This document shows, in pieces, positions 1 to 64,000 of a stretch of DNA of 64,000 bases. The notes beneath the pieces were generated by a model, which saw only the letters and a list, made by a program, of their open reading frames with translations, searched no databases and had not been told where the DNA came from. Made by a program: the position numbers and the translations under genes. The stretch is from Bugula neritina (Eukaryota; Animalia; Bryozoa). Every line of letters begins with the position of its first letter. Positions within the stretch are counted from its first letter, which is position 1. Location of the stretch: NCBI GenBank assembly GCA_964035545.1, contig OZ037770.1:14870642-14934641 (forward strand), in the 5' to 3' direction.

Positions 1-4
1 CCAG

Positions 5-3000
5 GTTTTGCCGACAGTCAATTCAATTTTGGGGCGGAGAGTCACAAGGGAAACAAGGTGTGGTTTGTAGATGATATCCAACAGTACGAGTGTGAGATAT
101 TCCCAGACGGTAGCAACGAAGAGATGATTCAGTGCTACACGCCGTAAGCTCCTCCTCCCCTTTCATTTTCTCATCTTGAATTCTGTTTATTTAATAATTT
201 ATGACATAAATAAAATCCTGGACAAAATTGCTTTCAGTGCTGTTATCGTGAAACATTTTTTCTAGAAACTTGCGTTGTCTTCCAATAAGTTGGAAATGAG
301 CAATACATTTTTTTGGCGATTGAATTTGAGCCTTTTACATCTTTTTAAACATTTCAAAGATGTTTTTAACTTGCAGTTGTTGACACTTTTCCTTCCTTTT
401 ACTCTGTTGTACGTGAATGTAGTTACTAGTGGCACTCTTTATTTTTAGCAACACTATGGAGGCTGGAACATATTATGTTAAGGTCGCAGTAAATGGTGTG
501 CCCACCCCTGATGATGGTCTCTGCAACAACAACCCTAAGTCTTGGTCATGCTCTCTCTACGTAAGTGTAGTATTACTCACTAACTTACTCTTCATGATGG
601 TAGATTAGGTAATATAAACTCATTTTTCCTGAGTAACTTATCCCCCTGGTAAATTTCTAGCAGATGGTATTTAAATGATCTATGTCAGGTAAAACCATTT
701 TAATGCAATATTTACAATTTGTATATCAAGTTCAAAAAAATGCATATTAAATTATAGTATTCATAACTGGGACATCTTAATAAATATTCTCAGTTTCAAG
801 TTTAATAATTAAAGTTTTTAGCGTACAAAACCGGTTTCAATTTACATTAAGGTTTGTAGGTTGACAGGAAATGGGATATTATACACGTTTTTATGTATTA
901 TGTATTAACCTTGTAGACTAATGTTCATTACCACCCGTACATCGAATCAGTGTTTCCAAGCGCTGCTCCTAAAGACAGCGTGATAACTGTTTATGGCAGG
1001 TTCTTCACAGATAAATACGGCTCCAATTTAGCTGAGGCCACCAACGGCAAAACAGAAGGCATTCTGAGGTTGGTACTTCATTACACGTTCCTCTTTATAT
1101 TTCTATTTTCAATCAGAATTTTGGTATGTTTTGGTCACAATTTGCGTCTAGCCTCAAGGTGTGAGCTGTAAACTTCTCTCAAATTGAGTAAAGACTTTGA
1201 GTTCGGTTTAGGATGAGTTTTAACGTGTTTTGATATTGCCCCTTTCTCCTTCCACTCCTTTGACACTCCTGGATTCAGTCCATGTTTCAACGTTTGTCAA
1301 CTAAAGAGAAATTGAGTGAAAGTAGCAGTTCACAGTTTGCTGTTAATTTTTAAACTCAAGCAAGCTTTTTATTTTGATAGTTGTGAATTGACACATTTCT
1401 TCTAATAAGTCCACTTTATTTTTATCCTTTTAAAGTTATGTAATATCTAGTCGCTAACAGTCAAGTTGAGTTGACCTAAATTTAGGCTTCCCTTTCTCTT
1501 ATTCATATGCAGTTTTGTATGTCAAGACCTTTGATTACACAACTATGATGTAAACTTTCAAAAGGCGTAGAACTGCATTTAGCTCTATTCTTCTAACAGT
1601 CTATACTCTATAATAATAGTAATAATAAAATGATAATAATATAAATGATAATTCTATATTGATATAAATTAATATTTTTTCAAAATTTAATGATGTATGT
1701 ATGATATAGCAAACTTTGCCATTTTTCTCAAGGTTATTGTCATAAGTAACAAGAGAATAGTGAAAATGAATTAGCTAAGTTTGACGCAATAAAACTTCTA
1801 GAATGTTCAAACCTTTTAACTTTATGAACAGTGATCTGAAATGTAGATTAATGTTTTCATTGCACCCAAAGGCAGTCAATGTTAACAAAAGAAAACAATG
1901 GCATAGAAACTTGATTATCAGATTGAGTTTACTTCACTGGTTTTCAGTATTAGAGAAACGTGTGCATGCACTTCATGCAAAGTACCTTTGAGTTGGAAGG
2001 ACATTTTTCTACCCTCAGACTTACTGCAGTGTCTACTTCCATCTTGTAATGTTTGAAAATATTCCTGCTTGGAATCTTCTACGTTTCCAGTTTAAGTTTT
2101 GAACTGTAAATTCTAACCTTTCAAACCAACTCGATAATTAGGCTGCTTGTTGCAGCAGCTAAGAATTGCATGCAATGAAAGTCAGCAATGATTACATTAT
2201 AGTTAGTATTAGTATACCTTCAGAGCTGACTAAGATATTATCTGCTAGCCATCAGAAATCCAAAAACCATTTCAAGACGTATTTGCACAAAATTGATTAC
2301 GAAAAAAAGTTGTTTTAACTTTCAACTCTCCTACAGTCTGTAGATGATGGCTAAGATATATATGAATATTTTAACACTGCATAAATGAAGTGTGTCGAGG
2401 ATTCTATAATTATTTAATTGTCACGGATTATTTCAGTTTTAATCTGTTGCAATGGAGCCTGTGACCGGTGATTACATAATTTAAAGTTTGTTTCATTTCA
2501 AATTGTTGTTTAAACTGTTCAAATTCTACAATTAGAAGGCGTACTTCTTTATTCCTGGTGTGACAGTTGCATGTTGCTGAAGGCCATTTGGTGCTGCCGT
2601 GTGGCTAATTGGAACTGTGCCGCTGACGCAGAGTACGACACTTACATAAGCACTGGCTATCCAGCTATAAACCATATTTTTTGTCCTATTCAGTTTCACC
2701 GAAAAGAAAAACATTGTGGAACAAAAGAGGCAATTGTACGGAAATTGGTTATTAGAACTGTTATGCATGACTGAGTATTAATACCTGTTAGAGAAACCAT
2801 AGTTATGTTTCATCCAGGGGTGTCAGGAATTTGAAAAGAGGTTTGCGTCACTACTTTTGCTCCCCCTGGTGATGGGAAAATAAATTTCTGTGTGACAGGT
2901 TGTATTGCCTAATGCTACCAAAACCCCCACCTTTAGGTCATTCACTTGGAGGCTATGGAATTATGGGAAATAAATGTATAGTGTGTAGAACATGCTAAAT

Positions 3001-6000
3001 TGCTGAGTGGTACAGAAAGAGTGCCTATAGTACAAACAGAAGCATTAGCTATTTTATTGAAAGCTTTTTACAGTTTTTTTATTTAAATACTATTTTTTGC
3101 TCATACATAGTGTTGAAGTTTGTACTGTAATGACAGTATTGCAATTTTTAGGGCTTACGTTCAAGGAAAACCCTGTGAGTTGAAAGATGGAGATGAATTG
3201 TGAGTATAAGGACAAGAAATAATTTGAATACTACCTAGAATAATACATATGAAAAATGAAATAGAAAATTAAATATTAAAATCAATTAATAATTAAATTA
3301 AATTATTATTGAATTATTAATTAAACAAAATTAAAATATTTTAGTGCAGTTAGTTAAAATGTTGGTAATATAAAATAGTAGTAATATGAAATAGAGTAAT
3401 AAAAAATAGTATTAATATAAAATTGAGTAATATCAAATATAAATAATATAAAATAGAGTAATATAAAGTATTAGTACTATAAAATGAAAGTAACACATTT
3501 ATACAGAAAGGTCTCAATGTATTATGTGGCTCGTAGTAACTATATTTAATTTTTTTCTAACTTTATTATAGAAGTTCTAAATTTATTTCAGTTTGAAAAC
3601 GTAATTTTCACAGTTCAGCATGTTATAGGCTTGTTAAAGCTAAAATTTGTTATAATATTTGCTATAGTTACCAATACTTGCTATAATATTTGCTATAGTA
3701 CATGCTATCATATATGTTATATAATATAATACATGCTATAACACATGCTATAACACATGCTATAACACATGCTATAACACATGCTATATTGTAACTTCAG
3801 TTACGGAATCAGTCTGTGGCATGAGTGGGCCAACACCGGCTACATCAGATGCAAAGTCTCGGCACTTCCTGTCCCGTCTAATGTCAAGGTCTCTGTCATT
3901 ATTGACGCACCTTACGGCAAGACGCTGCCTCTGCCAGGCTCCTACATTGTGTCAGCAACGGGAAAGCCCTTCATGTTCCAGACTTATGCTGGTGAGTCGC
4001 CATTTCCTGTTGTAAACTCACTTTAGTAAGTCGCCGTTTCCTGTTGTAAACTTACTTTAGTAAGTTGCCGTTTCCTGTTGTAAACTTGGTTTTGTAAATC
4101 ATCATTTCCTGTTGACCCATTGCAGAGGTCACCGGAATTTCACCAACAGAGGGCAGCACTGCTGGAGGCCAACTCCTCACTATCACAGGAACTGGCTTCG
4201 ATGACACGACGGCGCCGGACGTCAAGGTCGGAGATGACGAGTGCGAAGTCGTGTCAGTCACGGACACTGAGATTACGTGCCGAACCCCAGCTGAGCACAG
4301 CTCTGTGGATAACTCGTATGTTGGTAGGTGCAGGGCTTATACAGTAGCTTGTGGAGAGATATGATGTGTAGGGCTTATACAGTAGCTTGTGGAGATAAAT
4401 GATGTGTAGGGCCTATACAGTAGTGTATGGAGAGATATGATGTGCAGGGCTTATACAGTAGCTTGTGGAGAGATATGATGTGTAGGGCTTATACAGTAGT
4501 GTATGGAGGGATATGATGTGCAGGGTTTATACAGTAGTGTATGGAGAGATATGATGTGTAGGGCTTATACAGTAGCTTGTGGAGAGATATGACGGTGTCC
4601 AGTGTTTTATTTCTATCAAAAGTGAAGGAGAAACATAGTGAATGGCTGTCTGAGTTTTAAGGATGGTGGTAAATAGAAGGGATCTCAACTAAGTAATATA
4701 ATAATTAGAATTATTTCCTGTAGTGTCAAGAATTTAGTTCTCGAATCGAATAGAAGTTTTATTTTGCGAAAAAGCTTTGGTAAATAAATCTGTAAACCTG
4801 TTATAATTACATCAACCAACCTTGTGGTGAAATGTTTTATTTTGCTATTTTGAACATTTGATATTTATGTTGCGTTGTGGTTTAGGGGGTAGAGGTTTGA
4901 AGAACTTCCTGTTTACCGATGACAAGAAGAACTTTGATGACCTGGATGATTTGACAGCAAGAACTGATCATGTGAGTTCTTCTCGCATAAGGAGGATATG
5001 AAGTCATAGCAATGAAATTGTATATTGACACAATATATTACTATATTATATTACTACATTGTATTATTACGATATATTACTACAATATATTACTACATTG
5101 TATTACTACGATATATTACTGCAATATATATATTACTACAATGTATTACTACAATGTATTACTACAATATATTACCACAATATATTACTACAATATATTA
5201 CCACAATATATTACTACAATATATTACTGCAATATATTATTACAGTATATTATTACAATGTATTACTACAATATATTACTACAATGTACTATTGAAATGT
5301 ATCACCTGCTGCTGTAGATATTTTAGAATGTAATGCAGTTTTGTATATATCAGAATATGAATATAGTATATTATGACACAAGTATAGTAGAATATAAATA
5401 TGTTATACGTTATACTTAGGCTGACATGTTCTGGAGTGATGGAGCGTACTGGTGTGAGAATGCCACTCAAGACATACACGATAAGTGCTCAGTGCCACCG
5501 AGTAGTCACTACAACATCAGGACCATAGGCTATCTCACTCCCAAGATTACTGGAGACTACAGGTAACCCCCCTTCTGCTGAAGGAAGTTTATTTATGAAA
5601 CTTAGATTAAAATTATCTTAGTATCTTGAGCTTGAGTATCAAAGCAATTCTGTTGAGAAAGTTATTTCTTGTTTTATACACCCGATATAGTAGAAGTAAA
5701 ACGATGCAGAAGTATGGTTACTGTGTTGTGATTGGTGCATGCTGTGTCCAATACCAAGCGCTGTACATTATTCAGGCGGTTACACTTGACTTCCGTCTAA
5801 TAGCTTTTGCTGAAAACCTTTTTGTCTTTCATGTGCACGGTTACCTTGAATTTTTAACAAATTCTTTTGACATATCTTTGGCCAAATAAATGACTGACTT
5901 TGATTTCAAAGGTGTTTGTATATTTCAATATGGGTAATGGTATAAAGAGTTTTGTAGAAAACTTGAAGAATACTAAGCATCATGTATGCTATTGCCATTC

Positions 6001-9000
6001 TTTATGCGTCACCATACCTGTTCATCTGTTATCTTTCAGATTTTACATCAAGTGTGACGATGCGTCTAAGCTGTACCTTAGTACATCTGCTCTCGTGGCT
6101 GGCAAGGTAAGTCCCTCTCTTTTACTTACCTTTCTTTTCTGTATTTCGGTCACATCTACAGTTTATTTTTGTTGTTTTAGCTGTTGGCAAATGTGTGTTT
6201 TTTATATTGATTTGAATAGATTTTGTATGCTAGACGGGTGCCAGCCTAAATTGATGGTGACAGATTTGTAGTGCCTGAGTTTTTTGTCACAAGTTGTCGA
6301 CGTTTTTTTTCTACCCGCAAACAACATGGTTAGTTTATTGCTGAGTATGATATGCAGCCGGTGTGATGTTTCTTTAGACTGCAGTTGTCGAGTGTCCAAG
6401 TGTGACCAACACGTACATTGAGAGCCAGAATATCACATCTCTAGTGGCTGGGGAATCCTACTATATGGAGGTAAGATAACTCCTGTAATCAGACAAATAT
6501 TTGTAAGTAAGATAACTCCTGTTATCAGCTGAATATGTGGAGGTAAGATAACTCCTGTAATCAGCTGAATATATGGAGGTAAGATAACTCCTGTAATCAG
6601 CTGAATATATGGAGGTAAGATAACTCCTGTAATCAGCTAAATATATGCAAGTGAGACAACTCTTGTAATCAGCTGAATCGGCTTAGATAAAACTCATATT
6701 GACAAAAGCAATTGAACTTTGAATTTAGAAGTTTTTAAAGTTAAAGTGATGGTAGCGTGAGTTTAACTCGAGGGTGTGAATAATATGAAGGTGGGACAAC
6801 TTCCCATGCAATATGGAGGCTTGATTTCCTGCTAGTTTAAGTTTTGGCAAATTATGAGCGCCTTCTGCATTAATTTTGAATATTCATGCTAGTTGATTTG
6901 TCAAAGTTGAAGTTTTGCGGAGCTGTAATGATATTTCAGCTGTGATTGGAGGCTTTCAGTTTGAATATTGTGAGTTTATTAGCGATTTTTTACTCAGCAA
7001 TAATTTCTCCGTTGTAGTACTTGTCTGTGGAAGGTTCCGGATCAGCCAATACGTTTGTAGCAGCCAAGCTTATTGGTTTCACTAGTCAGACGACAGCGAT
7101 TGAAGGTAAACATGATTCTGTGTCTGTTTGAATGTATATTATGTTACATTGATTATAGGAGTTGTCTTTACAACGGGGTATGTGGTTATATACATGTTTA
7201 GAAACTGGCTGTTATTCCTGACAATATATTTTAAGTCAACTTGAATAGAGGAAGGTACAACCCTTTAATTTTATTGCTCTGCTTGTACTTATTTACTCAA
7301 TGTACTGGTAATTACTCTTTTATTTTACATTATTTTGTGCTTAAAAAACTCCAAGTATAGTTTTTTGTTTTTATGTACTTTTTTGCTTCAAAAGGCATTT
7401 AAAACTTTTAGTGACTTTGCAGAATATTTTGAATTCTTGTGAGCATTTGGTTGGTTGATGAATATGACTCTGTATTTGTCATATTGGAGAGTGTTTTTTG
7501 TCTGTACAGGTAAAATCCAGCCTGAGAATCACCAGGTTGTCATCTCAAGCACCGTGTCAAAGGAAGAGTTTAATGTCACCTTCAATAACATGGCTACTCA
7601 GACAGCAGTTGAGGGAGTTCAGGTTGTCTCCATGACCTACTCAGGAAGTGCTGAGGGCAGTTGGCAGATTGGCATGCTCGGCGTCTACTCTGGTGAGTCA
7701 GTCATTTGGTCAATCGGTAGTAGTGTGTGAGTGTGTGAGCGAGTGAGTGAGTTAGTGAGTGAGTGAGTGAGTGAGTCAGTGAGTCAGTGAGTCAGTGAGT
7801 CAGTGAGTCAGTGAGTCAGTGAGTGAGTGAGTGAGTGAGTGAGTGAGTGAGTAAGTGGGTGGGTGGGTGGGTGAGTGAGTGAGTGAGTGAGTGAGTGAGT
7901 GAGTGAGTGAGTGAGTGAGTGAGTGAGTGAGTGAGTGAGTGTGTGAGTGAGTGAGTGAGTGAGTGTGTGAGTGAGTGAGTGAGTGAGTGAGTGAGTGAGT
8001 GAGTGAGTGAGTGAGTGAGTGAGTGAGTGAGTGAGTGAGTGAGTGATGAGTGAGTGAGTGAGTGAAGAATACACTAAATAAAAAGCATTCCCCTGGTCAT
8101 TAAATGAGTAAGTTTATTAATGGCAATAAAATGAGTCTAGAAAGATCCACAGAGACTGACGAATTAAAGTTAACTGTAAACAGCTCTTTTTGGGTTTTCA
8201 CTTGTATTAGCTTTTTGGACTGCTATATTTGTGAGACAAATTTGATGAAAATGCATATATCAAGTGCCGTACCCTTAAAATTATTTCATTTTACTGAATT
8301 TTCTTCAACTGTATCCACTAATGTGATAAACTTTCCTTAACAGATCTACTTGATGCGGACACTGATGCATTGAAGATGAAAAAGGCAATAATGGATCTGG
8401 CATCCATGCCGTCGTCTGCCAAACTCAACGTGGAGACCGCTGATGTGACCAATGGGAGAACATACACAGTCACTTTTCAGGAAGGTAAAACCTTACGAAC
8501 TTTATAAGTACTAGATAACCTTCACATTTGTGAGCACCTAATAAACCAAATGCCAGAGTGTTAGTATTTGGATTAAATATTTCAGAATAAAGTATGAAAG
8601 TCATACTGCAATATATACAAAATTTCCACAACAATTATATTTGCCTGTGGCTAGCTAGACATGGTTTCCAATGAATTACAATACAAGGATTTACTCTCTC
8701 CTGTCAGAACACAGGAAGTGCCCTAACATCTGACGTCTGTATTTGTTGTTCAAAGGTGACTGGCCAACTCTGCAGACGAAACGAGATGGAGATTACACTG
8801 CGTCTGTCGCTGTGACAGCTAATGGAAAGAGTTCACTGAAGTCTTGGAGATTACAGTTGGACCACGGCGGTTCGGCTCTTCTGTCCGACTCCATCACCAG
8901 CTTACCTCCCACTGAGGAGCAGGTAGTAACTTATGAGTCACATGAAGCACGTGTGATGGTTGCTGTATATCTATGAACTAACGCTTATTAGTATCATCAG

Positions 9001-12000
9001 TCTATTATCTGATTAAGTTATAAAATTTGCAGATGCAAGAAGCGTTAGAAAGTTTGTTTCAAGCTCGTTGTCCACCATCTATTGGCGATGACGCTCCCGG
9101 TGGTGTTTACTATGAGGGTTATGAAGATGACAGTGAGTTGATAGTTATTTTATTTGTTTACTTGTGGTAGTAGTTAGTAGCAGTGGTAGTAGTACTAGCA
9201 GTAATAATACTAATACTAGCAGTGGTAGTAGTACTAGTAGTACTTCTGCTAGTACTACTAGCGCTAGTAGTACTAGTGCTAGTAGTAGTACTAGTATTAG
9301 TTCTCTTGTTTGGGAGGCAGGCATTTGCTTCCTTTAAACATTTCGTGCTGAATTAGAAATTACTTGGCTCATTGATCACATGAATTGGAAGAAACATACA
9401 AAACACAGCAAAAATTATGAATACAACCTCAGATTTTTAGCTATTTTACATCTAATCTATGCATCAGTTGTTTTCAAATGAATATTTCCTGTGGCAACGC
9501 GCTATGATGCAATTTCCTGTTTGTAGAATACAAGTCTGACTCTGAGCCGTTCTGCGGTAAACGGTTTGCTATGAATCCTGGGAAGATTTTTGATGAGAGT
9601 ATAGGAAAGAATTTGAAAGCTACACCCTACGTAAGTTGTGGGATCCCTATTTGGTAGTGATACGTAACCCATTATGTACAAAGTAAACATTAAATACCAA
9701 AACACTGTCGCCTATCAAAATTGGAATTAAAGTTATCCAAGTTTACAGCTGTTGGTTGTTTTTTATTTCTTTTAGATCTGGTTTTTAATTTTTTGCTGAT
9801 AATGATATCCTTATACGTAACTATTTTCACTGATTGGCCGGTATTATAAAAGTTTTTTCATATTTGTGTATTTTCTGCAGATGTGCTTTGCCCACCGAGG
9901 TAAACTGCATAATTATGTGAGAGTCAAAGTACAAATGCCCACTAGGTCTTCCAATTACTACCCAGGCTACGACTTCGGCCCTGGATCAGACACGTCAGTA
10001 TAATCTCTTTCAAAATTTATCAATCTGTTGTTTTATTGTTTTCTGTAGATAATTAAACGTTGATTTCATAGTATAGAACCCCGTTGATAATAATTACATA
10101 TTATACATCTAGAATTGACCTTGTAGATAGAAATATTCTTGATAGGTTTTTCAAAGTAGTAATTAAATCAATGTATTTGATGTTTTAGCATCTTATCGAA
10201 TGTTTGTTTTTACACATTTCCTGGTTACATACAGGATGTGGAATTATACGTGCATGAACGTGCTGGAGATGATTGAAGTCTACAACCCAGGCCAGAGTTT
10301 TTACAACATGCTACAATTTGAACTCTACCGACCTTCACACAAGGACGTTTATGTTGATGAGGTGGTACTCTGCAGCCAGCCTACCACCGAGAGAATTGAG
10401 TGTAAGATTCTCAGGCTACGGCTTACAGCTACTTGAATTTTTATCTTTCTAATAATATTATCGTTTTAAGAACAACAACTTAAGCCTTTCTTGAATTTTA
10501 GTCACTTTTTTATAACATATCTGATTTTTAATGCAGTCTGTGCAAATTATAGACTGTCATTGAATGATTTGGTCTGTATTTTTCATATCCACCACGTTTT
10601 TCCAGGAGTATGATTCATTCGCCTTCTTTGTAGTACTTCTCACTGACAGAATTATACGAGCAACTGTCCGAGACGAATCTGTAGAGGTGACTCACACTGA
10701 GGTTGATGCCACCACCCACAGGTTCGGTGTAGTCTTCACCCCACAAGACTGTGAAAACAAGTTCGCCCTCTTATCTTTCTCTGGCGCACCAGTTATGTCT
10801 TCATCTGGTACGAGAATCTCTAATGTTTACTTTATATGTTTACTTTATTTAACTAGCTATAAGTTTGTTTAGCGAATAATATTAATTTAAAAGGAAACTG
10901 CAAGTCCTTGCTAAAATTGCTGCCTATTTTAGATTTTAAAAAGTCATATAAAGCATGTAACAATTTGAAATTTGTAACAAGCAATTCTCTTTCTGTGATC
11001 TTGTGCATATTTCACGTAGCCCCTCAAGTTAGTGTGGAATTCATGTTGTCTTGTTGATAGCTTCTGCCAAGACCTTTGGCGACAATGGAGTAGAATGGAC
11101 GGCCGGATCTACGGTGGTTGTTGAGCGAAGTGTGAGGGCCTCTCCTCCCGTCACGGGCACCTGGAGACTCACCCATGACTCCGTGAGTACTTCTGGAAAG
11201 ATAACTCCTTTCTTTAAATGTAAATAATTCTTGCCAGTGAGTCATTTGGACTCTTGGCAAGTAGTAAACTTACTCGCTGTTATTTTAGTCGACTATTTTC
11301 TTGCTGCACGAAAATTTGTTAGAAAGTGTGATCAACTTTTTCAAATTGGTCAGAATATAGAAATTTTGCAGTTTTGGTCCAAGATTGAATTGGAGATATT
11401 TTTTATGTTGAAATTGAAGGGAGTTATCATTTTAGCAATTCTTGTTCCTGAATAGCGTTTAGAATTGATGGGAGCTTTACATGTTAAGTATCTGAACAAA
11501 TGTACGGCCGGGGAGATAATTGGAAAGTGTTGCCATGTGATCTACTTAACTATAAAAGGAGTTTATTCTGCACACAGTTTTGGTCATTTCCAATATATTA
11601 TATGATTGTTCCAGAACACTCTCACAGTTGCAGCAGACATTGATGTAGAGGCTTTGACCAACCTTATCGAGCTCGATTTCCAGCTGCCAAATGTCAAGGT
11701 CGAGAAAGACGGCTCCTGCTATGGTTACACATACAACATGAAGGTTGTTGATTTCACTAGCCTCACCCCCGATATTCAGGTACTTAGTGGGACTAAGAGT
11801 GACACAAGTCTAGCTAAATTATTTTCGTTACCTCGGATTTTTTCATTAAAACAATTTTTCATAGTTTTTAATTCAATTTTATACACAACTCGGCACATAC
11901 AAACTTGTAAATAAAGTTGACCTTGACTCCTGCAGGCTGAAAATATCGATCTAGCTGGTGATAGCCCTGTGCTAGCAAAGATGCGGGTCGATGCGTTCAC

Positions 12001-15000
12001 GTTTTTCGATCCTATTCCTGGCGACATGTTGGCTACTAGTGAAGAGTCTGCCCAAGTTAGAGTCACTGTGAATGATATTAGTAGCAAGTGAGTGTTAGTA
12101 ACTAGTGAGTCACTGTGAATGATATAGCTAGAAAGTATTGTTGAACTGGCTCTTGTTGGAATTTTTTCTTGACTTGATTGAATTTTAGTATTGACATAAT
12201 TTGATTTAAACTTCTGGTTTTTCCTTCAGCTAATTATTACAGCTGCTTAAAGTACGTTCATGTTAAATATTGTAGATGTAAAGGAGACTGCGGATATTCT
12301 TGGAGCGCGGGTTTGACACCCACTATAACTGGTGTCAGCCCTGCTAGTGGTAAGCTATCGCTACACTCCATTGTAACAACTCTTTATTTTCTATGGAATA
12401 TTTTCTAACCTGTAGATGCGATAAAGCTATTCCAACATTAATTCTAGCATTTGTATAGGTATTTTATTTTTGCTTTGAGTGATTACGTGACTTCAGTTCA
12501 TTTCCCTATGCTGTGAAACTAACATTTTCCTCTGTATATATATATGGCAATCACCGCTAATGTATATATTTCCTGTTTGATGTTTGTTGCTCTTTGGTGC
12601 AGGGGGAAATGGTGCCGTTCTCACTATCACCGGCACGGGATTTGCTACAGACAACACCGTGATGATCGGCAAAGCCGAATGCACTCAAACCGCATCCAGC
12701 GCGACAGAAATCACATGTACTCTTGGTAAAGGAGAGATAGGAACATTTGACGTGAAGGTAACAGCAGAAGGCAAAGGCCTAGCCTCAGGATCTCAGTCCT
12801 TTGAGTACAACTCCGGGTCCGTGGATAGCGTCGACCCCAGTACTGGTAGTCTGGCCGGTGGAACTCTGGTGACGGTGTCAGGTAACGGGTTTGACCAAAC
12901 GGCTGCTGTGGATATTGATGGAAACGTCTGCGAGGTGGTTGAAGTTTCCTCCACTGAGATCTCCTGCAGGACCCCGGCATCTGCCCAGACCTCCGCTGTC
13001 GACATCAACGTCGCTGTCAACTCGGCAGCTCAGACTCTCACTCTGTCAGCCGCCTACACTTATGCTGACGGCGTCACGCCTAAAGTCACGTCTTTCTCTC
13101 CGAGCACAGCTACTGCTTCAGGTGAGCGTTTGTATGGAAGGGTTTGTAGTCCCCCATTTCTTGTTGGCAACCTAAATAATTGTGGCTTAATTTTTCGAGA
13201 GAAATGTAATCTTTTTGAAAAGTTTGAAAAATGTTTGCATTTTTATTCACTCCTAAATTATTTTCCTCTCCAGGGTTTGATATTTTACTGTTGATTTTTA
13301 GGAGGAGAAACGCTGACAATCAGTGGCCAAGGGTTCCAAGGTTATGAGTTCCTCACCGTCCAGCTGAAAGATTCGTCTAACGTGATGGTAGACTTAGTTC
13401 TACTGGAAGACTCCACAGATGGGAGCGTAATTGAGGCCACCCTTCCTCCTCTAGCTCCAGGCAACTATGAAGTGATTGTTCACTCAGACGGGAGAGGTCT
13501 GGCCTCTTTCTCGTGAGTTAATTCTTTAGTTACTTTAGAAATGTTGAGCTTAAGCAGGTCAATAAAATGACTCCATTTTGGGAGTAACTGACAATTTTGT
13601 TTCTAATCCAAGATGGCAAAGTTTTCCCACTTTTACTTGACGCTCGACCGTTGAGTAACTTGCTTTTGTTTTGTAGTTTACTTTTGAATCTAATTTAAAA
13701 AGGAAAGGACGTTTTAATGCACATTTCCTGTCATGTGATTGCCGTCTGTTTCAGCGGATCCACTACGTTGACCGTGACCTTCAGGGTCGACGCTATTTCA
13801 GCAGACGGCGGTTCTTTTGAGGGCGGGACTAGACTCTACCTCGTTGGAGAAGGATTCGGGAACAATGCGTCAGATGTGAGTGACAGAAATACTACATGTA
13901 ACTAGATAGTTTCATTAGTTGTCTTCTCACGAACTATGCGACATGATAGAGGGCGGATAACTTCTCTAGTGAGAGTTTTGAGGATAGGAAATGTACTGGT
14001 AGAGTGTAACTTGTGCTGGAAAACACACCTTCATCTCTTTTACCATTTAATAAATATTTCACGATTTACGTTGTTTTTTACTTCTATAATTGTTGAGTAA
14101 TTCGTCTGAGATATATATATTCATAGCCGTAGAAAGCTTGACCTCTACAGGGTGCTAAAATGTGCACACTCAACGTCAATCCTACATTATCAGAGAGAAA
14201 CAGTTCTTTGACTGAGGACACTTTAATAATACACTTTGGATATTTTTGCCCTTTTCATTCTGTGGCACTTTTTGGGACTATTTATTGTTACACTAAAGAC
14301 TTTATGGTCGAGAGTAGAACAGTCTATTATCATGTGATACTTTTACTGTTTCATTGCCCGACTCAGTTTTCTGACTAGTCAGCATTTTTTACTTTTTCTT
14401 CTCCAACTCTCAGGTAAGTGTGCAGGTCGGCAGCATCGAGTGCGAGATTGACTCCATCACCAACACCAACATCACCTGTCTCACGGGAAGAGGAAGTCAA
14501 ACTGTCGTGGTAGACAACTCTGGCACACATGTTGGTAGGTTACTGTCTAGAGATTCGATCTGCGAATGTATTTTGTAACATGTTTTAGTTTGAAGAGATG
14601 TTGTGGAGAGGGAAACTTTATTTCTAGTTTAACTTATAATCACTGTGTGCTGCTTTTGCTTATTAGAAGTTGACTTTGCATTTCTAAATTGTGAAATTGT
14701 GGTCTTGAAAATATGTCACTACTTTTTTATTTGCAATTTCATTTTTCTGTTTATGTGTAGTATGAGGTGCAACAATCTACTTGGATTTATGAAAATTGCA
14801 TATTCAACTAATTTTTACCTGTTCTTTTATTGTATTTGTATGATGTTAGCCAATGTTCCTATTTGTAGACTTTGGGTTGGGCTATGCATGGAAGACCCCA
14901 GTAATTACTATCAACACAGGCGACATAGTCAGGTATGGATATAATTATCTCTTATCAGGGTATCTGGAAAGCAACTGTTAAACTGAAAATTTAAAAAAAG

Positions 15001-18000
15001 TTTTGTACTTTGATCAGTCATTTACACTGCCTTCCTTGCATGTTTGGTAAATGTATCTTTGTACTTATTTCTATTTCAATTTATCTTTTATTTTGCTGCT
15101 ACTCTAAGTTACATGTATATCTATATATCAGCATTCTATATTTATTTTATTTTTATTTTATTTTTTCATCAAATTATATTACTCTATGTTATGAGAAGCT
15201 ATTTCATGCTACTTATTTAGGATTATGTCATTTGTGGGGAATTGGTGTATTTCAAATCACTGTTTAGTTGTGTTATAATTTGCATGACAATTGTTTGCTG
15301 CCGAACAGGTTCCAGTGGACCTCACCTCAGTTTGTCGACAGCGTGTTGTTCAAAGTGATGCAAGCCCCTGACCAAATCTCCGATAGTGACGGAACGGGAT
15401 TCGATAGTGGCGAGGGCTCTCCCAACGGTTAGTTCCTACTCTCCCAATAGTTAGCTAGTAATAGATCTAGCAACTGTTCTATCTGTTTGTTATAGCTTAG
15501 GTAACTGCTTGCATTCCTTGCTTCATGTATACGGTTGTTTAAAGTCAGCATGACTCATAAAGTCAGCGCTGCTGACCGAGTCAGCTGATTATTCCGACTC
15601 AGAAGTGAAACTTATTCAGAGTTTCTCATAATCTGATGCGTTGTTAGATACACGTGGTTGTGTTGGCAGGTCATTTTGAACACCAGTTTAACGACGTGGG
15701 CACATTCTACTACACCACCGGGTACATTGGCGAGAAGGAGAACATCGAGATGAGAGGACAGGTTACGGTTGAGGCGAGAAATGCGTTTGTTGCTGATGTC
15801 ACTGTAACTCGTGGAGGCAAAACCGCAGCTATGAACTCCGGTTCAGGTACTTCCTGTTTGAATTTAACTTTAGTTCGGCTGTTAACTAACCGGGTTTGCT
15901 TCACCTTTCGTAACATTTATTTTTTCACAGTTTTTTTATCTTGTATTTTATTATATTATATTGTATTATATTATGTTATATTTTATTATGTTACACTGTC
16001 TTATATTATGCTATACTGTGTTATATTATGTTATTCAGGTGTCACTGCTACTGAGAACGTTAATTGCGCTGGAACTACGGCAGCAATATCAGGATGTTCT
16101 GAGTCGACCGCTGTCAGTCCAACTGAGTTCCAGTTTGCTTACCTCAACTGCCGCACTCCCTCCGTCACTGCTCAGGATGTGATCCAGGGCAATATTGACA
16201 CAGATATCACCTTCACGGGCGACGGTGCGTAACCTCCTTTCTTTAATTATATAGAATACGTTCTATATCGTGATACAGAGTGTAATATATATCGTTATGT
16301 ATATCATAACAATATATATTATATTTTATATATCGTATTCTGTATTATAATAATATATCATATATTATATACATTTACTACTATTATACTACTATATCTA
16401 TCGCTATTACAGCACAGTGCATGGTTTTAGTTCTTACAATGTTCGTGTTACTATTGTTAGTTCTGTATTTGTGACTATATTTAGGATTCTCCACCACGTC
16501 TTGTAACAATGAGATCACCATCGGCGAATACACCTGCGCCATCTCCTCCCAGTCTACCACTGAGTTGGTGTGTAACATGGACGTCAGCCAGGAGCCGGAT
16601 GTGGGAGTTGTGCTCCCTGTCAAGGTGAGTGCCCCGGGAGAAAGATTTAAAAGACATTTGCCTCAGATAAATAAATTGTTTCAAAGGTTTATTTGTGATA
16701 TGAATAATATCTTTCATTCTTCTTGGAGTTGTCCGATCTTTGAGTTTGGAGCTAAAGTTAGTCAACTGGAAACCTTGAAATCTGATTTTTGAAACTACTA
16801 GTTTTATTGCAGTTTAAGTACAACATAGATCTGAATAAAATTATAATGAAATTGTTCGTTGATAGTTGGACAACTAATAGTTGAAATTCTAGATTAAAGT
16901 TATTTGTTAATGAAAATGTTATACATGCTAATGATAAATGAATTTGATTGGTTCCAACAACCTCCCATGGGTGTGGACTTGACAGCACTTACTGATAAGT
17001 CTTTTGCGGGCATAATCAACCAATCAACGCGTCTGATTACATTTTCAGGTCAAGGTCAACAATCTGGGTAACGCTCAAATGAAGTATGAAAATCAGACGT
17101 TTGCCTTGATACCCTCCATTACCGGAATCTCCCCCACATCTGGATCAACCGCCGGTGGCACCAACGTGACAATCACCGGGGCCGGCTTTGTTGGTAAGTC
17201 TGTCTGTATGTCTCTCCGTATGTGTGTCTGTCTGTATGTCTCTGTGTTATAGAGTGAGCTAGAGAAAACCTATTCTGTTTATGATAATTAATCTCTATTT
17301 AGAGTAGCTACACACTCAGGTTAGTTGAGTAACGTGTCTGAATCTGCATTCTCCAACTTTAGGGGTGCTTATAGTTGTTGAAACAGACTTATGGAACCTG
17401 CCATCAATGGGGAATATCTCTCACTCACACTACTGCCATGTAGCAGTGACATTTTTTGTTGAAATCATTCCAAAGCATATTTTGTGCTGTGAACTCTATG
17501 AAAGCTAAACGTGTGAGGCTGCCGAGCTGTGGAGCAGGTAGTAATCTGAAATGATGTGTTGCAGGCGCTAAGACGGTTGAGATAGGTCTGTACCCCTGTG
17601 CCATCGAGTCTGAGAGTTACACTTCTATCATCTGCTCCACCTCTGCTGCCGGCATCACCACCACCGGAGAGCTCAAAGTCATTTCCACCAACTCCTACGG
17701 TGCTGCCGTGCCCGCTGACTGCAAACTCTCTGACTGTGACTTCGAGTATTCTGCTGCCTCCACGCCTTCGCTCACGTCCTTGACATCTCCCACAGACGTG
17801 AGTAGTCATGTGACTATCTTTAGTCATGTGACCAAATTCTGCATTGTTATGAATCTAATCATGGAATTGTGTATTTAGTGTTGTGCTATTGAGTATATTA
17901 CAAATTTATTGTAACGTCAATGATCTCTCCGTCTCCTGTAGGCTATTACCACAGCCTCTACGAGCATCACGATGTCTGGTACCGCCCTGGGCACAGACAC

Positions 18001-21000
18001 GTCTGCTGTGAGCGTGTGGGTGGGCGAGATTGAGGGCACTGTAGACTCAGTATCCGATACGGAGCTCACGTTCACCGTTCCTGCTCTTCCAGCTGGCACC
18101 CACGACACCACCATCTATGTTGACGGACTCGGTAGGTGACTCATCGCTGACTACTGTCGCACACATGACTCATCTGTCTCTATTGTCACTCTTGAGCTGT
18201 GAAGTCTAAAACCTTTTTTGAGAAGTGACCGGCTATTTACATTTAGTTAGTTGTTTGCTCTGTTGCTAGTATTAATATGGCTACGTTCATATAAGTGAGT
18301 TATATATAGGCAGCAGCTAAACATTCTCTTGTCTTCTAAGTTGGGCTTGAAATTTACCTTTAAATTTTCAATAAAGAAGTTTTTCAGTGACACTTAAAAG
18401 TTATTAAACTCGTTCTGGTCCTTGGTTCTTTTGTTGAAAAAGTTTTATTTCCCCGTCACACATGTTTGCTAACCTTTTCCTGCTACATTGCTCCTTGTTT
18501 GCGCTGCCTCAACTGCCTGTCTAAAGATATCAGTTGATTTGTACAAACAGGAAAAGGTGTTGGACCCCAAGTCACAGCTGGACTCGTCGCCTCTGCCATT
18601 TCCCCCTCAGCCGGCTCTGTTTATGGAGGACAAGTTGTTACTATAAATGGTGTCGGGTTCACACCTGAAACTGAGGTCACACTCAACGATGTCGACTGCA
18701 ACGTCACTTCTGTCAGCACAACTCAGGTACGGTATAGTCCGCTGATTGTAGTGGGGGGGAAAAGTTGTACTGTATTTAACTGTTATATATCATATGTATT
18801 GTCTACAAATACAGGTTTGCCATAATGTCTTGTTTATTGTGAAAACTTTTAGATGTGAAAATGTAATGTACCAGTTGACAGTATCAAATGCCAACTGTTC
18901 TAGACTAAGTGCCAATGTCTTTGGGGAGGGGGGGCTGGGACTGCTATTTGAATAAACAAGAGTTCTCAATATATTTCCCACCATATTGACTGTTTAACTT
19001 CAGATATTTCTGTGTGCTTGCGTAGAGCTTATTCTAAACATTTGCTAGTTGCTATGTCAAGGTGTCATGGCTACAGCAGGATATTCCTGTTGCAGATTCT
19101 TTGCGTGTCTGGAGCTTCAGAAGCTGCTGCAGACGCTCAGGTCAAGGTCAATGTCAAGGTCAGTGGTGTCAGCAATGCAAAAGATCTTGACTTTAGTTAT
19201 GACGATGCCATCACACCAAAAGTAAGTTGTTTGGAGAGCATTTTTGTTTATCTGCGTTTTTTGTGTGAAGATCACTTATTGGAGAAAATTATTGCTGATT
19301 TGTTACATGATTTACCTGAGAGAGTTTTCTAAACTTCACAAGAGAACTTCTTGTCTTATAGTTAGGTGGTGTTTTTCTTGTTTTCTTTTCACTTAATATA
19401 TAGATAGATGAGTCGGCTGCTAGTGTTTTTTTGTTGTTTACAAATACTTTCACTATAGACCTGCATTTCTGTATATAAACCTTCTTTGCTGCAGATAACT
19501 GGTGTGTCCCCTGGCAATGGCGTTTCCGGCGACACTATTACTATAACTGGTACAAGCTTCTCCTCTACAGACAGTTCTGTAGACATTGGTAAGTTTCATC
19601 CCCTTACTTTACCAGTTTGACCTGTACTAATGTGGGTATAGTACACTTCTGCCAGTGCTAATGATAGTATAGTACACTTCTATTATTATCACTGCAGACA
19701 TACTACTTTCCCATCAGTAATAATGTCGGTATAATAACTTTCTACCCCCAAAATTGTGTGTATGAATTCGGTTTGCTGGTAACTATGTGGATTTATTACA
19801 CTGTTTGCAGACAGGGTACGAAGATCCTGTTAGAAATGAACAAGTTTTCATACAATGTAAAGGAGAAAATACACTGTTTCTATTAGCAATAATAAAAACT
19901 CTTCAGGGTTGCTTTCCCTTACTTGAAAGTATTCCACTTTGAGCTTCAGGGTAAAGATAGCCGGTGATTTTATTTATAGGAGGCGTGGCTTGTGCTGTGA
20001 CAACGGCGTCTGCTACTGAGATCGTCTGCACTGTGGGGTCAAGGAGACCAGGTGTTGTGAATGTTGTGGTGACGATTGACGGAGTGGGTCTGTCTAACGG
20101 GGACACGGAGTTCACCTACAATCTAGAAGCCTCCGGTCTATCATCAGTCACAGGTAACTTGTTTGTACAGGTAACTTGTCTGTGCAGGTAACTTGTCTGT
20201 GCAGGTAACTTTTCCTTCTGCAGACAAACTTTCATACTCTGGCTAGCCTAAGATTGACAAAGCGTCATTACAATTAAACTTGGAACACCAACTATATTTA
20301 CTTCCTGTACGTTTCAGGAAGTTTTGGCGGTGGACAGGAAGTGACCCTAACAGGAAGTGGGTTCACCGAGGACGCTGTCGTGTTACTCTGTGATGTCGAG
20401 TGTGATGTTGACCAGTCGGGAATCACTACGACGACCTTGACGTTCGTCACTCCATCTATGGAGGATTGTGAGTTGTTTATTGTAGTTCTATGCTGATTCT
20501 GATTGGTTATGAACATTTAGCTGAAAAACTGCAATAGCGGTACTAGGTTGGAGTAGATGACTTTCCAACATGTTTGTATGATCTTTGAGAACAGGGCTAT
20601 AGTTATATGGAATATGATATCACGGGTTGACGATTCCGATTTATAGTGTGTAGCTGAGAAGACAAATTAGCAATCTTAGGTTTATTAATTATAACAACAG
20701 AACGTGTGTCTGTTATGTAGTGGAAGTCTTTGTGATATTGCATGTTGAGTAATCTATATATACTACAGCCTACGGTAGCGGTACTAAGGAGTGCGATCTG
20801 AAAGTGGATATCGGCACTAAGGAATCTATCCTGACGTCTGCCTACACCTACATGGCCTCTCAGACGGCTGTCATCACACAGGTCAGCCCGGCTAGAGGCG
20901 GGACTAAGGGCGGAACCACCGTTACCATCACTGGCGAGAAATTCAGGTTGGAATCCGATTCCTCCAGTTTTGATGTCACATTTCTTTGGGTATTAATTGG

Positions 21001-24000
21001 TTAAAGTCTTTTAACTGTGATGGTTTTTAAGGCTTATTTTGTAAGTAAAACTATAAATTTGTTAGCTTGAATATATATAATAAGGAAAAGATAGTGAGTT
21101 TGTAAGATTTGAAGCTACTATTTAGCAGCAGCAATAGTTAGTTTAGTAGCAAGTGCAAGCAGGAAATATCAGTTTTAAGGAGGTGCATAAAAAGCTATTT
21201 GATTGGGTTATTTATCTAGTTCTAACCAATTGAAATGCACATTATATTATGAGTAAGGTGTATTCTCCGGCAGTAAACTAAATATACTAGAAAATTCTCT
21301 AACCAAGCAATTTGCAAGTACAACTTGTATGAAAAGTGTTTAATCTTTGTCATGTTTGAGTTTAACTAACTATTGATTTATCAGTTTGACTGGCAATACG
21401 GTGACAATCTATGACACCCCCTGTGCAATCTCCGCTGAGTCAGAAACTGAGATTGTGTGTGTGACTGGGGAACCAAATGGCACGAGGAAAGCAAATGTTG
21501 TGGTGGAAACAGTTAACAATGGAGTCTCACTTCTGGTTAGTCATACTGACTCATGTTCAACTAGCAGCTATCAGTGACTTACTCAATATACAATCTAGAT
21601 GGGCTCTTTCTTCAAGCTATCTTTATTTTGCTTTTCTTTAGAGGCACCAAAGTTTCAGTATCAGTTACTCTGTGTCTATCATTGAGCTCTATCACAACTT
21701 TGCCGCTGGCCTAATGCAACTTTGTTTCCTTTGCCATGACATTTGATTATTTAATTAACTATAGTTTAGTAAGATTAAATATGTCTCTATGTAATGCTGT
21801 TTGTAGGAAAACAGTGACTTCTGGTATGTGGATGTATGGTCCTCTGTGTACACATGGGGAGGAAATGCCCCGCCCACTAAAGGTGACTTGGTAGTAATCC
21901 CGCAAGATCAGATCCTGCTGCTCGATGAGGACACAGAAGTGTTGGCAATGGTTCTTATTCAAGGTAGCTCAGTCACTATCTGTGCCTCTCTCTCTCTGTC
22001 ATTCAATCAATCATTTACTCACTCGAAGTAACTCAATATCTCAGTCACTTGCCAATTCTTTTTCCTCTAAGTCACTTGTTCAATTACTCATTCACTCACT
22101 CAGTCATTCATTCAATGACTCACTCATTTATTCACTGTCATTCATTCACTCACTCATTCAATGACTCACTCAATGACTCACTCACTCACTCACTCACTCA
22201 CTCACTCATTTATTCTCTGTCATTCATTCACTCACTCATCCAATGGCTCACTCACTAGCTTAATGGCTAATCAGTCATCTACCCAATTACTTACTTACAG
22301 ACTTTCACTAACTGAGTACTTGTCCACTTAGTCACTCATTTATTTGCTCACCTCATCAATTCTCTATTATTACTCAGCCAGTCTTTCAGTTTATTCCATA
22401 TTCACTCTCTAACTGATTCATTTATTAAATTAATTTTGATCATCCATCTGAACTGTTTCTGTTCGTTGACAAATCATAAAATACACATCCACAGCTAGAT
22501 AATTTAACTATACAAATAGTCTGCTAAAACATTTCGTGAGGTAAACTGAGCTATAAACTCCATCTGTCTGGCAGGTGGTGAGTTGCTGTTTGATGACACT
22601 GACTTGACCTTGAACGCTGAGAACATCCTCATAGTGAACGGAGGCAAGCTGACAGTTGGCACTGAGGAGAAGCCCTTTGAGCACCAGGCGACTATCATGA
22701 TGCACGGTCAGCTCCGAGCGCCTGAACTCCCGATATACGGAGCTAAGTGCCTGGCGGTCAGGGAGGGCGAACTCAATCTCCACGGTCTGTATTCTCACTG
22801 AAGACGTCTGCTTTATAAATCACGTCTGCTTCTATCACCTCACCGTAAATTATGACTGAATATGTGTAAAGCTTCAACTGTAACTTATGAGTAATGTGTG
22901 AAGCACCGGCATTTTTGTAGCAAATAATTATGGTGATTGATTCAATGAAGTAGGTTTCAAAGTTGAAGAACATACGCTTAGCCTTTTATATCATGTGTCT
23001 CTGCTACGTGATAAACTGCTCTTTCTCATATGACTTTGCCAGAAAGGAGTGACGTTTCATGTGATACTATAAATGCTATCATAAACATGCACCATATATA
23101 GTATGTGTTGTACCCTGCACACGTATTATATACTCGGATCTGTACGTGTTGCAGGCAAGTTTATCAGAATGACTTGGACTAGACTAGCTGCCACTGCCAA
23201 TGCCGGAGATAATCAGATTCAGTTGGAATACGGGCAAAGTGATTGGCCAGTTGGCGGAATTATCGCCATAGCAACCACAGGAGATCATCACAGTCAGAAA
23301 GAAACAGAAGTAAAGGAAATTCTCAGCATCAGCGCAGACGGCCGCACCATCACCCTCAACGAGACTCTCGAGTTAGTGTCTATTTCCTCCTTGCGAGTTT
23401 GTGTTCATTTCCTCCATGCGAGTTTGTGTTTATTTCTTCCTTGCGAGTTTGTGTCTATTTCCTCCTTGCGAGTTTGTGTTCATTTCCTCCTTGCGAGTTT
23501 GTGTCTATTTCCTCCTTGCGAGTTAGTATTAATTTTCTCCTTGCGAGTTTGTGTTTACTTTCTGCCGACACCACTTAGAGTTTTATTTGTCTTAGGTCTA
23601 GACTTAGTTCTTTGAATTCAGTTACTTTGTTTAATTTACATATTTCTTGTATTTCAAACTTTTACTTGATAATAATTAGATACTAAAAAGTGGATTACAT
23701 GACAATCAAACCAATTCAGCTAGGATTTCGCAAGAAGTGTTTTTATATATGGTTCTGTGTATCTGTATCTGTAGATGATTATTCATATCTTGTGTTAGGT
23801 ACACTCACCTGGGAGTGACAGCGGAGATGGCTACTGGGTATACTCTGGAGATGAGAGCCGAGGTGGCCCTGCTGTCGCGTAACGTCCGAGTTGTAGGCAG
23901 CAGAGACACACAGTATGAGAAGGAAATTGAGGCTTGTCCGGATGGGTTTGACCCCGGCGAGTTTGCCACTCAAACCTGCTTCCAGGGCAGATTCGGAGAT

Positions 24001-27000
24001 GAGATCGGTAACGACCAGTTTGGAGCTCAGATTATGCTTCACGCTCCGAGAAAGAACGAGAATCTTGCGAGGGCTAAACTGTCGTACATTGAGGTTAACT
24101 ACGCTGGACAGGCGTTCAGGTGAATATACTCGTCTGCGTAATAAATTGAAACTGTAGACAGATTATATTTTTGCTTCCATTAATCTTTACTTAAGACAGA
24201 CTTCCAGGCTTACTTTTTCTATTTATTTCCTCGTTGTTTGTGGGATTTATTGGTGACGTTATGACTTAATTGTTTTTTTACTTATTTCCCAGTAGTTTGT
24301 ACGGTTTGGTAGGGATTTAAAAACAGTTAATTTTCTTATAGTCCTAAAGGTTTAACGCGACCATATCTGTCGTATAGTGCCTCAATGCTGTAATGATTGA
24401 AATTACAGGCTCGGCCGTTACCCAATCCACTTCCATCTGAACGGCGACATGAATGGCTCATACGTCAGAGGGTTGGCCATTCACGAAACGTTTAACAGAG
24501 CAGTGAACGTTCACGGCTCTCACAACATCCTCATTGAGCACACAGTCATCTACAATGTGATGGGTGGAGCCTTCTTCCTTGAGGATGGAATTGAAACTAA
24601 CAACCGATATGAGGTACAGAAAGTACATGAAAGTCTTAGTGTGTTGATGACAAAATTTGCTGACTTGAACATGTTTATTAAAAGCTGATTCATGTATTGA
24701 ACCTAGGCGATCCTTTTTTCATACCACTTTACGCCACTTTTTTTATCATTTTATATTTTCACACATTCAATAATAGATTTTTCATAACATACTTTATGTT
24801 ATTTATAAAAAATTGTTTATTCTGATTGTTTGTTAATTTATTTTTAGTAATTTTTTGATGGTTTGTGTACTTTCAGTACAACTTGGCGCTGTTTGTCAAA
24901 GCCAGTTCGAGTCTTCTCAACGATGACATCACGCCAGCTGCCTTCTGGGCGACAAACCCCGACAATCACTACAAGCACAACGCGGTGGCCGGAGGAACCC
25001 ACTTTGGCTGGTGGTACCGCCTCCTGGAGCACCCCGAGGGACCGAGCGCTACGGACACTGTCTGCCCACGACACGTGCCTCTTGGAGACAGTTACAACAA
25101 CTCAGGTATGTCCCACGAGTGTATAATATAAGTATACGTGTCTCACGGGTGTAAATTATAAGCATAAAAGTCTTAATGCAAGTAGAATGCTTACCCATTC
25201 AAAAACTATGCATGAGAAGTTTCAAATCAGCAACTGGCCCAGTTATTGTTTCACTCTAGATAACTTTCGGAATCAAAACCCTTATTTAAATTGAATTTCA
25301 TGAATGCTTTTAGCTGAGCGCATCTTATCAATAAGTACTTTGTTAATTTGTTTACAACAGCGACATAGTCTTGTAGTCGGCTGCTCATTTGTTTAGTTCA
25401 CTCCAATGGTTGGTTCGGCTTGTGGACCTTCCAGGATTACTATCCAATGGTTGGGGGCGGCTGTGACGCTACAGAGCCCGAGCCCGCTGTGTTTGAGAAG
25501 TTTATTGTGTGGAACTGTGAGAAAGGGCTAGAGTTTGTCAATGGCGGAGCTCTACAGTTCAAGGACTGTCTGCTGGTGGGTCTTTTGTGACTCGTAATGT
25601 TGAAATATTGGAAACTTCACAAAAATATGTCATCGTACTTCTTCAACATCACAGTGTGGCTGAACAAACGCGTTTTATAATCAATATAAAAATATGTCAG
25701 GGCCGTAAAAAGTTCATTGCATATGTGTACTCGTAATTTCGCTGTTAGCGCTCATAAACTGTTCCTTGTTCAATATCTTACGAGTTTTTGTAACTCGATG
25801 TAAAATTGTTGAAAATTTGAAAAAGCATATCCGTATGAGTTTTTTTTTTAAATAAATGCGTTCTATATGGAATATATAATTAATGTTTTGCACGAGGTCA
25901 ATTTTACTAGCTATTGCTACTCATAAACTAAGTATTGCTACTCGTAAACTGGATATTAAACTCGTAAACTGGTGAATATTTTAGGCCAACAACCATCTAT
26001 CAGGACTGGAAGGAAAGAGGACAATGAAACTGGGTTCTGAAGTGCCTTACACAGACCGAGGTCCCTTAATTAGGGACTCGGTGGTAGCTGCATACGTCCC
26101 GGGCCATGAGAACCAAGCCAGTTCTAAACTAGCAATTGTTCTCCCTTGGTCAGAAGGCTTCTCCATAAAGGTGAGTAGTTGTGTCACCAATCTCAGATAG
26201 TTGAAAGTCAAACATGCTGTATCTATTTTAATTTTTCTATGCATCTTCTTGCTGCATAGTCAACACAGACATTTATTCTCACCTAAATGGCGGATGTACT
26301 AGCACAGTCAATAATATTTTCTTACTATAAGAACATTATGTCACTTTCTTTAAAAAGTTGGATTTCAAGGCTACTAGCAGTTCCATTGATATTTTGTTAA
26401 TGGTAGCGATTTATAAAGCATTTTCTCTGGTTGTTAGAACACGGTATTCATCAACTATGACAGTAACACCAGCGTAGTATTTGGTATGACAACCATACAA
26501 GGTACTTGTTCGGAGCTCTGTGGGGCGTACAACTACCATGTGTCACAGTTACAGTTTGTCAACAGCAAGGATCATCTCGGTATGAGTCATGTATAATATG
26601 CCATTATTATTATTTTTCCGTGCTGCATTAACATTACTTGTTTAAAGATATTTTTAATAATAATAATCTTATGACAATGTGGGGGCACTTGAAAGAATTT
26701 TATTGACGTGATGGTTAAATATTTTCTTGTATCCATTAGTTTTATTTTTCAAGTTTTGAGCTGATTAATAGATATTATTGATTTTGTATCTGCATCAAAT
26801 TGCAGTCTTTCTCTGCCACAGTCAACCACATGACGACTCGGGCAGCTTAAGGAGTTTTCCTCTCGCTGCATATGCTCTAAAGTATAACCCAATAGTTTCC
26901 ATAACCCGTCATATGTTCATCAGCAATTAGAGTTTAAAAAATGGCTGACAAAACAGCTTGTATTTTTGTTACATTTTGTTGGCTGGACATTTTCATTTAA

Positions 27001-30000
27001 GGTATCGTTTGTCCACTGTGTACTAGTATCTTAATTCTTGCTCAATTTATGATTATGTGAATAACAAGACTCTCTGTTGCTTATGTCATTTCCTGTGCTG
27101 TACAGTGAACTTCCGTTGGAACTACGACGGCGTATTCCGTGACCTTGACGGGTCGTTGAGCGGTGTAGCCGGGGGTAACGTGCTCACTTGGACTGATACG
27201 CTTGACCCGAGCAAGTGTGTCAAGGATGATAGATTCAGTCAGGGAGCTGCACAGGGCGCCGTCTGCGATGAAACCACACAGTTCGCCAGACTCTCATTCA
27301 ATCAGTAAGTTTAGTGTGTTTTTTATTATGTTGTATTATATTATAATATAATATATGTTATTAGTTAAATATTTGATTTTATTATATTGTTACAATATTA
27401 ATGTAATCTAAAACTTTCTGTAATATATTATCACATTATTTTATAAACTATTATAATATATTACTCTTTTATATGATTATCATACGTTACTATTTATATT
27501 ATTGTATTTTATTGTATTATAACATTATATTGTTATACTATGTTGTTGTACTATTCCAGCCCGAACATGGAGTCGATGTTATTCAAGAACGTTCTCATGA
27601 CCAACGAGTTCGGATATCAAGTCGTTCCGTTTGCTGACAAGAGGATGACTCATAAAGCAGGTAACATAAGTCATGCCTGCCTCTTCAGCCAAAAAAATTA
27701 TCTGTTTCATTATGTTATCCAATAGAATACTATCTTAGATTACATGCTCCAATAGAATTATTGCTTAAATTATATAATCCAATAAAATAATCTCTTACAT
27801 TCTTTGCTCCAATGTAATAATGTGTTACTTTATGTACTTCAGTAGGTTATTGTTCTTGTTTACTGAAATGCAGTAACAGTATGTAGTATAACTTTATGTA
27901 AGGATACAGTATAATAATATTCACTTGTTTATTTTGTGAGATTGAGTGAATCTATGAAGTTGTTATGAAGTTGGATTTTGTAAACTAAATTGTAGAACAT
28001 TTAAACACAGCACACTAGATTATATAACACGAAACATTCATGTAATTGTACCTTATTTAGCAATGTTCGGATTTGGTGTGTAGTTCTGGATTAGTTGTAT
28101 GTAGATAAGAGTGTAGGTAGATAAGAGTGTAGGTAGATGGAAGTGTAGGTAGATGGAAGTGTAGGTAGATAAGAGTGTAGGTAGATGAAAGTGTAGGTAG
28201 ATAAGAGTGTAGGTAGATGAAAGTGTAGGTAGATGAAAGTGTAGGTAGATGAAAGTGTAGGTAGATGGAAGTGTAGGTAGATGGAAGTGAAGGTAGATGA
28301 AAGTGTAGGTAGATGAAAGTGTAGGTAGATAAGAGTGTAGGTAGATGAAAGTGTAGGTAGATGAAAGTGTAGGTAGATGAAAGTGTAGGTAGATGGAAGT
28401 GTAGGTAGATGAAAGTGTAGGTAGATTAAAGTGTAGGTAGAGAAAGAATTATTATGAATGTATGTCATATGCCCTTCTCTCTAGGTTGGACAGCCGTCGT
28501 GGAGATAGGTCAAGACTACGAGATGGCGTGGGAGAATATTGAGCATATCACCAACATCAGCTACGATGCCGGCTTTTATGACATGGTTTGTACTGGCATC
28601 ACATCAACAAATAGTCACATTTTATAATATGTACCTTGTATAATGACACAACACTTGTCTTTGAGTAACATACATTATATGTAATTGATAAGTAAATGAG
28701 AAATTGTATGTACGATTATAAAGGTTTAACATAACACTGGAGTTATAATATGTTAAACTTAATATTAACACGGGTATTTCACCCTTCTATCTGGTCATCT
28801 TCGGAATTGAGATAAAATAGTTTAACTACAAGCCTCAAGTTTCTAATTCCCTTAACATTAAGTGAGAGTATTGATTCGTAATTTTTGCCAATCGTAGCTT
28901 TTTTGTATTTCACTCAATTAAGAAGAGCATTTCTTATGCAGAATAATTTTATTTGATAGCTATTTGTATCCTGCAGTGAATTATTTGCATTCGAACCCAA
29001 ACCAGTTGGTAGTTAGTTTACTTTTGATCCGTTAGAAACCTTGACCTTGTTGTTTCAGAGCGGAGGAAATGTGATCATCACTCATAAGGTGGACGCTGAG
29101 CCCGACCGTGTAAACATCCTCGGCACACCCAGAGAACTCTCGGAGGGCTCCGAAAACCCCCTCAACTATAAACAGAACGTTCACGGAGACTTCTTCTACG
29201 ATAAGAACAATAAGAAAATTTCATACATGGGTAAGTTTTGTATGTAAGTTAATGTAAGTTAGTATGTGAGTCATTGTAAGTGAGTTAGTGTCACCTCTAC
29301 GTTAGAAAAGTTTGTGGCAGAGTATGTATCAGCTTTGTGCAGGAGAGTGTAGTCTCGTTTTGCATAACATTTCATTGCAAGACATGGTTGGTTACAGTGT
29401 CGGACATTAGCAGTAGAGATAAGAGAGAGACGGACAGGAAGTTCGTGGTGCAGAACGTCCAGCCCTCTGCGTACAAGTGCTACTGGCCAGACTGTCAGCC
29501 GCCCCCTGACCCCACCACCCAACCACCCAAAGACGCACGTCCCGATGTTGTTGACATCTGGAGTGACGGTTCCATATGGCCAACTGGCTCCAAACCAGAA
29601 CTTGGCGCGTCAGAAGTTGTCGTTCCTTTTGGTATGACATAGACAATTTTATTTTGACTGTTACGTTTGGTTACGGCAGCATTATGAGTCGGGTACCAAA
29701 GTGAGAGATTTGCATATTTTTTAAGCTTGGAAATGTTTTTGCATAATAGCGTGCGTTGTTTGTAAGCTGTGATTACTCTAATATCTGATTGTCCGTCTTA
29801 CCTTTAGATTACTCCATATTTTAACAAATTGGTCTTGAGAATATTGTATCGCACTATAAGAGCTAGAATAGTTGCCTCAGTTGATTCTGGGAGTTGTCTT
29901 CATGTTTGTACGAAACCCGCTGTTTCAGGACGCTGGATTTTTGTGAATGAGACGCTGATCCAGATTAAGAAGCTCTACATCGACGGAGTTATGGACGTGG

Positions 30001-33000
30001 ACAATACGGAGTCAGCAAACCTGGTGTTGGAAGTTGATTTCATGATCATCAGGGGTGGACGATTTATTGCTGGATTTGATGGTGGTGACATGTGAGTGTA
30101 TTTATAGTGTGAAAATTCGGAGTTGTGTTACCTGCAAGGGATGTCAGATTTCTTGTTAATTCTAGAGTTTTTTCGCTCTTTTCTATTTAGACGCTAGTCA
30201 TGTTTTATTTTTATTCATTTAAAAAACTAAAATTCTTAATTCAAAAAGAAGACAAGTTTTTGCATCTGCGCTGAAACCTGTAACAAACTGTTGTGTTATT
30301 TGCAGTTTTCTTTCATCGTGAGTTGTCACATGTCAAATGTGCATGCCATCGCATTGAGCTCTGCTTTAGTACACCCTAGTTTCTGTATCTTATAGATTCA
30401 AGGGCAACCTAGAGATCATACTGAATGGAGACGTCTATTCCGAGAGTGAAAAGGTGAACGGAGGACCTCCGGTAGGGGTCAAGGCCATTGGTAAGTAGGT
30501 CATCTCTGCCCTGTATTGGTTGGCTATAGCTATGTGAGACAGATATTAAGCTCCTTTCTAATTGGTCAGTTATGGCAGTCAAGGAATGTATATTTTTGTA
30601 TTTCTGTTGGGTTTGTTTCTTACCAGGAGGTCTTTAAATATCATGACTGTAACTTTTGTGCTAAATTTTCGTCATATTTCAGTTTTCAATGCCCAAAAGC
30701 TCCATTTTGTAACTCAATAAATAAATAAATACTACAATATACGATGGCTTATTATTTATTAATAAAAACACAACAAGCATTATATTCCCAATGCATATAA
30801 GATATATCTGACTCAACATGGAAACTGTTTTGTTCAACTGAGTTCTTCTAATTACACTGACTCTCTTGTACTTTAGTTGGTTGACTCTATTGCAGGCGTG
30901 TTTGGTGGGCTGGACTTACACGGAGTCGAAGTGAAGCCCGTTATTACTCATCTTGCTGCTACTGTTCAGAAGGGAGACTCCGACATCACCGTCGATGCTG
31001 ACGTGGAGGCATCGGGTTGGAAAGTGAGTCATTCAGTTCTGTTTATTATATTATATTGTATTTATTATATTATATTGTATTTATTATATTGTATTTATTA
31101 TATTGTATTTATTATATTGTATTGTATTTATTATATTATATTGTATTCATTATATTATATTGTATTTATTTTATTATTTTATATTCATTATTTTATATTG
31201 TATTTATTATATTATATTTCATGCATTATATTGTACTCTTTTATTTTATAATATATTATGTTTTATTATATTATTTTATGTTGTATTACATATTGTATTT
31301 TTAGAAAATATTATTTTGTATTTTTTCGATATACCATTGCGTTAATTTCGAACAAATATTAGTTTTAAATAATTTTATTTGACAATTCTATGTCTTTGAA
31401 TGAAAGATGTTATTTTTAGGTATCTGATAAAATCATGATAACTGCCACCACGTACGACGCACATCAGACAGAAATACGTACCATTTTCGCCATCAGTGAA
31501 GGAGCGATCACTTTGGACGAGCCACTGGAGTTCGGCCATCTTGGTTGGTTTTCTAGAACATGTCATTACATTGATTTGCGTTTGTGTATTACTGTAGGAC
31601 AGTTAGATTTTGCTCTACAATGTCTAATAAAGCATCTTGCCTACTTATACCACAACAATGTAGTACTTTTACATGTAGGTTATTGTTGATAGTCTGCTCA
31701 GTGCATTAACTTTGCATACACCAGGTGTATAATATGTAGTTTATATAGATTATATAATATAGTATATAGATTCTATAATATAGTATATAGATTATAAAAT
31801 ATAGCATATAGATTTTATTATATAGTATATAGATTCTATAATGTAGTATATAGATTCTATAATATAGTATATAGATTATATAATATAGTGTATAGATTCC
31901 ATAATATAGTTTATAGATTATATAATGTAGTATATAGATTCTTTAATATAAAATATGGATTCTCTGATATAAAATATATAGGTTCTATAGTCATACACAA
32001 GTATAAAAGATTTGTATGATAAAACATTTTCAAATATATCAGCCCACAGTATTTGTAGTCAAAACCTGCTCAAGGTATTATTAAAAGTCTGAGTGTATCA
32101 AACTAATGTGTAGGTGAGGTGATTACGGACGACAGCGGTGACGTCCACTACCTGGCGGCAGAAGTCGCCCTGCTCACTCGTAACATCGTCATAAGGAGTG
32201 GAGGTGATATCGAGGCTGCCAGGAAGGCAGGTCTGGGCGGAAGAGTGCTCGTGTCAGCTGCCAACTTCCCCGATAGCAACGGGGTTGATACAACGAGATT
32301 TGGTGAGGGCTGACGGACTCAACGTATACATACTTTGCTCTGTGCATGTTTGTCTGTCAAATAATTGTTACATACTGTACGTTTCTGCATAGTCGTGTGA
32401 CTATGTAACTTACTTCTAGAGGTGACTCACTTTAATGAGTAACTTACTTTAATGTGTCTTTAGCTACGCCGTAAGTGTAATATGTCTCACAGGATATTAT
32501 ATCTCTTGTGAGACAACACGAGTCCAATGTCAGAATTCATATTTAACTTGCTCAGTCTTTTTCAATGTGTGATTGTGAAGATTTCTCCGCAGCCCCTTGC
32601 ATGATTCTGGTTTACTGTATGTGCAATAAGGTGCAGTATATAGTATACTAAAGGTGCTATACACTATACTACCTGTTGTATAGTATATCATAAACAATGT
32701 GATCATACCATTGGTTTGCTTGCACCCAGGCTGGGCTAGAATCAGCTATACACAGTTCATCAACATGGGACAGTACGGCTACACAGAGGCCTTTGACCCA
32801 AGGTATGCCGTTGCCTACGTGGGCACTGGGGAAAATAGCAACATCCGCCCCTGCTTCTTGAAGGGAAATTCATTCGAGGATGGTTTCTCGCCTGCTATTG
32901 GTCTATTCGGTGCCGATGGCCATGATGTCATCAGCAATGTGATGTACAAAGTCGTGGGTGGAGGTGAGATACAACTACCAATTTTTAGTATAATACACAT

Positions 33001-36000
33001 ATCATTTGTTATACTCCTGTTTTTCATTTGCTGATGAATAAGAAAGTTAATGTCTTCTGAATGTTGCTTCAACTTTTAATTCTGAGTTGTTAGATTACTT
33101 TGGCCTTTGACTTGCTGAAAAATCTGTCTATACATGTCATCAGAGTTGTGAGAAACTCAAGTTTCTGCAGTCAGTTATTACTATTAAGGCTCAAAGTAAT
33201 TTATTCGGGAGTTTCAAGACTCTAGCTAGTCAAACTATAGTTACGTAGTACTACCAGAGCTAATGGTGTAATAACACAACCAGTTTACATGTGGATATAT
33301 ATGATATGATATTAATATGATTTGATATGATATTAATGTTGCTATGCAGGAATGGTAGTTGATGGCCGCGACCATTATGTCAAGGGCAACATGGTGGCCT
33401 TGAATCTCTGGCCAGGGTCATACGAAGGTCGAAGAGAACTGAAGAATGTCGCTTATGAGTCATCATTCGAACTGACTAAAGCCAGAGAGTCTAAATTCTA
33501 CGATAATATAGTTAGTTACTAGTATATAGTTACTAGTATATAGTTGCTAGTGTATAGTTACTAGTATATAATTACTAGTATATAGGTACTAGTATTTAGT
33601 TACTAGTATTTAGTTACTAGTATATAGTTACTAGTATATAGTTACTAGTATATAGTTACTAGTATATAGTTACTAGTATATAGTTACTAGTATATAGGTA
33701 CTAGTATTTAGTTACTAGTATATAGTATAGTTACTAGTATATAATGTAGTTACTAGCTGCACTTCCTGCGTATTACATCATTTCCTGTCATGTAGGCTGC
33801 TGGCTCCGAGAGGTCCGGATTTAGTTTGGCCGGTGAACTTTGTGAGGATGTGGATCCAGAGCTCTTGGGATGGAAAGGAAACAAAGTTCACTCTTCCATG
33901 TTTGGCGTCATGATTTGGAAAGAAGATACCCTTCCCGAGGAGTGTATCAGAATCTCTGGTGAGTCATTTATAGCACGTGAATAGCTACATTTGTATAGTG
34001 TAATGTAGCATACTATAGCACGTGAATAGCTACATGTGTATAGTATAATATGGCATACTATAGCACATTTTTAACTATAGTAAGTTGCTATGAAGGTTCT
34101 GTTAAAAGCATCACATGGGTTTCAGGTTTCACTGCTTGGAAGAACTTTGACTTTGGTATATTCATCGAGGCCTCCGTCATTCGCATTGAGTTTGAAGATA
34201 ATGACCTGATTGAGAACGGTCTGGGTCTCTGGACTCACACCTTTGGACACGGCTCACTGTCTCACTTTAGGAAGGAAAAGAGCATCTCTTTCAAGAGAGG
34301 TAAAATCAGCATTTCTCATCGTTTTAGTAATTCCTAACAAATAATGCTTATTACTAATCAAGTTTCTCCAATTTAGTAAAAGCGTCTGCATTGGCAGACA
34401 TCTGTAAAAAAAAGATGGAACTAGCATTTCTAACAATCTCTGTTTATCAATGGTTTTTATTTATCAAGCTTGTCTAATCTAAGAAAAAGACTGCATTTGT
34501 GAAAAATAAAAAATATGTCACTTAATGTGGAGATTAGGCTGGAAGTGCAGTTGACTTGTTGTTTTGGATCACAGGCTACGTGGCTGGAGCTACTCCATTC
34601 TTCGACTGTGAGAATGACGTCAAGCCGAGCACTGTGAGCTTTGAGCTCAGTGGTCTGGCCAGATCCTGGAGGAGTCCGAGTGGCGGTAACATGGGTTTCA
34701 GTATGCCCAACGCAGATGGAGCAAGCAACGGTCTACCAACTCATCCATTCAGAGGACGAATGGCTTATCCAACTTTGGACGCTAAGATGGACATTGACGG
34801 TAGGTGTCATTGCTTTACCGCAGACAAGAAATAACTCCACATAGATGTGTGTTTAACAAAGGAGAGCTGTGTGAAATATTACCTCAAAAAATAATTTTAT
34901 CCCTCTAATAGTAATAAGGCACAAGTTTGTATCTGTACCAGGTGTCTAGTTAATTTGAATTTGTGAATTTTCTCGGATTACTAATTACCTCTTCTCCTCT
35001 TCCCTTCTACCGTTGATGCTTTGTGTCTTTGCTTAGGAACTCGGTTTGCCCACTTTGGATCTCGAAGCTGTGACGGAAAGGACGTCATGGATTTCATCAT
35101 CAGCTCAAACATTGCCGCTGATGATGTCAACCACCCAGTAAACGTTCAGAATGTGGTTGTGGAGGACACCGTGGACTTTGACAATATCGCCTTCTTCCAC
35201 TCGCCTAACGTAGGGTAAGTGTAAATATGTATTCTTATGTCCCTTTACCTGCTAGTTACTAACTACTAGTTGCCAATTGCTAGTTGCTAATTGTTAGTTA
35301 CAAACTGTTAGTTGCTAGTTACTAGTTTGTTCTTGCTGATTGCCAATTGATGGTTGCTGATTATTAGTTGCCAGTTGCTGATTAGTAGTTGTCAGTTGAT
35401 ATTCAATAACTACTAGTTACTAGTTACTAGTTATTAATTGACAGTTAATTCGTGCTAGGGACCAGTTGCTAGTTGCTAGTTGCTCATTCTCACTGCACTT
35501 GAACTGTTGTATGAGAAAGAGGTTGTGTTGTAGGAAAGTCAACCCGTCAGACTGTGTGGACATGGAATGTGACGGGCATAAGAAGAGTCTGATTCACGAT
35601 CTGGACGGAACTCTACTTGGTAAGCTTTGTTTAGACCTACCAGCTTGTGAGTTTAACTGTTGATTGGCAAATATTTCGTTGATTAGGGTGTGGTAATATA
35701 TGGCTAGTTGCAAGGGTGTTGTAACCTAATTTTTTGAATAGTTTTTGGAAGTCAGAAAACTTGTCTCAGCTAGTCCAATTGAATCATTTTTGTGTGTCAC
35801 TTTGTTGCTTATAAAGTTACTAATTAATATTTTATTCAACTATTGGGTTATGCATGAACTGCCCGTTGTTTGTGTTCAGTATTCGCCGATTGTGGCTAAT
35901 TTTCATGCCAGCATCACTCTGTGCTCATTCTGTGCCGGTTGTTTACAGTCTTGTACACGTAATGACTCATACAGGTTGTAGGTGCCCTGTGTTAGCTTAT

Positions 36001-39000
36001 ATAGGTCATGTTTGTGTTATCTAGGTCAGTCTGGCGGAACTGTGTTGGATGATGCAGAAGTGAATTGGGACGGAGACGCCAGATATGGTATCGGTGACTA
36101 CAGAATACCGAAGGTCATGCTAACCTTCCCCAACAGCACCACGTTCGATCCTCCCAAGAAACACGGTGAGAATATATCTGAGACGCCATTCTATTGGTTC
36201 TTGCATGGCGACATTAGCTCAAGCGTAACAAGCATACTTCTGTGTTAAAATGTCAAGGTTGTTTGCGTTTGAAGGTATTTACCGAGACAACACGTGCACC
36301 TACATTGACAGCTGGCAGGCGTACCACTGCACAGGACCCAAGTACCGCATGCTCGTCATCGAGTCTATGGACAAGGACACCGAAGTGCGTAGACTTTCTC
36401 CCATAGGTCTCAAGGCTAGGACTGAAGATGGGGGCTACATGGACCTCCTCAACGGGCCTCAGGATCATGGCTGGTGCGCTGGCTATACTTGCCAGAAGAG
36501 AATCTCAACCTTCTGGGCTGTCGTTGCTGATGGTATGCTATAAATAGTTCTGCTATGCTATAAATAGTCATTGTTGTACTATAAATAGCAATCATGTTAT
36601 AAATAATTATTTTCAGTGGTAATCTGGTGAATATATTGAAACATTTTATTCTGTATTTACCGAATTGCTCATGCCTTACTTTATGTATCTTGCAACAGTG
36701 TATTACTTCACGAGTATCGCGTATCACACTGATGTTTTCTTCACTGAGCTCTCCAACTCACTGTATAGTTAAACATTGAGCTCTGCCCTAACCCAGGTGT
36801 GACCTTTGATGTCTACCTGACCGGCACCAACCCCCAACACACCAGGTTCTTCATGCTGCAAGCCGAGGAGGATGAGAGAGTCAGACTGGCCGTCTATTAC
36901 TTCTCTCCTCAGAGACTCGACGTCTTCAAGGACGACATCTACATCTACCCGACTAACGCTGAGATCACAGGAGACGGCAACTACAACCTCAAGGTGAACC
37001 CTTTACTACGAATCAGTAATACATAGCACAAGGAGAGAAAAATAACTAGGTGTCATCTACTTGATGGCACAAAGTCTGTAGTTGAAATTTTAGAGAGTCG
37101 ATTCTGGCTGCTAGAAGTTGTTTACTTTGAACGTTCCGTAGCCTTCTCTAGTCGATGGCTTGTTTAGCGGCAGTTTCCTGTTTATCTAGAACTCATCCAA
37201 TCTGAGTTTCTCACAGAACTTAACAAACTGGCAGGAATGTGACAGGGAAAATATTTTACTTTCACTTTTTAGGTGTCCACTCAAACTCCCTCGGAATATA
37301 TTCCCGATATCGATGCCGCTGCCGGCCAGAACTACTTTGACAGAGAATGGCAGCTCCAATACCTCATACTCAAAGGTTAGTTTCTTAAATCTATCACTAT
37401 TGGCTAAATAAATGTAATATCCATTCCCATTGGCTACAGAGGTGCTACCTTTTGATTGGCTCTGTGCCTCTCAATTTGGCAAACAAATGAAGCAGTTTCA
37501 ATATTTCCTTTTATATCAACAACCTAGCAGTAAACTAAAACTTGCCTAGTGGTTTTTTTAGACATAAGCGATTGAATTCACTTATCATTTAATATTTTTC
37601 AATTACATAACTCTTAGCTCATTCAAATTGTAATGTTACCAAATTAAATGTCACCGTATTAGTCTAATCTCTCACCCTATTGGTCTAATGTATCACCCTA
37701 TTGGTCTAATGTATCACCCTATTGGTCTAATGTATCACCCTATTGGTCTATTGTGTCACAGGAACTGCTGTCGTGGACGTGATTATCAAGGAGGTCGTAC
37801 TCGTGTCACTGACTTTACCGCCGATGACTATTGACGATTTCTTTGGAGAGAAGGTAGTTGGGAACTTGGCAGCATTCCTCGGCATCCCGCCTGAGAAGAT
37901 AAGAATTGTAGACGTGGTCAGCGAGGCCACCAACAGACGAAAACGTGACGTCTCTGGAACCACAATCCAGTTTGAGATAGGTAAGTTCTGAGTCTAATAA
38001 TATAGCTGTGATTCTGTTTTTTTGTTATTAAATTGCCACACTTTATGTAGAGAGTTTTGGGAAATTCATTGCTGTTTCCTTGTGAACAATAAAGCTTATG
38101 TTTAGAAATTTAAGACTGTTATTGCATTATGTATTTTGTTGATTTTTTCTAGATGTTCAAAGATTTTTTCTTACACACCTTAGTAACCTCTTTTCTCATA
38201 ACTGGTGTCATATTTCTTTAGCCGACGCCCCTGTTTCTGGTACGAATGTTACCAACGTGAATGACGGAGATCTCGATCGATCTAAGTTGCTCAACTTGAC
38301 CCGGAAGGTCGTAGACTCGGTGCAACTTGGTACACTCGGCGAGTCCCTCAACCTCACCATCCTTGGCATTGATGTCCAAGAGCCTCTTCCAATACCAGAA
38401 AGTATGTAGCGCTGTTAGTTATCTCTGTGTGTTACCAGAGAGTATACAGTTCTATTAGTTATATCTGTGTGTTACCAGAGAGTATATATCTCTGTTAGTT
38501 ATATCTGTGTGTTACCAGAGAGTATATATCTCTGTTAGTTATATCTGTGTGTTACCAGAGAGTATATATCTCTGTTAGTTATATCTGTGTGTTACCAGAG
38601 AGTATATATCTCTGTTAGTTATATCTGTGTGTTACCAGAGAGTATATATCTCTGTTAGTTATATCTGTGTGTTACCAGAGAGTATATAGTTCCATTGGTT
38701 ATATCTGTGTGTTACCAGAAAGTATACAGTCAGATGTTAAGATACAATAGACTGTTATGTTTATAACAAATTCATTTCTTTGTAAAAAAAACCTAATATC
38801 TGTAGTCTGTATATTGTATAGAGATACAAAGAGTATAATATACATAGTCTGTATATTGTATAGAGGTACAAAGAGTATAATATACATAGTCTGTAAATTG
38901 TATAGAGGTACAAAGAGTATAAAGCGTTTGTTCTCTCTCCACAGACTCGACTGACTCTAGCTGGGCTCTCCTTACTAACGGCAGCGATGTTTTGGCAGCC

Positions 39001-42000
39001 ATCCAAATTCCGAGTGAGATGGAGTACACCACTGAGTTGGTGGCTGACCGTGAGCAGCAGCCTTTCCCCACTCAACCCGAGTTTTCTATGTACGACGCCA
39101 ATGTAAGTAGTACTCACTGTTAGTAGTACTCACTATGAGTCACTGTTAGTAGTAATCACTATCAGTCACTGTTAGTAATACTCATTATCAGTCACTGTTA
39201 GTAATACTCACTATCAGTCACTGTTAGTAGTAATCACTATCAGTCACTGTTAGTAGTAATCACTATCAGTCACTGTCAGTAATACCCATTATCAGTCACT
39301 GTTAGTAATACTCACTATCAGTCACTGTTAGTAGTAGCCACTGAAACCAGTGTTATACTCTAAAGGTAAGCACTAGTCATTGTATAGTTCTTCTATCAAT
39401 CCCTAATATTATAATAAATCTCTTCGCTGTTCTCAGATGGAGCTGGTGGAAATCCTTGGCTCCCGGGGTGACCCGTGGAAGATCCGAGCTGTCCTTGACA
39501 CCAATGCGGCCACTTATCCCACAGCCACTCTGATTGGAGAAACTACCTGTGGGTTCATTGACGGTGTCTGCGCTTTTGAGACTCTGGGCATCTCCCACCA
39601 GGGTTCTGGCTACGTCATCAGTAAGCTCTTTATCTGCTAGTATATATACATATCTGTCGGTGTACTGCTGATAGACCTAGAGCTGATTACTAATGATTTC
39701 TTGTTAAACTATGACTTCAGCACTAATAGAATATCTTGTTTGAATCAGAGCTCCGTGTTCATTTTGCAGTTCTAGTTAGCTGTAAGAGTTCTGAGATTTT
39801 ATATTTTTAATGATTGTCTATTCCGCAGGTCAATTCTTTACTTTACCTCAAGATAGTTTCCTATTTTTCCCATACTGTCTTATGTAATTGTGTAGCAGTA
39901 CACTGTACACCATCTACACTGTACATCATCTACACTGTACGTCACCTACACTGTACGCCATCTAAACTGTACACCATCTACACTGTACGTCACCTACACT
40001 GTACACCATCTACACTGTACACCATCTAAACTGTACATCATCTACACTGTACACCATTTACACTGTACGCCATCTACACTGTACGTCATCTACACTGTAC
40101 ACCATTTCTGTCTGGCAGAGTTTGAAGTATTTGACCCAAGTGAAGCTTCATTTGTTGCCACAAGCGCTTCTATCACCGTGAAGGAGGCAGCACTGAGTTC
40201 AGGCTTCACCTCTGTACCGGACAAAGACATGCCCGTCATGGTGAACGAGACATTCACAGCTGTCGTGGACATCCGGGATCTTTCCTCACAAATGGTAGTC
40301 GAAGATATTGGCTGGAATGTAAGTTTAACTCTTTTTATCAGGTCATGTGACTTCTGAATCTCATGATCAGGTCATGTGACTTTTTAATCTTTTGATCAGG
40401 TCATGTGACTTCTGAATCTCTTGATCAAGTCATGTGACTTCTGAATCTCTTGATCTGATGAATATGGTATTTCTTACGGTTGCTTACATAAAAACCCTTA
40501 TGAACTTATAATCTCTAAGAAATTCTGGTGGAAAAGTTTCTAACAACCTAAGGACTTTTTACTATTCTGTTAAAGGAGCAACTATGACTGGATGCCCTTC
40601 CTAACATCACCTTTACCAAGATTTGAACTACTGATCTTGTGTTTACTATACCAGTGCCACAACCTACAGCAGCTCATGTTGTGGTTGCTGACAGATTTAT
40701 TAGTAGTTTGCAGAATTGTGTTTAAAATGACCTGATAATAAGAAATGTGTCCCCCTCCCTCTTTCCTTATGAAGTGGTGTGATTTCAAATCCCTTGAGTG
40801 GAAGGCAGGTTTATAGGTTTTTTCACTCTTCAACTTTCAGAATGACGTCTGGACGGCTACCATCTCCATATACAGTCCGGAAATTTCTCCCGACACTCAG
40901 CTCCTCGGAACTCTGGAAAAATCATTCGATGTCGCGAGTGGACTCGCTACTTTTGATGATCTTCAAATCACCACCAGGGGAAGGTATGCTGTGTTAGATA
41001 TACCTGTCTAGAGATACTTGTAGTAGAGATACTTGTAGTCGAGATACTTGTAGTAGAGATACTGGTGTAGAGATACTTGCAGTAGAGATACTTGTAGCAG
41101 AGATACTTGGGTAGAGATACTTGGGTATGTAGGAAGTAGTCACTCTATTTGAACTGTTTTTAGGTATTCACTGAAAGCTGATGTCAAATCTGCCACTAAA
41201 ACTTTGACTGCTGGTAGATCAGCCGTGTTTGAAGTTAAGGAAAGTAAGTTGGTATTTATATTATCATTATTATGTAATATATTTTATTATAATATATAAT
41301 TTATTATGTGATATATAATATAATTTATTGTATGAATAGTTTATTATACATATATTATATAATTTATAATAATATAATTTATTATCTTGTACTATTTGAT
41401 TTATACTGTGGATATATATCATAACTTACTATATTGTACTATAGAAGTTATATGATTTTGTAATTCTGTAATTTGTTTCACTTCAATTTATTGTCCTTTA
41501 TTTTATGTGTTATATTGCATTACATTGCAATATATTATTTTGTATCGCAATGCTTTATATTTTAATGTAGTGCAGTGTAATGCATTTTATTGCACTACAA
41601 TACACCGCAATACAATATATTACACTGAACTATATTTCAGACGTAACCATGCAGGAGGAGGAAGTAAGCTACAAGTTTAGCCTAAGATTCGACGCAGACT
41701 ACTCCATGTATGCTGAGGACCAAGAAGACATCGTTGAGGCCTCATTCTATAACTTCCTTCTCTCCATTGATGATTCGGCCAGATATCACGACTTTTCCAT
41801 CAGTGAGGGTGAGGCAACTCTATATTCTACCTGACGTATGCTTCAATTATATAAACTGAATTTTTATAAAACAAAAAATTCAGGCAAATATTCTATTTAT
41901 TGGGCTACAAGGGTTTTTATAATGTCATTAGTTACAAACCCGTTGGTTTTTAAATATTCTTATGAGCTATTTGAATGAAATTTGTTTACATTCTATACAA

Positions 42001-45000
42001 TGTAATAAAACATATCATTATGTAGTCAAATTACAAAACTGTTTTCCTTTTTTCTCTTTGGTTTGAAATATGTATCTATATCCTCACACATACGCATGCA
42101 TAATGTCTCGGTTTCCAGGAAGTATATGTATGTATATAAATATATATAATGTCTCGGTTTTCAGGAAGTATCCTCATAGATTTCTGGGCTTCGGGAGAGA
42201 CCGAGGCACTATTGACTATCATCGACACAATCGAAGGCTCCGTTGTCAACGGAACATCTCTCAATCTGCCCGGGGTTGTCCTTGAGCTTGACAAGTACAT
42301 GAAACTGGATGACGTCGTGTACGGTGGCCTTGATGGGGTGAGTAGTTTCTATTGTTTGTGGCGTCTCATGCTAGTCACAGCTGTTTACTCTTACCATAAG
42401 CCAGGAAATGTAGAGCTATTGTGATTAATCAGTGCAATCATGCTTTATGGTATCTCGAAATGACAATGCCCTAGTTTTTGTTTGGGGTAGGATATCGCGA
42501 AACTCCACTAACATGCAGACTGTGTTATGCGTAGTGGAATATGTATGAAATGCATGTCAATAGGGAATTTATTGTTACAGTTTTCATTTTTCCTTTTGCT
42601 GCATTTCAAATTTTGAAATAGTTAATCTGTTTTCCCATATTTTGATTGTAAAAAAGCGATTCTAGCAATTCTTAGTTGTATAATCTTTTGAACTGCTTGT
42701 AATTCTTTACAAAAGTTCAACCACCGGTACCTAAGCGCTGCTTAATAACTGTTGATATATATGAAGATCAAATATATTCGTGATCACTTTCTACATTGCA
42801 TACTTCTACTTCAGACCACAACTATCTCTACAACATCCGCAGATGTTGATGTTACTGCAGTAAGTCGTTGGACATCATTGTTTCTGGCACTGCTTGCTTA
42901 CACTTTCGTTACTTGTTTATCACCGTTTGGCCTTTGCTGATATATTTTGCATCCAAAAGGCGAACATTGTTAAAGTGGTTTAGTTTAGAGGACCTAGTAG
43001 TCACATTTTAAAGTATCGTAGCTTAATAGGCGAGTAGTATGTGCTATTCTAAGCATCTGAAACTGAAAATGTCGGCTCGTGGAAGTTCAACTTTGGCAAG
43101 TCATTTCTACCAAGGTTCAGGTAAACTATATGCTATGTAATGTAAGACAAATCAAAGTAAATTAATTGTTTGAAAAAAGTCGTTGAAACCTTCTATTTAT
43201 TATGGTTTATTATTATTTAATGCTATTTATTATTATAGGAAGTAAAATATAATTTTCATTTTCTTTCTGGTACAATCTAGGAAGTTAATTTGATTTTGCT
43301 AGCTTTTAATTATCAATTGCTTTGAAGTTGTTGATAGTTTAGCAGCGCTATTTTTTTTATATCATTATTATTTTATTTTCTTGTTTTATATAATTTATAC
43401 TTTAGTTCAGCTAATTTACTACAATATTAATGAAGCATGGAATGTCCTATTAAATTCGAAATTATTCAAAGTTTCTCTCATTTTGTAGTGCAGTTTTTAA
43501 TTAAAACAGTATTTTTATTTGAATCTTAAATATAAACTTGAAATATATTTGTAGAATGAGGATCCTACTTCTGCTGCTCGTGTCATCACCCCAATTATTG
43601 TAATTTCATTGCTGGTTACGCTTCTGGCTCTCTCTACGGCTATCATATGCTTTGTCAAGATCAAAACGCGCAAAAGTGAGTGAGCTACTGATTCATTAGT
43701 CTTTTATAATTGCTGATATGTGCTTCAATTTTAAACACGACTGCATCACAAATCAAATAAGGATGTTATGTTTTTATTTTTTTAGGATTGCAAAAAGTTG
43801 GAGATAGTGTGATCTACCCTTGTGAGTATCATGTTTAGTTTTAATTTCAATCCCAACCTCATTAATTTTATTATATATATTTAGTGAAAATGTAATAATA
43901 AAAATGCTATAATATTTCCACATCCAAAACTAGCTAATGATTATCATATTTTTTAAAATAGTGAAATTTTATTTAACTGCATATTTCTAGATAGTGGTTG
44001 TTTAAACAAACCATCTAATTTCTGAACGCTTCAATGGAATAAATTATCAGATATTTATCAAACCTACATTTATTTTATTATGGCACTAATGCTGGTGTTT
44101 ATTTCATAATGTTACAATATTTTTCTCTTACAGCCAAGATTGACGAGGAGTCTGCAGTGAACCTAAGATCCACCAGCAGGACCGAGTCTCCCATGGGCTA
44201 TGAAACCTATCAAACCAAATCATAATTTCTATGGACGCTTGATTTTCAGATGATTTATTTTATTTTTTTACCTTTTTTATTTTTAGAAGAATGTCTTGTT
44301 TTTCTTTTTCTGAAATGTTTTTTCTGAATCTTGACTTTTGGAACTTGAATTTTTTTATTCTTCAACTGTAAGAATAATTTGCTTTACTGTATTTTTCTTC
44401 TCTATTTCTGAATAAAATGCATTTCAGATGTTGCAGTGAGTTTCACTCTATTCGGTTTCAAGCAAATTAGCTTTGACTTCTTGGCTGTATGTTTTATCAG
44501 TCTTTATGTGTGTCTGTTTTTTTAATTAACAGAGAAAACGTGGGTTCAACAGCTTTTTGTGATTTCTGTAACATATAAAATATCTAAAACTAATTGTTTG
44601 GCATGTGATCGTACAACTCTTGAGCCCTATCAAAGCTCAAAGCTTGTGAAATTACAAAACCTGAAGCCAGAGATGATTCATTAGTGTCATTATATATTAT
44701 ATGCACCTGTTTGGATACATTATACCATGAATGATTTTTGTCGGTTGCTGGAACATTTGGTTATAGGTAACAAAGCATAGTAGTGGATGAACTAGTTGTC
44801 TTATTCCAATTAGTAGCATCAGTTTTATTTGATGCAAATGTTTATTGGGTTGAGTACTCTGGGTGAGAATGTTTCAATGGTATGAATTACGAGATACCTT
44901 GATACAAGTTTAAACTAGTTGTAGTAGTATATATATTTAGCTCTGTATTTGCTTGCAATAATGATTACATACCTATCTAGTAAGTATGAATTATTCACAC

Positions 45001-45973
45001 TGTTTTCTAGAAAAAAGATTTTTAGCAATGCTACTTTTATTAGGACAATCCTTACTACTGCAAGTCGACAGTAACTAAGTATTGTGCTCCTATCTTTTTT
45101 TTATATTGAAAAGCTGGTTTTATTGTGACAAACGTAAATTTTAAGAGTTCGCATTTACCTATCACCTCAGTAAGATATTTTCTTCGATCTACTTTCCAGG
45201 CAGAGGAAATTGATGAAGTGGAAACAACTACCCTGGATGTAGCCAAGCCAAACCAAACAACCATCATCATAGCTGTGGTCATTTCTGCTACCCTCGTCTT
45301 GGTTGCTGCAGTCATCCTTATAGTTGTCATTTCCAAGAAGAAGTCGTGTGAGTCTTATAGAATTATGTGTTACTACATCCTGCCGAGAAATCCGATGCAA
45401 TCTGTTAACTAGTTAGATTAGCTATTATCTATAGACTATTTGAAACTTGTATACTCAAACGATATTGCTTTACAATAAATTTTATGCGAGCATATCTTGA
45501 ATTGATTCGGAATTTCTAAAAGCTTACTGATAAAGTTCCAGTTTGCTTTGAATTACACGGGGTTATAAAACTAATATAGTAATTATTGCTAACTTTCATA
45601 ACATGCTATTCTTAATCACTAAGCTGGTTTGAAATTTTAAGCTTTTAAGCTATTTAGTTATTATATTTTTAGCATAAATTTGTGCATATATTCAGCAGCC
45701 AAAACTGCATTTTGGTAAAAAAGATTGACAACGTTCACAGCAGATAGGTCATATTTTTCTTTTGTTGGCTTAAACTAAAAAAATAAGATTTAACGTAAAC
45801 TGTGAACAATATGATGCTTCATTATACATAGTTGAAAATTATTATCTGAACTTTTAGCCAAGACCTATCACAGCGATACTGAAATGAGAGCTGGTGTCAG
45901 TGGAACTACCCCGCCTCCAGAAAATTCTGCAGCACCCACTCCAAAGGGAGAAGCTCCAACTAAATCGGCTTAG
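5..45973 (+). CDS. PKHD1L1: Fibrocystin-L / PKHD1-like 1 homolog, multi-exon, 5' end outside window, alternative 3' ends
   Basis: Exons read by eye with AG/GT boundaries: 5-143, 449-560, 917-1068, 3152-3199, 3801-3991, 4126-4323, 4886-4971, 5420-5562, 6040-6106, 6378-6470, 7018-7105, 7510-7692, 8344-8484, 8756-8922, 9033-9132, 9527-9630, 9881-9993, 10235-10401, 10634-10807, 11061-11182, 11615-11779, 11936-12087, 12276-12349, 12603-13121, 13302-13512, 13755-13875, 14414-14534, 14869-14932, 15309-15427, 15670-15846, 16039-16224, 16485-16624, 17049-17193, 17565-17797, 17942-18131, 18551-18726, 19096-19221, 19495-19588, 19980-20153, 20318-20467, 20769-20946, 21385-21535, 21807-21963, 22575-22784, 23155-23371, 23799-24119, 24409-24613, 24877-25105, 25397-25576, 25985-26170, 26438-26579, 27106-27304, 27560-27660, 28485-28585, 29059-29230, 29398-29631, 29929-30091, 30396-30490, 30896-31023, 31420-31543, 32114-32302, 32730-32963, 33350-33510, 33796-33958, 34126-34299, 34575-34799, 35037-35214, 35534-35619, 36025-36165, 36275-36532, 36797-36993, 37273-37375, 37762-37980, 38222-38401, 38945-39102, 39437-39620, 40118-40318, 40841-40983, 41164-41243, 41641-41808, 42165-42337, then terminal exons listed separately. 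Family-diagnostic peptides: ACPDGFDPGEFATQTCFQGRFGDEIGNDQFGAQIM, AGQAFRLGRYPIHFH, VNPSDCVDMECDG, NGPQDHGWCAGYTCQKRISTF, RRKR. Confidence 0.95.
3992..4088 (+). repeat. 34-bp tandem repeat x3 starting at a splice donor
   Basis: Units at 3992, 4026, 4060 begin GTGAGT/GTAAGT. Confidence 0.85.
4126..7105 (+). CDS. PKHD1L1: PKHD1L1 exons: IPT/TIG domain followed by PA14 domain
   Basis: EVTGISPTEGSTAGGQLLTITGTGF...ITCRTP (IPT); GGRGL; GYLTPKITGDYRFYIKCDDASKLYLS...LVAGESYYME (PA14 signature). Confidence 0.85.
4328..4592 (+). repeat. 38-bp minisatellite x7 immediately after a donor
   Basis: agggcttatacagtagcttgtggagagatatgatgtgt units. Confidence 0.9.
5030..5292. repeat. AT-rich minisatellite (tattactacaata-like)
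   Basis: Directly visible; source of Y/I/T-rich spurious ORFs. Confidence 0.85.
6463..6678 (+). repeat. 36-bp tandem repeat x6 spanning an exon end and donor
   Basis: (atatggag)gtaagataactcctgtaatcagctga units with donor-like copies at 6471, 6507, 6543, 6579, 6615, 6651. Confidence 0.9.
7727..8065. repeat. (GAGT)n microsatellite
   Basis: Long GTGA array in an intron. Confidence 0.95.
12276..21535 (+). CDS. PKHD1L1: PKHD1L1 exons: long IPT/TIG repeat array with a cupredoxin-like insert
   Basis: Repeated SPxxGSxxGGTxVTITGxGF...CxVxxxSxTEIxCxT motifs over many exons (e.g. 12603-13121, 17049-17193, 20769-20946); insert ITINTGDIVRFQW...FEHQFNDVGTFYY in 14869-15846. Confidence 0.9.
20151..20211 (+). 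repeat. 17-bp repeat x4 containing CAG|GTAAC junction
   Basis: caggtaacttgtctgtg units at 20151, 20168, 20185, 20202. Confidence 0.85.
21807..27660 (+). CDS. PKHD1L1: PKHD1L1 exons: first G8 domain and parallel beta-helix (PbH1/CEMIP-like) region
   Basis: DVWSSVYTWGG...ILIVNGGKLTVGTEEKPF...LPIYGAKCLAVREGELNLHG (G8); FNRAVNVHGSHN...GAFFLEDGIE; AAFWATNPDN...AGGTHFGWWY. Confidence 0.92.
22000..22260. repeat. Degenerate (CACT/CATT)n microsatellite
   Basis: Directly visible. Confidence 0.8.
23369..23555 (+). repeat. 25-bp minisatellite spanning an exon end and donor
   Basis: cga|gttagtgtctatttcctccttg units. Confidence 0.9.
28100..28441. repeat. 16-bp minisatellite (gtaggtagatgaaagt)
   Basis: About 21 copies, ending about 45 nt before an acceptor. 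Confidence 0.9.
29398..37375 (+). CDS. PKHD1L1: PKHD1L1 exons: second G8 domain and second beta-helix region
   Basis: WSDGSIWP...IIRGGRFIAG...VKAIGVFGGLDLHG; AAEVALLTRNIVI; GQYGYTEAFDPRY; AAGSERSGF; GIGDYRIPKVML; ESMDKDTEVRRLSP. Confidence 0.92.
33506..33756 (+). repeat. 14-bp minisatellite (atagttactagtat) starting at a donor
   Basis: Unit contains the ATA|GTTA junction sequence of the exon ending at 33510. Confidence 0.85.
38393..38727 (+). repeat. 40-bp minisatellite (about 9 copies) spanning an exon end and donor, followed by a 46-bp repeat near 38800-38925
   Basis: taccagaaa|gtat junction recurs as taccagagagtat every 40 bp. Confidence 0.9.
39103..39342 (+). repeat. 26-bp minisatellite starting at a donor
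   Basis: cagtcactgttagtaatactcactat-like units. Confidence 0.85.
39897..40106. repeat. 16-bp minisatellite (ctacactgtacaccat) abutting an acceptor
   Basis: Directly visible; ends about 10 nt before the AG at 40116-40117. Confidence 0.85.
42815..42940 (+). CDS. PKHD1L1: PKHD1L1 Thr-rich stalk exon (42815-42859) with in-frame read-through to a hydrophobic, GPI-signal-like C-terminus
   Basis: Phase-0 acceptor cttcag|ACC matches phase-0 donor at 42337; TTTISTTSADVDVTA then GCA|GTAAGT donor at 42860; read-through gives VSRWTSLFLALLAYTFVTCLSPFGLC*. Confidence 0.6.
   Translation, partial: TTTISTTSADVDVTAVSRWTSLFLALLAYTFVTCLSPFGLC
43555..44225 (+). CDS. PKHD1L1: PKHD1L1 terminal cassette 1: TM exon plus two cytoplasmic-tail exons
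   Basis: Exons 43555-43675 (phase 0 to 1), 43786-43821, 44134-44225 translate to NEDPTSAARVITPIIVISLLVTLLALSTAIICFVKIKTRKRLQKVGDSVIYPSKIDEESAVNLRSTSRTESPMGYETYQTKS*; TM followed by basic residues. Confidence 0.8.
44411..44416 (+). terminator. Candidate polyadenylation signal for cassette 1
   Basis: AATAAA about 185 nt after the TAA at 44225, after a T-rich UTR. Confidence 0.55.
45200..45973 (+). CDS. PKHD1L1: PKHD1L1 terminal cassette 2: TM exon plus cytoplasmic-tail exon
   Basis: Exons 45200-45347 (phase 0 to 1) and 45858-45973 translate to AEEIDEVETTTLDVAKPNQTTIIIAVVISATLVLVAAVILIVVISKKKSSKTYHSDTEMRAGVSGTTPPPENSAAPTPKGEAPTKSA*. Confidence 0.75.
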
Positions 45974-46182
45974 AGAAATACAAAGTCTATGAAAGACAAC
46001 TTACTCTCCATATCTCTTGACTCAAGTTACTAAGCTTTTCGTGTACTATTGTAATGTGTGACTGTTTTCTTGCTTTTTTATTGGTAATGTGCATATCCGT
46101 CCATATTAACAAAGATGTTTATTTTTAACAAGCTTTTTATGTTTTTTTACCAAGCTAAAGATAAATTGTTTTATTTTTAACA

Positions 46183-46188
46183 AATAAA
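46183..46188 (+). terminator. Candidate polyadenylation signal for cassette 2
   Basis: AATAAA about 210 nt after the TAG at 45973, followed by a GT-rich tract. Confidence 0.55.
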
Positions 46189-46864
46189 GTTTTGTATTGC
46201 AAATGAATATCTTGTAACAATCAACTTGAAGTTTCTTTAGAAATGCTCAATACTCTACCGCAGTTTAAAGTTAATCATAAGTGGTAACTTCGTAACATAA
46301 ATCAGCAACTAACTGATTTTTCATAGGAGTAGATAACTCTAACAGTAGCATAGCTACCATTCAATCACGAAATCAATAACCAAATAGCAGCTCAATAATT
46401 CACTAACAAATCAATAACACCAAGCTATAACTAAAGCTGCCTGAGAGCTACAGTTAGTTCCTAATAAAGAAACACACCAATAGAAAGCAACGCATGCCTT
46501 ACAGCTGCCCGTTCAAAGTTTTCTAAGCACTTTCTAGATACAATAAGTAATATAATTGACCAGGAGCTTAATTATAGGACTTTGCTTTACTATATACTGT
46601 ATATCATCTATATATCTATCTAAAACCTGTACAATCTATTTCTTTATGGTAGATTCTACCGCAAGAATAGCTATATTGTAATAATCAATAAGCTGAATAG
46701 ATGTTAGTATAGAAAGAAAGCTTTATTAAAGAGTTGCTATACAGTTATTACAGCATCAGCAATTCAGACGGACAGAAAACTGCTCAGAGGCTAATTCGCT
46801 CTTTAGTTAAACTAGTAGCTGAATAGTTAACGAGTTGTCTAATTAGCTTATTCTGATTCTGAAG

Positions 46865-49800
46865 ATGATTCGACTACATTTACGCAAAGTTCTTTCTATC
46901 ATCTTTTCCTTCTTGGTAATTGCGACAATTCTTAAATTTAGACAATTTTTCCTACAAAATACATCCCTGCAGTCGACCAGTGTAGAAAATGATAAAACTC
47001 AGCTACAGAAACAGGCTATGAGACAGCTAAACTCTTACAAATATTCCAGACGTCAAAAGAATAAAACCGCACCTGATGTTCAGTTTGACTTGTACATAGA
47101 AGACATCTTTATAGCAGTCAAGTCTACTAAAGACCATCACTCTAAACGACTTAATTTGTTACTAGACACGTGGATACCTCAAGCTTCTTCCTCTGTAAGT
47201 ACTCTACATAGAGAAAGCTATTCTGATGTGTGTAAGTGCATAGTGTAAGCAGAGTAAAAATATGTAAGTACAGTAAACATATGTAAGTACAGTAGACATA
47301 TGTAAGTACAGTAGACATATGTAAGTACAGTAAACATATGTAAGTACAGTAGACATATGTAAGTACAGTAAACATATGTAAGTACAGTAGACATATGTAA
47401 ATTATACAGTAGACATATGTAAGCACAGTAGACATATGTAAGTACAGCAAACATATGTAAGTACAGTAGACATATGTAAGTACAGTAGACATATGTAAGT
47501 ACAGTAGACATATGTAAGTACAGTAGACATATGTAAGTACAGTAGACATATGTAAGTACAGTAGACATATGTAAGTACAGTAGACATATGTAAGTACAGT
47601 AGACATATGTAAGTACAGTAGACATATGTAAGTACAGTAGACATATGTAAGTACAGTAGACATGTGTAAGTACAGTAGACATATGTAAGTACAGTAGACA
47701 TATGTAAGTACAGTAGACATATGTAAGTACAGTAGATGTGTGTATATAAGCACATAATGTTAGTACTGTAGATATGTTTAAATATACATATATACAATGA
47801 ACTAAAATTTATGAGTTGATAGATATTTACAGTTAAAAAGTTATAAATAAAAAAGATTTGTCATGAAGCATCGACTGTGTTTTATGAATTCTGTCATCAA
47901 AATTTTGACTTCAGGCATTCTTTCTTGTCACTTTTAAAAGAATTGTTAGTAGAAAAGAAACTGTATTTCATACACATATTCACTATAGTATTTTATCTGT
48001 AGCTTAGATTAACATTATTTGATTTGTAAATTATGCTGTTGTAATTATCTGGGCATGCGTATAAATCTATTAGATTATCTAATGAAACCAACCTCCTGAT
48101 GATTTTATCGTTATATGTTATGCATTAAATTATATAATATCATATTATTATGTGTTGTACATTATATATTATAATATATATTATACTACATATTTTGTTA
48201 TAGGCTATACTATTTTATATATTGTATAATATGCTATAAATTATATTATCTTGTATACCACAATGTATTATATATTATAGTTGTGCAAAGCATATATTAA
48301 CTCCCTATTTTCTTACATAAAAATAAAGCAACTAAATTATCATCTAACATAATTGAGTTTTCATTGAAAATTGCGTTCTTATATAGGCTAATGATTTGAA
48401 TAACTTCAAGTAAACGCATTGGCTTTAGAAAGTCTGCTACATTTATTTCATTTGCAAACTAGACTTTAGAAAAAGCCTTAACTGTTAAAAGTCTCCATGC
48501 AAGGGCTATAATATAGTTGGTTGGCTTTGTTAACATTTATCTATTAGTTTGAATGATTGATTTATTTATTGCATATCACAGACATGACAACACGTTGCGA
48601 AATTCAATGTAAATAGAATAGTTTGAGTGGATACTTAATTTTCTACATTCTAATTACCTAATTATATAATGTATATAATGTAACATATTATATAAACAAA
48701 GTTAACTTGCTATTCCCAGATTATATTCTGTTACAGGTTTATATTATAACTGACGGAGAAGATGAGAGATATTCAAAAATATTTGGTGAGTCATAATTAC
48801 CACGCATTTTATAATATTATGCATGTAATAATATAGTATAATCTATTACCTTGTAATATGACAAAGTGCCTATAAATGTTTTGATATATAAGATATGTGT
48901 GTTAGTGCAATATTTAGCAGTATTTTTCTATTACTAAAATATATTGTGATGTATACATTACAATATATTATAGTAATAGAAAAATACAGCTAAATATCAT
49001 ACGATATTAAATTGTAATACTGCATTTTATAGCTCAATATTTCTGAAAACCTGCTTTAGTTGGGCCTTAGTTTTTGGTAAATTTTTGTAGGCAAAGAGCA
49101 TTTTATCGAGACACCTTGTGGAGCCTCCCACTCTAAGTGAGTATAGATTACAGAGCTTAGACATTCTCCTTTGATTCCTCTTTTGTTCAAAAATCAAATT
49201 TTTTGACGCCTATACTTCTATTAGCGCGCACTGAAAAGCCCACATTCAGCTTAAATTCTCCGTAAATATTTAAAGTTTGAAAATCTTTCTTTGCACTATA
49301 TTTACACAAAAATAAAGCTTTTTAGACAGAAAGTGGTTTTTCAAAAGACAATAGCATTCAAATTTATTTAGAGTATTTTTGTCTAGAACATTAACATTTT
49401 AAACTAAAATAAAATATTTTTAAACTGTTTTGCTAACATCAATAATTAGAGGAATTGTATCTTTTATAGGAAAGACTTGACATGTAAACTACAGGCTATC
49501 TACGATGTATATCTGAGCAAAGAAGCAAAGTAAGACTCGAGTGTATTTCATCATGTTGAGAGAAAACTTTAGTTATATAACTCCAACTGTTTTGAACAAC
49601 TCATTCTTAGCTGAGAAAATACTCTATATTATAGCTGTCCAAATGTGGCATTCAGCCTACATTTATGTGGCCTCTCAAAGGCATGAAGTTAAAATTAGTT
49701 TTCACACCTATACATGAATTAGAGTGAAAACCCCCCTTTTTTAAATGTCTTATTTATACACATGCTACAAAACATGCAGTCTGTAGTAAAAATTGGGAAT

Positions 49801-52800
49801 TAATCAAGTAATAATTCATAAGAATTTGGAATAAAATAATTTAAAAGATTTTGATGTTGTGACCCTCAGCTCAAACTAAAGTTTACAATGTAGCCCTCGC
49901 CATGGAATATTTCCTTTTAGTGGCCCTCAGTCTAAAAAAGCTAGACACCTTTGCTTTATATGTTGCATGCATATTGAATTCGCCACCTTAGAGCTCTGGT
50001 GATGTTTCAGATACAAATGGCTGTGTTCAGTTGATGATGACAACTACGTGTTGGTGCCTAATCTGGTCAAGACGCTCCGTAAATATGACTATAACAAGGA
50101 CTGGTACATAGGCAAACCTAGCTTGCCTCACAAATACTCAACTATAGAAAACAATGGAATGCAGGTTCTGAATTGCTGTATACTATCTCTCTTCTAACCT
50201 TCCAGTACACTCTATTCCTTCTAACCTTCCTGGTTTACTCCATCTTTTCTCAACTTCCTGGTTTACTCCATCTTTTCTCAACTTCCTACTTTATTACTTG
50301 CTTTGACAAGTTATCAGGTTCAATATGATATCAGCAAGCCATCACATTCTGAAGCGTTATGTTATGTAATTCTAAATAATGACTATTGCTTAGGTATATC
50401 GTATTATGTTATATTATGCACATCTGAAATGAAAGGAATTATTACAGTTTGGCTCAACTACTATTAAAAACTAAACTGTTTATTCAAAAAAATAATTTTA
50501 AATAATAAACTCTTTTACCTGCAGAGTGTAGTAATGAGTTGTTATGTAATGGTGTTTTTAGACCAAGAAGATATCGTACTGGTTTGCTACTGGGGGCGCT
50601 GGCTTGTGCATAAGTAGGGCACTAGCAAAGAGAATGTTTGCTCTATGTGGGTGAGTAGAGAGAGACAGCTAAGCTAAAAATAAAAAAATAACAATGCATT
50701 GTGAGTAAATAAAAAGTAAACTACAGGCAGCTGTTAGCTTTACTGAAATAATTTGCCGGCTTCTCATAAAACACTTTAGAAGTGAAGTTAATCTACATGA
50801 AAATTACAAGCTTCCTGAAATTGATGTGGGAGTTTTTGTAAGTTTTAAATTAGAGGTTTAGAGCTTAAAATAAAAATTAGCTACAAAAATTTATTGAGTC
50901 AAAGCTTGGCAGGTTTTTCTTGATTAAGCAAATGCATTCAAAAATTTTGCTCAACACCCTCAGAAATTTACGTAAAAAGGAGAAAATACAATTTCAATGC
51001 ACGATGGCCTTTCTATAATTATGATGTTTTGGACACTCTTTTGTAGAGAAGGTAGATTTCAGCAAAGAGCTAAAGATATAGAAGAGACTGACGATACAAC
51101 CATAGGATACGTAATCAGTAAGCTATAATCATTTTTATTTACCACTTAGATATATTGTAGTGAATTTCCCAATTCACTATATTATGTGGGTCTACTTATA
51201 ATACAAAGCTACTTCACCAGGTTGATCACGTTATATAGAATTTATTATTTACAAAAGATACAATAAATGAAACTACTAAACTAATTACACTATTACATAA
51301 TACGGAGCACTCTATACACAACTACTCTATGCCAAGTCCCAAGCTGCTCTGCCGGGCTAGCTGCTTAGCGTGCTTCCATGATACATAGCTAGCTCCACCT
51401 GATATTAATTAGCAGTCACTCCTGATTGGCTAGCATTAGTGGTGCCACTGTCGACCATAAGATGCTGTTGGCTGGGTAAGATGTGTCGATCTCCACAATA
51501 ACATGACATAGAGTCGACCCTTTCGATATATAAACTAAATCACTAATTACATTATTAAAATCCACTACAATATCTGGATTACAATTGTATACATCCTAAT
51601 ACTATCAGTATGACTGTATATATAATATAGAGTGCCTCATTATTTATTGTATGGGGTGCAGTTATTTTTGTTTCTCATATGCTTATAATAAAGTATTTAG
51701 CCATTATTCTCTCCGGTATGCTCACAAAAAGCTCTCATAGGTCTATAATTTGCTCTCATACCCTTATTATTCATGCTCTTAAGTCTATTATCTGGTTTCA
51801 TACTGTTGCATAATTTTATATAATCACTAATACAATAATACTTTATGTAAACAAAGCCTTTTACCATTAATTGGTGAAACATTACATTTTCTAGATCACT
51901 TACTTGGAGTTGTGTTAACTATCATACCAGAGTTTCACTCACACATTGAGCCTCTGTGGGAAATTAACTCCAAAGATTTCCACAAGCAGGTAAATAGTTT
52001 TCTATATCCTACAGATCCAATAATGAGCAACATTCTGGTTTAGTAATAGCTAATTAAAAAACTATACAGCTGCTGCACTTTTGTATTAAATATATATTTC
52101 AAAATATGTTAAAAGTTGTGAGGAGAAATTTTACTATAAGCCTCATGTGGTGAAAATTCAACATCATCCCATTTCAAATTTTCGATCATTATAAAAATAT
52201 ATTCAAATTTAAAGTTATTTAAATAAATAAATAATTTTATAAAAGTTTAATTACCAATGTTAACATACATGCTTATATAAGGATTGAATTTGTTTGAGTT
52301 AAGTTTAAACATACTGCTATAACTACATGTATGTTACAGGTGACATTGAGTTGGGGAAAAGTGACAGCCTCTGGTGGAGTTATCATTCCTAACAGGGTAT
52401 TGATAAACGACGAGATTAAAAAGTATCCCACTTCTTTAGACAAAACTAGGTATGTCGTAGATGTCATTGTTTTCATTAGATGTCATTGCTTTTAGTTTTA
52501 TTGCTCAAAAGAGGGTAGCTACAGTCAATAATTACTGCAATTATTCATCAATTAGCTAATTGCATAAACCAATTTGAAATTAAATCCAAACCAACTGTCC
52601 ACATTTTAAAAAGCTACTGAAAAAATAGATTAACAAGTTTTGTGTATAATAACCAAGCAGCTTTGATAGATGCTAACTTTACAGCGTGTTCTATAGCCCT
52701 AGGTTTGGAATATGAGGACACAAACTGAAATAAATACTCTTAGAGTGCTACACCATCTGTTCTGTTCTGTTTATGATGCATAAATTGCGTGTTCTGTAAG

Positions 52801-52898
52801 AGAACTGTTACTTTAGGATGTTGTCACTTCACTGCCATTTTTATCCCTCATCAAAGCAATGTGAACGCATTATAGACAAGCTGGGAGACCCTAAATAA
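46865..52898 (+). CDS. fng: Fringe-like beta-1,3-N-acetylglucosaminyltransferase (GT31), 10 exons, 361 aa
   Basis: Exons 46865-47194, 48737-48785, 49091-49136, 49470-49529, 50011-50164, 50562-50650, 51047-51117, 51895-51989, 52340-52449, 52817-52898 sum to 1086 nt in frame. N-terminal type II anchor; DIFIAVKSTKDHHSKRL..LLDTW, IITDGED, WLCSVDDDNY, YIGKPSL, WFATGGAGLCISRAL, DDTTIGY, FHSHIE, QVTLS, SLHCHFYP..QC. Confidence 0.92.
47260..47736 (+). repeat. 19-bp minisatellite (gtaagtacagtagacatat), about 25 copies, in fringe intron 1
   Basis: Nearly every unit starts GTAAGTAC, identical to the real donor at 47195. Confidence 0.92.
48555..48614 (-). mobile_element. Short second copy of the dispersed repeat at 63812-63853
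   Basis: gattgatttatttattgcatatcacagacatgacaacacgttgcgaaattcaatgtaaata. Confidence 0.5.
49630..49953. mobile_element. Decayed hAT (Charlie-like) MITE in a fringe intron
   Basis: Ends tatagctgtcc / agacacctttg resemble CAGGGGTGTCC-type TIRs; subterminal TGTGGCCCTC-like motifs; 8-bp flanks ctctatat / ctttatat (7 of 8 match). Confidence 0.55.
51156..51569. mobile_element. Solo LTR (probably Gypsy-type) in a fringe intron
   Basis: 414 bp; starts TGTAGTG, ends CACTACA (inverted termini); 4-bp TSD ATAT on both sides; more GC-rich than the flanking intron. Confidence 0.7.
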
Positions 52899-53926
52899 CT
52901 GCTTTTTCCCATAAACGGTATTCTCAAGTAACTATGTTGTACAGATATTACCGTTTAATGCAATTTATGTAAATAATATTTTGATATTGATTTTATGCAA
53001 ACAGCTTATTGTATTTCATTCATGGAATTTTGAAAAAAAAATTGAAGGAAAAATGAAGTTTTCAACAGTGTCAATGCAGATGTGACTTATTTATCAATAG
53101 GTAAATATTTTATATATAAACTTGCAAACCGGGCACACTATAAAGTTGTAATAACTATGGTGAACTAAAACAAGGAGTTATAACTCAATGGTAGTCACAG
53201 ATAGTGCATAATTTCAGGTTTGCTTAAAGTACAAATGTTTATGTCGCAATGCAGATGTAAAGTGTAGACATCTTGCATACTGGAAACACATGCAAGTATG
53301 ACGTGTGTAGTCAGCATTTTCATCCTAACATAGACCTTTACGGTGACAGGAAATGACATAAAGTCACTTGCTTGAGTTGGACATGACCAACGGAGACCTT
53401 CGGGTGTAATGAGAAGCGTGTGGATATATCTACCACAAAATCAACCAAACTACCAGCAAAAGTAAAATCTGACATGAATTAAATATATTATTATAAAAAT
53501 GAACTAAAATATTAGAAAAGGTAAGCATAATATATAAAGAAAATTAATTTGCAAATTTTTCAAGTTTTAAAATAATAATAGCTATTTTAGTTTAATTTTG
53601 ATCAAGAAGCATTGATTTCAGAGCTAGTTTTGAAAAAAAAAATTTTAAATTGACATGACAAAACCTTCTATATAGGAAATATATAGAATAATATTTTATA
53701 AAACTAATCAATTAAATGTATTAGAGTCTTTCAAGTGACATGATTCATGTATAGACAAAATATAAAAGAAAAGTAATAAATTCTCAACAATCTCATATCA
53801 TATCAAACACAACTGTATGACATAATAGTGAAATATGAAATCTTAGTGAAAGTTAAAAACACAAAATGCTAAGCAAAATTAATGCCATTGTATTACGTAA
53901 CCTGAGGCAGTAAGAAAATACACATC

Positions 53927-53932
53927 TTTATT
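53927..53932 (-). terminator. Candidate polyadenylation signal of the M13 peptidase gene
   Basis: TTTATT on + (AATAAA on -) about 50 nt after the stop; AT-rich context lowers specificity. Confidence 0.35.
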
Positions 53933-53980
53933 TATAAAATAAATATTATAGTTAGGAGGAAATATTACATAGCCTTGATT

Positions 53981-56900
53981 CTACCAGACTCCACACTTCT
54001 TCACGGGGTTCATCGAAGATCCGCTCTTGCATTTATAAACTTTAGAAAACTCTTCAAAATTGGCTAGGGGTCCTCGCACCCTGAAAATATTTCATTTACA
54101 TTACTTGCAACGGCTACATTCTTGATATGATTATTCAGACCCTTATTTCTCTACTCGCCTAAAATATATTCTATATTAAAAAAAATTAACTGATTTACTC
54201 AAAGCCCATGAGTTATAATTGATAATTGACAAATGACGTAATAATTTACGATAAAATAGATAGTATATAATAGTGTGGCAAGATATATATAGAATAGAAA
54301 TACTTATAAGCAGTGAGTGAAGTGAAACTCAAACACAAATCAATTATTGAAGTGTACTAAAGCTACTTAGACTAAGCTCCGTTTTTTACCTGTACATAGA
54401 GGGGCTGTGGACACCCTCCTCAACAGCCACTTTCAAAGCCTGAGGTCTATAATTCACACACCATTGCTAAAATAAAGTAAACATGTTTTTAATCAATGTT
54501 GGCTGCTGCAAAAGCTAAAATCAGGTACTAATTATTAAGGCTGTTGGTGAACTAAGCTATTTACATTCGTTTTTTGTAAGAGTTTATAATCCTTGATGAT
54601 TAAATTATTTAATTTCATTTGGAGTTGTGTCCTCTTATAAATCATATAAAGTTTACATGTTTATATAAAGCTGAGGAGACAAAGAGCAAAATTAGTGTAT
54701 TTATTGCAAGTTATTTATATGTGATTACTGATTGTATAAAAAGTTAATTCACAGAGAAATATGTTGGACAAACTTGCAATAAATAGTGGAATATGAAAAT
54801 AAGTAATTCAGTTTAGTTGAAAGCCATACATGCCCATTGGTAGAAATATAGAGTAGAGAATATGATGAGTGTAGCCTTAGGAACTGACCTGTGCAAAGGC
54901 TAAAAAGAACAAGTGGTTTGGGGTGTACTCTTCTAGACCCGGTAGCACTTCACCTTGGCCGTGTTCTTTCTGGTAATCTAGGAAAGCCTGCAGGAAAGTG
55001 TATAATCATATCAGAATTGAAACAATAGCTGAGGAGATAGACTTAGTTCTGTGAAATTATGTGTAAGTTGGGTGGGGTTAAATTTACTGCGCCTATCTCT
55101 GCAGCTTTCTTGGCGGTTTTGGTTGTTTTTTGTGTAGCATAGATTTCACTTTCTGTATATTTAGATTTTATTTACTGCATTACCTGGTAGGATTGTTTAA
55201 TTCCTCCATTATCTGCGATGTTCTCACTCTGAGTGTTGATTCCATTCATCTGAAGAAAATACGACACTTACTGTACATACTGTACATACAGTATATACTG
55301 TACATACTATACATAAAGTATAATATACATATATTACATACTATACATATAGTATATATACTATACGGTGCACAATATACTATACAGTACATACTATACT
55401 ATACAGTATATACTATACTATACAGCACATACTATAAACACATGCATACAGTCTACATTGCATAGCGTTACAGAATATAAAATATACTGACTGAACGATT
55501 AAGCTGTGGAAGCCAATAGTCATCATACTGCTCTATAATACACTGTTTGGCTTCATTAAAAGCATCAACCACTTCATCGTCCCACCACTTTACCAGGTTG
55601 CCATCTTTGTCAAATAATCTTCCTATTCAACAAAGAAGAAATGTAACTCTGTGTGTTTCATATAATGAAGTCAGTTTAGTGTAACAAGAAATTAATAAGT
55701 TTGTGTTGTCAACCTCAACATATCTAGATGGTTTGAAACAGCTAGTAGTGACCCACATGTGCCTAACTCGGTATTCAAGTACATCTCATCAAAACTATTT
55801 GCAATTCTAGCTACACATGCATTTTCTAAAATATTTGTTCCCTTCATATCTCACAGTTCCATTTCTTATGAAGTTTCATAGGTCACGAGAAAGGTTGGAG
55901 TTAAATCTGGTATTCTGGCCTGTCACAAATTAAGGTTTTGAACCCACATCTTAGTAAGACTATATGGAAGTAGCACTGTATTTATGTATATCATATTTGC
56001 ATACCCTGCTTAGTTAAAGATCATCACAATGATTATAATGTGTTACCTCACCTCTATCATCAAATCCATGTGAAATCTCATGTCCGATAACCATACCTAT
56101 GCCACCATAGTTAAGTGATCTAAAAGAAGAAAGCTAGTAAAGAGGCAAAAATGTATCTATATTCAGTATAAGAAGGATCTAAATTGTTTGTATGAGTTAA
56201 GTTAAATGTTCATCATCTTGATAACTTGTCCAAAAATTAACAGTTGCTTCGCTCACTAAACACTGTATAGCCATGATAGTGGTTGTAGTAAATGTTCCTT
56301 CAATGAATAATGTATGTTTTTCTTAAGTCAAATCGGTAATAGATACGCTTGTTTGAATGTTAAAACAGAAATTTTTCAACTTACATTGGACGATCTTTGC
56401 CCCAGAATGGAGGTTGCAGAATCCCAGCTGGAAACACTAAAATGTAAAAAGCAATAAAAGTAAAATTTAAAAAAATTGTTTGATTTGTTTAATTCAAAGA
56501 TTGCTGGTGTTGAGAAACAATCATGCGATCCTATCGCTAATCACATTCATGACAATCACGTGACAATATGCTAACTAATTGCTTTACTAGAATCGCTGTA
56601 TACTTGTTTACCCCTTCTTTTCCGTTCTGTTATACAAAAACCATCGTTATGTTTTTGATTCAAATAAATATTTTATTACCAAATAATTAAATCAGTCAGT
56701 CAGTTTGCTCGATAAGTTAAATTAGCAATCAATATCGTATTTCACAATTAATACTTTACACGATGGCAACACATTCAACAGGTTATGGGCCCAGATGCTT
56801 TGTAGCCATCAACTTCTACCCTGCGACTTGCTCCACAAGGTAGCTACTAATACTAATCACTCACACTGTACAGTGTCACTCACACTGTACACAATACTAC

Positions 56901-59900
56901 TACTACTCACTGTACAGTGTCACTCACACTGTACACAGTACTATTACTACTCAGTACTCACCTACTCTACAGTGTCACTCACACTGTACACAGTATTACT
57001 ATTACTCACTGTACAATATCACTCACACTGTACACAGTATTACTATTACTCACTGTACAGTATCACTCAGTCACTGTACACAGTACTACTCACTGGGCAG
57101 CACTACTCACTTTACATAGTATTACTCACTGCACAGTATCACTCACTATGTAGTACTACTCACTATACAACACTACTCAGTACTCACTATATTGTACTAC
57201 TCACTATATAGTACTACACACCGACACACACACCGGTACACACACAGACCGGCACACACAGACCGGCACACACAGACCGGAACACACACCGGCACACAGA
57301 CCGGAACACACACCGGCACAAAGACCGGAACACATACCGGAACACAGACCGGAACACACACCGGCACACAGACCGAAACACACACCGGCACACAGACCGG
57401 AACACACACCGGCACACAGACCGGAACACACCCCGGCACAAAGACCGGAACACACACCGGCACACAGACCGGAACACACACCGGCACACAGACCGAAACA
57501 CACACCGGCACACAGACCGGAACACACACCGGCACACAGACCGGAACACACCCCGGCACAAAGACCGGAACACACACCGGCACACAAACCGACACACACA
57601 CCGGCACAACGACCGGAACACACACTGGCACAAAGACCGGAACACATACCGGAACACAGACCGGCACACAGACCGGAACACACACCGGCACAAAGACCGG
57701 AACACACACCGGCACAAAGACCGGAACACACACCGGCACACAGACCGGAACACACACCGGCACACAGACCGAAACACACACCGGCACACAGACCGGAACA
57801 CACACCGGCACACAGACCGGAACACACCCCGGCACAAAGACCGGAACACACACCGGCACACAAACCGACACACACACCGGAACACAAACCGACACACACA
57901 CCGAAACACAAACTAGCACACGCACCGGAACACACACCGGCGCACACGCCAGAACACACACTGACACGCACACAGAATGGAACACACACCGGAACACAAA
58001 CCGGCATACACACCAAAACACAAACCGGCACACACACCGGCGCACACGCCAGAACACACACTGACACACACACACTGAAACACATACCGGCACACACACC
58101 GGCACACAGACCGGAACACACACCGGCACACAGACCGGAACACACACCGGCACACAGACCGGAACACACACCGGCACAAAGACCGGAACACACACCGGCA
58201 CAAAGACCGGAACACACACCGGCACACAGACCGGAACACACACCGGCACACAGACCGGAACACACACCGGCACAAAGACCGGAACACACACCGGCACAAA
58301 GACCGGAACACACACCGGAACACAAACCGACACACACCTCGAAACACAAACTGGCACACGCACCGGAACACACACCGGCGCACACGCCAGAACACACACT
58401 GACACGCACACACTGAAACACACACACTGAAACACACACCGGCACACGCACCGTAACAGACACCGGCACACAAAACAGCAGAAATGGTACCCAGAATACC
58501 ATGCCACAAGAACCTGCACACAAATGCGGAAATGACGCAATGAACGTCATGCCACAAGGACCCGCACAAAACAACAGAAATGGTACTCAGAATACCATAC
58601 CACAAGAACCTGCACAAACATGCGGAAATGACGCAATGAACGTCATACCACAAGGACCCGCACAAAACAGCAGAAATGGTACTCAGAATACCATGCCACA
58701 AGAACCTGCACAAATATGCGGAAATGACGCAATGACTGTCATGCCACAAAGACCTGCACCAGATCTGGCAAAGGCCACTGATCAATCTGGACCACGTAAA
58801 TCATAACGGAAACGAAAGTGTTCTACCTACCTACAGGACTATGACATAGAAGACACTAACTATGCTTGCTCACTGATGGCAAACATATCACAGTCCACCA
58901 AGAAACTGTAAATTCAAGAGATAGAGAAGCCTAGAAAAGAGCTAAGGACAAGAAAATAAACACCCTACATAATTCAAACAAGGAAAAACCCCTGGTGAAA
59001 AACCACATAAAACTAGATATGTAGCAAAAGGATACTGACAAATACAATGAGTTGACTATGATGAAACGTACAGTCCAACCACCAGATTCACATCGATCAG
59101 ATTGCTGTTACAGAAAGCAGCAAAATAAAAACAAGAAGATACATCAACTAGATGTTAAAGAGGCGTACCTAAACACGCCAATCAATAAGGAAACCTACCT
59201 ACAACAGCCTGAAGAGTACGAAGAAACCAGCAACCAAGGGAAGCTTTCTTGGCGTACCAACAGATCCATATATAGGGCCTCAAACAAAGCAGACGCTATT
59301 GGCACCAAACATTTACCACTTTCCTCAAGGAACAAGGCTTCACACCTGGTGCCGGAGACCCCTGTCTATACTCAAAACAGGACTCTTCAGACCTTGTGCA
59401 AAACATTCAAGATGAAACAGCATAACCCTAACACAGTTTTCACCGACAACCTTGGAGCCATTGCCCTCACTAAGGGACAACCATACTTACATCAGAGGAG
59501 CAAACACATTGACATTAGATTCCACATTGTCAGAGAGCAAACCACCATAGTATACCAACACATTAGAGGAGCAGAGAACCCTGCCGATGTCATGACTAAA
59601 AGCTTGCCTAAAACCAATCACAGAATTGCCCTGAAGCTACTAGCTATCGAATCACATGCTTGAGGGGGCGTGTTGAGAAACAATCATGCGATCCTATCGC
59701 TAATCACATTCATGACAATCACGTGACAATATGCTAACTAATTGCTTTACTAGAATCGCTGTATACTTGTTTACCCCTTCTCTTCCGTTCTGTTATACAA
59801 AAACCATCGTTATGTTTTTGATTCAAATAAATATTTTATTACCAAATAAACAAATCAGTCAGTCAGTTTGCTCGATAAGTTAAATTAGCAATCAATATCG

Positions 59901-62900
59901 TATTTCACAATTAATACTTTACACGATGGCAACACATTCAACAGCTGGCAATGTCTAGGAAGAATGTATTTTGAGTTTCTCCACCCAATTACACATTATT
60001 CTAGCAAACATTAGTAGCATTTGCTTAAATTGGTAAATGTGTATTGTATTCCATAATTTAAATTCTAAACTCACCTATTTGGTTAAAAGTGCCAGAATAG
60101 TAGGCGTTTACAGTGGGAGGGGAGGCACCAAACCTATAAAATTCAAAGTCTAACTTTTTTAGTAGGTGCAATATATTTTGGTTTGCTAAAGAAAAGTGCT
60201 TTTGCGTTAAAGCAAAATGATTAAAAAGAATAATTAAATAAAAAATAGAACTCAAATAACTAAAAAAACAAAGCTGGCATTTTTAGATAAATTATAAAAT
60301 AATTAAATAAAGTTGGTTTCAAATAAAATGCAAAAAGCGCAGGATGCTGGTGGAGCAGCTTGCATGCGCATAGCCTTTGTACCAAGTAACTTTATTTTAT
60401 GTTATTTTTTACTTAAAATAAGTTTTAGGAGCATTAAAAACTAAGATCTGAGAAAAGAAACTGGTTAAAAATGTTGAAAATATGTTATGGTTTGTTGCTT
60501 GGGTGGAAATGTTAACTTACTCTCTCTTAACGGGCACTAGGATTTCCTTCAACTCATCATTGCACAAGTACCTAAGGCTAGCCAGAGTGTTAGCAAAGTA
60601 CTTGTCAGAGGCTATGTTACCCAGCAACTAGAGGAAAACAGTTAGTGTACTATTAGAAGTGTTGTTTAGTACTGGTCTAAGCAAATTATAACTCTATATG
60701 CTACATCACACAAAACATATTGTGTAGTCATGCGGGTAGTAAAGGGTATAAAAGAAAACTAAAAGGGTATAGTTTTACAAACCTTTCTTTGGATTCTTCA
60801 TAATGTATTTGGTTTAAATTATTATTTGCTACCCAAACTAACGAATTGATGTGGTTGTCAAAATATTTATCATTTTCAAGGACCAGCTGCAAACAAAGAG
60901 GTGTACAAAACCTGAATTTTTACACCTAATAATTACAATTATAGCCTACAGTATTCAACCAAGACATAAAAGGTCTAAAAATTAAACTAAATTAACTATT
61001 GAAGTGAAATTTTTACTCTGAAATAAATTATCAATTATTGATACAAAATTATCAATTATCAATTATTATTGATAGTTAATTTTAGTATTATAAAGATCTC
61101 ATAATATTTTCAAGAAAACAGCAGCTTTTGAAATATGACACTAGCAATGAACAACTAAAATAAACCATTTAAAAATAATTCTAGTTTTAGAGGGTTATTG
61201 GAAGCTGTTTCTATTTTTAGCGGCAAAATTCAAATTTACTGATAAGCAACACACGTGAGTAATGAAACTAGAAATACCTGAGCATACACTATTGTTAAAT
61301 AATAAATTCTTTAAAAAGCAAGCTTCTACAAGTTTGAAAGAAAAACCAGTTTTTTTCAAAAGAGCACAATTTGTGAGGAAATAATTCATTTTATTTTTCA
61401 AAATTGTACAGAAAACTTTTAAAATACAAGTACAACAACTAAGTAGTTTTGAATTTTATAGATTTAGGTGTAAATTTTTCAAGTCAATGCTACAAAAAAG
61501 ACTACTTTATGAATTTTTTTATTAGATTTTAAAACCTTTAGTGTTACTTATAACTTCATTTTCTATAAACTTGAGCTGATTAGGAAAGACAAAAATATAT
61601 ACCCACCCCTTTATACTCTTCATTTAGCCTTGTATTATTCATAATCCACTCAGGGTAACCAATCTTTTCTACAATAGCTTCCTCCTACAACAGATATTAC
61701 TAGATAATATTATAATGTGCTTATAAATGATAATATAAATTCAAATTTTTATGATGATTCTTGAATTCACGTGAAAATAAAAAACAAACAAACTTTAAAC
61801 CCCAAAACTTTTAAACAAAGTTGTACATATTTACTTAGCCCAAGCCAATTGCGCTTGCTATATATTATTTCGTGTGTAATTTGTGTGCCCAAGTACCTTT
61901 TCTTTAGCCACTTGTCTCGTCTTGTCATTCAACCAAGGGACAGTGTTGAGAAGCCCAGTGAAAGCTTTCCGTATTCCAGAGATCATGTCCAATGCCTGTC
62001 AAATATACGCAAATTCTTCTAACTCCAGCAGGCATAAGGTAAAACATATGAATTTTATGCTAGAAATGACTGCAAAATAGCAAGCCTGACAATAACAGAT
62101 GCTGTATTAGCAAATAGACAATGTAACACGAGAGTTTAGAAAAGTTACCATAGTTTTAGCTTCTTCAGGAAAGTGTCTGGCCACAAACAGTCTGCCCACC
62201 GCCATTCCCATAAAGCTACTTGTGTAATCAACACATTTCTTCCACCTGGCTGGCTTACTCTGTACGCCATAGACAATCTGCAAGCAGAACAACATTTGTA
62301 AGTGGACACAACCTCTTCAACAGTAAGTAAGTGGAGATAACTCCTTGAACAGGATGGTAGATACAACTCAGTAGACAGAAACCTATTCATAATTACATCT
62401 TACAGAGTAACGCATGAATTTGACCTGGAACATAATTGTATCTAAAGTTAGTATCTTGTATTGCTTAACTGAAACTTTTGTTACATTATTTTGGAGTTGC
62501 CCACTCTCTGGTTATAATTATAATTTATTGCTCCTTTTGTATAAATCAATCTACGCTCTTTATTTCTAGAAATTTTTAAAACAACTCATAAACTTTTTGT
62601 CCTGAAGTAAATTAATAAATTGCAACAAGCTGTGTTTAAGGAGCTTGTACCTTGTCAAATTTAGCCTCAATTTCTTGTATTGATTTTGGTAAGTTGGAGA
62701 CTCTGTTCATGGTAAACCTCCATATAATGTAGTTGGCCAGCACCCTCTTTGGAGTGTTTAAAACTTTCTCAGTCATCTTGATTAAATACTGAGTGGAGTG
62801 CACCACCAACTCCGTGTCGTTAGTGACTGTGTAGTTAACAACTTTAAAGAATCCATTCAGGTATCTTAGCCACTCAAACTACAGTGAAATACAGAATATC

Positions 62901-63703
62901 ATCAGTACTATGCAACACTATCAGTTTATATCCTTCAAATTATAAATTATACTCTCTAAAATCAAATGCATGATGTAAACTCTGCAATACTATGCAATAT
63001 ATTTTGCGTAACCACGGCAACAATCTGTCTACATCAACATCATAATTTAGATTGTTAGTTCTACAAATTTAAAAGAATATATATTTAGAAATATTACAGA
63101 TCAAGAAATGGAAGCCTAGAATTTATAAAATATGGGATTTAATATAAATAAAGTTATTTAGGGTTACATGGTTCAGTGTAGAGATTCAATTCATATAGTA
63201 AAGACAACTCCTATTTTACGCTAGATCTCTTATCATAACGCATTATTTTCAAGTTTGATATATTAGTATAGAGCTCAGCTATGACTCACCTCACTACTGA
63301 TGTTAGTGTAGAGCTCTGAGACTGTATACTTCATATAGTTTGCTTCTGGGTCTCTTGTCTCAGCCTTAGATTGTGACACCTACACGGAAAAAACAGCAAT
63401 TTCACTATACAATTATATAATAGCAATCCGTGCTTTAATAAAGTCTAAACAGGTCATTGTTCAAAATCAACAACAGAATATTAGAAGTCAAAGTTTGTAA
63501 CCAACTGTGCATGTTAGACTTACATTGGCCAAGTAGGTTTCAAATTCAATCAGGTCTTCTGCATCTTGTTTAGCATCAACTTGTGAACTGTTGAAGAAAG
63601 TAGCCACATCTACTATGTACTGTCTGTAGGCATCCAACTCAGCGGTGTATTGCTCATTCAGATAGTATTCCCGGCTAGGCAGTCCAAAATCCTGCTGTCT
63701 AAG
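53981..63703 (-). CDS. M13 zinc metallopeptidase (neprilysin/ECE-like), 3' portion; 5' exons lie beyond the window
   Basis: Minus-strand exons 63524-63703, 63290-63379, 62651-62878, 62149-62277, 61897-61995, 61607-61684, 60521-60627, 60075-60133, 56385-56436, 56052-56119, 55492-55622, 55184-55249, 54889-54987, 54390-54466, 53981-54080 in phase. Motifs [68 protein letters not shown]. Confidence 0.95.
56508..56780 (+). repeat. 5' LTR of Copia element
   Basis: TGTTGA...TCAACA termini; direct repeat of 59671-59943. Confidence 0.95.
56845..58470. repeat. Tandem repeats inside the Copia element (CACT/TAC-rich array, then 12/24-bp ACCGGCACACAG-ACCGGAACACAC array)
   Basis: Directly visible; produces the TGTH/TGTQ and VCVP low-complexity ORFs. 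Confidence 0.9.
58469..58760 (+). repeat. 96-bp tandem repeat (about 3 copies, internal 48-bp subunit) inside the Copia element
   Basis: cacaaaac..gaaatggtac at about 58469, 58565 and 58661; reads as a 32-aa repeat [32 protein letters not shown]. Confidence 0.9.
58790..59663 (+). pseudogene. Degenerate copia pol fragment (IN-RT linker, partial RT, RNase H)
   Basis: [54 protein letters not shown]...[12 protein letters not shown]...[11 protein letters not shown]; stops, frameshifts and deletions; no YVDD catalytic motif seen. Confidence 0.85.
59671..59943 (+). repeat. 3' LTR of Copia element
   Basis: Near-identical to 5' LTR; preceded by polypurine tract, followed by TSD. Confidence 0.95.
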
Positions 63704-63746
63704 CTGCAACCAATAGGAACAAATATCACTGCTCAAAGATTATCAA

Positions 63747-63775
63747 GTGATTGATTGATTGATTGATTAATTGAG

Positions 63776-63809
<34 letters not shown>

Positions 63810-63853
63810 CCTATCACAGACATGACAACAAGTTGCAAAATTCAGTGTAAATA
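63747..63853 (-). mobile_element. Probable retroposon (LINE/SINE) 3' end with (GATT)n tail; second copy at 48555-48614
   Basis: tatcacagacatgacaacaagttgcaaaattcagtgtaaata matches 48574-48614 with few mismatches; both copies abut GATT/ATTT repeats. Confidence 0.5.
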
Positions 63854-64000
63854 CTAGCTATAATATAAGTAGGCATGAACTAAAATGAAAGAAAAAAAGT
63901 CAAAAGTCAAAAACTCTGTTGGATTATTTATAATAGAAGCTCAAGATGTCGCAAGAAGCTATCTCTGCCCCATGCTCCTTTATATTTGATATCTTCCAGA

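Follow-up and report, generated by a model that had tools for sequence, protein, structure and literature searches.

A Bugula neritina fibrocystin-L gene with two predicted alternative membrane-anchor and tail cassettes

IgM and NCAM switch a transmembrane (TM) form for a secreted or GPI form. An earlier sequence-only reading of the locus described here had named both as precedents; NRP2a/b and LAMP2A/B/C, which exchange one TM and tail for another, are the closer systems. NRP2a and NRP2b have their ectodomain in common but differ in their juxtamembrane, TM and cytoplasmic parts (PMC8070368), and in LAMP2A, B and C alternative last exons supply different TMs and tails (PMC10549195). In Drosophila Dscam1, 17.1 and 17.2 are alternative TM exons (PMC7685093). 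For the fibrocystin-L family itself, the sequence-only reading had stated that vertebrate PKHD1L1 has one TM and a very short tail, which agrees with the published descriptions of one TM and a tail of 8–9 aa (PMC6707252, PMC13424714). We describe here the 3′ end of a fibrocystin-L gene of Bugula neritina, at which one ectodomain may be joined to either of two TM and tail cassettes.

The window, by which we mean the whole 64,000-nt stretch that was analysed (C6:14870642-14934641), belongs to a 216-Mb genome of 321 contigs. From base 1 to 42337 its plus strand is occupied by a gene which, named from its best hits and domain order, is a member of the fibrocystin-L (PKHD1L1) family and whose 5′ start lies upstream of the window. 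The ectodomain exons (TIG/IPT repeats, G8 and β-helix region; 1..41808, plus strand) were traced by Pfam, collinear tblastn and an exon chain that is in frame throughout from 31420 to 42337. IPT/TIG repeats (PF01833, E = 2.3e-31) were found in two stretches of the ORF at 12584-13291, and tblastn with full-length homologues gave numerous TIG matches across 4100 to 20900. The G8 domain (PF10162) lies inside the window at about 22550-22795, above the Pfam cut-off; the β-helix match (PF24606, E = 1e-4) is under its own Pfam cut-off. The tblastn matches are collinear with residues 197-4422 of a 4925-aa Owenia homologue, and the named top matches that were looked up are all fibrocystin-L-like. Judged from the length of its homologues, the ectodomain would exceed 4,000 aa, and a putative first exon for a signal peptide (L016:6362-6443) is found some 3.6 kb upstream of the window. 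Protein searches returned no full-length bryozoan fibrocystin-L among their matches. The only other chromosomal fibrocystin-L gene that we found is a paralogue on the minus strand of C3 at about 27.316-27.338 Mb (L005), which has the same layout: a last ectodomain exon of phase 1 to 0, then a TM exon of phase 0 to 1. Elsewhere in the genome, contigs C133, C141 and C261 carry intronless tandem G8-domain genes, many of them with in-frame TAA/TAG only; these look like ciliate-code sequence, from an epibiont or an assembly contaminant. Within the window, about 56800-59660 is taken up by a purine-skewed tandem repeat and then by an ORF that weakly matches RVT_2 (copia-type reverse transcriptase) at 59052-59660.

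For comparison we used contigs L009-L013, whose mutual identity is 99.3–100%, against 76–88% between them and non-coding stretches of the window. We infer that they represent a sister lineage, probably a further sibling species in the B. neritina complex; the COI divergence among the types of this complex is 8–11.5% (PMC4183541). The top exon match, L008, was considered as a close relative and rejected, being not closely related.

All features of the 3′ end lie on the plus strand. The last shared ectodomain exon (42165..42337, phase 1 to 0; 91% identical in the sister lineage) is followed by a 45-nt Thr/Ser-rich stalk exon (42815..42859, phase 0 to 0) that carries the presumed branch donor. 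This shared phase-0 donor is in phase with two TM exons, each followed by a tail, a stop and a poly(A) signal of its own. Cassette 1 begins with the TM1 exon (43555..43675, phase 0 to 1), which has a weak AT-rich acceptor and encodes a conserved Cys near the cytoplasmic end of the TM. It continues with a 36-nt tail exon (43786..43821, phase 1 to 1) that can be skipped without a frameshift, and with a last coding exon (44134..44225, stop 44223-44225) that ends in the Tyr-containing GYETY; its AATAAA lies at 44411..44416. In the sister lineage the 36-nt exon has 2 synonymous changes and 1 non-synonymous change, and its donor is kept (GTGAGT/GTAAGT). Cassette 2 comprises the TM2 exon (45200..45347, phase 0 to 1), with a strong acceptor, an acidic Thr-rich juxtamembrane stalk and no in-frame Met, and a last coding exon (45858..45973, stop 45971-45973) encoding a Pro/Thr-rich tail; its AATAAA (46183..46188) lies within a conserved U-rich block identical at 85 of 90 nt. 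The best 19-aa hydropathy is 2.79 for TM1 and 3.30 for TM2, and the predicted tails measure 48 aa (36 aa without the 36-nt exon) in cassette 1 and 43 aa in cassette 2. Every predicted isoform would have one TM, as is the family trait of a single C-terminal TM. On recheck, all coordinates, phases, stops and both AATAAA signals of the sequence-only reading were correct, and so was its statement that the two TM exons cannot be joined in series; we found a TM1-to-TM2 splice to be out of frame. We also scanned blindly for open exons bounded by AG and GT that encode a TM followed by basic residues, over 188 kb in all, counting the two strands of the window and of a 30-kb stretch at the paralogue. 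Because the scan gave just TM1, TM2, the TM exon of the paralogue and one tandem-repeat artefact, the two TM exons are not products of chance.

Several further elements lie in or near this region. At the last ectodomain exon the acceptor occurs as a tandem duplicate (42100-42171), with a spacing of 46 nt (49 nt in L010) and a second AG upstream in both lineages. In the TM2 intron, at about 45418-45614, lies a dispersed repeat roughly 200 nt long, of which there are at least 40 copies; the same intron in L010 holds an extra element (L010:3428-3752), roughly 325 nt long with inverted ends of 69 nt, which is absent from L009. Downstream, 0.7 kb past the second AATAAA, lies the first exon (46865-47195) of a fringe glycosyltransferase gene, which is syntenic in L010. 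We rejected cassette 2 as a part of this gene: cassette 2 has its own stop and AATAAA, and fringe has its own ATG and anchor.

The sequence-only reading had asked whether related genomes conserve both cassettes, and the sister lineage does: L010 keeps every acceptor and donor of both, together with both AATAAA signals. Its exon indels are all multiples of three, namely a 3-nt deletion in the stalk exon (leaving 42 nt), a 3-nt insertion in the TM2 exon and a 6-nt insertion in the last exon of cassette 2. Site counting between the window and L010, a comparison of two closely related lineages only, gave pS 0.24, pN 0.055 and dN/dS 0.19 for cassette 1 (Fisher p = 1e-4) and pS 0.25, pN 0.048 and dN/dS 0.16 for cassette 2 (Fisher p = 2e-5). 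For the tails alone, dN/dS is 0.13 and 0.09, respectively, and the last coding exon of cassette 2 has pS 0.225 and pN 0.025. In both cassettes synonymous changes exceed non-synonymous ones in the proposed frame alone; the other frames have no such excess. Because of this low dN/dS in the proposed frame, the frame-keeping indels and the conserved splice sites, both cassettes are, as judged from sequence comparison, working coding sequence under purifying selection. It is thus scarcely credible that one of the cassettes is a relic in decay, or that its reading frame arose by chance. The TM1 acceptor does score poorly, and the two lineages are close enough that decay could be recent, but a pN of about 0.05 against a pS of about 0.25 in each cassette, together with a sister lineage free of frameshift, stop or splice-site loss, largely refutes that reading.

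The question is then which gene owns cassette 2. Since an in-frame Met is lacking in TM2, its coding sequence must be entered from an upstream exon that ends in phase 0, and this exon could in principle belong to a separate small membrane-protein gene (about 90–100 aa) with its own promoter and with a start exon either in the 770-nt spacer between the cassettes or at ATG 43130. TM2 and its tail do form a complete conserved unit, and the spacer contains conserved donor-like sites, strong at 44436 (25 nt after the cassette-1 AATAAA) and at 44863, with another at 44980. The start that the sequence-only reading had itself raised as a rival, ATG|GTATGA at 44877, exists in the window and is phase-compatible, but the sister lineage reads ATG|ATATCT; we rejected this start exon because its donor GT is lost there. 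We listed all ATGs, donors and acceptors conserved in both lineages between 42338 and 45150, and the 770-nt spacer contains no conserved ATG with a phase-0 donor, or two-exon chain, that feeds TM2: its conserved ATGs (44428 and 44961) are in phase 2 or 1, with no conserved exon bridging to phase 0. A 27-nt micro-exon at 45044-45070 was likewise rejected, its acceptor being different in the sister lineage. A reasonable start candidate is the conserved ATG 43130 with a phase-0 donor after 43141, in the intron between the stalk exon and TM1, which could serve an internal promoter; a further one, at 43937, is weak and encodes a peptide that is not conserved. The block around ATG 43130 (43087-43147) is itself conserved and may contain a 21-nt phase-0 micro-exon (43121-43141) or a start exon from that ATG. 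With the TM2 exon as query we obtained two genomic fragments (86% identity), whose contigs are those of the sister lineage (L009-L013), and a profile search for longer TM-containing proteins gave these two fragments only. Protein searches, in which the matches were genomic fragments, contained no small spliced TM2 protein, which is in itself weak evidence, and the genome contains no second copy of TM2. The phases of TM2, moreover, match those of the TM exon of the paralogue. A separate gene is therefore unlikely on these grounds. Because the rival start is lost in the sister lineage, the spacer has no conserved start exon and TM2 has no in-frame Met, cassette 2 is most likely a part of the fibrocystin-L gene: we put the probability at roughly 0.8 that it is an alternative terminal TM and tail cassette, reached by a predicted splice to TM2. 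Neither the protein searches nor metagenome scans with the TM2 exon and the last ectodomain exon, which gave no match, turned up a record derived from cDNA. The comparative data thus favour the proposal of the sequence-only reading that one ectodomain has two alternative ends.

The ends could also be combined more freely. In one such scheme, TM1 and TM2 would be mutually exclusive internal exons in the manner of Dscam1 17.1/17.2, and TM1 would often be spliced to the last exon of cassette 2, either directly or by way of the 36-nt exon or a 39-nt block (44941-44979). That splice is in frame, and the 39-nt block, bounded by AG and GTAAGT, is open in phase 1 in both lineages. Against the scheme, the last exon, stop and AATAAA of cassette 1 are under purifying selection (tail dN/dS 0.13), so this exon is in use, and with clustering taken into account the 39-nt block is not significantly conserved (p 0.10–0.24). 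We hold the scheme to be very unlikely as the usual mode, and a TM1 product with the cassette-2 tail is possible as a minor one. The 39-nt block belongs to a stretch conserved at 81 of 85 nt (44925-45009) and may be an extra exon or a regulatory pseudo-exon; it is also open in phase 2 in both lineages, and in phase 0 it stops after five residues. A regulated anchor switchboard with more than two outputs can be imagined: TM1 or TM2, the optional 36-nt exon, TM1 with either tail, and a secreted ectodomain when the 39-nt block is read from the stalk. We regard such a switchboard as doubtful; if it existed, the various forms would bring fibrocystin-L to different kinds of ciliated or secretory cell in the colony. 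Another spacer block, 44771-44847, folds slightly better than its shuffles (z −2.1).

We return to the reading that we prefer, a fibrocystin-L gene with two alternative ends, and to its place in the family. The Bugula gene resembles vertebrate PKHD1L1 in its ectodomain of TIG repeats, G8 and β-helix and in one C-terminal TM per product, but it has two TM exons where the vertebrate gene has one, and its tails (36–48 and 43 aa) are longer than the vertebrate 8–9 aa. Tails of 36–48 aa are not unusual, because in most of the invertebrate fibrocystin-L models that we retrieved the tail measures from tens to hundreds of residues; the 8–9-aa tail characterises vertebrates and not the family as a whole. 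Among RefSeq isoform sets from Clavelina, Asterias, Patiria, Nematostella, two fishes and canids, the TM is constant, and the part after it varies in Clavelina and canids. In the C3 paralogue, a scan of 23 kb past the last ectodomain exon gave a single TM exon; the tail is multi-exon. This TM exon has a faint similarity to TM2 (shuffle p = 0.013) and starts in the same way as TM1. DNA similarity between the two cassettes is nowhere significant; they may have arisen by duplication of one TM exon. The sequence-only reading knew of no description of dual anchors in fibrocystin-L, and our searches on PKHD1L1 isoforms, invertebrate fibrocystin-L and PKHD1L1 in Bryozoa found no title or abstract that reports alternative anchors.

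Compared with the known anchor-swapping systems, the predicted arrangement comes close to NRP2a/NRP2b, in which juxtamembrane part, TM and tail are swapped together by alternative splicing on an identical ectodomain and the ends are barely alike (11% identity in NRP2). The ectodomains are unrelated, and for NRP2 the isoforms have been demonstrated at the RNA and protein level, with distinct functions, whereas the Bugula junction is predicted. With LAMP2A/B/C it shares alternative last exons that bring their own TM and tail to one luminal domain; LAMP2, however, has three ends, each a single exon with a tail of about 12 aa, in contrast to two multi-exon cassettes with tails of 36–48 aa. The LAMP2 Tyr motifs are of the form GYxxx, and cassette 1 ends in GYETY, which is placed 4 residues short of the C-terminus and whose sorting role is putative. 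Dscam1 17.1/17.2 offers an invertebrate giant ectodomain with two alternative TM/juxtamembrane exons, but these are internal, mutually exclusive exons with a common tail; in Bugula each TM has its own conserved tail, stop and AATAAA. Because NRP2a/NRP2b and LAMP2A/B/C already swap one TM and tail for another, the mechanism would not be new; it is its occurrence in fibrocystin-L for which we found no report.

We propose a plausible mechanism for the choice between the two ends. One fibrocystin-L gene would give two type I membrane proteins with an identical ectodomain. The phase-0 donor of the stalk exon, or that of the preceding exon, would be spliced to TM1 and the cassette-1 tail, with polyadenylation near 44411; alternatively, cassette 1 would be skipped as a whole, the donor joined to TM2 and the RNA ended near 46183. 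Isoform 1 would have the juxtamembrane Cys and a tail with conserved tyrosines; in isoform 2 the stalk would be longer, acidic and Thr-rich, and the 43-aa tail rich in Pro and Thr. With a splice-site matrix trained on 24 exons of the fibrocystin-L gene (training acceptors 2.7–16.2 bits), the TM1 acceptor scores −0.5 bits, under all training sites, and the TM2 acceptor 8.1 bits. This difference fits the most likely basis of the choice: the proximal end, with a weak TM1 acceptor and a poly(A) site, would compete with the distal end, where the TM2 acceptor is strong. A weak proximal terminal exon with its own poly(A) site set against a strong distal one is the pattern of calcitonin/CGRP. It may be speculated that U1 at the conserved donor-like site 44436 could dampen the cassette-1 poly(A) site. 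Looping out of cassette 1 by long-range RNA stems was rejected: the best stem (−24.5 kcal/mol) does not beat those of shuffles (−23 to −29), and the sites differ between the two lineages. By analogy with LAMP2 and Dscam1, the likely purpose would be either to direct the ectodomain to distinct membrane domains or types of cell or to alter its turnover.

The predicted dual-anchor fibrocystin-L has so far been found in two close Bugula lineages only. The tail of vertebrate fibrocystin-L has 8–9 residues, in contrast to the long tail of fibrocystin, with its ciliary targeting motif (PMC13424714). Two anchors and tails kept under selection on one ectodomain would offer a natural comparison for what the tail does in sorting, turnover or signalling.
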